Virus record (IMG/VR): IMGVR_UViG_3300044732_000442 | Span: 52,116 to 116,115 of that record | Strand: one strand, 5' to 3' | Source of the DNA: a virus | Length of the DNA stretch: 64,000 nucleotides | Shown here: positions 1-64,000 of the stretch, in pieces | How the letters are laid out: each line of letters opens with the position of its first letter | How positions within the stretch are numbered: the first letter of the stretch is position 1 | Position numbers and translations under genes: made by a program | The notes under the pieces: model-generated | What the model saw: only the letters and a program-made list of their open reading frames with translations | What the model was told of the DNA's origin: nothing | The model's database searches: none

Positions 1-1
1 T

Positions 2-823
2 GGTGGCAAAAAAGTAGGAACTCTATTCAAGGGTAAAAAGACTAGTGTCCCATATGCTAATAGCATCAATGAAAGTGCTGAACTTAGTGAAGCACAACTA
101 GAAGAAGATGATGTTATTGTCGTTCCGGGACAAGGTCGCAAATCAAAAACTGGATTTGTTCCACATGGACAAAGTCGTATAGACCATGAAGTTGAGATGG
201 CACGTAGTGATTTATTCAGTGCCGCAAAGAATGCTCAACAAGTCTATTCAATGATTAAAGATGTTAGTGAAGATGAAGGTCTTGATGGTTGGGTACAAGA
301 AAAGATTATTAAAGCTAATGACTATCTAAACACAATACGTGAATACTTAGAAGGTAAACAAATTCAAGGTGTGAATGAAGGACCCGAGTTTGGTTCAAAG
401 TATGCAGAAAAATTAGCACAATATGTTTATAATGTTAGACCTAATCTTAATAGTGAAGATGATGTTTTAAACATAGGATATAAAGTTGCTGTACAAGATT
501 TAGCCAGTCAAACACGTGCTGTATCGTTGTTTAGCAGAGATCAAGATTTCCCTAGTGACTTTGTAAGTGCTTATAGATTCTTACAAAAAAGACGAGGTGT
601 AACAGAAAACAACCAAAGAGGTGATTCACTTGTTACTGACTCATTAAAAATAATGCGTGGTGCAGAAGTAAGTGATGCTGTAAGAGCACTAACGACCGTA
701 CTAGGAAATAGAGAATACAATAGCCGTCGTGGTTTTTACAATTTCTATATTAAACAAATGATTGATATGTATAGACAACAAGGTGTGAATGAAGGTTCTA
801 AGTCACCTAATAAGAAAGCGTAA
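2..823 (+). CDS. 5'-truncated modular virion-internal-type protein
   Basis: Frame is open from nt 2 (GGKKVGTLFKG...DHEVEMARSDL), upstream of the ORF-track start at 197. Modules are separated by INE/LSE/LEE/QGVNE/GVTE linkers. Confidence 0.6.
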   Translation, partial: GGKKVGTLFKGKKTSVPYANSINESAELSEAQLEEDDVIVVPGQGRKSKTGFVPHGQSRIDHEVEMARSDLFSAAKNAQQVYSMIKDVSEDEGLDGWVQEKIIKANDYLNTIREYLEGKQIQGVNEGPEFGSKYAEKLAQYVYNVRPNLNSEDDVLNIGYKVAVQDLASQTRAVSLFSRDQDFPSDFVSAYRFLQKRRGVTENNQRGDSLVTDSLKIMRGAEVSDAVRALTTVLGNREYNSRRGFYNFYIKQMIDMYRQQGVNEGSKSPNKKA

Positions 824-824
824 T

Positions 825-3626
825 ATGAGCAATATTCTTAAAGGTATAATAAACGAAACTAGTCCGCATAATTACGATAGTGATTGGGATTATCAGGATG
901 CTTTAGCACGTAGTGGCAAATCACGTTCTAGCTATCGTTCACAAGAAGATGATACGTCTGATGCTGATATTGCATATTCTAAAAAGATGTATCAATTGGG
1001 TCAACAACAGAAGGCTGCTAAAGAGAAAGCTCAACGTGATAATGACCATGATAGATTAGCAACTGGTACAAATGAAGATGATAGTAATCAAACTAGAATG
1101 AGAATGAATGATTATTACGATTTAGCTGAGGCTCTTCAGGAAAAGCTTAGACAAGCAATTAAGATGGGTAATAACGAACTTGTACATAAATTATCCAAAG
1201 AACGTGCTGAATTAGATGCACGTGTTAAAAAATATGGATTAATGCCTGAATCAGAACAATTAGATGAAATCTCTAATGAGAAATTGGCACAATACAAAAC
1301 AGCTGCCGCCGCCGACGCAGGCAAAGCTGATAAAGAGGGAGACTTTAAGCGTGGTGATAAACGTTTCAGTGGTATTGTTAAAGCAACTAAGAAACAATTT
1401 GCAAATGATACAAAGAAATCTGGTATAGGTCAAGGTATTTCAGAAGATAGATTTAACAGTAAACAAGAAGTTATTAACCATTTTGTTAAAAATGGTAAAA
1501 GTGCGGCAGCAGGTGCGGCAGCATGGGAACGTGGTTATAGAGGTTCAAATCCTAACAAACCAATAGAAATAAAAAAGCCACCTCAAAGAAGTTACCATGA
1601 TGATTTAGATGATAAACGTTATTCTAATACGTTTGAAAATTTAGGTGATCAACTAAAATCACAATCTCTAGAAGCATTACAACAAATCAAACAACAAATT
1701 GAACAAAAACGTGCCGACGAATTAGCTCAATGGGAACAAGATTTTAGAAATAATGTTGCTGGCAAAATGAGAAGCCAACCAATACGTTCACCGGAAGCAA
1801 CACCGGTTGCACAACCTGGTGAGAAGCATTCAGTATTAAAAGCTAGATTAGCACAACTCAATAATGCTATACAAAAACAAGAACTATTGGACAAGTTAAT
1901 TGATAAAATTGACCGTAAAGGTTTGTTGACTCCAGCAATGCAGAACGATGCTGATACTAGAATGCATGTTAAGTATGGTGCAAAAGATAACTATCAATCA
2001 TTGAATAAAAAGTTAGACAATTCTATTTCAATGTTACAGGATAGATTGTATATACGTAAAAAATCAGGTTTAAAAGAATCGCCTAAGAGAATTGATTATG
2101 ATAGTGATACATATGATAATACTAGAATGGGTAGAGAGTATGGCAAGGCTAATCTATTTGTAGATCCGGGGTCAAATGAATTTAAAAAAGAAATACATCC
2201 TGGAGATCCTGAAGGTGAACGTGGTAGACCAAGAAATCTAAAAGGTATTTCAAAAAGGTTACCTGCTGATGCGTTTGGTCGTACTAGCGGAGTTGTTCCT
2301 GATAGTGCAAGACCTAAATCAAAAGAAGATCCTTTTAAAGGAGTAGATGAAGCTGATATGAACCGTAGAGGGTTTTTAGGACAAGCAGGCAAGGCTGCAG
2401 GTGCTGGCGCATTGGCTGCCGCAGGCTTAGGTGGTGCTAGCAATGCTCAAGCATTTAAGGGAACACTTCCTGCTCCTCGTATATCTGAAGATGAGGCTGA
2501 AGCTCAAATTAAAGAATTAAGAAGTAAAGCATATAAAGAGTTAGCAAGTATGATGTGGAATGTATGGCCTAAAATACTAGACACAACATTTGGCGCAAAT
2601 ACTCCTCAAGATAAGCCAGCTACACCCGATGAAATTGGTAAAATGTTAGGCTACAGATTAGCTGAATATGCTGATGACTATAGACAAAAAGTTAGAGCAA
2701 TTAAAATAGCAGCCGGAGTAAGAGATCCTCAAAGTTTAAATAAAACAACTGCCGCAATTTATGTTAATGAACAAGAGATGGATGAGGGTTGGAGTCAAAA
2801 GTACAAGAGTAGTATCAACTGTAGTCATCCTAAAGGTTTTAGTCAAAAAGCTCATTGTGCAGGCAAGAAGAAACACAATGAAAGTATTGACAATGTTATG
2901 GAAATGACATGTCCTGATTGTGGTATGTGTGAAACTCACGTAGACCATGCTAAGTTAGATGAAGCTTGTTGGAAAGGTTATCACAAAGAAGGTAACAAAA
3001 AAATGTTTGGCAAAACATATCCTAACTGTGTAAAGAATACTAACGAAGAACAACTAGATGAAAAATGCTGGGACACACATAAACAAGTTGGAATGAAAAA
3101 CAAAGGTGGACGTATGGTCCCTAACTGTGTGCCTAAAGAAAGTGTAGAAGAACAACATTCACATAGTGAAAGTTGTCCGCATTGTGGTGGCGAGATGGTT
3201 AGTGAAGAACTAATGAATGAAAAGAAAGATGCTTGCTACTACAAAGTAAAGAGCCGTTATAAAGTATGGCCAAGTGCTTATGCATCTGGTGCGTTAGTTA
3301 AGTGCCGCAATAAAGGCGCAAGTAACTGGGGTACAGGCGGAAAGAAAAATGAAAGCTCTATACTAGAAGGTATTGAACAAGCAGACGAAAGTTTACATGA
3401 TTGGTTCAATAAAGAAAAATGGGTTCGCATGGATACTAAAGGAAAGATTAAAGGTCCGTGTGCAAGAGAACCAGGCGAAGGTAAACCAAAATGTTTGCCA
3501 CAAAGTAAAGCACATAGTCTAGGTAAAAAGGGTCGTGCTAGTGCCGCTCAACGTAAGCGTAGAGAAGATCCTAATCCAGAACGTAGTGGCAAAGCCATTA
3601 ATGTTGATACAAAAAAGAAAGATTAA
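825..3626 (+). CDS. Large modular polyprotein-like head/internal protein with small Cys/Lys-rich modules and an internal Tat-like signal
   Basis: Likely start ATG 825, just after the upstream stop. Repeated EQLDE/MDE/LDE/MNE/VDE linkers flank short modules (CWKGY..PNCVK, CWDTH..PNCVP, DACYYKVK..WPSAYASG, WFNKEKWV..KPKCLP). Internal MNRRGFLG...AQA. Confidence 0.6.
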   Translation: MSNILKGIINETSPHNYDSDWDYQDALARSGKSRSSYRSQEDDTSDADIAYSKKMYQLGQQQKAAKEKAQRDNDHDRLATGTNEDDSNQTRMRMNDYYDLAEALQEKLRQAIKMGNNELVHKLSKERAELDARVKKYGLMPESEQLDEISNEKLAQYKTAAAADAGKADKEGDFKRGDKRFSGIVKATKKQFANDTKKSGIGQGISEDRFNSKQEVINHFVKNGKSAAAGAAAWERGYRGSNPNKPIEIKKPPQRSYHDDLDDKRYSNTFENLGDQLKSQSLEALQQIKQQIEQKRADELAQWEQDFRNNVAGKMRSQPIRSPEATPVAQPGEKHSVLKARLAQLNNAIQKQELLDKLIDKIDRKGLLTPAMQNDADTRMHVKYGAKDNYQSLNKKLDNSISMLQDRLYIRKKSGLKESPKRIDYDSDTYDNTRMGREYGKANLFVDPGSNEFKKEIHPGDPEGERGRPRNLKGISKRLPADAFGRTSGVVPDSARPKSKEDPFKGVDEADMNRRGFLGQAGKAAGAGALAAAGLGGASNAQAFKGTLPAPRISEDEAEAQIKELRSKAYKELASMMWNVWPKILDTTFGANTPQDKPATPDEIGKMLGYRLAEYADDYRQKVRAIKIAAGVRDPQSLNKTTAAIYVNEQEMDEGWSQKYKSSINCSHPKGFSQKAHCAGKKKHNESIDNVMEMTCPDCGMCETHVDHAKLDEACWKGYHKEGNKKMFGKTYPNCVKNTNEEQLDEKCWDTHKQVGMKNKGGRMVPNCVPKESVEEQHSHSESCPHCGGEMVSEELMNEKKDACYYKVKSRYKVWPSAYASGALVKCRNKGASNWGTGGKKNESSILEGIEQADESLHDWFNKEKWVRMDTKGKIKGPCAREPGEGKPKCLPQSKAHSLGKKGRASAAQRKRREDPNPERSGKAINVDTKKKD

Positions 3627-3635
3627 AGAGTAATT

Positions 3636-4076
3636 ATGTTGTCAGACAATCTAAAAGTATTACTAGCAAGCACACAAAGTTTTGCTATCAAAACACAAAA
3701 CTTTCATTGGAACGTAGAGGGAAGTAACTTTCCACAATATCACGAATTCTTTAATACATTGTACGAAGATGTAAGTGCTACGATTGATCCTATTGCTGAA
3801 TATATAAGAATACTAGGTCACTATACTCCTGGCAGTCTAACACGTTATGCTGAACTAAGTATCATACAAGACCAAATAAAGATTCCACGTGCTGAATTAA
3901 TGTTTGTTGAATCATTACAAGATTGTGAAACAATGCTTCAGTTAGTAACAGCAATGTTTGATGAGGCAGCTGGTGAGAATCAACATGGTATTGAAAACTA
4001 TATGGCTGAACTACAAGACTTGTATGGTAAGAAAGCATGGTTCATTCGTTCTATATTAAAAAGAGAACGTGAATGA
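3636..4076 (+). CDS. dps: Dps-family ferritin-like DNA-protection protein
   Basis: NFHWNVEG.NF.QYHEFF..LY and IDPIAEYIRILG motifs; 146 aa. Confidence 0.9.
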   Translation: MLSDNLKVLLASTQSFAIKTQNFHWNVEGSNFPQYHEFFNTLYEDVSATIDPIAEYIRILGHYTPGSLTRYAELSIIQDQIKIPRAELMFVESLQDCETMLQLVTAMFDEAAGENQHGIENYMAELQDLYGKKAWFIRSILKRERE

Positions 4077-4951
4077 GAGCAACAGAGTTTATTACCGAAC
4101 AAGCAAATCCTAAAGTAGATTTGACTCCAAATTATCCTAACTATCAAGTGTTAGTGGGTGAGTTTGTCGGTATGAAAAAAAACAGAGCAAGATTTTTAAT
4201 TGTAGCCTCTGAACTTAAACCAGGTGTGCGAGAGACTGATAAAATTTTTAGAGCTAGAACTACTAATACACCTATCAGTATTGAGATTGGTAGGGTAAAA
4301 AATCGTAATGTAGTAGATGAAGATTTATCACGTAGAGGCTTCTTAGGTGGTTTAGCTGGTATGGCTGCACTAGGTACTAGAGATACAAAACCTACTGTTA
4401 ATAAAGATACACCAACGGCACCACAAAAAGAACCTACTGTAACTACATTGAGTAACAATCCTCAAATTGAGAGTTTATTACATAAAGCCGCTGTAGCTGC
4501 CGGTATAGTTGGTATTGAATTAGCACAGTTTATGGCTCAAACTAAACATGAATCCTGGAATTTTAGTAGACTAAAAGAAAAGGGTGTAGGTCAAGGCTAT
4601 TTTGCTAAAAAGTATGACCGTCAATATGCACCACGTACTGCTAAGATATTGGGTAATAAGCAGATAGGTGATGGAGAAAAATATCATGGTCGTGGATTTA
4701 TTCAATTGACCGGTCGTGATAACTATCGTATGGCTAGTCAAAGTTTAGGTATTGATTTATTAAATGATCCTGATTTAGCAGAACGACCAGATGTTGCAGC
4801 CAAGATTGCTATATGGTATTGGAAGACACGTGTTAAACCCTATATAAATAACTTCAACGATACGAAGGCAGTAACACAAAAGATTAATCCAGCACTACGT
4901 GGATTACAAGATAGACATGCAAAGTTTATTGACTACAAAAACATATTATAA
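4073..4951 (+). CDS. GH19 (chitinase/lysozyme-like) muramidase with N-terminal module and internal twin-arginine motif
   Basis: AQFMAQTKHES, YHGRGFIQLTGRDNY and VTQKIN..GLQDR motifs; N-terminus MRATEFITE; VVDE-DLSRRGFLGGLAGMAALG. Confidence 0.85.
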   Translation: MRATEFITEQANPKVDLTPNYPNYQVLVGEFVGMKKNRARFLIVASELKPGVRETDKIFRARTTNTPISIEIGRVKNRNVVDEDLSRRGFLGGLAGMAALGTRDTKPTVNKDTPTAPQKEPTVTTLSNNPQIESLLHKAAVAAGIVGIELAQFMAQTKHESWNFSRLKEKGVGQGYFAKKYDRQYAPRTAKILGNKQIGDGEKYHGRGFIQLTGRDNYRMASQSLGIDLLNDPDLAERPDVAAKIAIWYWKTRVKPYINNFNDTKAVTQKINPALRGLQDRHAKFIDYKNIL

Positions 4952-4959
4952 AGAGAACC

Positions 4960-5397
4960 ATGAAGAAAATAATAACAATCATACTATTAGCAATATCTAC
5001 TATTGCATTTGCACAAAAACAAAAGCCAATGAATGTATATGATTTTACAATCACTAGAGTTATTGATGGAGATACAGTAGCATTTCAAGCAACATTTTTA
5101 CCCCCACCATTAAAGCAAGAATTAAGTATTCGTGTGTTTGGTGTTGACACACCTGAAAAGGGTCATAGAGCAATGTGCCCCAGTGAAGCACAGCGTGGCG
5201 AGGCTGCTTCGGCCTTCACAAAAAATGCCATAGCTAAAGCACAGAAACGTCAAGTAGCTATAGCTGATTGGGATAAGTATGGTGGACGTGTATTGGGTGA
5301 TATATTACTTGATGGACAAAGTTTAAGAATGATGTTAATACAGAATGGATTTGCAAGAGAATACTACGGAGAAGCTAAAACTTCTTGGTGCAACTAA
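4960..5397 (+). CDS. Secreted thermonuclease (SNase family)
   Basis: Signal peptide MKKIITIILLAISTIAFA; RVIDGDT, IRVFGVDTPE and DKYGGRVLG motifs. Confidence 0.9.
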   Translation: MKKIITIILLAISTIAFAQKQKPMNVYDFTITRVIDGDTVAFQATFLPPPLKQELSIRVFGVDTPEKGHRAMCPSEAQRGEAASAFTKNAIAKAQKRQVAIADWDKYGGRVLGDILLDGQSLRMMLIQNGFAREYYGEAKTSWCN

Positions 5398-5398
5398 C

Positions 5399-5468
5399 AC
5401 CCTTAGGACCGTAACTTAGTTACGAGGGTAGGCGGCTTCTGCCTTAAGCAATCCAATTCGCTACTGGA
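5399..5468 (+). other. Structured GC-richer intergenic element (candidate ncRNA/cis-regulator)
   Basis: Stems ACCCT/AGGGT, CGTAAC/GTTACG, AGGCGG/CTGCCT and TCCA/TGGA in an otherwise AT-rich region. Confidence 0.4.
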
Positions 5469-5494
5469 CCTTATAAGTGAGCATAAATACTAAT

Positions 5495-6070
5495 ATGAGA
5501 GCAATAGAACTATACGAATCGGCCGCAAGTGAACTAGCTAAGAAACTTCCTAGCTTAGAGAAACACGACTATAATACCATTGATAAGCTAATGAAAAACA
5601 TAGCAAAGAAACATCGTATAACCGGTGATGCATTGCATGATTTGTTTGTTAGAAAATATCATAAGACTCCAGACAGTTGGATTAAAGATAAACTAGATGA
5701 GAGTGAACAAGAAGATTTGAATAACAATCCTATTGTACAGAAGTTTCTTGCTTGGACAAGTAAGAAGTTGAATTTAGAAAATACTCCAAAGATAGAGTTT
5801 AGTTATGATAGTGATGAAGCACAAGAAGGTCATCATACTGGTAGACACAATCCAGAGACGGGTGAAGTATGGGTTTATTGTGCTAATAGAAATCTAGTAG
5901 ATATATTACGTACTGTGTTCCATGAATTAACTCATGTACGCCAGGGTGAATTAAATATGATTAAGCCGGGTGATAGTTATCCAGGTAGTCCAATAGAAGC
6001 AGAAGCGGATGTAATGGCTGGCAAATATATTAAAATATTTGGTAAAGCACATCCAGAAATATTTCAATAA
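5495..6070 (+). CDS. Zn-metallopeptidase-like protein (HExxH)
   Basis: VFHELTHVRQ..E.EAD. Start ATG 5495 (MRAIELYE) lies 5 nt after TAAATA. Confidence 0.65.
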   Translation: MRAIELYESAASELAKKLPSLEKHDYNTIDKLMKNIAKKHRITGDALHDLFVRKYHKTPDSWIKDKLDESEQEDLNNNPIVQKFLAWTSKKLNLENTPKIEFSYDSDEAQEGHHTGRHNPETGEVWVYCANRNLVDILRTVFHELTHVRQGELNMIKPGDSYPGSPIEAEADVMAGKYIKIFGKAHPEIFQ

Positions 6071-6082
6071 AGAGAATAAAAT

Positions 6083-7087
6083 ATGTCAATATCAATAACA
6101 GGTGGAATATCATTTAGTGGTGGAGTAGGAATAACTGCCGCACCACCATCAACTCCAACAGCAGGATGGTTTGCAGGTGGGTCTGACGATTCTGGTGTTA
6201 CTTCAACAGTACAACGAATAACATATGCAACTGATACCGCTACTGCAAGTGTTCGTGGACCATTAAACGGCACCAGATATCAAAATGCCGGTACCGGTAA
6301 TTTAAATTATGGATGGTTTGCTGGTTCACGCATTACAGTTGCTATTAGCTCAGTATCAAGGATCACCTATGCAACAGATACTGATACAGCAAGTAATCGC
6401 GGCCCACTAAGTTATAGTGCTTATAGTATTACTGCGAACGGCACAGATACATATGGATGGTTTGCAGGTGGTAAGGATCAATCACCTAGTGATTATTCTA
6501 CAGTATCCAGAATAACATACGCAACTGATACTGGTACTGCAAGTACAAGGGGATCATTATCCGGTTGTTCATATCAAGGTGCAGCATCTACTGACAGCAC
6601 TACATATGGCTGGATTGCAGTAGGATTTGATAACCCTAGTACTATCGGATACCGTAGTATCGTAACTAGGATAACATATGCCACTGATACAGTAACATCA
6701 ACTATTAGAGGTCCATTAAGTTCAACTAGATCATCAATGGCCGGTACTGGTAGTACAAGTTATGGTTGGTTTGCCGGTGGATTTTTCGTCGGCCCGCCGA
6801 CATGGGAGGGAATTTATTATTCTAGGGTAGATCGTATTGATTATGCAAATGATACCGCTACAGCAAGTGTTCGTGGTCCGTTAACTAGAACTAATCAAGG
6901 TCAAGCAGCATCAACCGATGGAACAACATATGGTTGGTTTGGTGGAGGAAATAATTTTTCAACTCCTGCCGGTCCTTTTTCTTCCGTAGACAGAATAACA
7001 TATGCTACTGATACTGTTACTGCGACTGCACGTGGCCCGTTAAGTTCCGGTAGGAGGGTTTTTGCTGCCTCATCCGGTATACAATAA
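6083..7087 (+). CDS. Kelch-like beta-propeller repeat protein (6 repeats), putative virion fibre/decoration
   Basis: Six GWFAGG...RITYATDT.TAS.RGPL repeats; shared MSISITGGI N-terminus. Confidence 0.65.
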   Translation: MSISITGGISFSGGVGITAAPPSTPTAGWFAGGSDDSGVTSTVQRITYATDTATASVRGPLNGTRYQNAGTGNLNYGWFAGSRITVAISSVSRITYATDTDTASNRGPLSYSAYSITANGTDTYGWFAGGKDQSPSDYSTVSRITYATDTGTASTRGSLSGCSYQGAASTDSTTYGWIAVGFDNPSTIGYRSIVTRITYATDTVTSTIRGPLSSTRSSMAGTGSTSYGWFAGGFFVGPPTWEGIYYSRVDRIDYANDTATASVRGPLTRTNQGQAASTDGTTYGWFGGGNNFSTPAGPFSSVDRITYATDTVTATARGPLSSGRRVFAASSGIQ

Positions 7088-7102
7088 TATAAAGGTTAAA
7101 AA

Positions 7103-7600
7103 ATGTCAATAACAATAACAGGTGGAATAACATTAAATGGTGGTGGTTGGACTATTGAGGCACCACCGGCGGGTATTAGGGCTATATTTGGTTATGGAAA
7201 TGATGGATCAGTAACATCAATAACTAATTTAGTATCAACTACTGGTGTTGTTGCCACAGATACCGCAGGGGTAGGGACTGCTAGATATGGATTGGCAGCC
7301 GCAGGATATGGCACAGATAAAGCTATATTTGGATATGGATATGCCTCTCCAAGCGCACGTTCAATCACCAATCTAGTATCAAATACAGGTGTTGTTGCTA
7401 CTGATACAGCAGGTGTAGGTACTGCTAGATATCAAATAGCCGCCGCAGTGTATGGCACAGATAAGGCTATATTTGGTTATGGATACGGGGTTTCTTGGAC
7501 ATCAATAACTAACCTAGTATCAAACACCGGTGTAGTAGCAACAGATACAACAGGTGTTGGCACTGCTAGAGCTGAAATTGCGGCAGCAGCCTACGGTTAA
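7103..7600 (+). CDS. Repeat protein, 3 x ~47-aa units
   Basis: AIFGYG-x-ITNLVSNTGVVATDTTGVGTAR-xx-LAAAGYGTD repeats. Confidence 0.7.
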   Translation: MSITITGGITLNGGGWTIEAPPAGIRAIFGYGNDGSVTSITNLVSTTGVVATDTAGVGTARYGLAAAGYGTDKAIFGYGYASPSARSITNLVSNTGVVATDTAGVGTARYQIAAAVYGTDKAIFGYGYGVSWTSITNLVSNTGVVATDTTGVGTARAEIAAAAYG

Positions 7601-7622
7601 TTATACAATAAAGGTTTTATAA

Positions 7623-8282
7623 ATGTCAATAACAATAACAGGTGGAATAACATTAAATAATGGTGGTTGGACTATAGTTGCACCACCCGCAGGTAATAAA
7701 GCTATCTTTGGATACGGGACTGATGGTATTTCTCTATTAGCAATGACCAATCTAGTATCAAACACTGGTGTAGTAGCCAATGATACTACAGGTGTTGGTA
7801 CTGCTAGATTATACTTAGCAGCCGCCGGCTATGGAACAGATAAAGCTATTTTTGGATATGGGGTTACATACTCTCCAGGTTTCACTCCTTACTCAATTAC
7901 CAATCTTGTATCAAATACAGGTGTTGTTGCTACTGATACAACAGGTGTTGGAACTGCTAGAGGAACATTAGCAGCCGCAACCTATGGCACTGATAAAGCT
8001 ATATTTGGATACGGGTATAACGGAAGTACTAATGTATCAACTACTAATCTAGTATCAAACACAGGTGTTGTTGCTAGTAATACTACAGGTGTTGGAACTA
8101 TTAGAGGAACATTAGCAGCCTCAGGTTATAGCACTGATAAAGCTATATTTGGATATGGATTTGCCAATAGTGGCATAGTGTCAATGACTAACCTAGTATC
8201 AAACACAGGTGTTGTTGCTACTGATACTACAGGTGTTGGAACTGCTAGAGAGGAATTAGCGGCCGCAAGTTACGGATCTTAA
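7623..8282 (+). CDS. Repeat protein, 4 x ~47-aa units
   Basis: Same repeat unit as 7103..7600. Confidence 0.7.
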   Translation: MSITITGGITLNNGGWTIVAPPAGNKAIFGYGTDGISLLAMTNLVSNTGVVANDTTGVGTARLYLAAAGYGTDKAIFGYGVTYSPGFTPYSITNLVSNTGVVATDTTGVGTARGTLAAATYGTDKAIFGYGYNGSTNVSTTNLVSNTGVVASNTTGVGTIRGTLAASGYSTDKAIFGYGFANSGIVSMTNLVSNTGVVATDTTGVGTAREELAAASYGS

Positions 8283-8325
8283 CATTATGATTAACATAAA
8301 TACATTTATTATAAAGGAAAATAAA

Positions 8326-8541
8326 ATGATAGACTTAGAAAACATGCCTGCTCCAACAGCAGAGGAAATTGCACAAGCAAGAGAAAATGCATTTAATGCA
8401 GAACATCCAGCATCATGGACATGGGATGAGGCAGCAACTACATATGTTGCTCCAGTTGCTATTCCAAGTGATGGTTATCCATACTTATGGGATGAAGCTA
8501 CAACTAATTGGGTACCATTTCCAGATTATCCAAGAGAATAA
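8326..8541 (+). CDS. Small Trp-rich protein, possible fibre assembly chaperone
   Basis: AAGGA SD before ATG 8326; duplicated W.WDEA.T motif; TAAATA at 8297. Confidence 0.5.
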   Translation: MIDLENMPAPTAEEIAQARENAFNAEHPASWTWDEAATTYVAPVAIPSDGYPYLWDEATTNWVPFPDYPRE

Positions 8542-8544
8542 AGA

Positions 8545-9468
8545 ATGTCGGTAACATTTAGTGGTGGCGGTGTAACAATATCAGGCGGAGGATGGACTCT
8601 TAGTCCTCCACCAGGTGGTAGTAAGGCTATCTTTGGATATGGTTATAACGGGACAAATTTGTCAATTACTAATTTAGTATCAAACACAGGTGTTGTTGCC
8701 AATGATACTACAGGTGTCGGTACTGCTAGATTTGGATTGGCGGCCGCAGGATATGGCACAGATAAAGCTATATTTGGATATGGATTCGGAGCTAGTAGAA
8801 CGTCAATAACTAACCTAGTATCAAATACAGGTGTAGTTGCTACTGATACTTCAGGAGTTGGAACTGTTAGAAGTGATTTAGGAGCCGCAGGATATGGTAC
8901 TGATAAAGCTATATTTGGTTATGGATATACAGGTGGTGTCTCTTTTATATCAATAACCAATCTAGTATCAAATACGGGTGTGGTTTCCGGTGATACTGCA
9001 GGTGTTGGTACTGCTAGAGGTTATCTTGCAGCCGCAGGTTATGGCACTGACAAAGCTATTTTTGGATATGGTAACGGTAGCGGATTGCAATCAATAACCA
9101 ATCTAGTATCAAACACGGGGGTTGTTGGCAACAATGTTACAGGTGTAGGTACTGCTAGAGATAGTCTTGCAGCCGCTAGTTATGGTACTGATAAAGCTAT
9201 ATTTGGTTATGGATCTGGACCAACTGCAATAACTAACTTAGTATCAAACACAGGTGTAGTTGCTACTGATACAACAGGTGTTGGAACTGCTAGATATTAT
9301 CTTGCGGCCGCAGGATATGGGGTAGGTACAGCTATATTTGGATACGGTGAGAATGGTAGTATTAATGTATCAATGACCAACTTAGTATCAAACACCGGTG
9401 TAGTTGCTACAGATACTACAGGTGTCGGTACTGCTAGACAATTATTAGCGGCCGCAAGTTACGGTTAA
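8545..9468 (+). CDS. Repeat protein, 6 x ~47-aa units
   Basis: Same repeat unit. Confidence 0.7.
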   Translation: MSVTFSGGGVTISGGGWTLSPPPGGSKAIFGYGYNGTNLSITNLVSNTGVVANDTTGVGTARFGLAAAGYGTDKAIFGYGFGASRTSITNLVSNTGVVATDTSGVGTVRSDLGAAGYGTDKAIFGYGYTGGVSFISITNLVSNTGVVSGDTAGVGTARGYLAAAGYGTDKAIFGYGNGSGLQSITNLVSNTGVVGNNVTGVGTARDSLAAASYGTDKAIFGYGSGPTAITNLVSNTGVVATDTTGVGTARYYLAAAGYGVGTAIFGYGENGSINVSMTNLVSNTGVVATDTTGVGTARQLLAAASYG

Positions 9469-9490
9469 TTATACAAAGAAAGAATAAAGA

Positions 9491-10417
9491 ATGTCGGTAA
9501 CATTAAACGGTGGTGTAACATTTGGCGGAGGGTTAACTCTTACTGCCGGACCAGCCGGTAATAAAGCTATATTTGGATACGGGTACATTTCAGCAGTAGG
9601 AGAGACTGCAATAACCAATCTAGTAAGTAATACAGGCGTTGTAGCAACTGATACAGCTGGAGTAGGTACTACCAGAACTAACCTAGCGGCGGCTGGGTAT
9701 GGTACTGATAAAGCCTTATTTGGTTATGGAGAAGGAAATGGTACTTATTTATCAATAACTAACAAAGTAAGTAATACAGGTGTGGTGGCTAATGATACTG
9801 CAGGTGTTGGTACTGGTAGAACTGGAATTGCAGCCGCAGGTTACGGGACTGATAAAGCTATATTTGGATATGGCTACGCCTCTGGCGGCAGAACAGCAAT
9901 AACTAACAAAGTATCAAACACCGGAGTAGTTGCTACTGATACGACAGGTGTAGGTACTATTAGAAATGGACTAGCGGCCGCAGGCTATGGAACCGATAAA
10001 GCTATATTTGGATATGGGCAAAATTATCCCACTTATTATTCGTTAACCAATCTAGTAAGTAATACAGGTGTAGTAGCAACTGATACAACTGGTGTTGGAA
10101 CTATTAGAAGTGAGCTAGCGGCAGCAGGTTATGGTACGGATAAGGCTATATTTGGATATGGATATGCTTCCGACAATTCAAGTGTATCAATGACCAACCT
10201 AGTATCAAACACAGGAGTAGTAGCAACAGATACGACTGGTGTTGGTACTGCTAGGTTTTATCTAGCTGCCGCTGTTTACGGCACTGATAAAGCTATATTT
10301 GGATATGGAGTAACAACAGCAGTAACTAATTTAGTATCAAATACAGGTGTGGTTGCTACAAATACTACTGGTGTTGGTACAGCAAGATATTCACTTGCGG
10401 CGGCCGCCTACGGTTAA
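9491..10417 (+). CDS. Repeat protein, 6 x ~47-aa units
   Basis: Same repeat unit. Confidence 0.7.
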   Translation: MSVTLNGGVTFGGGLTLTAGPAGNKAIFGYGYISAVGETAITNLVSNTGVVATDTAGVGTTRTNLAAAGYGTDKALFGYGEGNGTYLSITNKVSNTGVVANDTAGVGTGRTGIAAAGYGTDKAIFGYGYASGGRTAITNKVSNTGVVATDTTGVGTIRNGLAAAGYGTDKAIFGYGQNYPTYYSLTNLVSNTGVVATDTTGVGTIRSELAAAGYGTDKAIFGYGYASDNSSVSMTNLVSNTGVVATDTTGVGTARFYLAAAVYGTDKAIFGYGVTTAVTNLVSNTGVVATNTTGVGTARYSLAAAAYG

Positions 10418-10437
10418 ACAATAATTAACCATAATCA

Positions 10438-10466
10438 TTGCAATACAAATCATTATATGCTATAAT
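10438..10466 (+). promoter_or_regulatory. sigma70-type promoter for tilS
   Basis: TTGCAA-17-TATAAT with extended TG. Confidence 0.6.
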
Positions 10467-10472
10467 GCATAA

Positions 10473-11069
10473 ATGATTAAGCTAACAGTTCCATTACCCA
10501 AAAGTATCATAATCGCATGTAGCGGTGGTGTAGATAGCATGGCAGTAGTTGATTTTCTAAGCCGCAAACATGATATCACTATCGCCCATTTTAATCACAG
10601 AACACAAAACGGTGAAAAAGCCTCTAAGTTTGTTTCCAAATATTGTAGTGATAATAATATTCCTATGCTATATGGAACACCACGTAGTCAAAAAAATAGC
10701 AAAGAAAGCCAAGAAGAATACTGGCGTAGAGAACGCTATGATTTTTTAAGTGAACTTGGTCCAGTAATCACCTGTCATCATTTAGATGATTGTGTTGAAA
10801 CATATATCTGGTCAAGCTTACATGGCACACCCAAAGTTATCCCACTAACACGTAACAATGTTATTAGACCATTTCTAACTACTAGAAAACAAGATTTAAT
10901 ATATTGGTGCGAAAGTCATAATGTACCCTGGATTGAAGACGAATCCAATAAGAATTCCAGATATACCCGTAACTACATTCGCAATGAACTAATGCCACAT
11001 GCATTACATGTAAATCCCGGATTACCTAAATTGGTAAAAAAGATTGTAGAAGGTAAACAAAATACTTGA
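10473..11069 (+). CDS. tilS: tRNA(Ile)-lysidine synthetase, PP-loop domain only
   Basis: SGGVDS, HFNH, RRERY, HHLDDCVET, RPFL and EDESN..YTRNYIR motifs. Confidence 0.85.
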   Translation: MIKLTVPLPKSIIIACSGGVDSMAVVDFLSRKHDITIAHFNHRTQNGEKASKFVSKYCSDNNIPMLYGTPRSQKNSKESQEEYWRRERYDFLSELGPVITCHHLDDCVETYIWSSLHGTPKVIPLTRNNVIRPFLTTRKQDLIYWCESHNVPWIEDESNKNSRYTRNYIRNELMPHALHVNPGLPKLVKKIVEGKQNT

Positions 11070-11094
11070 CTTCTCTACACAAACCAAGTATACT
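11066..11094 (+). promoter_or_regulatory. sigma70-type promoter for the replication genes
   Basis: TTGACT-17-TATACT. Confidence 0.6.
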
Positions 11095-11117
11095 AACTAA
11101 TTATTTAAGGAGAAACT

Positions 11118-11384
11118 ATGTCGGATTATAATAGAACGTTTAATGGTGAAGCAAAGATTAAACTAACACAATTAATCAATGAAGGGATGCATGTCCTACA
11201 TGAAATTGATACATTGAATGGTGGATTAAACGACACTATTAAAGCGGTTGCTGAGGAGCTGGAAATCAAAGCTAGTACATTGAAGAAAGCCGTGCGTATT
11301 GCACACAAAGCAAGTCTCGGTCAGACTAACAAAGACCATGATGAACTCAACACAATCCTAGAAACTGTGGGAAAAACGCTTTGA
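11118..11384 (+). CDS. T4 DsbA-like small dsDNA-binding protein
   Basis: 88-aa helical protein (IKAVAEELEIKASTLKKAVRIAHK) immediately before the DNA polymerase gene. Confidence 0.55.
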   Translation: MSDYNRTFNGEAKIKLTQLINEGMHVLHEIDTLNGGLNDTIKAVAEELEIKASTLKKAVRIAHKASLGQTNKDHDELNTILETVGKTL

Positions 11385-14098
11385 GTTATGTGGATGCTAT
11401 TCATAGTAGGGATGAGGATCGTATCTATGTAGTAGAACGATCTCCTGAGGGTAAACGATTGTATAAAGAATACCCTACTAACTATGTATTGTATTATCCT
11501 GATAATAAAGGTAAACATCGTAGTATCTATGGCGATCCAGTCAGTCGTTTCAGTACTCGCAAACGACAAGAGTTTGAAAAAGAAAGACGCATACACTCAA
11601 ATAAAAAACTATTTGAGAGTGATGTGCCAGTAGTCTTCCGTTGTCTAAGTGAAAACTATCTTGGCATTGATGCACCTAAACTTCATACATGTTTCTTTGA
11701 CATTGAGGTGGACTTTGATCCTGAAAAGGGATTCAGTCCTACAAGTGATCCATTCAATCCTGTTACAGCTATCAGTTGTTACTTAGATTGGCTAGATCAA
11801 TGTATTACATTAGTGATTGCTCCTAAACATATGTCTAGTGAAACAGCACAAGAAATCACTAATGAGTTTGAGAATACAATGCTATTCACAAACGAAAAAG
11901 AAATGTTTGATGTGTTCTTCCAACTCATTGAAGATGCAGATGTATTAACTGGTTGGAACTCAGAGGGCTATGATATACCCTATATGGTCAATCGTGTTAC
12001 TAGAGTAATGAGTAAAGATGACACACGCAAGTTCTGCTTGATGGGTCAACTACCTAAAGCTAGAGAATACGAACGATTTGGTAAGAGTGAAACAACTTAT
12101 GACTTAGTAGGTCGTATTCACTTAGACTATCTACAACTATACAAAAAGTATAACTATGAATCACGCCATAGTTATAAACTTGATAGTATCGGTGAGATGG
12201 AAGTCGGGGAGAACAAAACACAATATGAAGGTACTCTTGACCAATTGTATAACAAAGACTTTAAAAAGTTCATTGAATATAACAGACAAGATACAATGTT
12301 GTTAGTGAAGATTCACAACAAACTTAAGTTTTTAGAATTAGCTAATCAACTTGCACACGAAAACACAGTACTGCTTCCAACAGTTATGGGTTCAGTAGCA
12401 ATGATTGAGATGGCAATTTTTAATGAAGCACACGAACGTGGCTTAGTGGTTCCAGATAAAAAACGAAAGGTTGAAAATGAAGAAGATGTCCAGCAGGCAG
12501 CAGGTGCCTTTGTTGCTACGCCGAAAAGAGGTATGCATGAATATGTCGGAGCAGTTGACATTAACTCACTCTATCCCTCGGTTATTCGTGCCCTCAACAT
12601 GGCAGGTGAAACCATCGTTGCTCAAGTCAGACAAACAATCACTGACAAATACATGCTTGACAAAGGTGTGCGATTAGCAAGTGAAAAGAAACGTCACAAA
12701 GAAGGTGATGATGCAGTTACAGGATCTATCTTATGGGAGAACCTGTTTGGTGCATTAGAATATACTGCTATTATGAACCAAGAACGTGGTACTATTCTTA
12801 CAGTTGATTTTGAAGATGGTCGTAGTGTAGAAATGTCAGCGGCAGAAATCTGGAAGATGGTCTTTGACAGTCATAAGCCCTGGATGTTAAGTGCTAACGG
12901 TACTATCTTTACTTATGAAAAAGAAGGTGTCGTACCCGGTCTACTAACTCGTTGGTATACAGAACGTAAAGCTATCCAGAAACAAGCTAAAGAAGCATAT
13001 GGTACTGATATGTTTGATTATTATGACAAGCGACAACTTGTTCGTAAGATTTTACTTAACTCAGCATACGGTGCATTGTTAAACGAACATTGCAGATTCT
13101 ATGACAAACGTATCGGTCAAAGTGTTACACTATCTGGAAGACAAATCGTTAAACATATGATGAGTACTATCAATGAAACAGTTGAAGGTATCTATTCACA
13201 TGAAGGTAATGCTATTGTGTATGGTGATACTGACAGTTGTTACTTCACTGCTTATCCAACATTAAAGCCGCAGATTGAATCTGGTCTATTAGATTGGAAT
13301 AAAGAAACTTGTATTGGTTTGTATGATGGTATCGCTGAACAAGCAAATGAAAGTTTCCCAGCATTCATGGAACGTGCCTTTCATGCTCCAAGAAAGAACG
13401 GAGCTATCATTAAAGCTGGTCGTGAACTAATCGGTGATCGGGCGATCTTTATTGTTAAGAAGCGTTATGCTATTAACATCTTTGATAAAGAGGGTAAGCG
13501 CAAAGATAGTGACGGACAACTAGGCGATATCAAAGCTATGGGTCTTGACTTGAAACGTGCTGATACACCTAAGTATGTACAAGAGTTTTTAATGAATGTA
13601 CTACAAATGGTTCTTCAACAAGGTAAAGGTCGTGATGAAGTTATTGAAGCAGTAAAAGACTTCAAGCGGATATTAACTGCACAAGATAGTTGGACAAAAG
13701 GTTCTCCTAAAGGTGTAAACAAACTTACGATGTACGGTGACTTAGAAGCTAAGAGTAGTACGGGCAGAGCTAACATGCCGGGGCATGTACGTGCGGCATT
13801 GAACTACAACTATTTGCGTAGAGTAAACGGTGACCAGTATAGTCAAAAGATTATTGATGGTATGAAGGTTGTAGTATGTAAACTTAAACCCAATCCATTA
13901 GGGTTTACAAGTGTAGCATATCCTGTTGATGAATTACGACTACCCAAATGGTTTACAGAATTGCCATTTGATGATTCGGCAATGGAACAAACGTTAGTAG
14001 ATGAGAAGATTGATAACTTATTGGGTGTATTAGATTGGGATATTCGTAGCAATACAGATACTAACAGTACATTTGATGACTTATTCAGTTTCGGTTAA
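11381..14098 (+). CDS. Family B DNA polymerase (T4 gp43-like)
   Basis: Exo motifs FDIEV, GWNSEGYDIPY, YNRQD; polymerase motifs DINSLYPS, KILLNSAYG, YGDTDS. Confidence 0.97.
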   Translation: MSYVDAIHSRDEDRIYVVERSPEGKRLYKEYPTNYVLYYPDNKGKHRSIYGDPVSRFSTRKRQEFEKERRIHSNKKLFESDVPVVFRCLSENYLGIDAPKLHTCFFDIEVDFDPEKGFSPTSDPFNPVTAISCYLDWLDQCITLVIAPKHMSSETAQEITNEFENTMLFTNEKEMFDVFFQLIEDADVLTGWNSEGYDIPYMVNRVTRVMSKDDTRKFCLMGQLPKAREYERFGKSETTYDLVGRIHLDYLQLYKKYNYESRHSYKLDSIGEMEVGENKTQYEGTLDQLYNKDFKKFIEYNRQDTMLLVKIHNKLKFLELANQLAHENTVLLPTVMGSVAMIEMAIFNEAHERGLVVPDKKRKVENEEDVQQAAGAFVATPKRGMHEYVGAVDINSLYPSVIRALNMAGETIVAQVRQTITDKYMLDKGVRLASEKKRHKEGDDAVTGSILWENLFGALEYTAIMNQERGTILTVDFEDGRSVEMSAAEIWKMVFDSHKPWMLSANGTIFTYEKEGVVPGLLTRWYTERKAIQKQAKEAYGTDMFDYYDKRQLVRKILLNSAYGALLNEHCRFYDKRIGQSVTLSGRQIVKHMMSTINETVEGIYSHEGNAIVYGDTDSCYFTAYPTLKPQIESGLLDWNKETCIGLYDGIAEQANESFPAFMERAFHAPRKNGAIIKAGRELIGDRAIFIVKKRYAINIFDKEGKRKDSDGQLGDIKAMGLDLKRADTPKYVQEFLMNVLQMVLQQGKGRDEVIEAVKDFKRILTAQDSWTKGSPKGVNKLTMYGDLEAKSSTGRANMPGHVRAALNYNYLRRVNGDQYSQKIIDGMKVVVCKLKPNPLGFTSVAYPVDELRLPKWFTELPFDDSAMEQTLVDEKIDNLLGVLDWDIRSNTDTNSTFDDLFSFG

Positions 14099-14175
14099 AT
14101 TGGTGTTGCAATTCGTAATATATTCCATTATAATACGTATTACAACTACCTAAATAGTTAAAACAAAGGAAAAAC

Positions 14176-14907
14176 ATGAAAGATAATTTACAAGATTTAA
14201 TTCAACACACACATGGCTTAGGCTGTATTGATTTGATTAAGGTCAGTGGAACTGACACAGAGACAACTGTAAACGCAGTAGCAGAAGATAAGAGTGTTAT
14301 TGTTAGTGGTGTGCTTAAACATCCTAGCGCAGAGTTTATTGGTGTGTTTGGTATGCCTAACTTAGGTAAACTAAAAACAATTCTAGGCTTTGATGACTAT
14401 GATGAACATAGTAAAATCAATGTTACACGTGTAAACAAAGACGGTGTAAGTGTGCCAGAGTACATTCACTTTGAAACAAAAGCAGGTGATTTCGTTAACG
14501 ATTATCGTTTGATGAGTAAAGCTATTGCTGATGAGAAAGTTAAAACCGTAATGTTCAAAGGCACTACGTGGGGTGTTGAGTTTGAACCTACTATTGCTGG
14601 CATTCAACGACTAAAGCGTCAAGCAAGTGCTAATAGTGAAGAAAAGAATTTTACTACTAAAACGGAAAACGGTAACTTAATGGTTTACTTTGGTGACCCA
14701 TCAACACATTCAGGTAACTTTGTGTTTCATCCCGGTGTTACTGGTACATTGAATAAAGCATGGATGTGGCCTGTTAAAGAGTTCTTAAGCATCATGGATC
14801 TTCCCGGCGATAAAATTATTCGTATCGGTGACGCAGGTGCAACAGAGATTGTAGTTGACAGTGGTCTAGCAGTTTATCGTTATTTACTCCCAGCACAAGC
14901 AAAATGA
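14176..14907 (+). CDS. Probable DNA sliding clamp (gp45-like)
   Basis: 243-aa beta-rich protein directly after the polymerase; C-terminal YRYLLPA. Confidence 0.6.
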   Translation: MKDNLQDLIQHTHGLGCIDLIKVSGTDTETTVNAVAEDKSVIVSGVLKHPSAEFIGVFGMPNLGKLKTILGFDDYDEHSKINVTRVNKDGVSVPEYIHFETKAGDFVNDYRLMSKAIADEKVKTVMFKGTTWGVEFEPTIAGIQRLKRQASANSEEKNFTTKTENGNLMVYFGDPSTHSGNFVFHPGVTGTLNKAWMWPVKEFLSIMDLPGDKIIRIGDAGATEIVVDSGLAVYRYLLPAQAK

Positions 14908-15272
14908 TTAAGAGCATTCACTCTAGTAGTCCATTCTTAACTGTATCAGGTGGTAATCCAGGTTCTACTTATATTGGTAATTTTAATGGTACTGGTGTGG
15001 GTAATATGCGATATAACCCTAACAGTCAGAACACAGAAGTATATGATGGTAGTACTTGGATTATTCTCTCGGCACATCACGCTACTATAAACTTAAGTGA
15101 TGAAGCAGTTGGTTTGTTACAGTGGGCACGACAAAAGCGTGATGAGGAACTTGAGATAGAAAAATTAGTACTAACTAATTCAACTATCAAAGACCTCGTT
15201 ATGCAAATTAAAGACAAACAAGAACAAATTAAAGTAGTTCAAACATTGATAAAAGAAGAAGTAAAAGTTTAA
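14904..15272 (+). CDS. Hypothetical protein
   Basis: ORF overlapping its neighbours; C-terminal coiled coil. Confidence 0.6.
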   Translation: MIKSIHSSSPFLTVSGGNPGSTYIGNFNGTGVGNMRYNPNSQNTEVYDGSTWIILSAHHATINLSDEAVGLLQWARQKRDEELEIEKLVLTNSTIKDLVMQIKDKQEQIKVVQTLIKEEVKV

Positions 15273-16846
15273 TGGAACAAGATAATCTATCACAAAAACA
15301 AAACCCAGATTGGGCATTGTTCTTACCCGCAGTCAGTAGTTTTTATATCTCTGGCTTGGGTAAACAACGTAAAGGTGAAGAGTACTTTGATCCTGCACGT
15401 ATCCCTGCTCAATTCAACGGTGATGTAGAGAAACTAAACTTTCTTAATAGTAAAGAAGGTCTCTATTATTACAAATGGGGCTTGTACAGTGCTGGTCATG
15501 CTAACTTAGATACTACTAAAGACGATCCTAGTGAATCAATCATTAGAGAACGTGAAGAAGGTACATTTATGTTAGGTGACTCTGGTGGATTTCAAATTCT
15601 TAAAGGTCAATGGCCAGCTGATTGGAAAGATCCTAATTGCCCTAAAGCTATGATTAAGCGTAAAGCAGTATTGAACTGGATGGACACGTACATGGACTAT
15701 GGCATGGTCCTTGATATTCCTTCACAATCAATAACTACTTTTAATATGAAGGATAAGAATGGTGTAAGTCTTCATGGTATCAGTACTATCCAAGAAGCAA
15801 TTACTGCTACCCATATTAACAATGAATACTTTATCAACAATCGTTCGGGCAAATGTAAGTTCTTAAATGTATTACAAGGTCGTACACATACCCAGTCAGA
15901 TGAGTGGTACGATGAAATGAAGAAGTATTGTGATCCAAAACAATACCCAGACAATCACTTTAATGGTTGGGCTTTCGGTGGACAGAATAAGATTGATGTA
16001 CACTTGATGTTAACAAGAATGATTGATATTATCCATGATGGGTTATTAGTAGAAGGTAAGCATGATTTAATTCACTGTTTGGGTACAAGTATTTTAGAAT
16101 ATGCTGTATTGTTTACTGATATTCAACGTGCTATTCGCAAGTATCACAACCCTAAACTTAAAATTACATTTGATTGTGCAAGCCCATTCTATAGTGCGGC
16201 TAAGGGTTTAGCATATTTCAATACTAATATTGAGCATAACAAGAAATGGTCATACAGTATGGAAAAGACTGCTGAAAAGAAAAGTTATGCTAATGACACC
16301 CGTAAATATAGGGATGCTGTATTAGCTGAAGGAATCCATAAACTCTTTACAGATAGTCCAGTAACTGATAAACTAGTGCTTAAGGACTTGTGTTATCGTG
16401 GTCAAGGGTTCTTAGGACAACATGGTAAAGAAACTAAGACCAGTTGGGATACATTAAGTTATACATTGCTTCAAAGTCATAATGTATGGATGCACATGAA
16501 TGCCGTACAAGAGGCTAACCGTCAATATGATATAGGTATTGTACCTAAGATGTTGATGAATGAACAATTTGAACGTGTATTGTTTAAAGATGTTATTGAC
16601 GAAATTTTCAGTAAGAAAACTAAACAGGAAGCAATTGATTTAATTGATGCTAACAGTAGATTATGGATGCAGTTTCAATCAGGTAGTCAGGGTATTAGTG
16701 GTAAACGAACAGTTAATGCATTGAGTAAGTTTGAAGAACTATTTGAAGTTCAGAATGAAATAGAGTTTGAAGAAGTAATAGAAGATAGTGATGATGCTAT
16801 GAATGAAGTATTACATGAAAAGGTAGATTTAGATGATGACAATTAA
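15272..16846 (+). CDS. dpdA: DpdA-like DNA 7-deazaguanine transglycosylase (TGT fold)
   Basis: TGT motifs GDSGGFQ, VLDIP, NVLQG, GWAFGG, HCLG, TFDCASP; linked to folE/queD/queE. Confidence 0.8.
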   Translation: MEQDNLSQKQNPDWALFLPAVSSFYISGLGKQRKGEEYFDPARIPAQFNGDVEKLNFLNSKEGLYYYKWGLYSAGHANLDTTKDDPSESIIREREEGTFMLGDSGGFQILKGQWPADWKDPNCPKAMIKRKAVLNWMDTYMDYGMVLDIPSQSITTFNMKDKNGVSLHGISTIQEAITATHINNEYFINNRSGKCKFLNVLQGRTHTQSDEWYDEMKKYCDPKQYPDNHFNGWAFGGQNKIDVHLMLTRMIDIIHDGLLVEGKHDLIHCLGTSILEYAVLFTDIQRAIRKYHNPKLKITFDCASPFYSAAKGLAYFNTNIEHNKKWSYSMEKTAEKKSYANDTRKYRDAVLAEGIHKLFTDSPVTDKLVLKDLCYRGQGFLGQHGKETKTSWDTLSYTLLQSHNVWMHMNAVQEANRQYDIGIVPKMLMNEQFERVLFKDVIDEIFSKKTKQEAIDLIDANSRLWMQFQSGSQGISGKRTVNALSKFEELFEVQNEIEFEEVIEDSDDAMNEVLHEKVDLDDDN

Positions 16847-17060
16847 TCCATCACTTACACTGAAGTCAACAATGACCGGTGATACTCAGGAATCTGTTAT
16901 TACCTTTACCGGTGGTTCAGATGAGATGTTACGTATAGCAAAAGACGGGTTTTATATACGTGGTAAACGGGTACCTCAAGATGACAAAGAAGCTGAAGTA
17001 GTGTATAATACATTTCATCAGTGGTTAACATGGGCAACACTTAATAGGGATTATAAATGA
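16833..17060 (+). CDS. Hypothetical protein
   Basis: ORF coupled to its neighbours. Confidence 0.55.
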   Translation: MMTINPSLTLKSTMTGDTQESVITFTGGSDEMLRIAKDGFYIRGKRVPQDDKEAEVVYNTFHQWLTWATLNRDYK

Positions 17061-17512
17061 TAGAACAACATGAACATGCAATGCACGAAAAACGTGTACG
17101 TATTAAACAACATGCATTACGTACAATCTTTGTACGTTTTCAAAAAGAAGGTATTCATAAATACCCAGCGGCAGCAACAGATCCAGCACTTGCTACAGGT
17201 GATGAGTATGATGTTAGCTTTTTAGGATCTCCACATAGACACATCTTTCATTTTGAAGTGTCTATTGAAGTATTTCACAACGACCGTGATATTGAGTTTA
17301 TTCAGTTTAAAAGATGGTTAGAGAAACAATATTCTCAAGGCATACTAGAATTGAATTACAAAAGTTGTGAAATGATTAGTGATGACCTCTATGATGTTAT
17401 TGCAACTCGGTATCCAGATCGTAATATCGCTATTCAAGTATCGGAAGATAATGAGAATGGTGCTACTATTGTCTATAACACAAACAAACCTTATCAACAA
17501 CTAGCTATTTAA
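17057..17512 (+). CDS. dpdL: QueD-paralog T-fold protein, DpdL-like putative CDG decarboxylase
   Basis: LGSPHRHIF (LxxxHRHxF in place of the QueD CxxxHGH), SCEM and VSEDNENGA motifs. Confidence 0.65.
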   Translation: MIEQHEHAMHEKRVRIKQHALRTIFVRFQKEGIHKYPAAATDPALATGDEYDVSFLGSPHRHIFHFEVSIEVFHNDRDIEFIQFKRWLEKQYSQGILELNYKSCEMISDDLYDVIATRYPDRNIAIQVSEDNENGATIVYNTNKPYQQLAI

Positions 17513-17523
17513 AGGAATATAAA

Positions 17524-17727
17524 ATGGCAAAACAACAACAATCTAACCCACGTGTTCAACAAATCTTTGAGGACCTAGAAAACTATCTAATGTTCTGTCA
17601 GGACTATGGATACAAGTTTGATGAATCAACTCTATACGATATGCGTAGCTTTGCATATCGTCAGTTTACTAAGGCAGTAACTGGCAAGTGGGCTAAAGAT
17701 CAGTGGCAGGAAGACGCACGTCCATGA
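17524..17727 (+). CDS. Hypothetical protein
   Basis: AAGGA SD; ORF within the cluster. Confidence 0.6.
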   Translation: MAKQQQSNPRVQQIFEDLENYLMFCQDYGYKFDESTLYDMRSFAYRQFTKAVTGKWAKDQWQEDARP

Positions 17728-18485
17728 ACGTTGTGTTAGTCACTGGTGGTTTTGATCCGCTACATAGTGGTCATATTGAATATTTCAAGGCTGCTAAGGC
17801 ATTAGGATTTTTACTAATAGTAGGAATCAATAGTGACGCATGGTTGACCCGTAAAAAAGGACAACCTTTTATGCCTGTACAGGAAAGAAAAGCTATCATT
17901 GAGAATCTATACCAAGTACATAAGGTAATAGAATTTGATGATAGTGACGATACTGCTATTGATGCTATTCGTAAAGTCAAAGAGATGCACCCACAAGCAA
18001 AGATAATATTTGCTAATGGGGGAGATAGAACTAAAGATAACATTCCCGAAATGGTTTTTCATGATGTTGAATTTGTTTTTGGAGTAGGTGGTGAAAACAA
18101 ACTAAACAGTAGTAGTTGGATACTAGATGAATGGAAACATCCAAAAACATTGCGTGAGTGGGGGTATTATCGTATACTACATGATGTAGATGGTTGTAAA
18201 GTTAAAGAATTAACTGTAGAGCCAGATAAAAGTTTAAGTATGCAACGACATTTTAAACGAAGTGAATACTGGTTAGTAACTGACGGTTCTTGCATTGTTT
18301 ATAGACAAATGAATGGCGGGTATGCATTACCTCCCATGCAGTTAAGTAAACATCAAGAGTTTAAGATACCAGCTGATTCCTGGCATCAACTATCTAATCC
18401 TTTTGATGAACCATGTAGTATTATAGAAATTCAATATGGTGAAAAATGTATTGAAGAAGATATTGAAAGAAAAACAAATGCGTAA
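17724..18485 (+). CDS. Cytidylyltransferase (RfaE/TagD-like) fused to a mannose-6-P isomerase-type cupin
   Basis: TGGFDPLHSGH and FANGGDR; C-terminal REWGYY...LSMQRHFKRSEYW...WHQLSNP...IEIQYG. Confidence 0.85.
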   Translation: MNVVLVTGGFDPLHSGHIEYFKAAKALGFLLIVGINSDAWLTRKKGQPFMPVQERKAIIENLYQVHKVIEFDDSDDTAIDAIRKVKEMHPQAKIIFANGGDRTKDNIPEMVFHDVEFVFGVGGENKLNSSSWILDEWKHPKTLREWGYYRILHDVDGCKVKELTVEPDKSLSMQRHFKRSEYWLVTDGSCIVYRQMNGGYALPPMQLSKHQEFKIPADSWHQLSNPFDEPCSIIEIQYGEKCIEEDIERKTNA

Positions 18486-19656
18486 ATTATTTTATATGGG
18501 GCTAGAACCCTACAAAGCACGTTATACTCTACAACTACAAGAATGGAATGAACGTGTCTTTAAACGTAGAGGTATTAACTATGTTATCGTTCCAGGCGAA
18601 ACATTAAGTAATGACCAAGCTATTGTGACGGGACAAGTATTAGATGCACATGGTCGTACATACTTTGGTATGTCACAACTTATGAATTTAGTTAAAATGA
18701 TGAAGGCGGGTGAGTGTAGTGATGAAGATATTGTCTATTTTGAAGATATGTTTCAACCGGGTATTGAGAGTTTGCCGTATATACTTAAGCAAGTTCCTGC
18801 TAATCTCCGTCCTCGTATATTTGTCCGTTGTCTTGCTCAGTCAATCGATCCGGATGATTTCGTACATGTATGGGGAATGAGTGAATTCATGGGTCACTAT
18901 GAAAAGATGGTTGATTCATTCGTTGATGGCGTACTAGCTACAAATGAAGAAATGATTATGCATATGAAGATTGCGGGATGGAAGGCACCATTATATAACA
19001 TTAGCGGTCTAGCATTTGGTAAAGATGAAGTGCGTGGTCGTATTGATGGTCCATTAAAACCCTTCAATCAACGTAAGATGCGTGTAGCATTTAGTGCAAG
19101 ATGGGATCAAGAAAAACAACCAGACTTCTATATGGATTTGATTGAAACATTTCATTCTAGGTCTAATACTAAGGTAGAGTTCTGCGTGTTCAGTGGTAGT
19201 AAACTGAAAAGCAATAACGAAAGTTATATGGAACGTACACGTAAACTTCAAAGTGAAGGTAAACTAGTTATCTATGAAGATTTGGAAAAGAATGATTACT
19301 ATCAACTATTAAATGATACTAGAGTATTGTTTAACTGTGCTTTGCAAGACTGGGTAAGTAATACAGTTAGTGAAGCAGATACATTGGGTTGTAATGTATT
19401 ATATCCGGCATATCGTTCATTCCCAGAAACGTTTGCTAATGATAATACACGATTATATATTCCTTGGAGTATTGATGATGCTATGTCTAAATTACAAAAT
19501 TTATTGATGGCACCACATAACTATCAAGGACGTATTAGTAAATACAATGATGGGACTATTGACCGTATCTGTGATATTATGGAAGGCAATGGAGAACAAT
19601 ATTTACGCATGACTAGTGATTATCGTAAATACACAAGAGAAACAAAATACTCATAA
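18478..19656 (+). CDS. GT-B fold glycosyltransferase
   Basis: FSARWDQEKQP and ALQDWVSNTVSEA..LGC.VLYP..RSFPE motifs. Confidence 0.75.
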   Translation: MRKLFYMGLEPYKARYTLQLQEWNERVFKRRGINYVIVPGETLSNDQAIVTGQVLDAHGRTYFGMSQLMNLVKMMKAGECSDEDIVYFEDMFQPGIESLPYILKQVPANLRPRIFVRCLAQSIDPDDFVHVWGMSEFMGHYEKMVDSFVDGVLATNEEMIMHMKIAGWKAPLYNISGLAFGKDEVRGRIDGPLKPFNQRKMRVAFSARWDQEKQPDFYMDLIETFHSRSNTKVEFCVFSGSKLKSNNESYMERTRKLQSEGKLVIYEDLEKNDYYQLLNDTRVLFNCALQDWVSNTVSEADTLGCNVLYPAYRSFPETFANDNTRLYIPWSIDDAMSKLQNLLMAPHNYQGRISKYNDGTIDRICDIMEGNGEQYLRMTSDYRKYTRETKYS

Positions 19657-19671
19657 CATAAAGGAAATAAA

Positions 19672-19866
19672 ATGAGCGCACAAAATGATATTGAAACAAG
19701 CTTGGCAGCATATAATACTGAGAATGATAAGTTTAACAAAGGTAATGCAGCCGCTGGTACACGGGCTCGTAAGGCATTAGCAGAACTAGCTAAAGCGGTT
19801 AAAGCACGCCGTAATGAAATTACAGCAGAAAAAGCCGCACGTGCAGAAGCAAAAGCTAAGGCTTAA
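19672..19866 (+). CDS. Hc1/histone H1-like small basic protein
   Basis: KGNAAAGTRARKALAELAK motif. Confidence 0.75.
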   Translation: MSAQNDIETSLAAYNTENDKFNKGNAAAGTRARKALAELAKAVKARRNEITAEKAARAEAKAKA

Positions 19867-19868
19867 CC

Positions 19869-20096
19869 ATGGCTCGCAAGAAAATTCAACTTGCAGAAGT
19901 TAGTTCATTGCCAGACTCAGTACAAAAAGGTAGTCACTTAACGGTGACTACTTATCCTGATGGCAAAACAGAATTAGAATGGGATTGGGACGCATTAGTT
20001 AATGAGGTACGTGAAGCCTGCGCTAGTGTTGAACTTGCCAATACAAAGCCGGCAGTTAAGGCTAAATCAAAAAAATCAGTTGCTAAAACAAAGTGA
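19869..20096 (+). CDS. Hypothetical protein
   Basis: ORF in the operon. Confidence 0.55.
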   Translation: MARKKIQLAEVSSLPDSVQKGSHLTVTTYPDGKTELEWDWDALVNEVREACASVELANTKPAVKAKSKKSVAKTK

Positions 20097-20127
20097 TAAA
20101 TACTTGTGTTACACAACGGTAACACAA
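20097..20127 (+). promoter_or_regulatory. Late-type TAAATA box followed by a perfect 9-bp hairpin before folE
   Basis: TAAATA at 20097-20102; TTGTGTTAC-ACAACG-GTAACACAA. Confidence 0.55.
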
Positions 20128-20162
20128 TATCAAAACAAAACCATCACAAAGGAAGGTTATCT

Positions 20163-20846
20163 ATGAGTTATAATAAAACAAAAACCGATCCAGTACTGGG
20201 TCTACAAGTACACGAACACTTAGTTAGAATGGGTGTTGAGACTCCTACAATCAAGTCTTTGGTTCCGGATCGTAAAGATAAGATTGCGGTCATTGAGCCG
20301 TTATTTGCCGAGATTATGAAAACACTTGGTTTAGATTTATCTGATGATAGTCTTATTGAAACACCTAAACGTGTTGCCAAGATGTATGTCAATGAAATAT
20401 TTTGGGGTCTCGATTATGAAGCATTCCCTAAATGTACAACAGTTGACAATAAGATGCAATACAACGAAATGGTTGTAGAGCGTAATGTTAATGTTCAATC
20501 TAACTGCGAACATCATTTTGTAGTCATTGATGGATTGGCTACAGTAGCTTATGTCCCTAAACAAAAGGTGTTAGGGCTTAGTAAGATAAACCGTATTGTA
20601 GAATATTTTAGCAAAAGACCTCAAATTCAAGAGAGGTTAACAGAGCAAATTTTTCACACCTTACAGTTCATCCTTGATACAGAAGATGTTGCAGTTATGA
20701 TTGACGCACAACACTATTGTGTAAAATCACGCGGCGTAGAAGATACAGGTAGTAGCACTGTTACTTGTCGTTTAGGTGGTGGTTTCAAAACTGATCCATC
20801 AGCACGACAAGAGTTCTTACAAATTGCTAACAAAGGTTGCAAATAA
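20163..20846 (+). CDS. folE: GTP cyclohydrolase I
   Basis: [34 protein letters not shown] and HYCVKSRGV motifs. Confidence 0.97.
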
Positions 20847-21082
20847 TGGGCTTTCGTAAACAAATGGACTATAACAGTGTTCATCATCAAATCTATATGA
20901 GTGGTGTAGAACTACATAGTAACTATAATGACGGATTTAATCAATTTGAAATCAAAAAAGACTTACATCGGATCAAATGGCTATTGGATGAGATTATAGC
21001 CGATAGTCCTACATTTGCCGGTGAAGATGAATTCTTAAAAGAACACGAACAAACTAAGATGTGGAGAACTCTTTCAAAATGA
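20846..21082 (+). CDS. Hypothetical protein
   Basis: ORF coupled to folE. Confidence 0.55.
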   Translation: MGFRKQMDYNSVHHQIYMSGVELHSNYNDGFNQFEIKKDLHRIKWLLDEIIADSPTFAGEDEFLKEHEQTKMWRTLSK

Positions 21083-21552
21083 TTTTCAATCACATTAAAG
21101 AACTAAAAGCACAAGGTAAAAAGATTGGTATCACTTTCAGTACATTTGACTTGCTACATGCAGGGCATGTTGCTATGTTAAGTGAAGCTAAGAATCATTG
21201 TGACTATTTGATTTGTGGGTTGCAAACTGATCCTACTATTGATAGACCTGACACTAAGAATAAACCCATTCAAAGTATTGTAGAGCGACAGATTCAACTT
21301 GCGGCTTGTCGTTATGTTGATGAAGTTGTTGTCTATCAAACTGAACAGGACCTTATTGACCTATTACTTATTCTACCATTAGATGTTCGCATTTTGGGTG
21401 TAGAGTATGCAGATAAAGAGTTTACTGGAAGATGGGAGGGCGGTGAGCGTGGCATTGAACTTGTGTTCAATGGTCGTGACCATAGTTTCAGTAGCAGTAG
21501 TTTACGTAAACGGGTAGCTGATGCCCAAATCATTAACACTCTTAATAAATAA
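21079..21552 (+). CDS. Glycerol-3-phosphate cytidylyltransferase-like (TagD-like)
   Basis: STFDLLHAGH, GLQTDP, RYVDEV and RDHSFSSSSLR motifs. Confidence 0.85.
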   Translation: MIFNHIKELKAQGKKIGITFSTFDLLHAGHVAMLSEAKNHCDYLICGLQTDPTIDRPDTKNKPIQSIVERQIQLAACRYVDEVVVYQTEQDLIDLLLILPLDVRILGVEYADKEFTGRWEGGERGIELVFNGRDHSFSSSSLRKRVADAQIINTLNK

Positions 21553-21556
21553 GATA

Positions 21557-21621
21557 ACCGGTCTCTTTGGGCTCATCCCGGTATACAAACTCTGCGTCCT
21601 ATGCTATAATATAACATAGGA
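21557..21621 (+). promoter_or_regulatory. preQ1-I-like riboswitch candidate with SD-sequestering hairpin before queD
   Basis: ACCGG/CCGGT stem, loop ending CATC, A-rich tail ATACAAACTC; TCCTATG/CATAGGA hairpin covers AGGA of the SD. Confidence 0.45.
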
Positions 21622-21628
21622 GAACACA

Positions 21629-22111
21629 ATGGCAAACAAAAAATTCTTTTCAACAAAAACATACAGACAAATAGGTCCTGTCGCATATCGTCAATGGCGT
21701 GCTGACAGTCATTGTAACTTAATTCATGGCTATGCTATGAGTTTTCACTTTGAATTTGAAGCAGATACATTAGATGCCCGTAACTGGGTAACTGACTTCG
21801 GTGGATTACGACCACTTAAAGATAAACTAGAAGAATGGTTTGACCATACATTATTAGTCGCACAAGATGACCCAATGCGTGAACATCTATTAGAACTAGG
21901 TCGTTTAAAACTAGCAAAGATTACAGAAGTAGAACGTACTGGTTGTGAGGGTATTGCTGACTTCTTATATGAATACATTAACACAATCTTTTTACCTAAC
22001 TGCGGTAGTGAAGAAGCAAAACGTGTATGGTGCTGTAGAGTAGAGGTCCGTGAGACTGATAGTAACATGGCAGGACGAGGTGGTCACAGGGAAGACGGAG
22101 AGTTTGCATAA
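21629..22111 (+). CDS. queD: 6-carboxy-5,6,7,8-tetrahydropterin synthase
   Basis: HCNLIHGY, WVTDFG, FDHTLL, GCEG and VRET motifs. Confidence 0.9.
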   Translation: MANKKFFSTKTYRQIGPVAYRQWRADSHCNLIHGYAMSFHFEFEADTLDARNWVTDFGGLRPLKDKLEEWFDHTLLVAQDDPMREHLLELGRLKLAKITEVERTGCEGIADFLYEYINTIFLPNCGSEEAKRVWCCRVEVRETDSNMAGRGGHREDGEFA

Positions 22112-22959
22112 TGGCACAACTAAAAATTTCAGAACTATTCTATAGTATACAAGGAGAAGGCCGATATATGGGAGTTCCCTCCGTGTTCCTAAGAACATTT
22201 GGTTGTAACTTTACATGTGCAGGCTTTGGCATGCCTAAAGGTGAAGTAAGTAAAGAAGTAGAAGATATTGCCGCAAGGGTTCACTATTATGATGATTATA
22301 AAAAACTACCGTTGGTCAGTACAGGGTGTGACAGTTATGCTTCATGGGATCCTAGGTTTAAGCATCTTAGTCCTGTTCGCCCCACCGATGATATTGTTGA
22401 CGACATTATGGCTATGCTTCCTCACAATCGCTGGATGGATGAGCACCTTGTCATCACTGGCGGTGAACCTCTTCTTGGATGGCAAAGAGCGTATCCAGAA
22501 CTGCTTTCAAACGAGAAGATGAGGTCATTGAAAGAGATTACATTTGAAACTAATGGTACACAAGAACTAAGTCAAGACCTCTCTATCTATCTACAACAAT
22601 GGAAGATTAACAGAGAAAAGAATGCACTTACATTTAGTGTTAGCCCTAAACTAAGTATCAGTGGTGAGAAGTGGGAAGAAGCAATTTGTCCTAGTATTAT
22701 TCGTCAATATGAAAGTATTGGCTTTGTATATTTAAAGTTTGTTATCGCTACTAAAGAAGATGCATTAGAAGCTGATAAGGCAGTACAAGAGTTTCGTAAT
22801 GGTGGATTTAGAGGCCCTGTATACTTTATGCCATGTGGTGGTGTAGAAAGTATCTATAGTTTGAATGCTAAGAATGTTGCTATTGAAGCAATGAATCGTG
22901 GTTATCGTTATAGTGATAGACTTCAAGTCCCACTGTTTAAAAACGAGTGGGGCACATAA
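22111..22959 (+). CDS. queE: 7-carboxy-7-deazaguanine synthase (radical SAM)
   Basis: ELFYSIQGEG, FLRTFGCNFTC...CDS, ITGGEP, ETNGT and SVSPKL motifs. Confidence 0.95.
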   Translation: MAQLKISELFYSIQGEGRYMGVPSVFLRTFGCNFTCAGFGMPKGEVSKEVEDIAARVHYYDDYKKLPLVSTGCDSYASWDPRFKHLSPVRPTDDIVDDIMAMLPHNRWMDEHLVITGGEPLLGWQRAYPELLSNEKMRSLKEITFETNGTQELSQDLSIYLQQWKINREKNALTFSVSPKLSISGEKWEEAICPSIIRQYESIGFVYLKFVIATKEDALEADKAVQEFRNGGFRGPVYFMPCGGVESIYSLNAKNVAIEAMNRGYRYSDRLQVPLFKNEWGT

Positions 22960-22971
22960 AATAGTCTCTAC

Positions 22972-23205
22972 ATGTTAGATTATCCAATAGATGATGATGT
23001 ATTTTACAACAATGCATTAATGAGAGGTCTAGGATCAACTCTTAAGTTTGCATGGTTGCCTAAAAGATGTGTGTTAACCGGTAAGTTGATTTGGTTAACA
23101 TATGGTTATAGGGTTACAGCAATGTGGTCAGGGCCAGGTGAGTCCATATTTGAACACAAATGGCATTCTAAGAATGCCCACATTATGTGGTTATTAAAAA
23201 GGTAA
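22972..23205 (+). CDS. Hypothetical protein
   Basis: ORF with FAWLPKRC..TGK.IWL. Confidence 0.5.
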   Translation: MLDYPIDDDVFYNNALMRGLGSTLKFAWLPKRCVLTGKLIWLTYGYRVTAMWSGPGESIFEHKWHSKNAHIMWLLKR

Positions 23206-23209
23206 ATAT

Positions 23210-23383
23210 ATGTATGAATTAAGATATCTTGTCCGAAACGGTTATGACGGACCAGAAAAAGTGTTACAATATAGAACACAAAGTGAAGTAACTGATTATA
23301 GTACAACTACCCTTAACGGCAGTTTTACTAAAAAGCGTGAGTGGACTGAATGGCAAGATGTACCTACTGTAAAAGATAAATGA
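23210..23383 (+). CDS. Small hypothetical protein (57 aa; not in the ORF track)
   Basis: MYELRYLVRN...VLQYR...EWQDVPTVKDK; stop overlaps the next ATG (ATGA). Confidence 0.55.
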   Translation: MYELRYLVRNGYDGPEKVLQYRTQSEVTDYSTTTLNGSFTKKREWTEWQDVPTVKDK

Positions 23384-24717
23384 GAACATACGATAAACGA
23401 ATTGGCTTCTTAGTAAGCTATCAAACATTAATACCACATGGTGGGATAGGGCAATTTACAAAAAGCTTCTGTGAACTAATGGACCAACATAATATTAAAG
23501 TTGATATCATTACCGATAAAGAACCACAAGATACTGAGTTTGTTAAATCTATCAAAGCAAATGTTATTGCCCCATTAGAATCACTAAAATATACTGACCA
23601 CAGCAATATCTTTATGTATGGGGATACATTCTGTTATGAACGAATGGCTAATTTCCGTACAGCAATTGTAGAAGCACTGGAACATAATTTGTATGATGTA
23701 CTGATATGCAACACATATGAAACTGTGCAGGTAGCTAGTACTATGGGACTTGAAGATGTGATTCAAATCATTGCATATACTCATTTAGAAAGTCAGATAT
23801 TCACAGACACCAAGAATCCCTTCTTGTCTAACACTAATGTAGCAATGCGTCACCAATTAAGCTTAACGAATATTGATGTGGGTACACAGAGTAAATTCAA
23901 TCAAGTACATTTAGATGAATCTTCATATCACTTGCCTATTCCTATTACAGAACGTGGATTACTGGAAGAACATCATAAGACACGTGAAGGTATATTGTTT
24001 GTTGGACGATGGGAAGAAGGTAAGAATCCTGAGTTGTTCTTAGACTTGATTGAACAAACAAACCTTCCAGCAAAAGTAATGACTAGTGCAAATGGTGCAA
24101 AGAAGTTTGAAGATAGACTACAGAAGATAGGTGTACCTTACGAAATTCGTGTAGGTATCATTGGTCAAGAGAAAGTTAACTTTATGACAAGTGCTAGAAT
24201 TGCATTCAATCCTAGTATTGTTGAGAGTTATGGTATGGCATTCTATGAACAACATATTCAAATGCCTACATTAGTGTTAGAACATCAACGTTGGACTAAT
24301 AACTTTAACAAAGATTTCTTTTATACTTGTACTAAAAAAGACATGGCAAGTAAAGCAAAAGAATTGTACGATATTTTTGAAAAAGCAGAAAGATGGTATA
24401 ACTTGGGAGCATTGCAACATGCACAAGAACAAGAAGCTACTGTCTTTCATAAATGGAACAACTGTTTTAATGATTTTGAACCTAGAAAATCTAACAGTAA
24501 TACAGCAAAAATATGCAATGAGACTACAATTAAACACGTTGATTTTATCAGTGATTTGAACCGTAGTATTATTTGTATTGATGATGTACGTAGTGTTTTA
24601 ACCAATAAACATAAATTTAGGGTTATCTATACAGATGACGATACATACTTAACAAAAGATCCAAACTTTGAACCAATAGAAGAAGCAGAAGGTCTATCAT
24701 TATTTGAGGGTTTATGA
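23380..24717 (+). CDS. GT-B (GT4-like) glycosyltransferase
   Basis: PHGGIGQF, LFVGRWEEGKNP and PSIVESYGMAFYE motifs. Confidence 0.8.
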   Translation: MRTYDKRIGFLVSYQTLIPHGGIGQFTKSFCELMDQHNIKVDIITDKEPQDTEFVKSIKANVIAPLESLKYTDHSNIFMYGDTFCYERMANFRTAIVEALEHNLYDVLICNTYETVQVASTMGLEDVIQIIAYTHLESQIFTDTKNPFLSNTNVAMRHQLSLTNIDVGTQSKFNQVHLDESSYHLPIPITERGLLEEHHKTREGILFVGRWEEGKNPELFLDLIEQTNLPAKVMTSANGAKKFEDRLQKIGVPYEIRVGIIGQEKVNFMTSARIAFNPSIVESYGMAFYEQHIQMPTLVLEHQRWTNNFNKDFFYTCTKKDMASKAKELYDIFEKAERWYNLGALQHAQEQEATVFHKWNNCFNDFEPRKSNSNTAKICNETTIKHVDFISDLNRSIICIDDVRSVLTNKHKFRVIYTDDDTYLTKDPNFEPIEEAEGLSLFEGL

Positions 24718-25547
24718 AAAAGATTTTAATTACAGGATGCTCAGGATACATTGGCAGTCATCTATGCAAAATGCTTGAGAATGAATATGAAGTTCATGGC
24801 TTAGATATTGATGAACCACAAGCGCCATTGAATGAGTTTTATCGTTGCGATATCAATAGACAATTTGCTATTCCGGGTGATATTGAATATGATTGTGTAA
24901 TCCATTTAGCGGCATTAGTTCGTGTAGGTGAAAGCGAGCAGATGCCTATCAAATACTATATCACTAACTTGAATGGTACAATGAATGTAGTTAACAAGAT
25001 AAAGACAAAGAACTTTATCTTTGCTAGTACAGGTGCCGCACAAGATTGTGCTAGTGCTTATGGTATCAGCAAACGTGCCGCAGAAGATGTGGTCAGAGAA
25101 TATTGTACAACCCATCGTCAAACACCATATACAATCTTTAGATTTTATAATGTTATTGGAAGCACCGTCGTGGCTCCCACTAACCCCGATGGGTTAATGT
25201 ACAATTTAATTAAAGCTAAAGAGTCGGGTGAGTTTACTATTTACGGTAATGATTATGATGTGTCCGTTATTGATGGTACATGTATACGTGATTATGTACA
25301 TGTTAATGAGATATGTGATGCATTGATGCAAGCAATTGAAAAGCCTAGCAATAGCTTTGAATGCTTAGGACATGGTGTAGGATATACTGTACAGGAGATT
25401 GTTGATTTATTTCAAAAAGTCAATGAGTGTAGTTTTGATGTAAAATACGGCCCAAGGAGAAAGGGTGATTTACCTAGTTCTGTACTAGCTAATGTATCAC
25501 CCTATATGCGTAATCTATACACTATGGAAGATTTATTGAAGGTTTAG
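24714..25547 (+). CDS. NAD-dependent NDP-sugar epimerase/dehydratase (GalE-like)
   Basis: ITGCSGYIGSH, HLAA, YGISK, RFYNV and DGTCIRDYVHV motifs. Confidence 0.9.
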   Translation: MKKILITGCSGYIGSHLCKMLENEYEVHGLDIDEPQAPLNEFYRCDINRQFAIPGDIEYDCVIHLAALVRVGESEQMPIKYYITNLNGTMNVVNKIKTKNFIFASTGAAQDCASAYGISKRAAEDVVREYCTTHRQTPYTIFRFYNVIGSTVVAPTNPDGLMYNLIKAKESGEFTIYGNDYDVSVIDGTCIRDYVHVNEICDALMQAIEKPSNSFECLGHGVGYTVQEIVDLFQKVNECSFDVKYGPRRKGDLPSSVLANVSPYMRNLYTMEDLLKV

Positions 25548-26917
25548 TGTTTCAATAATAATGTAGACAATACATCTTGTCTATTAGCACTGATATCACC
25601 CTCACCTGGTGCAATGATAACATTCCATTTCTTAATGTTATTCTTTTGTGGAGTAGCCATCATCTCATTATAATCAATGATACTATCACGTTTTAAATTA
25701 TATTGATTTGCCAATCTGTCTTTTAATTCTTCTAATGCGGCTGCGTCTTTTGGTTGCCAAGCACCATCAGCGGTCTTATCTAACTTACCATCCTTATCCT
25801 TCTTCAATAAGTCATAGAATAACTTACTTGGAACAATACGACTATTCTTAGTTACATCTAGTTGTGGATCTTGTTGTTTAACTTGTTTCTCTTGACTAGT
25901 ACTTGCACCCTCACTCCAATTAACAATAAAGTTACTTGGCTTTTGACCTAAGGCTGCATCCGCTATTTTTGTATAAGCATAGAACTTAACATCAGGATGT
26001 GATGCCGCTAATTTGAATGCCAAATCCATATATTCTGGACTAAAGAAATCACCAGCATCATGCCAACGAATAGTTAGATTGTAACCACCCTTTTGTGCTA
26101 GCTTTTCTTCTTTTGTGATTTCTGCACTTAGTTGATTAAAGAATCCATCTGGATCATTCAATAAGAAAGTAAGAATTCTTCCGTCACTTAACCAAGGACC
26201 TTCAAACTGAACCTTACCACCCTTCATAGCGAAACAATCTACTTTACATGATCCAGCACCCGGACATGTATTAACTACTATGAGTTCGTTTGTACCTTCA
26301 TCTAATGCTATACCGACTAGTGCGGCAAAACCAATGTTATAGAATTGTTCTAGTTCACCATTAGAATGTTTCATCTTCTCATTTTGTTTAAGAAGTTTCT
26401 TTGGGCGAACACCTAATGCTGTTTTGATTTGGTCTGTATCGTAGCGTTTACCTTCTTCATTGTAGTATTTGACTACACTTGAGCGATGGATGTAAGGAAG
26501 TTTATATTTGTCTGTTTTACCCTTTTCACGATTACGAATTCTATCTAAGTAATCATCTAGTTCTTGGCCTTTTAGTTCACGTGTTTGTGCTGGTAGTTTT
26601 GTTGCTTCTGCTACAGGTTGTTGTTTAGTAGCAGGTTCCATTGTAGCACGAATCTTGCCGATAGCTTGACCTATACCAGCGGCTCTTTTTTCAGCCTTTT
26701 TAAATTGATTTTTAGGATCTTGTTTAAGTCTATCTCTAGCATCTGTATTAGATTTTCTAACATAGCTTGCTAATGTTTGAGGAGACAATTCATCTAATTG
26801 TTCATCGGGCAAATCATCAGATTGAGCCAGAAACTGATCCATGCTCATAACTTTGATGCCACCTACAGCACCCGGTAATTTGGGTGTTGCACCCTCAAAT
26901 AGTTCTACAAAATTCAT
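25544..26917 (-). CDS. Modular protein with a Gp88-like (atypical Cys-cluster) domain
   Basis: TCPGAGSCKVDCFA, IRWHDAGDFFS and FYAYTK; N-terminus MNFVELFE; EQLDE and VAE linkers. Confidence 0.6.
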   Translation of the reverse strand: MNFVELFEGATPKLPGAVGGIKVMSMDQFLAQSDDLPDEQLDELSPQTLASYVRKSNTDARDRLKQDPKNQFKKAEKRAAGIGQAIGKIRATMEPATKQQPVAEATKLPAQTRELKGQELDDYLDRIRNREKGKTDKYKLPYIHRSSVVKYYNEEGKRYDTDQIKTALGVRPKKLLKQNEKMKHSNGELEQFYNIGFAALVGIALDEGTNELIVVNTCPGAGSCKVDCFAMKGGKVQFEGPWLSDGRILTFLLNDPDGFFNQLSAEITKEEKLAQKGGYNLTIRWHDAGDFFSPEYMDLAFKLAASHPDVKFYAYTKIADAALGQKPSNFIVNWSEGASTSQEKQVKQQDPQLDVTKNSRIVPSKLFYDLLKKDKDGKLDKTADGAWQPKDAAALEELKDRLANQYNLKRDSIIDYNEMMATPQKNNIKKWNVIIAPGEGDISANRQDVLSTLLLKH

Positions 26918-27810
26918 TTCTTAAGATTCCTAATATATTGTTCAGCTAGCATTACTAATTCTTCCATTTGCTCTACACTCTCGCAATTCCATCTACGTAG
27001 TGCTAATGCTTTAGGGGTAGGTTTACCATTAGGCTTTTTCATAGGACCTTTGTTACCACTCATACGAGCACAAAAACTCTTGCGGCGTTTGGCAGCTTTT
27101 GATCCAGGCTTTAATTTACTAGGTTTGGTAGTAACTGCTGTTTGCAATTTGCTGCCTGGATTTTCCCTACGATATGCTTTCACTGCTTTACGGCTCATGC
27201 CGGACGTTTTGTCTTTCTTATTGACTTTGTTCCAGTCTTCATCGATACCTTGCTGAGGTGTTGTACCATAATGGCTCATATTATCATAGGTTGACCTACC
27301 TAAATGTGTGTTGATTAAAAACATCTGAGCATCCTTAAGACTCTTATGATTCATTTGTTTTATAAAATTACCATCTTTTCTTCTAGTTGTAAAGGGAGGT
27401 TGACCTGTCCTACTATATATATGTCCTATTTTTTGACCATCGTATATAAATTCATATTCTTTCCATGGATCTTTTGCTTCATTCATACCCTGTTGACCTA
27501 GTGGAATATTAGCAATATCATTTACAGTAATATTAACTAAATTAGTTGTTCCATTTGCTATACGGGCAAAGTGTCCCTGATTGTGTAAATTCATCATTGC
27601 GTAATAAAGATAGTTTGGGTCAATAACATCAGTTTTTACAACTTTAATGCCAATCCTTGATGGATCAAATTCTTTGAGAGGCTTACCCACAGTCTTATCA
27701 CTACCCTTACGCACTAACCAAAAGTCAGCGTCTGGCATATTAGTAGCAATTTTTGCTATGTCTTTTAGTCTGGTTCCTGAACTCTCTGATATAATTTCGG
27801 TAAATCTCAT
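26914..27810 (-). CDS. Modular protein: HsdS-TRD-like module plus a basic RRKSFCARM module
   Basis: MRFTEIISE; LKDIAKI...DPNYLYY...NGTTNLVNIT..DIANIPL; QQGMNE and QQGIDE linkers; RRKSFCARMSG...ALRRWNC. Confidence 0.55.
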   Translation of the reverse strand: MRFTEIISESSGTRLKDIAKIATNMPDADFWLVRKGSDKTVGKPLKEFDPSRIGIKVVKTDVIDPNYLYYAMMNLHNQGHFARIANGTTNLVNITVNDIANIPLGQQGMNEAKDPWKEYEFIYDGQKIGHIYSRTGQPPFTTRRKDGNFIKQMNHKSLKDAQMFLINTHLGRSTYDNMSHYGTTPQQGIDEDWNKVNKKDKTSGMSRKAVKAYRRENPGSKLQTAVTTKPSKLKPGSKAAKRRKSFCARMSGNKGPMKKPNGKPTPKALALRRWNCESVEQMEELVMLAEQYIRNLKK

Positions 27811-27889
27811 TTTGTTATCCGTAAATAGTTGACTTTATTGTGTAAATATGTTACACTACATCTATTATTTATCACTTTGGACTATTACT

Positions 27890-28915
27890 TTGACAAATCA
27901 ATCTATCAAACGCATCGGCTTTGCTTGTAAATGGGCAGAAATCAACAGTAAAGGCGAGATTGTCTCTGCTGAAGGCCTTAACACAGGCGGTACAACTCAA
28001 GCATGGGCAAAACGTAATAACCGTAGTGTAGTGGAAGAAAAGATTATGGATGTTGCTAAACGCAATATTATGAATACTCACGCATTGGTTAAGCGTGTTG
28101 CTACATTAGAACCCGAATTGCGTATGGTTCGTCTTACTAGTGATATGCTTAGTTTTTATACTATGGATGGATACAAAGAATTTTGGCAAAGTACTGATGT
28201 ACAAAATAGTTTACAACGATGGTTTGCACCCATCGGTGAGACAGCTAGAGCAAATGATGTACGTCTTTCATTTCATCCCGATCAATTTGTAGTTTTAGCA
28301 AGCGACCGTGATGAGGTAGTAAATAAGAGTATAGAGGAGTTTGAATATCATGCAGATATGGCCAGATGGATGGGGTTCGGTAGAAATTTCCAGGATTTTA
28401 AGATTAATATACACATATCTGGGCGTAGAGGCCCACAAGGAATCAGAGATGTTTACGGAAGACTCAGCCCCGAAGCAAGAAACACACTAACACTAGAAAA
28501 TGAGGAATACACACATGGACTTACAGACTGCTTATCATTATCTGATCTCGTACCTACAGTCATGGACATACACCATAATTGGATACGTGAAGGAGAATAT
28601 ATTTCCGCAAATGATGACCGGGTTAAGATGGTTATTGATAGTTGGCGCGGTGTTAGGCCTACTTTACATTACTCCGTCAGCCGTGAAGATATACTTGTCG
28701 GACATCCCGGATCACAATTACCCTCTCATGGTGCGTTGATTGAAGCAGGACATAGTAAACAGAAGCTTCGGGCACATTCCGACTACTATTGGAACGATGC
28801 TGTGAACGATTGGGCATTGACATTTATTGATAACTTTGATATGATGTGTGAATCAAAGGCAAAGAATCTTGCCAGCTTTAAACTATACGAAAGATACAAA
28901 TGTTTGAAAAATTAA
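27890..28915 (+). CDS. uvsE: UV-damage endonuclease
   Basis: RIGFACK, RLSFHPDQF, NIHISG, LENEE, DIHH, HYS, AHSD and ESKAK motifs. Start is uncertain (TTG 27890 or ATG 27848). Confidence 0.92.
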   Translation: MTNQSIKRIGFACKWAEINSKGEIVSAEGLNTGGTTQAWAKRNNRSVVEEKIMDVAKRNIMNTHALVKRVATLEPELRMVRLTSDMLSFYTMDGYKEFWQSTDVQNSLQRWFAPIGETARANDVRLSFHPDQFVVLASDRDEVVNKSIEEFEYHADMARWMGFGRNFQDFKINIHISGRRGPQGIRDVYGRLSPEARNTLTLENEEYTHGLTDCLSLSDLVPTVMDIHHNWIREGEYISANDDRVKMVIDSWRGVRPTLHYSVSREDILVGHPGSQLPSHGALIEAGHSKQKLRAHSDYYWNDAVNDWALTFIDNFDMMCESKAKNLASFKLYERYKCLKN

Positions 28916-29325
28916 AGAACTTATTTAAGAAACAAGAGGATGCCCCTGTTGTTAAGAAAGAGCCTAAGCCTAAACAAGTTAAAGCTAAGACTGAACTTAC
29001 TGAAAAAGAAAAAGCAACGGCGGCAGGTGAACCATACATTGCTATTACTAAGGTAGAAATCAATCCTGAGAATATCAATGATGGTGCATTTGATTTAGAT
29101 TTCAATGACAAGTTTGTATTGAATCTTATCAAAGCAGGTTATAGACAACGTGAAGATGATACAGATGTAATCATAGTTGATAGATGGTTTCAGACAGTAT
29201 GTCGGAATGTAGCATTAGAGATGTATGAACAGCAGGTAGCTGATCCGGAGAACCGTACAGAAAGCCGTGATGCAAGAGTTATTCGTACAAAAGATTTAGG
29301 TAACGGTAGAACAGAGGTAAGTTAA
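28900..29325 (+). CDS. Hypothetical phage protein
   Basis: ORF; FDLDFNDKFV..L..AGY. Confidence 0.65.
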   Translation: MFEKLKNLFKKQEDAPVVKKEPKPKQVKAKTELTEKEKATAAGEPYIAITKVEINPENINDGAFDLDFNDKFVLNLIKAGYRQREDDTDVIIVDRWFQTVCRNVALEMYEQQVADPENRTESRDARVIRTKDLGNGRTEVS

Positions 29326-29907
29326 ATGTTAAAAAATATTGATTTGTTTAATCCAGATTTTGTGATAGATTGCTCAAAATTAAAAAATTGTAGAGATATC
29401 TATGCAATTATGAGACACAATGGCATTGTGAAATCATATGTTTACGGTATGTGTTTTAAGCCAGGTCCATTGTCATATGACTTTTCAAAGGTTGGAATGA
29501 GTTCACCTAGTCTTGGTAATAAGAGACAATATCAAGTTGGTGAGCGTATTACTCGACAATTAAGTTGGGTACCTGGATGGGAAGAACTACATGTCCGTAG
29601 TTCACATGGTGCTGATTTTTGGGGAGGCATTGAAAATTATTTAATTCCACAAGGACTTTTGCCAGCATCATTCAACAAGAATGATGTAACTATTGCAGTT
29701 TGGGATGTTTCTACAAGAATGGTTTTTTCAAATGTCCATGAAAGTGATGAATTGAAGGCTACTACCTGGGCCGAGGGTGAATTAGCAAAGCAATACAAAG
29801 CTACGTTTGGTAGATTACCTTATCTCAATGTACAAGACCCTACTAATACCAAGCACTATAGAGGTGGATATATACCTAAATCTGTGTATAATTTGTTTGG
29901 AATGTAG
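29326..29907 (+). CDS. Putative GIY-YIG-like nuclease
   Basis: YVY...KVGMS...ERITRQ...EGEL...GRLPYLN pattern. Confidence 0.4.
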   Translation: MLKNIDLFNPDFVIDCSKLKNCRDIYAIMRHNGIVKSYVYGMCFKPGPLSYDFSKVGMSSPSLGNKRQYQVGERITRQLSWVPGWEELHVRSSHGADFWGGIENYLIPQGLLPASFNKNDVTIAVWDVSTRMVFSNVHESDELKATTWAEGELAKQYKATFGRLPYLNVQDPTNTKHYRGGYIPKSVYNLFGM

Positions 29908-29929
29908 TAAAAATACAACATTCTCATAG

Positions 29930-29958
29930 TTGACAATAAATGGAAAAGGTGCTATAAT
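29930..29958 (+). promoter_or_regulatory. Conserved early sigma70 promoter repeat
   Basis: TTGACAATAAATGG...TATAAT, 17-nt spacer. Confidence 0.8.
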
Positions 29959-29988
29959 TAACTATTAAATCGCATAACGGACTATATT

Positions 29989-30780
29989 ATGGCAGCTATA
30001 TCATTCAAACTGTTCAAAAACTCATGTGAGGAACGTGGGTATACCGAACGTGTTTACGAGGAACAAAACAACTGCGTACTATATACCAACAACGGTGTAA
30101 AGTGTGAAATTAAAAAGAACCACTATACTGTGGGCTGGCTTGCACTTCCAGAAGATGTTGCCGAAATGCGTAAACAAATCCTAGGTCAAGGATTTACTGA
30201 GAAAACAGGTAAACGTTCCGAATCACGCAAAGATGCAAAGGACTTTATTAATATCCCTTTTGATGGTGATATACTTGAAAACTTTTGGGTCATTGTCGGT
30301 ACCATTGAAGCTATTGAAACTATTGTACGTAAGGTACGTGGTCAAGCTATCAAACCGATTCCACGTGAAGTATCCGAACGTAATATCTTTGAAAAGATTG
30401 CCAAACGTTTCAAGTATTTTATTGATAATGAAGATGGGTTTGGTTTAGAAAATACTAGAGCATTACTTGAGGGCGATAGTATTGACCACTTAATTACCAT
30501 CGGTCAAAGTATTAAACGCACTAAAGAAAATACTTATCGTGAACATATCGTTCCTTGTATTTTAATTTATAATCAAGCGGTTACAATGACTATGGAAAAA
30601 CGTAGTGTAACTGAAGTAGCACAAATGATTAAAAACAATTTGGCTATTGTATTGATTACTAATGAGGAAGCTGAATTGCTTGACAATGAACTGGACATGC
30701 AAACAAGTATGCCCGACGGATGGACATTCGGCAATGATGTTTTTGCTCGATTAACAACTGCCCAAATACAATTGAAATAA
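29989..30780 (+). CDS. Hypothetical protein with an EHIVP (His-Me-finger-like) motif
   Basis: YREHIVPC...IVLITNEE...LD. Confidence 0.5.
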   Translation: MAAISFKLFKNSCEERGYTERVYEEQNNCVLYTNNGVKCEIKKNHYTVGWLALPEDVAEMRKQILGQGFTEKTGKRSESRKDAKDFINIPFDGDILENFWVIVGTIEAIETIVRKVRGQAIKPIPREVSERNIFEKIAKRFKYFIDNEDGFGLENTRALLEGDSIDHLITIGQSIKRTKENTYREHIVPCILIYNQAVTMTMEKRSVTEVAQMIKNNLAIVLITNEEAELLDNELDMQTSMPDGWTFGNDVFARLTTAQIQLK

Positions 30781-30806
30781 TCTAAATAGTAGTATATAAT
30801 AAACAT

Positions 30807-31805
30807 ATGAAATACGCACTAATTGACACAGCTAACACATTCTTTCGTGCCCGGCACGTTGCTTCCCGAAACTCAGATACATGGGAAAAAATCGGGATGG
30901 CACTACATCTTACACTTGCATCATGCAATCAAATAGTTCGCAAATTTGGCATTGACCACGTTGTGTTCTGTCTCGAAGGCAGAAGCTGGCGCAAAGACTA
31001 TTACGAGCCATATAAGAAAAATCGTGTTGTGGATACACAAGCACAGACTCAAGCTGAAAAAGAAGAAAATGAAATGTTCTGGGAAACATATGAAAAATTC
31101 ACAACTTTTTTGCGTGAGAAAACTAACGTATCAGTATTGCGTGATCCTAAAGCAGAAGCTGATGACTTGATTGCTAGATTTATTCACTTGCACCCTGATG
31201 ATGAACATTTCATTATCAGTAGCGATAGTGATTACATTCAACTGATTACAGAAAATGTAAAACAGTATAATGGCATTAGCAATCAATTAATTACACTTGA
31301 GGGTTATTTTGACGATAAAGGCAAAATTGTCAAGGATAAGAAAACTAGTGAGCCAAAACTGTTAGGTGACCCACAATATATTCTATTTGAGAAATGTATG
31401 CGTGGTGATAGTACTGACAATGTGTTTAGTGCATATCCCGGTGTACGTAGTAAAGGTACACAAAAGAAAGCAGGATTGATGGAAGCTTATGCTGACCGTA
31501 ACAAACAGGGCTTTGATTGGAATAACATGATGTTACAAAGATGGGTAGACCATAATGATGTGGAACATCGTGTACGTGACGATTATGAACGCAATCGGGT
31601 ATTGATTGATTTGACTAGACAACCTGATCAAGTTAAACTATCAGTAGATACAAACATTCGTGAGGGTGTACGTACAACGATTACTCCTCAGGTTGGCATT
31701 CATTTTATGAAATTCTGTGGTAAGTATGAATTGACTAAGATTAGTGAACAAGCAGATACATATGCTAAATGGTTGAACAATCCTTATAAGGGTAATTTGG
31801 CATGA
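30807..31805 (+). CDS. rnh: T4 RNase H-like 5'-3' exonuclease
   Basis: LIDTAN, SWRKDYY..YKKNR, EADDLIA, SSDSDYIQL and GDSTDNV motifs. Confidence 0.92.
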   Translation: MKYALIDTANTFFRARHVASRNSDTWEKIGMALHLTLASCNQIVRKFGIDHVVFCLEGRSWRKDYYEPYKKNRVVDTQAQTQAEKEENEMFWETYEKFTTFLREKTNVSVLRDPKAEADDLIARFIHLHPDDEHFIISSDSDYIQLITENVKQYNGISNQLITLEGYFDDKGKIVKDKKTSEPKLLGDPQYILFEKCMRGDSTDNVFSAYPGVRSKGTQKKAGLMEAYADRNKQGFDWNNMMLQRWVDHNDVEHRVRDDYERNRVLIDLTRQPDQVKLSVDTNIREGVRTTITPQVGIHFMKFCGKYELTKISEQADTYAKWLNNPYKGNLA

Positions 31806-32029
31806 ACTTTACTAAACCGGACAAAACTATTAAAACAATTCGTCCAGGCGATCCGGACTTTATGATTTACAATGGAAACTTTATGGCTGCACGTGCTGGA
31901 TTTGAGATTAGCCAACAATGCCCGAACAGTTACAAAAAAATAATACAAGAATGTATCAGTCATGGGTGGTTAAAGCCTGTGGCATATATAAAAGAAGTTG
32001 ATTATACTTGGGAAAAATTAGGAGAATAA
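31802..32029 (+). CDS. Hypothetical protein
   Basis: Coupled ORF. Confidence 0.55.
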   Translation: MNFTKPDKTIKTIRPGDPDFMIYNGNFMAARAGFEISQQCPNSYKKIIQECISHGWLKPVAYIKEVDYTWEKLGE

Positions 32030-32030
32030 A

Positions 32031-32228
32031 ATGACAAGAGATTACAAAAACCTTCAATATATCTTAAACAAGAATCCACAAGAATTGTTTGAGTGGTGGA
32101 ACTCATTGAATGATGAGGATCAAGCTTATGCTTTGGAAATCATTACAGAATATCGTAAAATCCTAGAAGAACCAGTGGTAGAGGACTTGTCTTTAGCATA
32201 TGATTTGCTAAAACAATTTATGTTATAA
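32031..32228 (+). CDS. Hypothetical protein
   Basis: AGGAG SD. Confidence 0.6.
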   Translation: MTRDYKNLQYILNKNPQELFEWWNSLNDEDQAYALEIITEYRKILEEPVVEDLSLAYDLLKQFML

Positions 32229-32467
32229 TGGCAAGTTTAGCTGAGTATTTTAATGCAAACCGATACATGGGTAAATACAGTATAGGTGACCGTGTTATTG
32301 GTAAATGGAATAAGATTCCATTTGTCGGTACTGTGGGAAATGACACATTAATTAATGAGATTGAAGGACCAAGAATTAGTGTGTGTTTGGATTTACCTAT
32401 TAAATATAAAGATAATATACATCGTGTTATAATTGTCAAACACAAGGATGTGAAATTATTTAAATAA
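32228..32467 (+). CDS. Hypothetical SH3-like small protein
   Basis: Coupled ORF; IGDRVIGKW. Confidence 0.55.
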   Translation: MASLAEYFNANRYMGKYSIGDRVIGKWNKIPFVGTVGNDTLINEIEGPRISVCLDLPIKYKDNIHRVIIVKHKDVKLFK

Positions 32468-32476
32468 AGGATAAAC

Positions 32477-32692
32477 ATGGATAATGAAAAACTAACAAAA
32501 TTAGCAGAACAATGTATTACTGACGATCAATTTGCGGTAGGTGCATTTGCAAAGATATTAATAGATGAATGTATATTAGCATTAGATAGTACGGAGAAAC
32601 CGCATGTACATACTACATTTGACCAATCACAACATGAAAGTAGTATTGCAGAAGCAAAGAAAGCAATTAAGAAGCATTTTGGATTTGAATGA
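32477..32692 (+). CDS. Short paralog-family protein (FA.LI..EC...HFG)
   Basis: Similar to 38030, 38247, 39766 and 41312. Confidence 0.6.
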   Translation: MDNEKLTKLAEQCITDDQFAVGAFAKILIDECILALDSTEKPHVHTTFDQSQHESSIAEAKKAIKKHFGFE

Positions 32693-32973
32693 ATAAGATA
32701 TCTACCCCCACTCCTTTGCTTAATTATACCTTACGGTATAATATGTTAAAAGATGCTATGGAATTATCAAAGGTCCGAGATATTGCAACGGCTCAAGATT
32801 TAGAAAAAGAAAAGATATTAAAAGCACAATCCTCAAGACGATTAGAACAAGATAGAGATTTCCAACATCATGTTGAAGAAATAAAACGTTACGAATCATT
32901 AAAACTTACCCGAGAATACCAAGAGTACCAATATCTGTATAATCTTGGTAAAACGGTTGACATGTACATTTAA
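32689..32973 (+). CDS. Hypothetical protein
   Basis: Coupled ORF. Confidence 0.5.
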   Translation: MNKISTPTPLLNYTLRYNMLKDAMELSKVRDIATAQDLEKEKILKAQSSRRLEQDRDFQHHVEEIKRYESLKLTREYQEYQYLYNLGKTVDMYI

Positions 32974-33002
32974 ACATAGTATACTTACACAGAGGAATAA
33001 AA

Positions 33003-33464
33003 ATGACTAAAACACTAATTGCAAAACCCGTAGTAAAGAATCAATTCTGGATTGTTACTGATGGTAAAGAAAAAGTTGGTAACGTGCTAGCAGACGGTTC
33101 AGGATTTGAAGTTAAATTGAATGGCAATAAGAGCCATTATAAAAATACTACAGCTATTAAACGTAAGACAAATATTGAGTTTGAAACTGTACAAAAAGCA
33201 GATAAAACTAAACATGATTTACCCTTTAAAGTATATCCTACCACTGATAAAGTCTTTAATAGTATGTTAGATATTAAACGTAAACTACATTTATTTACAA
33301 CTGGAGCTAAAAGCAAATGTTATCATGCGGCAGGTTGGTTTATAATCCAACAAGGACATGAAAAAGAAACAGTTTTTTGCCCTAAATATATCTTTATTCA
33401 GCGTTATCCATATCAAGGACCATATAAAACTGAAAATGAGGCTAAAAAAGCGATAAATACTTGA
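33003..33464 (+). CDS. Hypothetical phage protein
   Basis: GAGGA SD; upstream TTGACA..TATACT promoter. Confidence 0.65.
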   Translation: MTKTLIAKPVVKNQFWIVTDGKEKVGNVLADGSGFEVKLNGNKSHYKNTTAIKRKTNIEFETVQKADKTKHDLPFKVYPTTDKVFNSMLDIKRKLHLFTTGAKSKCYHAAGWFIIQQGHEKETVFCPKYIFIQRYPYQGPYKTENEAKKAINT

Positions 33465-33664
33465 TGTTACATATTAAACGATTTATAGACAAAGTATCCG
33501 TTATGGAGAGTAGACAGGGAAAAGATGTGGTCATTCCCATTAGTGAGGCTAGGATATTGCGTGATGAATTAAGTAAATTAATTATTGATAACTATGAATT
33601 GTTGCAAAATAAGGTTGTAGCAGAACCTGTATTACAGGTAGAATTAAACGGCGGTAGATTTTAA
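33464..33664 (+). CDS. Hypothetical protein
   Basis: ATG 4 nt after TAAATA. Confidence 0.55.
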   Translation: MLHIKRFIDKVSVMESRQGKDVVIPISEARILRDELSKLIIDNYELLQNKVVAEPVLQVELNGGRF

Positions 33665-33957
33665 TGAGTAGAACACAACCCAAGGTACTACTTGAACTAG
33701 TAGACAAAGTAACATATAAATGTGATCAAATTGTAGAAGCCGCTGGCATATGGGCTGTGTTTTATGATGGTCAACCTATTAATCTAAAAAGCCAACATTA
33801 CTTAGATAATGAAGCAACACCTAAGTACAAAAAGACAAGTTTTAGTAATCCGGGACATGCACGTAATCTATGTCGCAAATTAAATGTACAATTTAAAACC
33901 GATAAGTTTACTGTGGTGTTTATGAATTCAGGTAGAGTTGTCTACCCAGATGAGTAA
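33664..33957 (+). CDS. Hypothetical phage protein
   Basis: KYKKTSFSNPGHA motif. Confidence 0.65.
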   Translation: MSRTQPKVLLELVDKVTYKCDQIVEAAGIWAVFYDGQPINLKSQHYLDNEATPKYKKTSFSNPGHARNLCRKLNVQFKTDKFTVVFMNSGRVVYPDE

Positions 33958-34357
33958 ACGTAAGACCCTTAAAGAAACTATTACAGAAGTTGTATTGGCT
34001 CAACTTCCTGACTCTCTCAATCAAGAAAAAATTATACCGATAGATAAACTGTTGTTCAAGTGGTGGATGACTGGTCGCCAAGATGGATTACGTTTAACGG
34101 ACACCGGGGATTTAGCATTTAGAATGGCAGAGATAGAATTTTATCAATATGAGTTAAAATTACAGCCAGAAACTCAATATCATGCTTATATATTAGAACT
34201 TAATAAAAAAATCAAATGCCCCTATTATATGGGGGTAAATAAAGATGGGAAGAAAAGCTTTCCTTATATACGATTTTATGATAGCAAAATAGCTATGATG
34301 GTAAGTTTATATGGAAACGTTAATGAATATTTAGATAGCATAAAGGTGAAAAGATGA
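33938..34357 (+). CDS. Hypothetical phage protein
   Basis: GLRLTDTG...CPYY; true start may be ATG 33950. Confidence 0.6.
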   Translation: MSTQMSKRKTLKETITEVVLAQLPDSLNQEKIIPIDKLLFKWWMTGRQDGLRLTDTGDLAFRMAEIEFYQYELKLQPETQYHAYILELNKKIKCPYYMGVNKDGKKSFPYIRFYDSKIAMMVSLYGNVNEYLDSIKVKR

Positions 34358-34521
34358 CAGAAGAAAAGAAAAGTAAGAATCCATTTATTAATTTAGCTAA
34401 TGCCGCTAAGAAAGATAATAAGCATCCTGGATTAGGTAAAGCACCAAAATCACAAGGTCCTAAACCTACTAAGGGTAATGGTGGTGCAAGTGTTGTACGT
34501 AGAACAGGTAGGGGTGGTTAA
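34354..34521 (+). CDS. Small basic Lys/Gly-rich protein (55 aa; not in the ORF track)
   Basis: MTEEKKSKNPF...VRRTGRGG; ATGA overlap with the upstream stop. Confidence 0.5.
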   Translation: MTEEKKSKNPFINLANAAKKDNKHPGLGKAPKSQGPKPTKGNGGASVVRRTGRGG

Positions 34522-35000
34522 TACCACTCACCCTCATTACGCATACGTTTAATGAAGGTTAAATAGGTGCTACATACACCGTAGCATCTTAATTGTACAG
34601 TACTAAACAATGCTCTGTCTTTTATTTCAGGTAGAACAATAATACTAGTATTGTTAACCGGGACTGTCCCGGGTGTCCATAACTTATCGCTACTAGTTAA
34701 TGCATTGACCATGCTGTTGGGCTGATAAAAGTAGTTAGGATATAGTTTTATTGATTGTGTAGTAAACCAATCATATGTGTCCTGATTACCACATTTAATC
34801 CAAAAACGATTACCCTGTAGATATTTGTCAGTTACCGGAATAGGAGCAGCTTCTGGTCCAACACAAAGTGTATTATTTATTCTCCAAACATCTACCATAC
34901 AAGCAAATCCATTGTTAAAGGATTTACCTATTTGGTCAGGCGTATTGGCATATTCATAGTTTTGCCCGTCGTAAATTCCCTGATAAGATATATATAACAT
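34518..35000 (-). CDS. GDPD/PLC-like phosphodiesterase homolog with degenerate active site
   Basis: ISYQG..G....ANTPDQI...F.CMVDVW resembles ISHRG..ENxP..EIDVW. Confidence 0.5.
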   Translation of the reverse strand: MLYISYQGIYDGQNYEYANTPDQIGKSFNNGFACMVDVWRINNTLCVGPEAAPIPVTDKYLQGNRFWIKCGNQDTYDWFTTQSIKLYPNYFYQPNSMVNALTSSDKLWTPGTVPVNNTSIIVLPEIKDRALFSTVQLRCYGVCSTYLTFIKRMRNEGEWY

Positions 35001-35089
35001 AATGTATTTATGTCAACGAAACAGTTGGCTACCGCGTTATATATATGTAGACTGTAAAATCTACTTCATTAACTTAAAGGAAACTTAAA

Positions 35090-35338
35090 ATGAAAACATT
35101 AGCAATCGTAATCCTATCAGCATTGTCATTAACAGCATTTGCCCAAACCGCAACTCCTGCCGCTAAGCCAGCGACCCCTGCTCCGGCTGCTACTGCACCT
35201 GCTAAAGCAGAGGCGCCAAAAGAAGAAATGAAATTGGCTAAGAAAAAGGATGCTCCCAAGGCAGATACCAAAAGTGAAACCAAGCCTGCTAGTCCTGCAA
35301 AAGCCGACGATAAAAAAGCCGAAGCTTCTAAGAAGTAA
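35090..35338 (+). CDS. Secreted Ala/Lys/Pro-rich low-complexity protein
   Basis: Signal peptide ending AFA; AAGGA SD. Confidence 0.75.
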   Translation: MKTLAIVILSALSLTAFAQTATPAAKPATPAPAATAPAKAEAPKEEMKLAKKKDAPKADTKSETKPASPAKADDKKAEASKK

Positions 35339-35616
35339 TCCATACAGACTCATAGCAATTAGGACCTGGGGACTTGATCCTAATCAGGTTCTAGTTAGTG
35401 ATGAGGATATATTAGTTAATTCCCGTCGTATTATATTAAAGATTGAAACCTCTTTAAATAACGATGAGGAATTGACTGATTATGTCAAGTTAAGATTATT
35501 TCTAGCCAGAGAATTGGCTATGTCAAAATATAGAGAAATCTATCAGACGGCATAAATATATATGAAGTTACGGGTTCTTCATAAAAACCCACTTTAAACA
35601 CACACAGGAGAAAATT

Positions 35617-35904
35617 ATGTTTAACACAGCAACTTACGCCTTTATTGACGGCGTTTCAGACTTTAAAAAGAAATTCGTAGAACAAACAGTTCAACACGAA
35701 GGCATCAAAACAGCAATGAATACATTTGTTGATGCACAATCAAAATACACAAAAGCAGCCGCAGATGCAGGAATGCAATCTATGATGGCTTTGGGTATGA
35801 TTTTCACAAGCAAAACATTCTATGATGAAATGAGCAGCCAGTTCAAGACAATGGTTCCTGCTTTCAACACTGCTAAAACTGCAAAATCTACAAAGGCTAA
35901 GTAA
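35617..35904 (+). CDS. Phasin-like small helical protein
   Basis: AGGAG SD; FIDGV..FKKKFVE...FVDAQ..YTK amphipathic helix. Confidence 0.45.
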   Translation: MFNTATYAFIDGVSDFKKKFVEQTVQHEGIKTAMNTFVDAQSKYTKAAADAGMQSMMALGMIFTSKTFYDEMSSQFKTMVPAFNTAKTAKSTKAK

Positions 35905-35905
35905 T

Positions 35906-36073
35906 ATGAAGAAACTTCTAGGGATGCTATTAGTGTTCCTAGGTTTCTCTACAGATACCTATGGCACTGAGTTAGAAAGATATATTGTTGGCCGAAATCC
36001 AAAAGATGCAGGCGACATTGAGCGATTGACCTACGAGTTCCATCGCAAACAATCAGATTGGAGATTTCTATGA
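35906..36073 (+). CDS. Small hypothetical protein (55 aa; not in the ORF track)
   Basis: MKKLLGMLLVFLGF...LERYIVGRNPKDAGDIERLTYEF. Confidence 0.5.
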   Translation: MKKLLGMLLVFLGFSTDTYGTELERYIVGRNPKDAGDIERLTYEFHRKQSDWRFL

Positions 36074-36228
36074 ACACACTTAAACAACTATTCAACAGCC
36101 TACTAGAGGCAATACAGTCTATCAAAGACTACAAAGCGAGTAAAATGAAATGACATTTTCCCGAAAGATTTGAACAACTTAAAAAAATGTTTTATACTAT
36201 ATAAACATTAACACACTAAGGAAATATA

Positions 36229-36501
36229 ATGTCAGACTATACACCAAAACTACCCGAAGTTAAATTTAATAAAAATGGCTATGAACTGCGTACTGATATT
36301 TTAGCTATGGCTAAAGACATGGTACAACAAGAATACTCAAGTAAATTTGCTGGTTGGGAACTAACAGCAAAACGTGATGAAAAAACGGGTCAACTTGTTT
36401 CAACAGTCACAATGCCAGAGTTTCCCGGTCTAGACAAAATCCTTGAAACTGCTGAAAAAATGTACGGTTTTGTTAATCAAAGTACTAATACTAAAAAGTA
36501 A
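36229..36501 (+). CDS. Hypothetical phage protein
   Basis: NKNGYELRTDILAMAKD; AAGGA SD. Confidence 0.65.
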   Translation: MSDYTPKLPEVKFNKNGYELRTDILAMAKDMVQQEYSSKFAGWELTAKRDEKTGQLVSTVTMPEFPGLDKILETAEKMYGFVNQSTNTKK

Positions 36502-36521
36502 TACTTTTAGTTCTCAAAAAT

Positions 36522-36543
36522 GCCCCGTTTTTGGGGCTTTTTT
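36522..36543 (+). terminator. Rho-independent terminator
   Basis: GCCCC-GTTTTT-GGGGC followed by T6. Confidence 0.75.
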
Positions 36544-36550
36544 ACACCCA

Positions 36551-36610
36551 AAATTTGACAATAAATGGATCTTCTGCTACAATAGAATCTTATACAGTTA
36601 GATAAAGGAC
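36551..36610 (+). promoter_or_regulatory. Conserved early promoter repeat
   Basis: AAATTTGACAATAAATGG...TACAATAGAATCTTA.ACAGTTA...AAAGGA. Confidence 0.85.
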
Positions 36611-36615
36611 ACGAA

Positions 36616-36951
36616 ATGACTACATTCATCAAAGGCAACTTCTACGGTACTGAGTACGTTGATTACACAAACCCAGTTGACGGTACTACAAAATTTGTAG
36701 CCCGTTTCAAGTATGCTAAAAGTAGCAAAAATAGTTTCCTTACATTCCTTACAAAGAACTTTACAGTTGAGGAATACTTTGGTCGCTTGGAAAAGAGTGA
36801 ATCCCCACTTGAAATCTTGAAATCCAAAGGCTTTATTCAACCCCATATCAAAAAAATGCTCAAAGCACAGGGTTACCCGATTACTCTTGCTGGATTTGAG
36901 CAATTAGTACAAGATAATGTTGCAAAAACGCAACAAAGATTAGCCGCTTAA
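36616..36951 (+). CDS. Early hypothetical protein
   Basis: Follows the promoter repeat and SD. Confidence 0.7.
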   Translation: MTTFIKGNFYGTEYVDYTNPVDGTTKFVARFKYAKSSKNSFLTFLTKNFTVEEYFGRLEKSESPLEILKSKGFIQPHIKKMLKAQGYPITLAGFEQLVQDNVAKTQQRLAA

Positions 36952-37010
36952 ATTTGACAATAAATGGCTTTGGGTATATAATAGAATCTTAAACAGTTAA
37001 ACAACGGAGT
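36951..37010 (+). promoter_or_regulatory. Conserved early promoter repeat
   Basis: TTGACA 36954 -17- TATAAT 36977, then AGAATCTTAAACAGTTAA. Confidence 0.85.
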
Positions 37011-37015
37011 TAAAC

Positions 37016-37282
37016 ATGAAAGCATTACAAAAATTCATTGACCAGAAGAATCACTGGAACAGTATTTTCAAAGGTGAGCAGTACGAAATCACCACTCATG
37101 CTGGTCGTCAACGTGTTGCAGATATGATTGATTCGGCTTTGAGTCCAGAGAATCTTACTTGCGATGGTGAACTGCCCCGTGCAGAAGTTAACCGTCGCTA
37201 CAAAGAATTGATGACTGCCGCTAAACAACTAAAACAGTTGGATCCATCTGTTAAGTTTTACGAATACGAAACTGAAGTTTAA
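37016..37282 (+). CDS. Early hypothetical protein
   Basis: LSPENLTCDGE motif; GGAG SD. Confidence 0.7.
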   Translation: MKALQKFIDQKNHWNSIFKGEQYEITTHAGRQRVADMIDSALSPENLTCDGELPRAEVNRRYKELMTAAKQLKQLDPSVKFYEYETEV

Positions 37283-37292
37283 GGAGAAGAAC

Positions 37293-38033
37293 ATGCACGG
37301 ATTTGCTAACGTATCAAATATGACTAGTCGTCAAATTCAACGTATGGGTCATGCTGATGATTCTACTCCATATCGTGCTAAAACTAGAACGCAAAAGGTT
37401 ACGGTTAATCACAATGCCGATGATGTGTGGAGTGCGGCATGTGCGGCTCAACGTATCAATGGTAGTTATATCAAGTTTACTATGATTAGCGAATCAGATC
37501 CTGCAGTGACAAAACTATCCAATCGTATGATTGTTGAACAATTATTGGCTGATACATTTATTATTACCGATCAGGATCGTGAGCAAGGTAAAAAGGTTCG
37601 TGCGTTTTATCAGGCATACACATTCAAAATCTTGCAAGGTAAACAACTAAATGATTTTGACAACACCACAATGTTGATTGCTAATCGTGATGTTATTACT
37701 AGCACCTATGATATTGCTGTTATTGCTAGTTTGCCATCATGCTATGAGCGTGGTGTTGTACGTCAATCGGCAGATCAACGTATTAACTTTGCTACAGGTG
37801 GTTTTATTGGTAAAGCTAATGATAAGGTAACGGCTTCTATTGAAGTATTGAAATCAGTATTTTCAATGAAATGGAATACAAACTATGTTACTGGTATTAC
37901 TACTGATGACCAAGTAGTGTTCTTTGCTTATAAAGAAGCATTGGATATTGGTAAAGTGTTAAACATTACAGGTACTGTTAAAGCACATAGAGATAACAGT
38001 ACCCAACTTAATCGTGTAAAGGTAATTGCGTGA
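37293..38033 (+). CDS. Hypothetical protein with an OB-fold-like C-terminus
   Basis: ITGTVKAH....TQLNRVK. Confidence 0.6.
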   Translation: MHGFANVSNMTSRQIQRMGHADDSTPYRAKTRTQKVTVNHNADDVWSAACAAQRINGSYIKFTMISESDPAVTKLSNRMIVEQLLADTFIITDQDREQGKKVRAFYQAYTFKILQGKQLNDFDNTTMLIANRDVITSTYDIAVIASLPSCYERGVVRQSADQRINFATGGFIGKANDKVTASIEVLKSVFSMKWNTNYVTGITTDDQVVFFAYKEALDIGKVLNITGTVKAHRDNSTQLNRVKVIA

Positions 38034-38257
38034 ATACAGAATTGATTCAAAAGTTAAAGGCACAATGTATCTTCCGTGAAATGCGTGGTACTAATGCGTT
38101 TGACAATTATATGGTAGATCGGTTCGATAGTGAGAAGTTTGCAGAACTGATTGTACGTGAGTGTGACCGTTATGCCCGTAGTGTATGGGAACATGGTCCG
38201 TTGTTAGGTAGAGACTTGTTAATACATTTTGGAGTTGAGGAGATGAGTGATGAATAA
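38030..38257 (+). CDS. Short paralog-family protein
   Basis: EKFAELIVREC...HFGVEE. Confidence 0.6.
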   Translation: MNTELIQKLKAQCIFREMRGTNAFDNYMVDRFDSEKFAELIVRECDRYARSVWEHGPLLGRDLLIHFGVEEMSDE

Positions 38258-38480
38258 AGATATTGAAAAACTTTTTAAAGAAGCCAAAGGTTATGTTGAA
38301 GTAGACGGTGAAGGTAATCGTTCTACATATACATATGATTTTGACCCTGACGCTTTTGCTAGTTTGATTGTAGAAAAGTGTATTCAAACATTAGTCAATC
38401 ATGGCTATACAGATGCGGCAACTGTTTTAAAAACAGAGTATGCTGAAGATTGGCAAAAATTAGAATTTCCGGAAATTTAA
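38247..38480 (+). CDS. Short paralog-family protein
   Basis: DAFASLIVEKC. Confidence 0.6.
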   Translation: MMNKDIEKLFKEAKGYVEVDGEGNRSTYTYDFDPDAFASLIVEKCIQTLVNHGYTDAATVLKTEYAEDWQKLEFPEI

Positions 38481-38481
38481 A

Positions 38482-38610
38482 ATGACAAATTTATTAATAG
38501 GCTTTGTTCTTGGCATTGTAGTATCAACCGTGGGCTTTAGTGGCATTGCTAAAATAGCTGACAGCGGTGTAGAGAAAGTTAAACAGGTAACTGTTGATCA
38601 GGCTAAGTGA
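38482..38610 (+). CDS. Small membrane protein (42 aa; not in the ORF track)
   Basis: MTNLLIGFVLGIVVSTVGFSGIAK. Confidence 0.5.
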   Translation: MTNLLIGFVLGIVVSTVGFSGIAKIADSGVEKVKQVTVDQAK

Positions 38611-38639
38611 AATATAAACGTAAAAAAGTGGAGAATATT

Positions 38640-39068
38640 ATGGGACTAGATATGTATGCGTATGTTGCTAAAAAAAGAGGGCAATATAATGACTTCTACG
38701 ACACCGCAGAGTTGGATGCCAATGGTGATGAGTTTGTGAGTCAGACGGTCACCAAGCCACATGAACTTGCTTATTGGCGTAAGCATCCTAACTTACATGG
38801 TTGGATGGAACAACTTTGGGTTAGTAAAGGTCGTCCAAGGCAAAGTGTTGGTTGGCCTATATTCAACGGCATTGAGTTAGAACTAACTTGGGATGATTTA
38901 GATAACCTTGAACGAGCTATTCGTACCGGACAACTTCCGGATACTGAGGGTTTCTTCTTTGGTAGTCCGGCAGACAATCATTACTATGAACAAGACCTTG
39001 AGTTTGTCAACAACGCTAAGGCAGAAGTGTTCTTGGGGTTGAAAGTATTTTATAATAGTAGCTGGTAG
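38640..39068 (+). CDS. Hypothetical phage protein
   Basis: MGLDMY...YWRKHPNLHGWM...GFFFG...YNSSW. Confidence 0.7.
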   Translation: MGLDMYAYVAKKRGQYNDFYDTAELDANGDEFVSQTVTKPHELAYWRKHPNLHGWMEQLWVSKGRPRQSVGWPIFNGIELELTWDDLDNLERAIRTGQLPDTEGFFFGSPADNHYYEQDLEFVNNAKAEVFLGLKVFYNSSW

Positions 39069-39094
39069 CTAAATACCCCGTAAGGGGTAACATC

Positions 39095-39277
39095 ATGGAC
39101 ACAATTAAAACAATAATTATAACAATACTGGTAGTCGTAGGAATGGTTTGGTTTGTAAGAGAAGGTACAGACGATCCTGATTATGTTGTCATAGAATATC
39201 AATGTTCCAAACTAGATACATATGAACATGTACCCAATGAAGTAACTGAAGAATGTAATAAACGTAAGGCAAAATAA
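39095..39277 (+). CDS. Small membrane protein
   Basis: N-terminal TM segment; preceded by TAAATA and a TACCCC-GTAA-GGGGTA hairpin. Confidence 0.55.
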   Translation: MDTIKTIIITILVVVGMVWFVREGTDDPDYVVIEYQCSKLDTYEHVPNEVTEECNKRKAK

Positions 39278-39762
39278 TGGCTATCTTATATCGTATCAAA
39301 CCCTCTGATAAAAAATCAGTAGAAGCATACTATGATGTTTTCAGTAAAGATGAACAAGGCAATGTACGTGGTTGGAGTGTAACTGAACTGTATCGTTGGG
39401 GTCAAGGGTTTGTTGAAGATGAATCTGAGTTACCCTTTAGTGATGATAGGTATCATTGTGTCGATCCTACAATTGGTTGGGGTTGTGAACTTGAGGACCT
39501 TTGTGCAGTAGACTTTGAGTTTGATGATAGTTTTACCGATGAAGAAAAAGAAGAAATTGAACAACTTTGGGCAGACGGTGGCGCGGGTTGGCTCTATGAC
39601 GGTGAACATAATTGGGAAGTTGAAGAAGATACTATTACTATTTTGGGTCCGTTTACTGTTGACAAAATTGACGAGGACGTGTATAATGAGAGTATTGAAA
39701 CAGTAGAACTTAAACCCCGTCCACCTTTTGTCGCAACAACGGCGTGGCCATTCTCAGGATAA
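39277..39762 (+). CDS. Acidic hypothetical protein
   Basis: Coupled ORF. Confidence 0.65.
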   Translation: MAILYRIKPSDKKSVEAYYDVFSKDEQGNVRGWSVTELYRWGQGFVEDESELPFSDDRYHCVDPTIGWGCELEDLCAVDFEFDDSFTDEEKEEIEQLWADGGAGWLYDGEHNWEVEEDTITILGPFTVDKIDEDVYNESIETVELKPRPPFVATTAWPFSG

Positions 39763-39765
39763 AAT

Positions 39766-39984
39766 ATGAACGAACGATTTAAAACATTGTGCAAAGAAGC
39801 ATTTACTGAAGCACACGAATCTAGGATAGGACCCGATGGTCTAATTAGATCCGATGGAAATCCATATATCTTTTATGAAAAGTTAGCCAAGTTGATTGTT
39901 CTTAAATGTGCCGAGATTGCTGATACTGCGGAACCATTCCTTGCTTCGGATTTGATTAAAGAACATTTTGGAGTTGAAGAATGA
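39766..39984 (+). CDS. Short paralog-family protein
   Basis: MNERFK.L...EKLAKLIV.KC...IKEHFGVEE. Confidence 0.6.
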   Translation: MNERFKTLCKEAFTEAHESRIGPDGLIRSDGNPYIFYEKLAKLIVLKCAEIADTAEPFLASDLIKEHFGVEE

Positions 39985-41315
39985 GTGCAAGTTGGATTAA
40001 TAAACTAAACGAATCAGATAGCCGCCTGCACAAGGAAGATGTCATTTTACAGGCGCTTGAGGCAAGTGTCCTAGGTAGCACTAATGCTCAGATTTTTCTG
40101 GGTTTGACAAAAGCTTGTTACAATCCTTATGTGACATTCGGTGTGCGAAAAGTTTCTGATACAGTAGGTATCATTGATGCTGAAAATCCTTGGAGTGATT
40201 TTAATACATTACTGACTATGTTATCACACCGTGATTTGTCAGGTAATGCCGCACTTGATGCTATCAATGAAATGAGTGAACGTTTTGATAGTATAGAATG
40301 GAATACATTCTGTGCTCCTGTTATTCGTAGAGATTTACGTGCAGGTATTTCAGACAAAACAATTAATAAAATCTGTAAGAAAACAGAATATGAAATTCCA
40401 ATCTTTGGTTGTCAACTAGCAACTAATAGTGAGGGTCGTCCTGAGATGAAAGGCACTAAACGTCTAGAGCCTAAACTTGATGGTGTACGTGTATTGTTGA
40501 TGGTTATCCCTGGTGCGAGTGAGGGTGTAACTACTATATGTTTCAGTCGTAATGGTAAAGTGTTTGATAACTTTACACATATTGAACAACAGGTTAGCGA
40601 CAACTTTGTTAAGATTGCTAGAGGACATCAGAACGCATTGATTAACGGATTTGTATTAGATGGAGAAGTGATCGGTAATACATTTCAAGAACTTATGCGA
40701 CAAGCACGCCGTAAGACTGATGTACAAGCAGATGATAGTGTATTCAACATATTTGATATTATTCCATTAAGTGATTTCCGTGAAGGTCATTGGAATGCTC
40801 AACTACGTAAACGTATTGCTATACTTGAACATATTCGTCATGTAGTTGACACTATGCCTAACGTTGAACTACTACCACATATTATGGTTGATTTAGATAC
40901 AGCCGCAGGTAAGGATCAACTTGAACGTTATGCTAAGGATCAAGTTAATGCAGGATTTGAAGGCATTATGATTAAAGAATTAGAAGCTCCATACATCTGT
41001 AAACGTAGTACTGATTGGATGAAATGGAAGCCAACGTTAACTGTAGACTTGGAGGTCGTAGGTGTTGAAGAAGGTACTGGTAGAAATTTGGGAAGACTTG
41101 GAGCATTGGTTTGTCATGGAGTTGACGACGGGAAAGAAATTACAGTCAATGTGGGTAGTGGCTTTAGTGATGATGATAGAGATGACTATTGGAATAATCG
41201 TAATTTGGTCATTGGTCGTACTGCTGAAGTCTTATGTGATGTGATTACACAGAACCAAGATGGTACTTACAGTTTGCGTTTCCCACGCTTTGTTAGATTT
41301 AGGGATGACAAATGA
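39981..41315 (+). CDS. ATP-dependent DNA ligase
   Basis: EPKLDGVR, LDGEV, EGIMIK, KWKP, VGSGF and LRFPRF motifs. Confidence 0.95.
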   Translation: MSASWINKLNESDSRLHKEDVILQALEASVLGSTNAQIFLGLTKACYNPYVTFGVRKVSDTVGIIDAENPWSDFNTLLTMLSHRDLSGNAALDAINEMSERFDSIEWNTFCAPVIRRDLRAGISDKTINKICKKTEYEIPIFGCQLATNSEGRPEMKGTKRLEPKLDGVRVLLMVIPGASEGVTTICFSRNGKVFDNFTHIEQQVSDNFVKIARGHQNALINGFVLDGEVIGNTFQELMRQARRKTDVQADDSVFNIFDIIPLSDFREGHWNAQLRKRIAILEHIRHVVDTMPNVELLPHIMVDLDTAAGKDQLERYAKDQVNAGFEGIMIKELEAPYICKRSTDWMKWKPTLTVDLEVVGVEEGTGRNLGRLGALVCHGVDDGKEITVNVGSGFSDDDRDDYWNNRNLVIGRTAEVLCDVITQNQDGTYSLRFPRFVRFRDDK

Positions 41316-41545
41316 ATGATTTAAAATTTACCACCGCAGGTGATTATATGAACACTAACGAACGAATTAGAGAACTTGCTGAACATGCTGGCTGGGACAA
41401 TCATCACTCAAAATTTGATACTAGGATTAAAAAGTTCGCCGAGTTGATTGTGGCAGAAATGTTGCAGACTTGTGAGGATCATCCAGGATGGTCGGGTCGA
41501 ATGATTGGTGAGCAGATTAAACAACATTTCGGAGTTAAAGAATGA
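41312..41545 (+). CDS. Short paralog-family protein
   Basis: NERIRELAE...KFAELIV...IKQHFGVKE. Confidence 0.6.
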   Translation: MNDLKFTTAGDYMNTNERIRELAEHAGWDNHHSKFDTRIKKFAELIVAEMLQTCEDHPGWSGRMIGEQIKQHFGVKE

Positions 41546-41668
41546 CATTCAATGATTGGGTTTATTTTATTAGTGGTATAATTTGGGGCGGATGGATGGT
41601 TCGTCCTCTAGTAGATACAGTAGTAGATATAGTAAAGAAAATTTACCAGAACGCTAAGGAGGCACAAA

Positions 41669-42922
41669 ATGGTAACAATAGTTAAACACGAATGGCATCA
41701 ACATGATAGACAATATGCTATTGAAATTGATGAAGCATTACTCAGTGAAATCTATCCTGACAAGGAAGAAGATGAGATTAAAGTAATACTAGATGGTATT
41801 ATTGATGGTACATATGATTATGAAGATGTTATCAATGATGCTTATGAGAATGATGTAGAAATTGAATGGGAGTTTCAGTATGATGATTGTTGGACTGACC
41901 GCAAAGGTGGTTACGATGTTACCTACGAACTAGGCGATGAATCTAGTTGGCATAGTGAACCCGAGCCTCCACCACATACTCATAAATGTACTAAATGTAA
42001 ATGGACAGGTCAAAGTTATGATACTGAATGGTTATGGCCTGAAGATGACGAGACTGGTGAGAAAGAAGCCAAAAAAGTTTGTCCAATGTGTGATAGTGAC
42101 ACTGAATTAACAGAAGCCGGCGTTAAAGAAGAACAAGAACGTAAAGAGCGTATGGCACGTTGGGATAAAGAAAATATCATTAATGAAGAAGATGAAGAAC
42201 TAGTTGATGAAAATGAACTAGAAGAAGCATTGGAAGAACTTAAGGCAGAGTTTGAGACACTTATTGCAGAACCAGATTTATTGCCTAACTATCCAGCTGG
42301 CGAATATACAATACGTATCTGGGGTCGTACACGTGAGATTGGCGTACACAAGATTAAGAAAGCTCAATACGAGTATTGGAGTGATGAGGACCACGAAGAT
42401 GATTTGAGTGATGCTCTTAATGAGAGTTATGACTACGATGAGAATGAAACTCCCAAAGCGGCACGATTTGATTTGCCATACTATGAGTATCAAGGTAAAC
42501 ATTCATTCTGGGGCTTTGACCAAGATGATACTCACATGACTATCACCAATAGTGAGGGTGAAGAAATCTATGAAGGTGATTTAGAATCATTTATTGCTGA
42601 AGCACACGGAGAAGAAGATAGTCGTTGGGAAGCTACAGAAGAATTAGAAGAACTATATCCTGAATACTTAGGTAAAGGTTATTGGCTGATGTGGACACAA
42701 GGTGGTAAAGGATCATGTATTCAAACTACCATTGAGATTGCTGAAGGTGAGGAGTTTGATCCTCGCAAACTTAAAGTATTGAACTGGGATGTTCAAGGTA
42801 CAAGTGTTGTCACCCGATTAGTATATGATGGTGAAGAACTTGATGATGAAGGAATGGACAGTGAGCATGATAACTGGCGAGGTCAATGGGCACAGTTTGA
42901 TGTACACCATAATACAAAATGA
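41669..42922 (+). CDS. Highly acidic protein with a Zn ribbon
   Basis: CTKC...CPMC; very Asp/Glu-rich. Confidence 0.65.
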   Translation: MVTIVKHEWHQHDRQYAIEIDEALLSEIYPDKEEDEIKVILDGIIDGTYDYEDVINDAYENDVEIEWEFQYDDCWTDRKGGYDVTYELGDESSWHSEPEPPPHTHKCTKCKWTGQSYDTEWLWPEDDETGEKEAKKVCPMCDSDTELTEAGVKEEQERKERMARWDKENIINEEDEELVDENELEEALEELKAEFETLIAEPDLLPNYPAGEYTIRIWGRTREIGVHKIKKAQYEYWSDEDHEDDLSDALNESYDYDENETPKAARFDLPYYEYQGKHSFWGFDQDDTHMTITNSEGEEIYEGDLESFIAEAHGEEDSRWEATEELEELYPEYLGKGYWLMWTQGGKGSCIQTTIEIAEGEEFDPRKLKVLNWDVQGTSVVTRLVYDGEELDDEGMDSEHDNWRGQWAQFDVHHNTK

Positions 42923-43131
42923 ACGCATATACCTTAGTAGGACAATCCTATGTATTTGAAGATGGCAATAAGATTGAAATAATACAGGTAAAAAAGACTG
43001 ATGAGGATCGTGGTGATTATTTAGTTACATATCACGTTACTCACGGACCCAGTATACCTCAAAAACTAGTTTTACCTGTAAAAGAATTTCTTAGTTATTA
43101 TAGTCACTTATTTGATGTAGATATAGACTAA
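42919..43131 (+). CDS. Hypothetical protein
   Basis: Coupled ORF. Confidence 0.55.
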   Translation: MNAYTLVGQSYVFEDGNKIEIIQVKKTDEDRGDYLVTYHVTHGPSIPQKLVLPVKEFLSYYSHLFDVDID

Positions 43132-43138
43132 ATATTAG

Positions 43139-44680
43139 ATGCGCCTTAAATTTTTATCATTCTCAAATCTCACACTATTAGTAGCACTCTGTCTTAGTTC
43201 GGTAGCTGCCTGGTATAGTATTATTGGCTTAACCGCTATCTTTGCAGGTGCGGTTATTCCTGTTATCATCATGGGTGGTATCCTTGAAATAGGAAAGATT
43301 ACCACCACTGTTTGGCTACGTAAGTATTGGCACCGAGCAGGTTGGTTATTAAAACTATATCTTGTGCCTGCTGTGATTGCACTAGCATTACTTACTAGCA
43401 TGGGTATATTCGGCTTCTTAAGTAAAGCACACATGGAGCATGGTATCAGTACCGGTGATAGTCAAGCCAAACTGTCATTATACGATGAGAAGATTAAAAC
43501 ACAACGAGACAATATTGAGTTAGCACGTAAAGCATTAACTCAAATGGACAATCAAGTTGACCAACGTTTAAGTCGTGGTGATAGTGAGAATAGTGCTGAA
43601 CGTGCTGTTCAAATTCGTAGGCAACAAGCCGGTGAACGTACTAAACTACAAAAAGATATTGGTAATGCTCAGAAAGAAATTGCTAAACTTAATGAAGAAC
43701 GAGCACCTATTGCGGCTGAAAATCGTAAAGTAGAAGCAGAAGTTGGACCTATCAAGTATATTGCCGCATTGATATATGGTGATACTGCTGATAACAATAC
43801 ATTAGAATCTGCCGTTCGCTGGGTTATTATCTTATTAGTTATTGTATTTGATCCGTTAGCTATTGCATTAGTGTTAGCTGCCAATGCTAGTAGAGAATGG
43901 GATAAAGAAAAAGAAGATGAGGAGGGTGACAGCCCTCTAGGGACCGAAATAGCGGCGACTCCCACTGTCACTGAACCTGCATATGAACCTGATGATGGTC
44001 CATTAACTGATGAACAGATTAACCAGATTATTGCAACTGCTGAATCTCCCAAAGAACCCATTAACTGTTATATGTGTGGTACCGAGTTAGTTAATGCCCC
44101 TGGTATAGGTCCTTTCTGCCCAAACAAATTATGTGATGTTCGTGATGGTCCGTTTGAAGAACCAGAAGAAGAACCAAAATCTTTATTAGAAAAGTATCCA
44201 TATTTAGCTAAACCATTTGTTAATTTTGATACTAAACCAATGGTTGCTAAAAAAGAATCTGATGGTACAGAAGTAATAGTTAATACCTTTGAGAAACCTT
44301 ATAAGGAATTAGATGGCGGTTATGTAATGTTTGAGGATAAGCATTACAAAGTAGATGCATTAAAGAGTTTGCGTCCAGATGTATTCCTGGCAACGGCAGA
44401 TAATCAACGTTCTATTAGTACAAATTTTGGTAGCAAGTTTCCGGATGAGGCTAATAAAGGTGATGTATTTGTACGTGTAGATTCCTTACCAAACCGTGTC
44501 TATAAGTATGATGGACGTAAATGGATTGAGGTTCAAAAGGGACAGTCGGATACCTATCTACATAACCAAAATTATATTAAATATTTGGTTGAAAAGATAG
44601 AAAAGGGCGAATACGATTTGGATTTATTGTCCGAAACTGAAAAAGAACAGATAGAATTGTTCCTAAAGAACCAAAAATAA
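43139..44680 (+). CDS. Multi-pass membrane protein with a coiled coil
   Basis: N-terminal TMs, GIFGFLSKAH, coiled coil, GPIKYIA, VFDPLA TM, CYMC..CPNKLC. Confidence 0.7.
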   Translation: MRLKFLSFSNLTLLVALCLSSVAAWYSIIGLTAIFAGAVIPVIIMGGILEIGKITTTVWLRKYWHRAGWLLKLYLVPAVIALALLTSMGIFGFLSKAHMEHGISTGDSQAKLSLYDEKIKTQRDNIELARKALTQMDNQVDQRLSRGDSENSAERAVQIRRQQAGERTKLQKDIGNAQKEIAKLNEERAPIAAENRKVEAEVGPIKYIAALIYGDTADNNTLESAVRWVIILLVIVFDPLAIALVLAANASREWDKEKEDEEGDSPLGTEIAATPTVTEPAYEPDDGPLTDEQINQIIATAESPKEPINCYMCGTELVNAPGIGPFCPNKLCDVRDGPFEEPEEEPKSLLEKYPYLAKPFVNFDTKPMVAKKESDGTEVIVNTFEKPYKELDGGYVMFEDKHYKVDALKSLRPDVFLATADNQRSISTNFGSKFPDEANKGDVFVRVDSLPNRVYKYDGRKWIEVQKGQSDTYLHNQNYIKYLVEKIEKGEYDLDLLSETEKEQIELFLKNQK

Positions 44681-44709
44681 TTGACAATAATTGGATATCG
44701 TGTTAATAT
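44681..44709 (+). promoter_or_regulatory. sigma70 promoter, variant of the early repeat
   Basis: TTGACAATAATTGG...TAATAT, 17-nt spacer. Confidence 0.6.
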
Positions 44710-44738
44710 ACACATATCTTAACTTATTGGAGATTGAA

Positions 44739-45374
44739 ATGAATTTCAAATTATTAGCTTTAGTAACTGCTCTTTCATTAGCGGGCTGTTCTGGAATGAA
44801 ACGTGGTGAAGGAGAATTTGAACAGATTCGTAACCAAAAACTATCTACATCATTTAAACAGGATACAATCCGTATTGAAACTGATTGTTCTTGGTATACA
44901 TTAGATAAATCAAACTGTGATATTACAAGTATTGAATCGGTTGGTACAGCTAGTTCTAATGGCAATAGTGATAACAATCGCCGAACAGCGTTAATTCGTG
45001 CAGGTGATCGTGCCCGTGCTAATGTTCGTCACTTTATTCAGGAAGATGTATCAAGTACACGTGTAACTAATACTCTTGCTAAAAACGTTGAGAAGGCAAG
45101 TGACCGAATGAAATCACGTACTACAACCGGAGAAGTTGTTGCAATGAGTGACACCGATGCTGAAAAAGATACAAATCATTCGGTACGTGAAAACAGCAAT
45201 GATACTGCTTATCAATTAAATGAAACCATTCGTGTTAATGCCCAAGGCATATTACGTGGATTCAAGGTAATTAAACAAGAGGTAGTTGGACCACAAGAAG
45301 TTTCAGTAACGATTCGTTGGGATAAAGAATCTGCACAAGTTTCTAATCAATTGCGTAAAAAATTCGGTAACTAA
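44739..45374 (+). CDS. Lipoprotein (LPP20-like)
   Basis: Lipobox LAGC after a signal peptide; GGAG SD. Confidence 0.7.
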   Translation: MNFKLLALVTALSLAGCSGMKRGEGEFEQIRNQKLSTSFKQDTIRIETDCSWYTLDKSNCDITSIESVGTASSNGNSDNNRRTALIRAGDRARANVRHFIQEDVSSTRVTNTLAKNVEKASDRMKSRTTTGEVVAMSDTDAEKDTNHSVRENSNDTAYQLNETIRVNAQGILRGFKVIKQEVVGPQEVSVTIRWDKESAQVSNQLRKKFGN

Positions 45375-45376
45375 TT

Positions 45377-46384
45377 ATGCGGTTATTATTACTAGCGGTA
45401 TGTTTAGTACTTACCGCATGTGCTTCTACCACTAAACCAGATACTTATTTTCGTTCTACTGGTATAGGTAATACCTACGAAGAGGCTAAACACAATGCTT
45501 TTAAAGAAGCTATTGAGTATCAAGTAGGTGTAGTGATTGCTAGTGAACGTGAGTCATACAACGAGAAACTAGTAAAGAATGAAATCCTAGCATATAGTTC
45601 AGCCTTTGTTGATGAATATAAAATTATCTCACAACAAAATGTTGGTAATAAGGTTCAGGTGGTAGTAGATGTTAAGTTATCTTTACTTAGATTAAGTGAT
45701 AGGATCCTATCTAAGGGTAAGGATAGCAAAAACCTTGACGGTGCTAAACATGATAATCAATATAAATCATTCTTAGAAAATAAACAGAATGGTGATAAGA
45801 TACTTGCTAGTGTATTAAATGATTACCCTAGACGGGCATATGATATTAAACAAAGTGATTATGTTGTTAAGATAGATGCTTACCGAAATTTAACATTGAC
45901 TATTCCATATGAATTGAGTTGGAATCCTAACTATATTGCATCATTACATGATGCTATACGATTAGTATCAGACGGGAAACCATCATTGTGGACAAAAGAA
46001 AAGGGAATTGCACAACAGTATCCTTCTACAGTTAGAGTAGGTACTGAGAAATATTATTTTAATGAATTTATTATTACAAATAAAATACTTGATTCCATCA
46101 CTGATTGGAATGAGGTTAGAATTAATATGGAAATTAAAGATTTATATAATAGGACACATTATAGTGAATGCTTTGTACCTAAACAATTACATCGGAGAGT
46201 AGGTGATTATTATGATGTTAACTATATAAAAACTATTAATATCGGTATTAATGCAAAAGCCGGTGAGAGAAACACGATTGAGATGAAAATTCAAAACAAT
46301 AGTAAATTAGCAAACATAATGTATAATCTATCTAAAATTGAGTTATCAGTTGTGCCTAAAAAAGTATGTGTGAAAAATAATTAA
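45377..46384 (+). CDS. Lipoprotein
   Basis: Lipobox LTAC; G.G.T.EEAK.NAF.EAIE. Confidence 0.7.
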   Translation: MRLLLLAVCLVLTACASTTKPDTYFRSTGIGNTYEEAKHNAFKEAIEYQVGVVIASERESYNEKLVKNEILAYSSAFVDEYKIISQQNVGNKVQVVVDVKLSLLRLSDRILSKGKDSKNLDGAKHDNQYKSFLENKQNGDKILASVLNDYPRRAYDIKQSDYVVKIDAYRNLTLTIPYELSWNPNYIASLHDAIRLVSDGKPSLWTKEKGIAQQYPSTVRVGTEKYYFNEFIITNKILDSITDWNEVRINMEIKDLYNRTHYSECFVPKQLHRRVGDYYDVNYIKTINIGINAKAGERNTIEMKIQNNSKLANIMYNLSKIELSVVPKKVCVKNN

Positions 46385-46397
46385 GATAAGTAATAGT

Positions 46398-47603
46398 ATG
46401 TCAACAGAAACAAAATTAAGCCATTGCTCATTCTGCGGTAATCACAAAGATGTAGTAAACAAACTCATTGTAGGGGAAGATGTAGCTATATGTAGCGATT
46501 GTATTGAGTTATGTACTCAATTAATGCACGATGATAAAAATCTTGAAGAAGAAAAGATTGAAAAAGATTATATTAGATTTGATCCAGAAACTATCAAAGA
46601 GTTTTTAGACCAACATATCATTGGGCAAGATAATGCAAAAATGGTACTCAGTGTAGCTATTGCTAATCATTACAAACGTATTAATTCTCCTCCTAAGGAT
46701 CTTGAAATCCAAAAAGGTAATGTATTATTAATCGGACCTACAGGATCTGGTAAAACATTACTAGCAAAGACTGTAGCAAAATATTTAGAAGTGCCCTTTA
46801 TTGTTGCTGATGCTACAAGTTTAACAGAAGCTGGTTACGTAGGTGATGATGTAGAATCCATGATTAGTATGCTATTAAATGCCGCAGGTGGTGATGTTAA
46901 ACTAGCAGAACGTGGTATTGTCTTTGTTGATGAGATTGACAAGATTGCCCGTAAAAGTGAAGGTTCAAGTATCACCCGTGATGTATCAGGTGAAGGTGTT
47001 CAACAAGCATTATTAAAAATGGTTGAAGGAACTACATGTCGTATTCCAGCCGGCGGAGGACGTAAGCATCCCGGTGGCGATATGTTAGAAGTTAATACTA
47101 AAAATATCTTATTCATTGCCGGTGGTGCGTTTGTTGGATTAAAAGATATTGTTAACAATAGGTTAAACGGTACAAGTATTGGCTTTGGGGCTGATATTAA
47201 AGATGCACGTAAAGAGGGTGATTTGTCTATGGTTAGTCCAGATGATTTAACACGATTCGGAATGATTCCTGAATTTATTGGACGATTCACTACTACAGTT
47301 AGTGTAGAGAATTTGACTAAAATTGAAATGGTTCAGGTTCTGACAAAAGTTAAAAATAACTATATTGACCAATATAAGTATTTGCTTAGTTTAGATGACA
47401 TTCAGTTAGAATTTAGTGAAGATGCTATCTCACAACTAGCTGAAAACACAATGAAATTAAAGACCGGGGCACGTGGATTACATACTGAAATTGAAAAGGC
47501 CTTGATGCCACATATGTATAACACTAAGAAATACCGTGAAAATAACATTAAAAAGATAAATATTAATCAGGAGCAAATTTTAAAGCCAAAAGCCGCAATA
47601 TGA
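46398..47603 (+). CDS. clpX: ATP-dependent Clp protease ATPase subunit
   Basis: CSFC Zn domain, GPTGSGKT, DEIDK, RDVSGEGVQQALL, RKH, IGF loop and TGARGL. Confidence 0.97.
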   Translation: MSTETKLSHCSFCGNHKDVVNKLIVGEDVAICSDCIELCTQLMHDDKNLEEEKIEKDYIRFDPETIKEFLDQHIIGQDNAKMVLSVAIANHYKRINSPPKDLEIQKGNVLLIGPTGSGKTLLAKTVAKYLEVPFIVADATSLTEAGYVGDDVESMISMLLNAAGGDVKLAERGIVFVDEIDKIARKSEGSSITRDVSGEGVQQALLKMVEGTTCRIPAGGGRKHPGGDMLEVNTKNILFIAGGAFVGLKDIVNNRLNGTSIGFGADIKDARKEGDLSMVSPDDLTRFGMIPEFIGRFTTTVSVENLTKIEMVQVLTKVKNNYIDQYKYLLSLDDIQLEFSEDAISQLAENTMKLKTGARGLHTEIEKALMPHMYNTKKYRENNIKKININQEQILKPKAAI

Positions 47604-47818
47604 TTAGAGGACGTAAAGTTTTAGTTAATGACGGAAATACAGAAAAGGCCCTACGTAAATTTAAAAAATTGATTACGGATTATGGTACTTTACAAGAAGT
47701 CCGTGACCGACAAGAATTTGTGAAACCTACTGTTAAACGTAAACTAGCTAAAAGTCAGGCCAAAAGACGTTGGGACAAACATTTGCGTGAACAAACTTTA
47801 CCTAAAAAGTTGTTCTAA
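47600..47818 (+). CDS. rpsU: Ribosomal protein bS21
   Basis: EKALRKFKK...EVRDRQEFVKPTVKRK...LPKKLF. Confidence 0.9.
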   Translation: MIRGRKVLVNDGNTEKALRKFKKLITDYGTLQEVRDRQEFVKPTVKRKLAKSQAKRRWDKHLREQTLPKKLF

Positions 47819-47855
47819 AATACTAGGATTTGTCTTAGGTATACTAAATAGAAGT

Positions 47856-48599
47856 ATGCTTAAAATTAATTCATCATTTAATACCTACCAAAATTGTGCT
47901 AGTTGTAATAATATTATTACAGTAAAAACATATGCTCATCCAAATAATCCTAATTACGGCAAACCAATTGTTGCCCACAAAACAAAAATAACATGTAGTC
48001 GTAAATGCCATAAAGAATGGCAAAAAACAATTTCTTGGGAAGAACGAATAGGATTAGAAAGAGCCAATCAAATTAGAGAAGAACGACGGGAACAACTGTT
48101 GTCCAATAACCCTAGTACTGATCCTGAGGTGGCTAAAAAAATAGGTACCAGCTTGTCAGACTATCTAACAAAAAATCCAGAAGTTAGGCAAGGGAAAAAT
48201 AATCCATTCTTCGGTCATTCACACGATCCTGCCCAAATTGAAAAATGGAAAAACGATAAATCAGGTAAGTGGTCGTACTCACCTGAACAAAAAGAAAAAC
48301 AAACTAAGAATACCCCAAAGAAAGAATCTCATCCAAATTGGAAAGGCGGAATTTCAAATGGCGAATATGGTCCGGAATTTAATAAAGAACTTAAAGAAAG
48401 TATTAAAAAAGATTACAGATATGTTTGTCAGATGTGCAATGCACCTAAGGTTAAATTAGATGTACATCATATTGATTACAATAAGAAAAACAATGCCAAT
48501 AACAATCTTATTCCGTTATGTAAACATTGTCACGCAAAAACAAATTTCAAGAGAGAAGAATGGGAAACTCTTTTTAAGAATAGGTTGAATAAAAATTAA
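47856..48599 (+). mobile_element. Free-standing HNH homing endonuclease with NUMOD3-like repeats
   Basis: GKNNPFFGHSH, HPNWKGG and CQMC...VHHIDYNKKNN...NLIPLCKHCHAK motifs. Confidence 0.8.
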
Positions 48600-48628
48600 A
48601 AATAAAGTATAATATGATAAATAAAGAT

Positions 48629-48691
48629 GTAAGTGCTGAATGAGTCAGGCTTACTAATTATACATCTTGCTTATTAAAGGAGAAAAATATG
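48629..48691 (+). promoter_or_regulatory. ROSE-like RNA thermometer in the dnaK 5' UTR
   Basis: 5' hairpin 48629-48654, then TCTTGCTT-ATTA-AAGGAGA (UUGCU paired with the SD, bulged G). Confidence 0.6.
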
Positions 48692-50587
48692 TCAAAGCAT
48701 GTTATTGGCGTGGACTTAGGAACAACTAATTCCTGTGTAGCCATTATTGAAAACGGAATCCCCAAAATAATTGAAAATTCAGAAGGTGCTAGAACTACAC
48801 CCTCAATCGTTGCCTATGCTAATGATGAGATTCTAGTAGGTGCTAGTGCTAAACGTCAATCAGTTACAAATCCAAAGAATACAATCTATGCTGCCAAGCG
48901 ATTAATTGGACGTAAGTTTACAGAACAAGCTGTACAAAAAGATATTGACCTTATGCCTTATTCTATTGTCAAAGCTGATAATGGTGATGCATGGGTAGAA
49001 GTAAATGGACAAAAGCTAGCCCCACCTCAGATTAGTGCTGAGGTATTACGTAAAATGAAAAAGACTGCGGAAGACTATTTGGGTACTTCAGTTACTCAGG
49101 CAGTTATCACAGTACCAGCTTACTTCAATGACAGTCAACGTCAAGCTACTAAAGATGCAGGACGCATTGCTGGTCTAGAAGTATTACGTATTATCAACGA
49201 ACCAACAGCGGCTGCTCTAGCTTATGGTGTAGATAAACAAGATAAGAAGGATCGTAAGATTGCGGTATATGACTTGGGTGGTGGTACATTTGACGTATCT
49301 ATCATTGAACTAGCAGACGTTGAAGGTGAAACTCAAATTGAAGTACTATCAACAAATGGTGATACATTCTTGGGCGGTGAAGACTTTGACCAACGTATTA
49401 TGGATTTCTTAGTTGATGAGTTTAAGAAAGACAATGCGGTTGATCTTAAGAAAGATATGTTAGCATTGCAACGCTTGAAAGAAGCGGCTGAGAAAGCTAA
49501 GATTGAATTGTCCAGTTCAGCACAAACAGATGTTAACTTACCATATATTACTGCTGATGCTAATGGTCCTAAACATTTGAACGTTAAGTTAAGTCGTGCT
49601 AAATTAGAATCATTAGTTGATGAATTAATTCAACGTAGTATCAAACCATGTAAACAAGCCATGACAGATGCAGGTGTTTCAACATCTGATATTGATGAGG
49701 TTATACTTGTTGGTGGTATGACACGTATGCCTAAAGTACAGGAAACTGTTGAAGCATTGTTTGGCAAAGCACCACGTAAAGATGTTAATCCAGATGAAGC
49801 AGTGGCAGCAGGTGCCGCACTTCAAGGTAGCGTATTAGCCGGTGAACGTACTGATGTATTGTTATTAGATGTAACACCATTAAGTTTAGGTATTGAAACA
49901 TCCGGTGGTGTATTTACTAAGTTGATTAAGAAGAATACAACTATTCCAACTAAACATAGTCAAGTGTTCAGTACAGCAGATGATAATCAACCGGCAGTAA
50001 CTATTAAAGTTGCACAAGGTGAGCGTGATTTGTTTACATATAACAAGTTATTAGGTGAGTTTAATTTAGAAGGAATTCCGCCAGCAATGCGTGGAGTACC
50101 ACAAATTGAAGTTACATTAGATGTTGATGCTAATGGTATTCTTAATGTAAGTGCCAAAGACAAAGGTACAGGCAAAGAGAATAAGATTACTATTAAATCT
50201 GATTCAGGATTGACTGAACGTGAAATTCAACAGATGGTTAATGATGCTGAAGAAAATGCAGAAGCTGATGCTAAACAAGTTAAATTCATTCAAGCAAAAA
50301 ATACTGGTGAATCAACATTAAACAGTTTCCGTAAAGATTATGAGAAGTACGGTGACAAAGTAACAGCAGAAGAAAAAGAAAAAGTATCAAATGCTATTGA
50401 TGCATTAGAAGTTGCGTTAGCCGGAACTGAAGTTGAAGAAATTGACAACAAAGTTAAAGAACTATATGAAGCTATTGGTCCTATTACTAAACTCAAGTAT
50501 GAAGAGGAACAAAAAGCCAAAGAAACATCTCAATCACAAAAGTCTGATGACAATGTGGTAGATGCAGAGGTTAAGGAAGCACCTTAA
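48689..50587 (+). CDS. dnaK: Hsp70 chaperone
   Basis: [33 protein letters not shown] and NPDEAVA motifs. Confidence 0.98.
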
Positions 50588-50597
50588 TCTAAACAAA

Positions 50598-50660
50598 ATC
50601 GGGTGCCGCATTCGGCGGGCCCGATATCGTCATAAACTTGCTTATTAGGAGAAAAACATG
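50598..50660 (+). promoter_or_regulatory. ROSE-like RNA thermometer in the sHSP 5' UTR
   Basis: GC-rich hairpin 50598-50625, then CTTGCT-TATT-AGGAG. Confidence 0.7.
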
Positions 50661-51107
50661 ACAACAAAAACATTAACCCTTCGTGCCATTGATATTCCAT
50701 CAATACACAAATTCGGAATCGGATTTGATTCTATGTTAGATGAATTAATGCGTCTAACAGCTGGACAAACAAACACCAACTATCCACCTCACAATGTTAT
50801 TAAAACAGGTGATGAGACTGTAACTATAGAGGTTGCTGTAGCTGGTTTCGGAGAAAATGATTTAGATATAAAATTAGATAACAATGCTTTAATTATATCC
50901 GGGTCCAAAGCACGTGAAGAAATGCTTAACTATGAATATTTACATAGAGGATTAAGCAGTAGAGATTTCACACAAACATTCCCATTAGCTGAACATGTTG
51001 AAGTAATACATGCTGAAGTAAAGAACGGAATTCTTTCTGTTTATTTAGAACGTAAAGTTCCAGAAGAAAAGAAACCAAAATCTATTGCAATTACTTATAC
51101 TAAGTGA
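50658..51107 (+). CDS. ibpA: Small heat-shock protein (IbpA/Hsp20)
   Basis: IGFD, NYPPHN, EVAVAGF, YLHRGL..RDF and NGIL..L..PEEKKP..IAI motifs. Confidence 0.95.
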   Translation: MTTKTLTLRAIDIPSIHKFGIGFDSMLDELMRLTAGQTNTNYPPHNVIKTGDETVTIEVAVAGFGENDLDIKLDNNALIISGSKAREEMLNYEYLHRGLSSRDFTQTFPLAEHVEVIHAEVKNGILSVYLERKVPEEKKPKSIAITYTK

Positions 51108-51169
51108 TATAATAAATTTTATATAAATAAGTGTGCGGGGTAACTCGCACACATAACTAAACTAAAACA

Positions 51170-51478
51170 ATGTCTAAAACAGAAATTAAAACTACCATTA
51201 AACCTAACTTGAGTTTAACAGAGCCTCCGTTATTTAAAATCATTTATTTAAATGATGAGGTAACGAGCATGGAATTTGTCGTAGGTAGTTTAATTGAATA
51301 TTTCAATTACACTGATGACACAGCGGCACATATTACAGAAAATATTCATAGTCAAGGTAGTGCAGTTGTTGCTGTGTTACCATATGAAATTGCTGAACAA
51401 AAAGGTATTGAAGTAACAGTATCGGCACGTAGTCAAGGCTATCCTCTACAAGTTAAAGTAGAGTCTGAAGCTAATTAA
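51170..51478 (+). CDS. clpS: N-end-rule adaptor ClpS
   Basis: IIYLNDEVTSMEFV, IHSQGSAVV, EIAEQK and GYPL motifs. Confidence 0.9.
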   Translation: MSKTEIKTTIKPNLSLTEPPLFKIIYLNDEVTSMEFVVGSLIEYFNYTDDTAAHITENIHSQGSAVVAVLPYEIAEQKGIEVTVSARSQGYPLQVKVESEAN

Positions 51479-52167
51479 ACTTCTATTCTTTTAGCCCAAT
51501 ATGGGTTTCTTTTATAATAACTGTTGTTGATATAGTTAATACCATCTAACACAATATCAACACTTTTATTATATTGACCATACACCCAATGAGTTACTTT
51601 ACCCTCTGAATCTTTAATCAAGGATAATTTTAACGGTGGTATGGAATATATGTCATCTGGTTCTTCTCCGAATAATAATTCATGTCCGGGAGCAGAATGA
51701 CTAACAATTAAGATTTTTGTTACATCTAAATGAAGCTGTAGTTTTTCAATAGAATTACCTAAATAACCTATATCTTCATATCGTTCATTTTCTATGTGTA
51801 CAGGACTTAGTAAAGGATATGCATATTCATTATGAAACCAACCATTGGTTCCTACAATAGCAATACCATCTATGATAACTACATGGTTATGTAAATATGC
51901 TACATTGCGTATACTTTTAGATATAGTAACCAGTTCATTAGTACGTACAGTTATATTAGCTACACCTTCATACTCTAATGATCCTGCGGTGTAGAACACG
52001 CCTTGATAAAAATGTGATAAATGTAATAGGATTTGATGTATAGTACGTAAATCATTACTGATGTTACCTGCTATAATACAATAGAGACTTGTTGCTTTTC
52101 CTTCCCAATCAAATTGTTCGGTCGGGCCAAGATTTAGGTCACTTATTACATCAAATCCTATTTTCAT
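51475..52167 (-). CDS. Calcineurin-like metallophosphoesterase homolog with substituted metal ligands
   Basis: ISDLNL, AGNI, AGSLEY, SHSAP and WVYGQ in place of DxH, GD, GNHE, H and GHxH. Confidence 0.65.
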   Translation of the reverse strand: MKIGFDVISDLNLGPTEQFDWEGKATSLYCIIAGNISNDLRTIHQILLHLSHFYQGVFYTAGSLEYEGVANITVRTNELVTISKSIRNVAYLHNHVVIIDGIAIVGTNGWFHNEYAYPLLSPVHIENERYEDIGYLGNSIEKLQLHLDVTKILIVSHSAPGHELLFGEEPDDIYSIPPLKLSLIKDSEGKVTHWVYGQYNKSVDIVLDGINYINNSYYKRNPYWAKRIEV

Positions 52168-52178
52168 TAATCGGGTAG

Positions 52179-52493
52179 TTACTTAGCTACTGTAACTTTT
52201 GGCTTGGCTGTTTTTGCAGGTGCTTTAGCTTTAGCCGGGGCTTTAGCGGCTGTTTTTGCCGGCGCCTTTGGCTTTGCTGGGGCTCTAGCTTTTTTAACAG
52301 GTGCTACAATTGATGAAGCTTCTGTTCCGGCAGGTAGTGCTTCTACGTTAGGTGCCTCAACCTTAACTGGCTCTGCTACCGGAGCAGATGCTTCTACCTT
52401 ATAAGGTGCCGCTACTTCTGTTGTTTTATCATTACGCATGAAAAAGAACCAAGCTATACCAGCCAAAATAACCAATCCTATAATAATTTCCAT
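52179..52493 (-). CDS. Membrane-anchored Ala/Lys/Pro-rich protein
   Basis: N-terminal TM; AKAPAK repeats; AGGAG SD. Confidence 0.7.
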   Translation of the reverse strand: MEIIIGLVILAGIAWFFFMRNDKTTEVAAPYKVEASAPVAEPVKVEAPNVEALPAGTEASSIVAPVKKARAPAKPKAPAKTAAKAPAKAKAPAKTAKPKVTVAK

Positions 52494-52592
52494 TTAATTT
52501 CTCCTAAACATATATTTACTCTAGGACGTTAAATTGGTTATTTTTTCCTAATATATTGCTAGATTGCAGGGTCCTGCTACAATAAATACAGT

Positions 52593-53084
52593 ATGACAAA
52601 AAAATCCGAACTTTCCAAATTAATGCGTGAACCGCTACCAAGTATCGGTTACCAAAAACGTCTAAGCTACCGAACGAATAACGCTGAAGTAGTAGAACTA
52701 TATAAACTAATCAATCAGGCATGCTTTAACAATAAGTTGAACATGCCTGAAATTGAGGTTACAGCCCGTTGTAGAAAATACTGGGGTATGTGTTTTGGCA
52801 GTTTTGAGATTGTTAAATATCGCAAAACCTATTGTAAAATCCGTCTCATGGACAAGTGGTTCTGTAAACAGTGGTTAATCACTACTTTAGCACATGAAAT
52901 GGTGCATCAATATCAATGGGATATTGACGGAGCTAAACGTGAACGTGAAGGTAAAGATAGAATAATGAGTCATGGTCCTAGCTTCTATGCTCATAGAGAA
53001 AGACTAGCTAAACATGGGATTTCATTAAAAGTAGGCCATGGTCAAAAGCGTTGGCTTAAACATCAAAGCTTTGCTAAATGTTAA
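52593..53084 (+). CDS. SprT-like Zn metalloprotease
   Basis: FNNKL, TLAHEMVHQYQ and SHGPSF motifs. Confidence 0.8.
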   Translation: MTKKSELSKLMREPLPSIGYQKRLSYRTNNAEVVELYKLINQACFNNKLNMPEIEVTARCRKYWGMCFGSFEIVKYRKTYCKIRLMDKWFCKQWLITTLAHEMVHQYQWDIDGAKREREGKDRIMSHGPSFYAHRERLAKHGISLKVGHGQKRWLKHQSFAKC

Positions 53085-54238
53085 GCTCGTCCGACTGCCC
53101 TAGCCCCTACATAATCTTTGTATGATTTTGAGATAGACTTATCGTGCTGTGCTTGATCCACTGCTTTTTGATTAGGATTATCTATAACGTTACCGTGTTG
53201 ATCCACTAAGATAACATCCTTATTACCCTTTTTACCTATGCCACGAGTTAATGTAACTCCTAAGGGACGAATACCTGCAACACCCAAACTACCACCATTA
53301 CGTGTACTATCATTACGCAACAACCAAACCATTAAATGGCTTTCTGGTATGTCGGCTGCACTAGTAATAACAGCATGTGCATCAACTGTTACAGTAGCAC
53401 CATCTTGTACAAAATGCTCTGGCTTGAATGTCTGTATAACAATTCCACCTTTAGGATTTAAATCACTTCCAAAGATAGCATTCAATGCTTCTTCTTCAGT
53501 AGGCTCCATAACAATTTCTTTACTTAATTCGTATACAGGAACAGTACCTGTCTTTAATTTACGTTCGCCAATTTGGTTAAGTTTGACATAACCCTTTTTG
53601 ACTAACTTATCTAATATTTTTCGTGCCCGCTCACCAAACAAATTATCAGCACTTTCCCACATATCGGCATCTAATTTCTTAATACTAATTGGTAAAAATC
53701 CTTTAGGACTTTGTAATACAACATCTGCTTTCTTACGGTTACCCGTATCACGTCCTGCAACGTCAACATTAATGCAGTTCTTAATGGTCATCTTCTTACC
53801 ACGTGGATCAACAAACGTTACATTGGCTGAACCATATGTCTCAACTACTGATTGAATAATACTAGCTAACTCTAGTTCATTAGCTACACCTGCACTTTTC
53901 TCACCCTGTTTACCGCTATCTTTTACAACAACTTGCACTGCACTATTAGCAAATATTACACCGCCCAAACTACTTATACCAGGATCACGTGAATATTCAA
54001 CCCCATCCTGAGGGTATGCTTTTTTCAATACAGCCAATACTTCTCGTAAGATATCATTACGGAATTCAGCTTTTTTAGCACCATCGGGTATCTGTACCAA
54101 AACATTGATTTTGTTCCCGTTAATTTTGAAATCTTCATACCCAGCTTTACGCAGAGTCTGTTCCACATCATGTTTGGTAACAGTCTTTAATTGGTCAACA
54201 GCTTCAACCAAAGTTCTTGTAAATTCAGTATATCTCAT
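53081..54238 (-). CDS. Putative PD-(D/E)XK nuclease-like virion-internal protein
   Basis: NELEL...KKADVVL...PISIKK; N-terminus MRYTEFTRTLVE; TAAATA upstream on the minus strand. Confidence 0.5.
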   Translation of the reverse strand: MRYTEFTRTLVEAVDQLKTVTKHDVEQTLRKAGYEDFKINGNKINVLVQIPDGAKKAEFRNDILREVLAVLKKAYPQDGVEYSRDPGISSLGGVIFANSAVQVVVKDSGKQGEKSAGVANELELASIIQSVVETYGSANVTFVDPRGKKMTIKNCINVDVAGRDTGNRKKADVVLQSPKGFLPISIKKLDADMWESADNLFGERARKILDKLVKKGYVKLNQIGERKLKTGTVPVYELSKEIVMEPTEEEALNAIFGSDLNPKGGIVIQTFKPEHFVQDGATVTVDAHAVITSAADIPESHLMVWLLRNDSTRNGGSLGVAGIRPLGVTLTRGIGKKGNKDVILVDQHGNVIDNPNQKAVDQAQHDKSISKSYKDYVGARAVGRA

Positions 54239-54316
54239 GTATAATATCTCAAATAATATGCTAATTATAGCACCATTAAGTATTTATCGCAAAACATTTT
54301 TAAACAAGGAAACAAT

Positions 54317-54910
54317 ATGAGCTTAGTCCCAATGGTATTAGAACAAACAAGTAAAGGCGAACGTAGTTATGACATTTATAGTCGTTTACTACGTGACCGT
54401 GTTATTTTACTTGAAGGTGAGGTACATGACCAAATGGCAAATCTAATCGTTGCACAACTACTATATTTGGAAAGTGAAAATTCAGATAAGGACATCAGTC
54501 TATATGTCAATAGCCCGGGCGGATCAGTTACTGCTGGTATGGCAATATATGATTGTATGCAGTTTATCAGACCTGACGTACAAACTATTGTTATGGGTCA
54601 AGCTTGTTCAATGGGTAGTTTGTTAGGTCAAGCTGGTGCAAAAGGTAAACGAATGATTCTTCCTAACGCACGACATATGATTCATCAACCAAGTGGTGGA
54701 GCACGTGGTCAGGCCACTGATATGGAAATTCAAGTTAAAGAGATTTTGGCTATGAAAAAGTCTCTAACACAAATCTATGTTGACCACAATAGTGCTGGAA
54801 AGTCGTTTGAGGAACTTGCAAAAGACATGGAACGTGACTTTTTTATGAGTGCTAACGAGGCCGTAGCGTATGGCCTAGCTGATAGTGTGTTGCAAAAACG
54901 CAACAGTTAA
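54317..54910 (+). CDS. clpP: Clp protease proteolytic subunit
   Basis: [29 protein letters not shown] and ERDFFM motifs. Confidence 0.97.
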
Positions 54911-54977
54911 TAATTTGACAATAAATGGAATTCCTGTTAAACTTACATCTTGTTTGTAACTTTAATAGGAATTTTTT

Positions 54978-55505
54978 ATGTCTAAAAATGCAGTATTGTT
55001 CCGTGAAGTAATTTTCAAATATCACCCTGCATTCAAACGCAGTCAGGACTTGTGTAATTGGGCTTACAAGAATCCTGATATGTTTAACGTTACTAGGTTA
55101 ATAGAGGAAAGTTTTGCGGCAGTAGGATCTTATAAATTTATTGATGGTAGCCATTGTGATTTTTCAGATGGTACCGATAGTAAAACAGCTAGTATTGGTG
55201 TTAATTCGTCAGGTGCATCAAACACTAGTTTTACAGGGGCAGTACATAGTGTAGTCACATCTGCCGGTACACTTAAAGAAGGTGGGTTAAGAGTTATAGT
55301 TTACAACCCACACACTGATTCTTTAATGTATTATTTCTTACCCAAAAGCTTTTGGAGTAAACATATCACAATGCATAATAAAAAGAATTGTGGATTAATT
55401 ACATATTCTTACAATATTAAAAAAGACAATATTAAAAAATTTGAAAACTTTAGATTTCGGTCTTTTCGTCAACTAGCGTTATGTCCCTATAATTGGGAAA
55501 TTTGA
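54978..55505 (+). CDS. Hypothetical protein, possibly restriction-endonuclease-like
   Basis: IEE...DFSDGTDSKTAS pattern. Confidence 0.5.
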   Translation: MSKNAVLFREVIFKYHPAFKRSQDLCNWAYKNPDMFNVTRLIEESFAAVGSYKFIDGSHCDFSDGTDSKTASIGVNSSGASNTSFTGAVHSVVTSAGTLKEGGLRVIVYNPHTDSLMYYFLPKSFWSKHITMHNKKNCGLITYSYNIKKDNIKKFENFRFRSFRQLALCPYNWEI

Positions 55506-55563
55506 CAATAAATGGGCTTTCTGCTACAATAGAATCTTAGACAGTTAACTAAAGGACTACGAA

Positions 55564-55830
55564 ATGGCAAAGAAAATCTCTATCAAAGTATTCGGTGACC
55601 CAGGACACGCTTGGGCACGTTTCCCTAAAGCTAAGTTGGTTAGTCTTGGTATTGCCGACAAGATTACTCCCTACAGCTATCAAAATGGTACTAATGCTTT
55701 CCTTGAGGAAGATTGTGACCTGTCAACATTGTTGACGGCTCTTAAAGCCAAGGGTTATGAAATAAAATTCAACGAAAGCTTTACCAATAAACAAAGCAAA
55801 ATCCGTGGTTATTGCACATACCAAATTTGA
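55564..55830 (+). CDS. Early hypothetical protein
   Basis: DPGHAW...SY....FLEEDCD. Confidence 0.7.
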   Translation: MAKKISIKVFGDPGHAWARFPKAKLVSLGIADKITPYSYQNGTNAFLEEDCDLSTLLTALKAKGYEIKFNESFTNKQSKIRGYCTYQI

Positions 55831-55885
55831 CAATAAATGGGTTTGGGTCTATAATAGAGTCTTATTCAGTCAAAAGGAGTTAGCA

Positions 55886-56173
55886 ATGAGTTTACGATAC
55901 GATACAGTGGGCGAGATGATTACCATGAACGAAAGCCAAAAACGTGACATTCGTATGTATGGATGCACCGAGGCGCAAATGCGTGAGGCTGTAGAACAAA
56001 GTATTACTTTTCGTCATTCTGGTCCTGCTATGATGGCCGCTAGTCTTATGTCCGATGCCCAAGAGATGATTAATACCGAGTACGGTGACATTGACTATAT
56101 GCGAGCCGAAGACGCCCGTCAAGCCCTCAATCGTGCAAAATGGATCCTTTTTGAGTATTGCGACAAACGTTAA
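55886..56173 (+). CDS. Early hypothetical protein
   Basis: AGGAG SD before ATG 55886. Confidence 0.7.
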   Translation: MSLRYDTVGEMITMNESQKRDIRMYGCTEAQMREAVEQSITFRHSGPAMMAASLMSDAQEMINTEYGDIDYMRAEDARQALNRAKWILFEYCDKR

Positions 56174-56237
56174 AATTTGACAATAAATGGATTTGGGTAT
56201 ATAATAGAATCTTAGACAGTCAACTAAAGGACACGAA

Positions 56238-56498
56238 ATGAAAGAAGTTACAGCAATCAAAGTTATCCAAAAAGATGCAGAGTTTTTGGGCATGAGTTTT
56301 ATATCAATGGTTAAGTTTATTGAAACTAACCCTTTGGCACAAACCAGTAAGACTTTGGAAGCTTTCAAGGTTCTTAATCCCGGATTCGTATTCCCCAAGA
56401 AAACAGTCACTAATTTAATGACCGGCAAGAAAATAGAGATTGATGCTGATACCCCACACTGTTGTAATCCTGCAACAGAGACTTATTGGTCAATGTAA
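56238..56498 (+). CDS. Early hypothetical protein
   Basis: NLMTGK..EI..DTP.CC.P..ETYWSM. Confidence 0.7.
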   Translation: MKEVTAIKVIQKDAEFLGMSFISMVKFIETNPLAQTSKTLEAFKVLNPGFVFPKKTVTNLMTGKKIEIDADTPHCCNPATETYWSM

Positions 56499-56560
56499 AA
56501 ATTTGACAATAAATGAGTTTGGGTATATAATAGAGTCTTATTCAGTCAAAAGGAAACAAA

Positions 56561-56908
56561 ATGTTGTTAGTTAACAAATCTCTCAAAACTTCAGGTAACG
56601 GTCTCTGGTCAATTGCAGTTAAAAGTGTTAAGGTTACAGGTTTGGACCTCTCTTATATAAATGACGAAGGTGAATTCGGTGAGTTGCGTGTGTACTTTGA
56701 TACTACATCTTGGAACGTTGACAAAGACGGATTGATCTATACTGACAAACAATTCATTAAGGAAGTGAAAAAATTGTTGGCCGAACAACATCTCGGTACT
56801 GACGTTTCATATTCCGAGCAAGGTATGCAAGGTGATACTTTTGTATCACTGGATTGCGGATCCGAATTCATCAAATCTTTCCAAAATTTGCTTGTTGTAG
56901 AACTATAA
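56561..56908 (+). CDS. Early hypothetical protein
   Basis: GLIYTD...YSEQGMQG. Confidence 0.7.
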   Translation: MLLVNKSLKTSGNGLWSIAVKSVKVTGLDLSYINDEGEFGELRVYFDTTSWNVDKDGLIYTDKQFIKEVKKLLAEQHLGTDVSYSEQGMQGDTFVSLDCGSEFIKSFQNLLVVEL

Positions 56909-56983
56909 AAATAGCCAAAATTTGACAATAAATGGCTTTGGGTATATAATAGAATCTTAGACAGTAAAGAAAAGGACTAAAAA

Positions 56984-57256
56984 ATGCGTACAAAAACTAT
57001 CATTGACGGCTTCAAAAATTCACAAAAATTCCGTGTAATTTTCAAGGGTGACGGATCCGAAAACGATATCGGTATGTATATGACAATCCAGCAAATGACG
57101 GAAATGTTTGCTACCGTTAACGCCCGTGCTACTTGCTGGGATGCATTGATTAAATTGTCTTATTTGCGTTATGAAGCTAACCGCACAAATCAACCGATTC
57201 CGACAGGTCTCGGTCACACAATCCGGGGCAAACAAGTCCAAGTAGACTTGGTGTAA
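56984..57256 (+). CDS. Early hypothetical protein
   Basis: Follows the promoter repeat and SD. Confidence 0.7.
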   Translation: MRTKTIIDGFKNSQKFRVIFKGDGSENDIGMYMTIQQMTEMFATVNARATCWDALIKLSYLRYEANRTNQPIPTGLGHTIRGKQVQVDLV

Positions 57257-57322
57257 AATTTGACATTAAATGGCATTTGTGCTATAATATATTCTTAGAC
57301 AGTTAAATAAAGGACTTACAAA

Positions 57323-57814
57323 ATGGCTACTCGCTCTACAATTGCATTAGAATTCGCTGATGGTACTATCGGTCAGGTGTACAGTCACTGGGATGGTTAT
57401 TTGGCTCACAACGGTAAAATGTTGATGGAGTATTATTCTAATCCCTTTATCTTGCGTGACTTGATTGACCTCGGTGACTTGTCTAGTTTGCGTCCACAAA
57501 TTGGTACAAAGCATCCCTTCAGTCACTATGATGTGGAAGACATGACATTGGTTGAATATTCTCATTTGTATAAAGACATGACTACATTCTATGGTCGTGA
57601 TCGTGGTGAAGTAGGTTCCGAGGCTCGCTATTACAATGATATCAATGATTATTTTAATAAGTGCGAACATCAGGAATATGATTATATCCTGCGCAACATT
57701 GATGGCAAAGCTGTTTGGTTTGTTTGTGACCACGACGGAGCCTTTGTTACATTAGAGTCTGCAATTAAAGACGAACAAGACCGTATTGCACAAGAAGAAA
57801 CAGAGGTAGCTTAA
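57323..57814 (+). CDS. Early hypothetical protein
   Basis: MATRSTI...YSHWDGY...YGRDRGE...EYDY. Confidence 0.7.
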   Translation: MATRSTIALEFADGTIGQVYSHWDGYLAHNGKMLMEYYSNPFILRDLIDLGDLSSLRPQIGTKHPFSHYDVEDMTLVEYSHLYKDMTTFYGRDRGEVGSEARYYNDINDYFNKCEHQEYDYILRNIDGKAVWFVCDHDGAFVTLESAIKDEQDRIAQEETEVA

Positions 57815-57815
57815 T

Positions 57816-58148
57816 ATGGAAGCAGTAGTAGAAACAACAGTTTGGAATGATAGTAACAATGCTAATCATACTTACTTACTTGACGGATCCAAAATGGTTG
57901 CGTACATCAAGGTTGGTTCTACTACTCCTCATTACTTTAAAAACCCGATCACAATAGATAAACGTGGTCGTAAGTTTGTAACAGCAAAGCCAAATCCTTT
58001 CAAAGAAGTAAAAGAAAAGAGTACAATCATCAAAGTGTCAGGTAGTAAAGGCAATGTCTATTCTATTGATACTGATGAAAAAACTTGTACGTGCCCGGGA
58101 TGGACATATCGTGGTACGTGTAAACATATAACAGAATTGGTTAAATGA
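57816..58148 (+). CDS. SWIM zinc-finger protein
   Basis: GSKGNVY...CTCPGWTYRGTCKH. Confidence 0.75.
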   Translation: MEAVVETTVWNDSNNANHTYLLDGSKMVAYIKVGSTTPHYFKNPITIDKRGRKFVTAKPNPFKEVKEKSTIIKVSGSKGNVYSIDTDEKTCTCPGWTYRGTCKHITELVK

Positions 58149-58993
58149 AAATCGCATTGTGCAGTGACCTGCATTTAGAGTTTGAAGATATTGACCTCAA
58201 GAATAGTGAAGATGCTGAGGTCCTTATCCTATCGGGCGATATTATGTTAGCAGAAGATTTACATAATCATCCCCCAACTGTAATTAGTCCATATGAATCT
58301 TATACTGAATTAGGCACAAGACAAAAAGCCGCACAAAGGTTTCGTGCTTTCCTTACTAGAGTAAGCAATGAATTCCCTCATGTTGTTTATATTGCAGGTA
58401 ATCATGAATTCTATCACGGACGCTGGAGTGCTAGCTTAGATCACCTGCGTGAAGCATGTGCGGCTTATCCTAATGTTTACTTCCTTGAAAACGACATTAA
58501 GGTTATCAATGAAGTGTCCTTTATTGGTGCTACGTTGTGGACTGATTGTAATAAAGGTGATCCATTAACACTACATTCGTTAAGTGATATGATGAATGAT
58601 TATAGGGTAATTCGTAATGATGAGCATGGATATACTAAGTTACGTCCAGCACATACTGTACACCGTCATCAACAAACACTAAGTTACTTGAAACAAGTGT
58701 TAGCTGATATGAAGGATAAGAAAGTTGTATTTGTAGGACATCATGCACCTAGTGCAATGAGTACCCATGACAGATATAAACATAATGTTCATTATGTAAT
58801 GAATGGTGGTTATCATAGTGAATTGAGTGAATTCATGTTAGATCATCCACAAATTACCCTATGGACTCATGGACACATGCATGACCCATTTGATTATAAT
58901 ATTGGCACTACCAGAGTGGTATGTAATCCTCGTGGTTACAAGGGTGCTGATCCTCAAGCCGATGTGTTTGAGTTAAAGTTTTTGGACATCTAA
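58145..58993 (+). CDS. Calcineurin-like metallophosphoesterase
   Basis: SDLH, GDI, GNHE, HHAP, HGHMH and NPRGY motifs. Confidence 0.9.
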   Translation: MKIALCSDLHLEFEDIDLKNSEDAEVLILSGDIMLAEDLHNHPPTVISPYESYTELGTRQKAAQRFRAFLTRVSNEFPHVVYIAGNHEFYHGRWSASLDHLREACAAYPNVYFLENDIKVINEVSFIGATLWTDCNKGDPLTLHSLSDMMNDYRVIRNDEHGYTKLRPAHTVHRHQQTLSYLKQVLADMKDKKVVFVGHHAPSAMSTHDRYKHNVHYVMNGGYHSELSEFMLDHPQITLWTHGHMHDPFDYNIGTTRVVCNPRGYKGADPQADVFELKFLDI

Positions 58994-59090
58994 ATTAAAC
59001 TAGGTGACCAAAAGATATTGTATATAACTACTAGTTGTTATACAATAGTAACACGTTGTGAGAACAGCGAAATTTTTAAAGGAAAATAAA

Positions 59091-59351
59091 ATGACATTAA
59101 CTAAACAAGCACGCCTTATTCAGGCATTTGAGCAAGGTGCAGAATTGACTGCAAAGCAAATTACCCAACGTTTTGGATTTGCTAACCCAACAGCTACAGT
59201 AAGCGATTTGCGCTTGCGTGGCGGTTTGGCAATCTACGCTAACAAGCGTACAAACAAACTTGGTGGTACTTACACTAAGTATCGTTTGGGTACACCAAGT
59301 CGTGAAGTTGTAGCCGCTGGTTACAAGGCCATGGCAATGGGCCTTGTTTAA
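59091..59351 (+). CDS. Small winged-HTH-like protein
   Basis: LTAKQITQRFG.ANPTATVSDLR...YRLGTP. Confidence 0.6.
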   Translation: MTLTKQARLIQAFEQGAELTAKQITQRFGFANPTATVSDLRLRGGLAIYANKRTNKLGGTYTKYRLGTPSREVVAAGYKAMAMGLV

Positions 59352-59372
59352 TCTCAAATTTGAGATGTGAAT

Positions 59373-59396
59373 AAAGGGTGATTCGTCACCCTTTTT
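59373..59396 (+). terminator. Rho-independent terminator
   Basis: AAAGGGTGA-TTCG-TCACCCTTTTT. Confidence 0.85.
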
Positions 59397-59460
59397 CTGC
59401 CTTTAGCCTTGTGTTTAATTCAATTGTATGTTATAATAGTCTATCAGATAGGAGATAGTA

Positions 59461-59976
59461 ATGAGTTTATTTCACAAAATTATGAATAAGTTAGGTCGTT
59501 ATCGTTTGATCCCTGATCGTAGGACAGGACTAGATTACATGCATAGGTATTATTTGTTTCTTAAAGACCGTAATTGGTTCCCCTTCAACATTACATTACA
59601 TAAGATTGTTCGTAGTGATGATCCTATATTTCATGACCATCCATGGTCTTATATGACTATCGTTCTTAAGGGTGGTTATTGGGAGCATACCCCAGTGTTT
59701 GATGATAACGGTAAAATGCTTACAGAATTTCAAACGTGGCGTGGTCCAGGTAGTATTATCAAACGTGGCGCAGGCGAATATCATTGGCTTGAACTAGATG
59801 GTGAAGAACCAGCAACAACATTATTTTTCATGGGAAAACAACAACGTGAATGGGGCTTTCTAGTACAAGCAAAGAAGGGCATACATCGTTGGATTAAACA
59901 TGAACATTACTTGACTGATTGGAAACCCTATCACGAAAAATACGTAATGAGTAAGGCAAATAGGAAACAAAAATGA
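59461..59976 (+). CDS. Cupin-like protein
   Basis: LHKI..SD..FHDHPW...GGYWE...H.LEL. Confidence 0.65.
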   Translation: MSLFHKIMNKLGRYRLIPDRRTGLDYMHRYYLFLKDRNWFPFNITLHKIVRSDDPIFHDHPWSYMTIVLKGGYWEHTPVFDDNGKMLTEFQTWRGPGSIIKRGAGEYHWLELDGEEPATTLFFMGKQQREWGFLVQAKKGIHRWIKHEHYLTDWKPYHEKYVMSKANRKQK

Positions 59977-60136
59977 TTTTATTAAACATAGGAGTGGTAT
60001 TGTTCTTTGGTTATTTACTAATAACTAAGGATTATACTAACAGTCCTAAATGGATGTATTACATGGATGGGTTAGTTTTTGCAGTTAATTTTGCAATAGT
60101 TTTTTTATATATAACTAATATGATTGGATTTTAATA

Positions 60137-60367
60137 ATGTTTATCTCTCTTACAAATGCCAGTGATGCACACAAAGGCAATAAAATTGCAATCAATATTG
60201 ATTTGATTGCAACAGTGTATAATACTCCCAATCTTGCTAAAAAAGAAGATGGGATAATTGAAAATATTACTTATGTTTTCTGTCCTCCCCATGGTATTTG
60301 GGAAGTACAAGAATCATTAGATGAAGTGGTAGCAGAATTAAATAACTACAGATGGAATAACAAATGA
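60137..60367 (+). CDS. Hypothetical protein
   Basis: ORF; WEVQESLDEVV. Confidence 0.55.
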   Translation: MFISLTNASDAHKGNKIAINIDLIATVYNTPNLAKKEDGIIENITYVFCPPHGIWEVQESLDEVVAELNNYRWNNK

Positions 60368-60645
60368 ACGAAGATACAAGAGAAATTCTTTTAATCTTAC
60401 AGGAAGAATGTGCTGAAGTTACACAGGCTGTAAGCAAGTGTTTTAGATTTGGACCAGATCAAATAAAACCAAATAAACCAATGACTAATATCCAAATGCT
60501 TGAAGAAGAATTGGGTGATCTATTGGCTATGGTTGAGTTGATTACAGATAACAATGTGGGTATTACAGTTCAAGGTTTAGAGACGGCCAAAAAGAATAAA
60601 TTTAAGAAATTAAAGAAGTGGTCTAACTTAACTATTAATAAATAA
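60364..60645 (+). CDS. MazG-like NTP pyrophosphohydrolase
   Basis: LQEECAEV.QAVSK...LEEELGDL motifs. Confidence 0.8.
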   Translation: MNEDTREILLILQEECAEVTQAVSKCFRFGPDQIKPNKPMTNIQMLEEELGDLLAMVELITDNNVGITVQGLETAKKNKFKKLKKWSNLTINK

Positions 60646-60649
60646 CATT

Positions 60650-60976
60650 ATGACATTACTTGATATCATTCTTATTTTAGCCTTAGGTTGGGTTATGGGC
60701 GAGTTCTATACCATGTATAAATTACGCAAAAACATTCGTTCATATCTTATCATACAAGAAGAAACTAGACCCACTGTTTTTAAATTAGAGACAGAACTAG
60801 TGGACAATACAATATTGTTATATGACCGTGACACAAATGATTTTATTTGTCAAGGAAATTCACTAGAGCAACTAGCACAACTAAGTAGAGAATACAAGAA
60901 AATTGAATATGCTACAGTAAAGCACGGAGATTATTTTGTTGCATTTATTGAAGGCAAGGTAACTGAAAAAGTATGA
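60650..60976 (+). CDS. Membrane-anchored hypothetical protein
   Basis: N-terminal TM; TAAATA 5 nt upstream. Confidence 0.6.
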   Translation: MTLLDIILILALGWVMGEFYTMYKLRKNIRSYLIIQEETRPTVFKLETELVDNTILLYDRDTNDFICQGNSLEQLAQLSREYKKIEYATVKHGDYFVAFIEGKVTEKV

Positions 60977-61509
60977 AAATAAATATTGGCAAGTATCCTA
61001 AAAAAGGAACTCGCAGAAAAATCAATGTACAAGTTGATAGATTTGATACATGGGGACTAGACCACACTCTAGCTACTATTATCTATCCAGCATTGATTCA
61101 ATTGAAACAAACCAAACAGGGTATCCCTCATGATTTCGTAGATGTTGGTGGCGAGGAATATAGTACACAACAAAGCTTTGATTTCTATATTGAATCACAC
61201 GATGAAGCATGGAATGACGGTGCTAAACGTTGGGATGAAACATTAGATAAAATGATTTGGAGTTTTCAACAAATAGCATTTGAAGATTATGGTGACAAAT
61301 ATCATCATGGTAAAAGTGACTATGATTGGGTCAAAAGTGATAAAACATACCCTAATCCTATGACAGGTAAAGTAGAAGATACATGGCAAATGGTTGATAA
61401 AAATCCCGATGACCACTTCTATGATGCTGAAGGTCATCAACTACATGAGGAACGTATCCAAGAAGGTTTGGATTTATTTGGAAAATACTTTAGAGCTTTA
61501 TGGGATTAA
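60973..61509 (+). CDS. Hypothetical phage protein
   Basis: DTWGLDHTLA...LDKMIWSF...GLDLFGKYF..LWD. Confidence 0.7.
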   Translation: MKINIGKYPKKGTRRKINVQVDRFDTWGLDHTLATIIYPALIQLKQTKQGIPHDFVDVGGEEYSTQQSFDFYIESHDEAWNDGAKRWDETLDKMIWSFQQIAFEDYGDKYHHGKSDYDWVKSDKTYPNPMTGKVEDTWQMVDKNPDDHFYDAEGHQLHEERIQEGLDLFGKYFRALWD

Positions 61510-61752
61510 TTGATGTTTGATAAAATGGCGCAACAACTAGACTTACAAACTTTAGGTAAAGGACAAAAAGAGTTTAAAATTACAAAGGAAGAATTTGACG
61601 ATTTTTGCAAAGAGTTTCTATTTGAACAACTCAAAGGTGAGTACAGATTAGGTGAAGTTTTTTGCAAAAAATATAATGAATCAAATTATGTACTAAGTAT
61701 CTTACCCGATAGTAGTGCAAAAATACATATTAAGAAATTCTACGTTAAATGA
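61510..61752 (+). CDS. Hypothetical protein
   Basis: Coupled ORF. Confidence 0.5.
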   Translation: MMFDKMAQQLDLQTLGKGQKEFKITKEEFDDFCKEFLFEQLKGEYRLGEVFCKKYNESNYVLSILPDSSAKIHIKKFYVK

Positions 61753-62249
61753 AATCTAAGTTTATAGACTATTACATGGATATAGCTGAACTGACAAGTA
61801 AATTAAGTTCAGCAATCAGATTAAATGTTGGTGCAGTTATCGTTAAAGGTAATAAGATTCTAGGTACAGGATATAATGGCATGCCAACTGGATGGACTAA
61901 CGAATGTGAATATAAAGAATATATGCCCGGTGATGTTTGGGATGGACAACTATATCCACATGAAGAATATGACAGTACCGTTGAGAGTAATCGTAGATAT
62001 CGGTTAGTTACTAAGGATGAGGTCCTTCACGCTGAGATGAACGTAATTTCAAAAGTGTCCGCAAGTACAGAATCTAGTGAGGGTGCTACATTATTTGTTA
62101 CACATGCTCCTTGCATACATTGTGCTAAAGCCATTTATCAATCTGGTATCAAACAAGTTTATTACCGAGATGCATATAGAGATGCAAGAGGATTAGAATT
62201 TTTAGAACAAGGTGGTGTGAATGTCACCCGATACCCAATACAAAACTGA
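61749..62249 (+). CDS. dCMP deaminase
   Basis: VGAVIV, GYNG, LHAEMN and PCIHC motifs. Confidence 0.92.
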   Translation: MKSKFIDYYMDIAELTSKLSSAIRLNVGAVIVKGNKILGTGYNGMPTGWTNECEYKEYMPGDVWDGQLYPHEEYDSTVESNRRYRLVTKDEVLHAEMNVISKVSASTESSEGATLFVTHAPCIHCAKAIYQSGIKQVYYRDAYRDARGLEFLEQGGVNVTRYPIQN

Positions 62250-62424
62250 AATATCAATCGGCTACGGAGAATTAAAACCTGTCATTGAATGGTGTCAGAG
62301 AAACTGCGCCAATGATTGGGGATATAATTGCCTAGAATTTGCAGGCGGCAGTGATGGTGGATTATATGATTTCTATTTTGAAACAGAATCCGATTACATA
62401 AACTTTATACTTTGGAAAAAATGA
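62221..62424 (+). CDS. Hypothetical protein
   Basis: WC..NC..DW...FYFE.E.D...FILW. Confidence 0.55.
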   Translation: MSPDTQYKTEISIGYGELKPVIEWCQRNCANDWGYNCLEFAGGSDGGLYDFYFETESDYINFILWKK

Positions 62425-62690
62425 AATACTATACTTTTTACCGTGAAAACAATAACTTCACAGATATACTAACAGACAACAACATTAAGAAAGTGGTTGA
62501 TATGAAAATATCATGGCATAGACATTTAATGATTGGGATGCAAGCAACTACTAATAGCGGCACGTTTAGCTATATTACATTGAAGTATGGTGATGAGATG
62601 ATACCTAGTTTAACAAAAGACTATAGTCCAGTACCCGGGGTTGATTATGTACCTAAGAAAGATATCACTAAGTTTGAAAATAAAGATTAA
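62412..62690 (+). CDS. Hypothetical protein
   Basis: Coupled ORF. Confidence 0.5.
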   Translation: MEKMKYYTFYRENNNFTDILTDNNIKKVVDMKISWHRHLMIGMQATTNSGTFSYITLKYGDEMIPSLTKDYSPVPGVDYVPKKDITKFENKD

Positions 62691-63418
62691 TAAAGCATAG
62701 ATAGCATCTTAGCTTCTGGGATACGAGTTTTAGTATTCTTTGAACCCAACAGGACTACGGTCCTGATTCCATTTACAGTATTAATCATCATAACAATACA
62801 TCCACCTGATTTAGTAATCCATCCTGTCTTGCTTACTATAAACGAATTGTTTGGTCCTACTAGTGTATTAGTATTTCTAAACTCTATATTTTTCTTCTTA
62901 TTGATACTCCAACGTACTGCGTCCATATTACTAGCTTCTACTATCAATGGATACTTGCTGGCTGCGAATACAAGTTTAATTAAATCTTGTGCTGTACTAA
63001 CGTTTGTAGCTAACAATCCAGTAGGGTCGGTAAAGGTACTGTTAATCATTTGTAATGACGTTGCTTTAGTGTTCATTGCACTGATACAGTTATCATATCC
63101 TCCCGGATAGTAATCGCATAATAGTTTGGCAGCGGAATTATCTGATTTAACGATTGCCAAATCAATAAGTATTTCTCTAGTAAGTTGTTTGTTGTAGAGT
63201 TTTTTTGGAATGATTTCTGTAAGTGATTGACCACTATCTAGCACAACCATTGCAGTCATTAGTTTAGTGATACTAGCTATGCTACGTATTTCGGACATAT
63301 TAGAAGCTTCAAATATTCTACCATTACTATCAGCGACTATCCAAGCTTGTGCAGTTAATGGTGTAGCGTATGCAGATGAAGCTGTTAGTGCCAGTACTGT
63401 AATTAATTTTTTAATCAT
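62687..63418 (-). CDS. D-alanyl-D-alanine carboxy/endopeptidase (peptidase S11, PbpG-like)
   Basis: Signal peptide; SITK, SDN and KTG catalytic motifs. Confidence 0.9.
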   Translation of the reverse strand: MIKKLITVLALTASSAYATPLTAQAWIVADSNGRIFEASNMSEIRSIASITKLMTAMVVLDSGQSLTEIIPKKLYNKQLTREILIDLAIVKSDNSAAKLLCDYYPGGYDNCISAMNTKATSLQMINSTFTDPTGLLATNVSTAQDLIKLVFAASKYPLIVEASNMDAVRWSINKKKNIEFRNTNTLVGPNNSFIVSKTGWITKSGGCIVMMINTVNGIRTVVLLGSKNTKTRIPEAKMLSMLY

Positions 63419-63732
63419 ATTGATGTTCCTGTCTTATAATTAATTAATTTAATATCAGTACCCATTCCAACGATACAGCTTATATCTTTTGAAGTAGCAA
63501 CGATTGTCCAATTCTTATCAGTGGGGTTCATCCAAACACTGAGAGTTGATTTAGCTATATCTGTTACCTTGCCTGTTAGTAGAGGCAGTTCTTTATATTT
63601 TTCTCTAAGATTTTTAAATAGGTCTGTTGTGTTGTAGCAGGGTAGTTCTGCTTCTATGGTTTCTTTTAGTTCTTGTGAATAGGAGCAGGTTGATATTCCT
63701 AAAGTTAGTAGTATTAGATAAAGTGATTTCAA
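63415..63732 (-). CDS. Secreted hypothetical protein
   Basis: Signal-like N-terminus; WTIV....CIVGMG. Confidence 0.6.
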   Translation of the reverse strand: MKSLYLILLTLGISTCSYSQELKETIEAELPCYNTTDLFKNLREKYKELPLLTGKVTDIAKSTLSVWMNPTDKNWTIVATSKDISCIVGMGTDIKLINYKTGTSI

Positions 63733-63794
63733 TATATTCTCCTATTCGTTATAGTATATCATACAACTAGAGAATATACTAATCAGATTTACCC

Positions 63795-64000
63795 TTAGAA
63801 GGTGATTGAACCACTAGTGGTCCAGGTATATACTCTATATCCGCCTGCTACAGTTATTGTTGGACTACCAGTTGTACTTGTTGCCGCGGGATAACTATCT
63901 GCATAACGAATTATTACTATACCGGAACCACCTGGGCCGCCATAAGAAGTTGGTCCACCGTTGCCGCCCCCTCCACCCCCTCCACCACCAGAGTTTGCTC
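63795..64000 (-). CDS. 3' end of a glycine-rich fibre-like protein (partial)
   Basis: ANSGGGGGGGGG...GGSGIVIIRY...YRVYTWTTSGSITF-stop. Confidence 0.75.
   Translation of the reverse strand, partial: ANSGGGGGGGGGNGGPTSYGGPGGSGIVIIRYADSYPAATSTTGSPTITVAGGYRVYTWTTSGSITF

What the first reader, a model, noticed from the sequence alone, without database searches (positions are those of the whole stretch)
2343..4951. Cryptic twin-arginine (Tat) signal peptides placed right behind putative prohead-protease sites
Seen: in two neighbouring proteins a Tat motif sits internally, just after a V-D-E linker. In 825..3626, GVDE-ADMNRRGFLGQAGKAAGAGALAAAGLGGASNAQA (nt ~2343-2453, with an AQA peptidase site) precedes a ~105-aa module. 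In 4073..4951, VVDE-DLSRRGFLGGLAGMAALG (SRRGFL at 4328-4345) precedes the GH19 muramidase and has no adjacent Met, so an internal start cannot explain it. Known: T4-type gp21 protease cuts after (I/L/V)-x-E during head maturation, and Tat exports folded proteins with an N-terminal S/T-R-R-x-F-L. Inference: the signals are masked during synthesis so the proteins can be packaged, unmasked by capsid maturation, and after injection the folded cargo is exported to the periplasm by the new host's Tat system (wall remodelling or superinfection exclusion). This would be a protease-gated, two-host targeting mechanism.
Basis: partly seen in the sequence, partly recalled or inferred. Interest (0 to 1): 0.85.

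Follow-up and report, generated by a model that had tools for sequence, protein, structure and literature searches.

The report
Internal Tat export signals in phage cargo polyproteins
Two neighbouring proteins of an uncultured marine T4-like jumbo phage carry conserved twin-arginine export signals in mid-chain, each just after a V-x-E motif that fits the head-protease site, so they may be virion-packaged cargo sent on to the next host's periplasm, though nothing has been tested at the bench.

Summary
The 116-kb contig holds only two RRxF[LIVM] motifs. Both are internal, both follow V-D-E, and both lead into Gly/Ala-rich hydrophobic stretches.

They are conserved:
- More than 100 GH19 homologues keep the motif after (V/I/L)-x-E.
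- The 933-aa protein's cassette, with its A-Q-A peptidase site, recurs at positions 353-822 behind different upstream modules.
- At least nine cargo types follow such signals.

- N-terminal leaders (MRATEFITE, MSNILKGIINE) resemble the T4 capsid-targeting sequence.
- Two complete ~352-kb relatives encode a gp21-type protease.
- A second, non-Tat signal class is preceded by (V/I/L)-x-E in 21 of 21 cases.
- Some relatives carry two export signals in tandem, which only makes sense if the chain is cut.

Evidence against:
- E. coli FecR shows that an internal Tat signal after a folded N-domain works without unmasking.
- In six lineages only the 9-residue leader precedes the signal, so nothing masks it.
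- About 10% of homologues have Asp at P1.
- No virion data exist.

Verdict: real and conserved. The mechanism is plausible (about 0.4) but unproven. First-stage notes on this same genome (search of earlier findings) proposed the same reading and are not independent evidence.

The parts
825..3626 (+). 933-aa modular 'polyprotein'. The true start is the ATG at 825, not the one at 789.
   Evidence: Homologues start with the same 11-residue leader. [LIVM]-x-E occurs 21 times against 10.7 expected from shuffles. No Pfam family at E<=0.01. The C-terminal Cys-rich modules are shared with T4-like cyanophages.
825..857 (+). N-terminal leader MSNILKGIINE, ending in I-N-E
   Evidence: Shared by most of 120 otherwise variable 500-1400-aa homologues.
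2343..2351 (+). V-D-E junction, a putative glutamyl-protease site, before signal 1
   Evidence: Upstream sequences differ among homologues, but V/I/L-x-E-A-D-M is kept.
2352..2453 (+). Tat-type signal peptide 1: twin arginine at 2364-2369, Gly/Ala h-region, A-Q-A site
   Evidence: TIGR01409 17.4 bits, above its cut-off. Conserved in 32 non-identical contexts.
2454..2771 (+). 106-aa helical cargo module that ends in V-N-E
   Evidence: In homologues the module ends at Y-(V/I/L)-N-E, then Q-E-(I/M)-D-E, after which different modules follow. No known family or fold.
2772..3626 (+). C-terminal string of small Cys-rich and basic modules
   Evidence: phrog_727 and others. Weak DUF5872 and zinc-ribbon hits.
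4073..4951 (+). 292-aa protein: leader, small beta-barrel module, Tat-type signal, linker, GH19 muramidase
   Evidence: PF00182 at residues 149-256. In the AlphaFold2 model, residues 12-78 and 125-292 are folded and 83-122 are disordered.
4073..4099 (+). Leader MRATEFITE, ending in I-T-E
   Evidence: Resembles the T4 capsid-targeting sequence MKTYQEFIAE. The same leader type is on other ORFs of this contig and of relatives, with synonymous codon variation.
4313..4321 (+). V-D-E junction before signal 2
   Evidence: V80 and E83 are at least 90% conserved and D84 is invariant in 40 homologues.
4322..4375 (+). Tat-type signal 2 (S-R-R-G-F-L at 4328-4345). This phage has no A-x-A site here; many homologues have A-Q-A-K.
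   Evidence: R87, R88, G89, F90 and L91 are invariant. Pfam TAT_signal 18.8 bits.
4445..4948 (+). GH19 catalytic domain
5495..6070 (+). Leader-bearing 191-aa protein whose C-terminal half is a small zincin-like HExxH metallopeptidase module. Its start is probably the ATG at 5495, not the GTG at 5477.
   Evidence: H143, E144, H147 and E168 are invariant. Relatives give weak DUF6782 and Peptidase_M78 hits. The AlphaFold2 model has pLDDT 94.5. The best fold matches are Wss1/SPRTN, minigluzincins and IrrE, at weak E-values of 0.06-0.7. Relatives fuse this module upstream of signal-LysM-GH19.
2..823 (+). Upstream modular protein, cut by the window edge. Its stop codon lies 1 nt before the start of the 933-aa gene.
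   Evidence: [LIVM]-x-E occurs 9 times against 4.1 expected. Sequence.
26914..27810 (-). Another ORF with the same leader type (M-R-F-T-E-I-I-S-E)

Best explanation
The two proteins are modular cargo proteins of a T4-like marine jumbo phage. A short N-terminal leader, analogous to the T4 capsid-targeting sequence, takes the whole chain into the prohead core. The gp21-type prohead protease then cuts after (V/I/L)-x-E at the flexible junctions between modules. Two of these cuts leave a Tat-type signal peptide at a new N-terminus. After ejection into the next cell, the host Tat system exports the GH19 muramidase and the 106-aa module to the periplasm. Where an A-x-A site is present, signal peptidase then releases them.

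Shown here: the motifs, their conservation, the junction rule, the leaders, and a gp21-type protease in complete relatives.

Inferred: packaging, cleavage at these sites, Tat dependence, and export in the new host rather than the producer.
For: 1. Only two RRxF[LIVM] motifs exist in the contig, and both are internal and follow V-D-E.
2. They are conserved in more than 100 GH19 homologues and about 30 polyprotein homologues, at variable positions behind unrelated upstream modules. Conservation begins at P3.
3. Nine distinct cargo clusters follow such signals.
4. The leaders share E-F-I-x-E with the T4 capsid-targeting sequence, whose residues 8 and 10 direct gp21 cleavage. They occur on many unrelated cargo proteins, vary at synonymous sites, and 7 of them cluster in a 13-kb stretch of a complete relative.
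5. In short forms the leader's final x-x-E stands in exactly the register of the internal V-x-E, so both forms predict the same mature N-terminus, D-(L/I)-S-R-R.
6. A non-homologous, non-Tat signal class (G-W-K followed by an Ala/Gly-rich stretch) is preceded by (V/I/L)-x-E in 21 of 21 contexts.
7. Four relatives carry two export signals of the same orientation in one chain, which calls for cleavage between them.
8. Module boundaries coincide with [LIVM]-x-E, and the motif is enriched 2-fold.
9. Peptidase_S77 is present in two complete relatives of 352 and 355 kb, and in two further syntenic relatives.
10. The signal lies in a disordered, accessible 40-residue stretch.
11. A second, signal-less GH19 could act as the true endolysin.
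12. The neighbouring nuclease uses a plain N-terminal Sec signal without a leader.
Against: - There are no virion proteomics, and no cultured relative carries the leader-Tat arrangement.
- This contig itself lacks the head genes.
- FecR shows that unmasking is not needed for an internal Tat signal.
- Six lineages have the signal right after the 9-residue leader, so it is exposed in the producer cell.
- About 10% of GH19 homologues have Asp at P1 and a few have T or K at P3. In T4, Asp at P1 blocks cleavage.
- The benefit of a periplasmic muramidase early in infection is unclear.
- Both Tat HMM scores are marginal.
- The many supporting contexts are related by descent.
Confidence: 0.4

Rival explanations
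1. FecR-like 'class V' Tat substrates. The internal signal works as it stands in the producer cell. The N-terminal modules stay in the cytoplasm and the C-terminal domain is moved across the membrane by Tat. The GH19 protein would then be an exported endolysin, either tethered to the membrane (this phage's version has no A-x-A site) or released by signal peptidase, and comparable in logic to signal-anchored endolysins.
For: E. coli FecR uses an internal twin arginine (R79, R80) after a folded N-terminal cytoplasmic domain. Here the twin arginine is at residues 87-88, after a folded 67-residue module. Short forms have an exposed N-terminal signal. P1 is Asp in some homologues.
Against: This reading does not explain the conserved leader on proteins that lack any signal. 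It does not explain the (V/I/L)-x-E rule shared by two unrelated signal classes. It does not explain tandem signals in one chain. It gives no reason to fuse up to 800 residues of unrelated modules upstream. A second, signal-less GH19 exists.
Confidence: 0.27
2. Polyvalent-protein style processing by a dedicated zincin-like metallopeptidase module rather than by the prohead protease. The HExxH module (5495-6070, fused to the GH19 chain in relatives) would cut the junctions, either in the cytoplasm or after delivery.
For: The HExxH module has invariant H-E-x-x-H and Glu residues. Relatives give weak metallopeptidase family hits. It has a zincin-like fold. It carries the leader and is found in 1842 cluster representatives at variable positions. 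It is fused upstream of signal-GH19 in three loci. Polyvalent proteins are proposed to be processed by such modules.
Against: The junction motif (hydrophobic-x-Glu) matches the published gp21-type specificity. Family and fold matches for the module are weak (E 0.0002-0.7). Many signal-bearing chains have no such module.
Confidence: 0.13
3. These are not Tat signals. The hydrophobic stretches are ordinary Sec signal-anchors or membrane helices that happen to carry R-R.
For: HMM scores are marginal. Relatives use a non-R-R signal in the same place.
Against: S/T/N-R-R-G-F-L-(G/K) is invariant over wide divergence. The h-regions are short and Gly/Ala-rich. Precomputed Pfam TAT_signal hits are recorded on two relatives.
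Confidence: 0.08
4. Site 1 is simply the N-terminus of a nested gene translated from the internal ATG at 2358.
For: The ATG lies directly before N-R-R, with AAAGGAG upstream.
Against: The 14-nt spacing is long. The upstream residues that encode the AAAGGAG are not conserved in homologues. The Met is replaced by I, V or L in other cassettes. Site 2 has no start codon.
Confidence: 0.04

Closest known systems
T4 internal proteins (IPI, IPII, IPIII, Alt) with a capsid-targeting sequence removed by the gp21 prohead protease
   Same: A short N-terminal leader ending in hydrophobic-x-Glu and sharing E-F-I-x-E. Diverse cargo behind one leader. A T4-like lineage with Peptidase_S77.
   Different: The cargo here is long strings of modules with many internal junction motifs, and some modules carry export signals. 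In T4 the internal proteins act in the cytoplasm. Nothing here has been shown in virions.
Polyvalent proteins of phages and conjugative elements (Iyer, Burroughs, Aravind and colleagues, 2017; PMC5512222)
   Same: Multi-domain effector chains thought to travel with the DNA. They include lysozyme and zincin metallopeptidase modules and are processed into separate units.
   Different: That paper does not mention signal peptides, Tat or the periplasm (0 occurrences). The junction rule and the leader are specific to this group.
FecR, a 'class V' Tat substrate
   Same: An internal twin-arginine signal about 80 residues in, after a folded N-terminal domain, with a folded C-terminal domain destined for the periplasm.
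   Different: The FecR signal is an uncleaved anchor in a cellular regulator. Many of the signals here have A-x-A peptidase sites, follow up to 800 residues of modules, and can occur twice in one chain.
Bipartite transit peptides of chloroplast lumen proteins (own knowledge, not checked here)
   Same: A first targeting peptide is removed by a protease, which exposes a Tat signal for a second membrane.
   Different: That system is eukaryotic and works within one cell. Here the two steps would take place in two successive host cells.
Signal-bearing endolysins (SAR endolysins such as P1 Lyz; Sec-exported Lys44) (own knowledge, not checked here)
   Same: A muramidase behind a weakly hydrophobic, Gly/Ala-rich export segment.
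   Different: Those signals are N-terminal and Sec-dependent. Here the signal is Tat-type and lies behind a leader plus a folded module.

Membership tests
Tat (twin-arginine) signal peptide | S/T-R-R-x-F-L-K consensus followed by a weakly hydrophobic h-region | tested here: met
   S-R-R-G-F-L-G and N-R-R-G-F-L-G, each with a Gly/Ala h-region. The motif is invariant in homologues.
Tat (twin-arginine) signal peptide | Recognition by curated Tat HMMs above their cut-offs | tested here: inconclusive
   TIGR01409 scores 17.4 against a cut-off of 16.7 on site 1. PF10518 scores 18.8 against 22.7 on site 2 and 7.9 on site 1.
Tat (twin-arginine) signal peptide | N-terminal position | tested here: not met
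   The twin arginines are at residues 514-515 of 933 and 87-88 of 292. Internal Tat signals are known, however (class IV and V).
Tat (twin-arginine) signal peptide | tatC- and R-R-dependent export | not testable with these tools
   This needs a reporter assay. No phage-encoded TatA or TatC was found in complete relatives.
T4-type capsid-targeted internal protein | N-terminal targeting peptide of about 10 residues ending in L/I-x-E | tested here: met
   The two leaders end in I-T-E and I-N-E. Compare the T4 sequence and the residue roles.
T4-type capsid-targeted internal protein | gp21-type prohead protease (Peptidase_S77) in the genome | tested here: inconclusive
   Absent from this 34%-complete contig. 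Present in complete relatives G011 and G012, and in syntenic G001 and G002.
T4-type capsid-targeted internal protein | Presence in the mature head in cleaved form | not testable with these tools
   The phage is uncultured and there are no proteomics.
Polyvalent protein (Iyer et al. 2017) | Many unrelated effector domains in one chain, shuffled among relatives | tested here: met
Polyvalent protein (Iyer et al. 2017) | Zincin-like metallopeptidase processing module | tested here: inconclusive
   The HExxH module has weak DUF6782 and M78 hits and a zincin-like fold. In this phage it is a separate gene. No match to the named MPTase family was obtained.
GH19 endolysin | GH19 catalytic domain | tested here: met
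   PF00182, E 1.4e-16. phrog_181 endolysin, E 2e-39.
GH19 endolysin | Role in host lysis (lysis cassette context) | tested here: inconclusive
   The neighbours are a Dps-like protein, a nuclease and the HExxH protein; no holin or spanin was recognised. A second GH19 without a signal exists elsewhere on the contig.

The most novel reading that the evidence does not exclude
A phage packages strings of effector modules into its head. It uses the head-maturation protease to turn some of them into Tat (or Sec) precursors, so that after ejection they are sent on by the new host's own export machinery to its periplasm. That would be a protease-gated targeting route spanning two successive host cells.
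Probability: 0.3. Interest if true: 0.85.

Novelty: new variant of a known kind. Interest (0 to 1): 0.68.

Why it matters
If true, it would show that virion-delivered phage proteins are not confined to the cytoplasm of the newly infected cell. They could be addressed to the periplasm through host export systems, which opens a new class of early phage effectors: wall remodelling, superinfection exclusion, or envelope-directed counter-defence.

It would also give a simple sequence rule (leader, hydrophobic-x-Glu junctions, signal cassettes) for reading hundreds of unannotated giant proteins in marine jumbo phages.

Even under the rival reading, these would be the first phage examples of FecR-like internal Tat signals, and of a Tat-dependent muramidase.

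Tried and rejected
- **Nucleotide search against deposited phages.** No match. The phage is uncultured. Its nearest DNA polymerases are those of Atu_ph07, Phosso and RaK2-like jumbo phages at about 45% identity.
- **DNA-level explanation of the leaders and junctions** (recombination scars or shared initiation regions). Rejected: the leaders vary at synonymous sites and have unrelated upstream DNA. The shared 10 nt at the two junctions are simply the commonest codons for V-D-E.
- **N-module as an inhibitory pro-domain docked on GH19.** Not supported: the two domains are joined by a 40-residue disordered stretch.
- **Function of the N-module and of the 106-aa cargo.** No family or fold clue.
- **Late-promoter scan (TATAAATA).** Uninformative: 5 hits in 116 kb.
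- **Phage-encoded TatA or TatC.** None in complete relatives.
- **Sequence search of the HExxH protein against solved structures.** Nothing useful.
- **Literature.** No paper in the library links prohead proteases with Tat signals in phages. None of the titles or abstracts listed for the twin-arginine + endolysin search describes a Tat-dependent endolysin; the papers themselves were not opened.


Full report
**What the window is.** The window is the last 64 kb of a 116,115-bp IMG/VR virus contig judged 34% complete. G+C is about 37%. Its family-B DNA polymerase is closest to those of Atu_ph07, Phosso and RaK2-like jumbo phages, at 43-48% identity. Many genes are syntenic, at 40-65% identity, with larger uncultured contigs. 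It has no nucleotide-level relative among deposited phages.

A six-frame scan of the whole contig finds only two RRxF[LIVM] motifs in ORFs of 60 aa or more. These are the two reported. Both are internal, both follow V-D-E-x-D or V-D-E-D, and both lead into Gly/Ala-rich uncharged stretches.

- Site 2 has no possible start codon nearby.
- Site 1 has an in-frame ATG just before N-R-R, with AAAGGAG 14 nt upstream, so a nested start cannot be formally excluded there.
- Curated Tat models give marginal support. TIGR01409 scores 17.4 bits (cut-off 16.7) on site 1. Pfam TAT_signal scores 18.8 bits (cut-off 22.7) on site 2.

**Conservation.** The GH19 protein has more than 100 homologues at 52-95% identity that keep the same arrangement. 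A 75-residue N-module is followed by (V/I/L)-x-E-D-(L/I)-S-R-R-G-F-(L/A)-G-G. In most of them an A-Q-A-K type peptidase site follows. In a 40-sequence alignment R87, R88, G89, F90, L91 and D84 are invariant, and V80 and E83 are at least 90% conserved.

The cassette of the 933-aa protein, with its N-A-Q-A then F-K-G site, recurs at positions 353-822 in homologues. Their upstream sequences are unrelated, and conservation begins exactly at the hydrophobic P3 residue.

Across the collected proteins and loci:
- There are 116 non-identical Tat-like contexts. Of these, 103 have [LIVM]-x-E with the Glu 3-5 residues before the twin arginine.
- At least nine unrelated cargo clusters follow such signals.
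- An unbiased DNA-pattern scan of IMG/VR for D-x-x-R-R-G-F-L-G-G left the upstream residues free. It returned about 26 real hits, and 23 had Glu directly before the Asp.

These counts are inflated by shared descent and are not independent events.

**Leaders.** The GH19 protein starts with MRATEFITE and the 933-aa protein with MSNILKGIINE; its true start is at 825. The first leader type is found on:
- three or four ORFs of this contig;
- nine ORFs of a complete relative, seven of them in one 13-kb cluster;
- many of the 150 best representatives of the HExxH module family.

The leaders vary at synonymous sites and have unrelated upstream DNA, so selection acts on the peptide.

The T4 capsid-targeting sequence is MKTYQEFIAE. 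In T4, residues 4 and 7 matter for targeting and residues 8 and 10 for cleavage by gp21, which cuts after L/I-x-E. The leader here shares E-F-I-x-E in the same register. This resemblance is a lead, not a proof.

**Protease.** This contig has no Peptidase_S77, but it also lacks the head genes. Two relatives judged 100% complete (352,012 and 354,680 bp) carry the same leader-Tat-GH19 gene. Each encodes one gp21-type Peptidase_S77. Two further syntenic relatives do as well.

**Evidence that the junctions are cut.**
1. Module boundaries, defined by where homology breaks among relatives, coincide with [LIVM]-x-E. Examples are Y-(V/I/L)-N-E then Q-E-(I/M)-D-E after the 106-aa cargo, and (I/L)-x-E then Q before the N-module, whatever lies upstream.
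2. The motif is enriched 2-fold: 21 observed against 10.7 +/- 2.9 from shuffles in the 933-aa protein.
3. Relatives that lack the twin arginine use a different signal, G-W-K-(D/E) followed by an Ala/Gly-rich stretch with A-x-A. All 21 non-identical examples are preceded by (V/I/L)-x-E. Two unrelated signal types therefore share only this upstream motif.
4. Four relatives have a Tat cassette and, about 190 residues later, a second signal of the same orientation in one chain. As export signals, both can only work if the chain is cut between them.
5. In short forms the leader's own x-x-E is in the same register as the internal V-x-E, so every form predicts the same new N-terminus, D-(L/I)-S-R-R.
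6. AlphaFold2 places the signal in a 40-residue disordered, accessible stretch between two folded domains.

- A 2026 review lists 'class V' Tat substrates with an internal signal after a folded cytoplasmic domain, typified by FecR. FecR inserts through Tat using R79 and R80. Masking and unmasking are therefore not required in principle, and the GH19 protein (twin arginine at 87-88) has the same layout.
- Six lineages have the signal only nine residues from the N-terminus, so there it is exposed in the producer cell.
- About 10% of GH19 homologues have Asp at P1. In T4, an Asp at the matching position of the targeting sequence blocks processing.
- This phage's GH19 signal has no A-x-A site.
- No proteomic or expression data exist, and the use of an early periplasmic muramidase is unclear.

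**A second candidate protease.** The neighbouring gene (5495-6070) carries the leader and a C-terminal HExxH module.
- It has invariant His, Glu, His and Glu residues.
- Relatives give weak hits to putative metallopeptidase families.
- The model is confident, and its best, weak fold matches are minimal zincins: Wss1/SPRTN, minigluzincins and IrrE.
- The module occurs in 1842 cluster representatives at variable positions, and three loci fuse it upstream of signal-LysM-GH19.

This fits the polyvalent-protein concept, in which a zincin module processes the chain. That paper never mentions export signals.

**Other context.**
- A second, 207-aa GH19 without a signal lies among large structural genes and could be the true endolysin.
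- The adjacent nuclease has a plain N-terminal Sec-type signal and no leader, so the phage does use ordinary signals.
- Complete relatives encode no TatA or TatC, so any Tat export would depend on the host.
- The phage DnaK is 65-69% identical to gammaproteobacterial DnaK found in deposited records, which hints at a Gram-negative host.

**Verdict.** The main rival (about 0.27) is a FecR-like internal Tat signal that works uncut in the producer cell. A dedicated metallopeptidase as the processing enzyme (about 0.13) is a variant. All the parts are known; the combination is not described in the literature I could search. Earlier first-stage notes on this genome state the same idea and are not independent evidence.

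Noticed in passing
window 46398-47603, 48689-50587, 54317-54910 (and contig 42882-43679, outside the window): From their N-terminal sequences, the phage appears to encode ClpX, DnaK, ClpP and a DnaJ-like protein. The DnaK is 65-69% identical to gammaproteobacterial DnaK. This is a full chaperone and protease set in a jumbo phage.
   Followed up: partly
window 6083-10417: A run of paralogous repeat proteins with about 47-52-aa repeats and conserved frameworks (K-A-I-F-G-Y-G or G-W-F-G-G-G). More copies lie elsewhere on the contig.
   Followed up: no
window 4960-5397: A staphylococcal-nuclease-like protein with an ordinary N-terminal Sec-type signal and no leader. It contrasts with the leader-bearing neighbours.
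   Followed up: partly
window 3636-4076: A Dps/ferritin-like protein (PF00210, E 9e-17) sits between the two cargo genes. Its stop codon overlaps the GH19 start.
   Followed up: no
window 737-751: A third S-R-R-G-F in the upstream modular ORF is followed by Y-N-F-Y-I-K-Q rather than a hydrophobic stretch. It is not a signal.
   Followed up: yes
contig 32004-32627 (outside the window; locus L002): A second GH19 protein of 207 aa without leader or signal, between 1029-aa and 850-aa ORFs. It is conserved in relatives G001 and G002.
   Followed up: partly
L067:2347-4521 (Synechococcus phage S-SCSM2R gene 117) and L038:3950-4999 (S-RIM2): Cultured T4-like cyanophages carry modular 'hypothetical' proteins built from the same small modules. 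In S-SCSM2R the gene lies between the small and large terminase genes; in S-RIM2 it follows the small terminase gene and precedes a virion structural protein. They lack the leader and the Tat cassette.
   Followed up: partly
relatives of the HExxH module (alignment A2): One member fuses the HExxH module to a Tad3 (Thoeris inhibitor) domain. Others fuse it to NT5C, DUF6321 or GH19. Anti-defence cargo would fit early delivery.
   Followed up: no
window 5477 versus 5495: The longest ORF starts at the GTG at 5477, but homologues and the leader pattern point to the ATG at 5495.
   Followed up: yes

Follow-up and report, generated by a model that had tools for sequence, protein, structure and literature searches.

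A conserved pseudoknot in the queD leader of jumbo phages as the candidate sensor of an ON-type translational riboswitch

What occupies the short leader in front of the queD-like gene of an uncultured phage, and could an RNA encoded there sense a metabolite and control the gene? To our knowledge, riboswitches are rare in phages. Modification of phage DNA with 7-deazaguanines protects it from restriction, and we found no link in the literature between a riboswitch and this kind of modification; the word itself is absent from two papers on phage deazaguanines, PMC10516641 being one of them. The DNA studied here (the window, 64,000 nucleotides in total) comprises bases 52116-116115 of the 116-kb IMG/VR virus contig IMGVR_UViG_3300044732_000442, which has a CheckV completeness of 34%. 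Related contigs of around 350 kb are rated complete, and the source of the window is therefore a jumbo phage. An earlier reading of these letters (the original prediction) had proposed a structured cis-regulatory RNA upstream of queD and queE, described as a variant of the preQ1-I riboswitch that represses both genes by feedback. We are nearly certain that a conserved RNA pseudoknot controls queD in these phages, and we consider a metabolite-sensing riboswitch its probable nature.

The queD leader and its fold

The queD leader, 76 nt long, fills the gap between the upstream ORF (stop at 21552) and queD (start at 21629), and it encodes an H-type RNA pseudoknot of 43 nt at 21557-21599. Genes and elements of the locus are as follows, in window positions:

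20106-20846: FolE gene
21061-21552, plus strand: cytidylyltransferase-like ORF with stop codon TAA at 21550-21552
21557-21561, plus strand: P1 5' strand ACCGG, pairing with 21578-21582 (97-99% of cells paired)
21562-21568, plus strand: loop L1, UCUCUUU, opening with a conserved N-C-U
21569-21575, plus strand: P2 5' strand, with a GGGC core, the mismatched U21573 and a CA extension
21576-21577, plus strand: loop L2, UC, with C21577 invariant in 149 sequences
21578-21582, plus strand: P1 3' strand CCGGT
21583-21592, plus strand: A/U-rich loop L3, AUACAAACUC, overlapping a -35-like hexamer in the DNA
21593-21599, plus strand: P2 3' strand, with a UG extension, the mismatched C21595 and a GUCC core
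21582-21610, plus strand: sigma-70-type promoter, with -35 TATACA at 21582-21587, a 17-bp spacer and extended -10 TGcTATAAT at 21602-21610
21597-21603 with 21615-21621, plus strand: hairpin UCCUAUG/CAUAGGA with an 11-nt loop, sequestering the Shine-Dalgarno (SD) sequence by covering AGG of AGGAG
21618-21622, plus strand: SD AGGAG, 6 nt before the ATG at 21629
21629-22111, plus strand: queD-like gene (the regulated gene; 160 aa, PTPS fold; PF01242, E 8.7e-16; TIGR03367 below its cut-off)
22111-22959, plus strand: queE-like radical SAM gene (phrog_2076 "QueE-like", E 5.9e-52; weak matches to QueE NCBIfam models)

These profile matches bear out the naming of the downstream genes as queD and queE. 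The queE-like gene overlaps the queD stop codon and is presumably co-translated with queD, and genes for a glycosyltransferase and an epimerase lie further downstream.

P1 is a helix of 5 bp whose strands enclose the 16-nt loop TCTCTTTGGGCTCATC, and P2 is built from 4 + 2 bp that flank a conserved U/C mismatch. The core of P2 consists of the pairs G21569-C21599, G21570-C21598, G21571-U21597 and C21572-G21596; beyond it, the mismatch U21573/C21595 is followed by the pairs C21574-G21594 and A21575-U21593. Conserved unpaired bases concentrate in the loops: L1 differs in length among phages but keeps a nearly invariant C21563 and an invariant U21564, C21577 of L2 abuts the P1 3' strand on its 5' side, and L3 (10 nt) holds conserved A at 21585, 21587 and 21589, the last of which is invariant, as are U21591 and C21592. 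The 5-bp stem, the 16-nt loop and the A-rich tail are all present in the sequence as first described. Two other elements of that description fell away: TAAATA at 21546-21551 simply belongs to the 3' end of the upstream ORF, which in the window terminates 5 nt ahead of P1, and the pseudoknot suggested between CUC and GGG gives way to the partner that covariation assigns to the G-run of the loop, namely the stretch after UCUGC. The 7-bp hairpin over the queD SD exists as proposed, and positions 21597-21599 of the P2 3' strand double as its base. On its own, the leader folds unremarkably (minimum free energy -13.6 kcal/mol, z = 0.05), a value that is uninformative because the element is a pseudoknot; the evidence is comparative.

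Covariation and distribution

The first comparative set consisted of queD loci from IMG/VR that had been confirmed by tblastn (L001-L080). Among these leaders, the P1 stem changes in a compensatory manner (ACCGG/CCGGT, AGCGG/CCGCT, AGAGG/CCTCT). Once the leaders are sorted by the bases that follow UCUGC, these bases turn out in every case to complement part of the loop, be it as GGCG/CGCC, GGUG/CACC, GGCU/AGCC, GGAA/UUCC, GAAC/GUUC, GACG/CGUC, ACGAC/GUCGU or GACAU/AUGUC, with GGGC/GUCC in the window. Counted in a fixed register, P2 is paired in 80% of cases, and permuting the partners between sequences lowers this to 50 +/- 2.7%; a permutation test that allowed the best helix anywhere discriminated only weakly (4.07 vs 3.85), and the register-fixed test was used instead. 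Among 102 aptamers aligned with MAFFT, pairing amounts to 99.4% in P1 and 78% in P2, while slid registers reach 37-50%. All 4 core pairs of P2 show compensatory changes with up to 6 pair types, as do 3 of the 5 pairs of P1 (AU/UA; GC/CG/UA/AU; CG/AU/UA), and none of 500 shuffles attained the observed covariation score.

P2 continues beyond its mismatch. The combination UCA/UCUGC occurs 180 times and UCG/UCCGC 7 times with zero mixed cases, the switch between the two appears in at least 4 sequence backgrounds, and the extension pair A21575-U21593 is AU in 138 sequences and GC in 6. It follows from this covariation that P2 extends past the U/C mismatch via C-G and A-U (or G-C) pairs, and UCUGC as an unpaired insertion was dropped on the strength of the UCG/UCCGC exchange in divergent variants. 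We also discarded a tiny hairpin within the loop (YCU with the following purines), for which the loop would be too short in several sequences. With P2 extended, 91.4% of cells are paired across 149 distinct aptamers, compared to 74.2% in shuffles and 30-48% in slid registers, and 8 of 11 pairs carry compensatory changes. Covariation among phage queD leaders, and with it the proposal of a structured cis-regulatory RNA, is therefore well founded.

The motif is widespread among uncultured phages, with its core pattern matching at least 120 viral contigs and hundreds of such contigs carrying the motif. Nearly all pattern matches are followed, after 28-40 nt, by a queD-like ORF, and the N-termini encoded by these ORFs differ widely; the window holds a single occurrence (0.00 expected). 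A covariance model built from the first alignment (R1) was tested on 240 further loci that had been fetched with 3 other QueD subfamilies, and it matched directly upstream of the queD-like gene at 73 of 80, 78 of 80 and about 60 of 80 loci, respectively, so that the leader is conserved in front of other queD genes as well. The QueD-like proteins encoded downstream of the motif share 27-57% identity with each other. R1 finds the window's leader as its only match (58.2 bits; next best 12.2 bits), and each of 5 complete related genomes (343-357 kb) contains the motif exactly once, which shows that it is no repeated promoter or terminator element.

Outside these phages, a stringent pattern scan of one genome per species across 185,579 prokaryote species yielded no copy of the motif; 7 cellular pattern matches were rejected as having neither a P1 helix nor a queD gene, and they scored 11-27 bits with R1 compared to 30-69 bits for phage copies. 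Likewise, R1 detected no copy before queD in ACP17, X1, phiST, PA5oct or Phosso, the cultured phages whose QueD or related pathway genes come closest, and in ACP17, X1 and phiST there is no space for a leader before queD. A blastn search of the leader against cultured phages returned chance matches only.

Expression platforms and the embedded promoter

The sequences between aptamer and gene differ among phages, and in each group the bases that follow UCUGC find a second partner. In group 1, to which the window belongs, the SD is hidden by pairing of UCCUAUG with CAUAGGA, and in group 3 UGUCUUC pairs with GGAGACA, again comprising the SD. In groups 2 and 4 and in variant A, it is the start-codon region that is covered (UGUCGUC, UGCCAUUG or GCCAUU paired with GAUGGCA, CAAUGGCA or AAUGGC), and in variant B an anti-SD CUCC overlaps the P2 extension, as judged by eye. 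The P2 3' strand thus serves as the anti-SD or anti-AUG strand in at least 5 platform designs, with the effective number of independent designs being small at around 6. In 79% of 170 distinct platforms, the minimum free energy structure places 2 or more of the 4 P2 core bases in pairs with the initiation region, compared to 31% of controls in which the 5' part was shuffled, and these platforms are also more stable than their shuffles (-7.9 vs -4.0 kcal/mol).

P2 and the sequestering helix are mutually exclusive. In every pseudoknot riboswitch known to us, the ligand stabilizes the knot. Since one and the same strand, the 3' strand of P2, hides the SD or the AUG, formation of the knot should expose the ribosome-binding site, which runs against the feedback (OFF) logic of the original prediction. 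If the element is a riboswitch, we therefore lean toward an ON direction. For the window, the platform amounts to -7.9 kcal/mol when intact and to -3.2 kcal/mol with the P2 strand taken away, and SD accessibility increases from 0.17 to 0.42, while a crude measure of accessibility over the whole initiation region barely moves in group 1 (0.65 to 0.61). After opening of the hairpin, UGCUAU (21602-21607) and AUGGCA (21629-21634) can form a weak helix over the start codon. The competing energies are close, -4.8 kcal/mol for P2 and -7.7 kcal/mol for the hairpin, in calculations that leave out pseudoknot and tertiary terms. An ON switch on a biosynthetic gene would be unusual if its ligand were the product of the pathway; a precursor or a signal would fit such a switch better than an end product.

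The platform of group 1 also contains a sigma-70-type promoter, listed above, that the original prediction had missed. TGnTAnnnT follows a -35-like hexamer after 17-18 bp in 97 of 102 distinct group 1 leaders, and variants of the -10 element retain T1, A2 and T6. Promoters of this type, often with TTGACA, also precede other genes of the window by 20-40 nt; examples are those at 29950, 57280 and 59429 and, on the minus strand, at 54272. This conservation in group 1 and the repeated occurrence before other genes indicate that the embedded promoter is probably real. Its predicted start near 21617 would yield transcripts with a free SD that bypass the aptamer, which suggests that many queD transcripts in the window's phage lack it. 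No -10 element is found at this position in groups 2-4 or in the variants. In variants A and B, a TTGACA-17-TATAAT promoter is located just upstream of the aptamer with no ORF upstream, which is the classical arrangement of a riboswitch in a 5' UTR.

Likeness to preQ1-I, candidate ligands and rival explanations

Riboswitches of the preQ1-I family (RF00522) comprise types I-III and are found, for example, in the leaders of B. subtilis queC and E. coli yhhQ as well as in T. tengcongensis and C. antarcticum. On the whole window, none of the 4227 Rfam families scanned at gathering thresholds is reached, and preQ1-II (RF01054) and preQ1-III (RF02680) are unmatched in the same scan and also at E <=10 on the leader; weak rows for PsrR1, freshwater-2 and others fall far under their gathering scores and are driven by the SD region. 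RF00522 itself (gathering score 39 bits) gives no match at E <=10 on 21400-21750 or 21550-21632 and none on a shorter variant leader, and on the whole 116-kb contig it finds only one unrelated site of 12.8 bits. The phage motif is therefore not a member of preQ1-I as defined by Rfam, and it is preQ1-I-like in design: of the proposed variant, the H-type topology, the invariant C and the A-rich loop stand and the family membership does not. A queD or phage motif of this preQ1-like kind is absent from Rfam 15, and we found none described in the literature searched, which was covered incompletely.

Known preQ1-I aptamers are H-type pseudoknots in which an A-rich L3, located after P1, docks into the minor groove of that helix (PMC11625349). 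The cytosine that confers specificity adjoins the 5' end of the P1 3' strand and itself follows U in type I and A in types II and III, and SD bases are buried in P2 (PMC11625349). The phage motif shares with them the small H-type fold of crossing P1 and P2 helices, a 5-bp P1 capped by a conserved G-C pair, an A-rich L3 after P1 (10 nt compared to 6-8) and a gene of the 7-deazaguanine pathway downstream. C21577 occupies the position of the specificity cytosine, preceded mostly by U and otherwise by A or C. Together with the conserved C-U of L1, the conserved A of L3 and the G-C pair at the top of P1, it appears to resemble the layout of the preQ1-I ligand pocket, a likeness that rests on topology and a few positions. 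By contrast, L1 is longer (3-10 nt) and starts with N-C-U instead of UU, P2 is longer with its 4 + 2 bp and conserved U/C mismatch, and the SD lies 19 nt 3' of P2 instead of inside it. The phage P2 competes with a helix that sequesters the SD or the AUG, which predicts ON, whereas all mechanisms described in a 2024 review of preQ1 riboswitches are repressive and phages go unmentioned there (PMC11625349). Furthermore, the phage motif is found only in uncultured phage contigs, the complete genomes among them lacking QueC.

The gene content of these phages narrows the choice of ligands. They encode FolE, QueD and QueE, while QueC and a Pfam TGT were not found on the contig, and QueC, a Pfam TGT and a YhhQ-type transporter were not found in the 5 complete related genomes, in line with the original statement that QueC is missing. 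Judging from this gene content, the phage pathway would by itself stop short of preQ0 and preQ1, and the missing QueC makes a ligand other than preQ1 a fair suspicion. A second gene with the QueD fold (17057-17512, phrog_17812) is related to gp040 of Cellulophaga phage phiST (30% identity, E 2e-5), which sits in the que cluster of that phage. This position of gp040 fits DpdL, the CDG decarboxylase proposed for phages with DpdA, FolE, QueD and QueE that lack QueC (PMC10516641), and phiST DNA carries 7-deazaguanine (PMC10516641). As a separate observation, a 524-aa protein (15272-16846) is conserved in all 5 complete genomes; its ORF has no match in sequence searches of Pfam TGT, NCBIfam, PHROGs or the PDB, and a language-model atlas leads to TGT-like proteins (score 0.93; Pfam TGT on 17% of the cluster). 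FolE, QueD and QueE without QueC, the DpdL-like gene and the TGT-like lead make a DNA base of CDG or DG type the likely product of the pathway. The invariant C21577 argues for a ligand with a guanine-like face, and CDG, 7-deazaguanine, host preQ0 or preQ1, guanine or a pterin precursor are all possible.

Several other explanations have to be weighed against a metabolite-sensing switch of the ON type. The motif could be a divergent but otherwise ordinary preQ1-I riboswitch that represses queD and queE when preQ1 or preQ0 builds up. Such a riboswitch would account for the topology, the 5-bp P1 with its G-C top, the U, A or C followed by C before the P1 3' strand, the A-rich L3 and the que gene, and the weak helix that can cover the group 1 AUG once the P2 strand is taken would even supply a repressive outcome. 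We nevertheless judge it distinctly unlikely in view of the silence of RF00522 on the leader, an SD located well past P2, the anti-SD or anti-AUG role of the P2 3' strand across platform designs and a pathway short of preQ0 and preQ1. A translational operator bound by a protein, be it a phage RNA-binding protein or an enzyme of the pathway, would involve no small molecule at all. Phages do use leader pseudoknots and hairpins as protein operators, and covariation proves structure but not the type of effector. This explanation is unlikely, however, given that the conserved unpaired junction bases follow the pattern of the preQ1-I pocket, that the motif is kept before very different QueD proteins in phages of differing gene content and that 43 nt leave little surface outside the knot.

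A switch could also work independently of any ligand, either as a folding, kinetic or temperature device or as a coupling device that governs translation of queD from a polycistronic RNA and is melted by ribosomes terminating on the upstream ORF. The proximity of the upstream stop codon (immediately before P1 at many loci) and the close energies of P2 and hairpin would suit such a device, but variants A and B place the motif at the 5' end of its own transcripts with no ORF to couple to, and pairing alone leaves the invariant junction bases unexplained, which renders this reading very unlikely. Finally, conservation might reflect DNA alone, that is, a sigma-70 promoter with an inverted-repeat operator and no functional RNA. 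The embedded promoter, its preservation in group 1 and its counterparts elsewhere in the window speak for this, yet groups 2-4 and the variants retain P1, P2 and L3 without a -10 element there, and compensatory changes in crossing helices have no meaning at the level of DNA. We regard this last explanation as extremely improbable, and the embedded promoter is probably an addition and not a sufficient explanation of the motif.

We thus favor, with moderate confidence, the pseudoknot as the sensor of an ON translational riboswitch for queD-queE. A ligand would stabilize the knot at 21557-21599, and P2 would capture 21593-21599, which would cost the SD hairpin 3 G/C-containing base pairs; the hairpin would then open and expose the ribosome-binding site of queD-queE. 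The ligand would be a small molecule with a guanine face, probably CDG, 7-deazaguanine or preQ0, or else a pterin or guanine precursor, and the presence of FolE, QueD and QueE without QueC makes the 7-deazaguanine type probable. In the subgroup of the window, transcripts from the embedded promoter would escape control so that only read-through RNA from upstream would be regulated. More tentatively, and with somewhat less than even expectation, the motif may represent a new riboswitch class exclusive to phages that is built like preQ1-I, switches ON and responds to another 7-deazapurine or to a pterin, with CDG, 7-deazaguanine and the substrate of QueD as examples.

If true, phage DNA hypermodification would have its first riboswitch and the preQ1-like pseudoknots their first activating member, and synthesis of the DNA modification precursor would be tuned during infection. 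The known repertoire of the smallest riboswitch fold would grow by an aptamer of 43 nt in which a preQ1-I-like pocket goes together with reversed output and possibly a different ligand. The motif would also help to study the timing of precursor synthesis by jumbo phages, and synthetic biology could use it as a compact ON-type part. The phages are uncultured, but with the number of contigs that carry the motif, synthetic RNA makes it testable.

Two known systems come close to parts of this design. The adenine-sensing add riboswitch is of the ON type: upon binding its ligand, the aptamer takes up a strand by which the ribosome-binding site would otherwise be blocked. The phage motif would share this logic, in that its aptamer takes the strand that hides the ribosome-binding site; the add aptamer is a three-way junction, however, whereas the phage motif is a pseudoknot with a candidate ligand only. 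The autoregulatory pseudoknot of T4 gene 32 binds protein in a phage leader. Like the motif studied here, it is a small pseudoknot in a phage mRNA leader that controls translation, but the conserved junction bases of the queD motif resemble a metabolite pocket.

Candidate enzyme genes in the window

The 524-aa protein encoded at 15272-16846 of the window was left without a match by sequence searches of Pfam, NCBIfam, PHROG and PDB, and each of five complete genomes of jumbo phages encodes a relative with 48-87% identity close to its que genes. Because the protein atlas gave a TGT-like lead, this protein is a possible new DNA transglycosylase of the DpdA type.

The window also carries a second gene of the QueD fold (17057-17512), which falls into phrog_17812, a family of unassigned function. 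Relatives of its product are encoded by jumbo phages (PA5oct-like phages, ACP17 and phages of Xanthomonas and Sinorhizobium). Cellulophaga phage phiST has a more distant relative, gp040, in its que cluster. We consider this gene a candidate DpdL-type decarboxylase of CDG.

The motif and queD on other viral contigs

On the whole contig that holds the window, the Rfam model of preQ1-I riboswitches (RF00522) matched only at window positions 28143-28164 on the minus strand, with 12.8 bits and an E-value of 0.44 that place it far under the cut-off of 39 bits; this match is most likely due to chance.

Two of the compared viral loci carry the motif, the H-type pseudoknot of the queD leader, ahead of other genes. 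In L300, a second and degenerate copy (82-130; 37.4 bits with the covariance model built from phage leaders) lies 1 kb ahead of the canonical copy at queD, shows ACCAG/CUGGU as its first helix P1 and UUCGC in place of the conserved UCUGC, and is followed by a gene for a SAM-methyltransferase-like protein of 309 aa. At L149, the motif (4352-4403) likewise stands directly ahead not of queD but of an uncharacterised ORF of 243 aa that contains the sequence motif DLGCG.

On one phage contig (L092), the motif-preceded queD is directly followed by a homologue of queuosine-precursor transporters (10791-11483; Pfam Vut_1 at 2.4e-27, TIGR00697 above its cut-off), in the order FolE, Bax1-I family gene, motif, queD and transporter.

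The viral contig IMGVR_UViG_3300027749_002876 (524,565 bases) contains two queD loci (L012 and L054; 26.6-33.1 kb and 496.6-503.1 kb), and both proteins are 97-99% identical to that of the window. This contig may be a concatemer, carry a terminal repeat or have been assembled as a chimera.

Promoters and an alternative pairing at the queD start

Extended -10 promoters (TGnTATAAT) were found at five window sites, 7-40 nt ahead of gene starts; many of them are preceded, at a distance of 17 bp, by TTGACA or TTGCAA.

Extended -10 sites (TGnTATAAT) in the window
10458-10466, with the -10 end only 7 nt from the ATG
29950-29958
54264-54272, minus strand
57280-57288
59429-59437

Many genes of this phage seem to be driven by host sigma-70 promoters.

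UGCUAU at 21602-21607, which at the DNA level is an extended -10, is complementary to AUGGCA at the start of the window's queD (21629-21634), and this weak third pairing state (-3.2 kcal/mol) arises after opening of the hairpin that hides the Shine-Dalgarno sequence.
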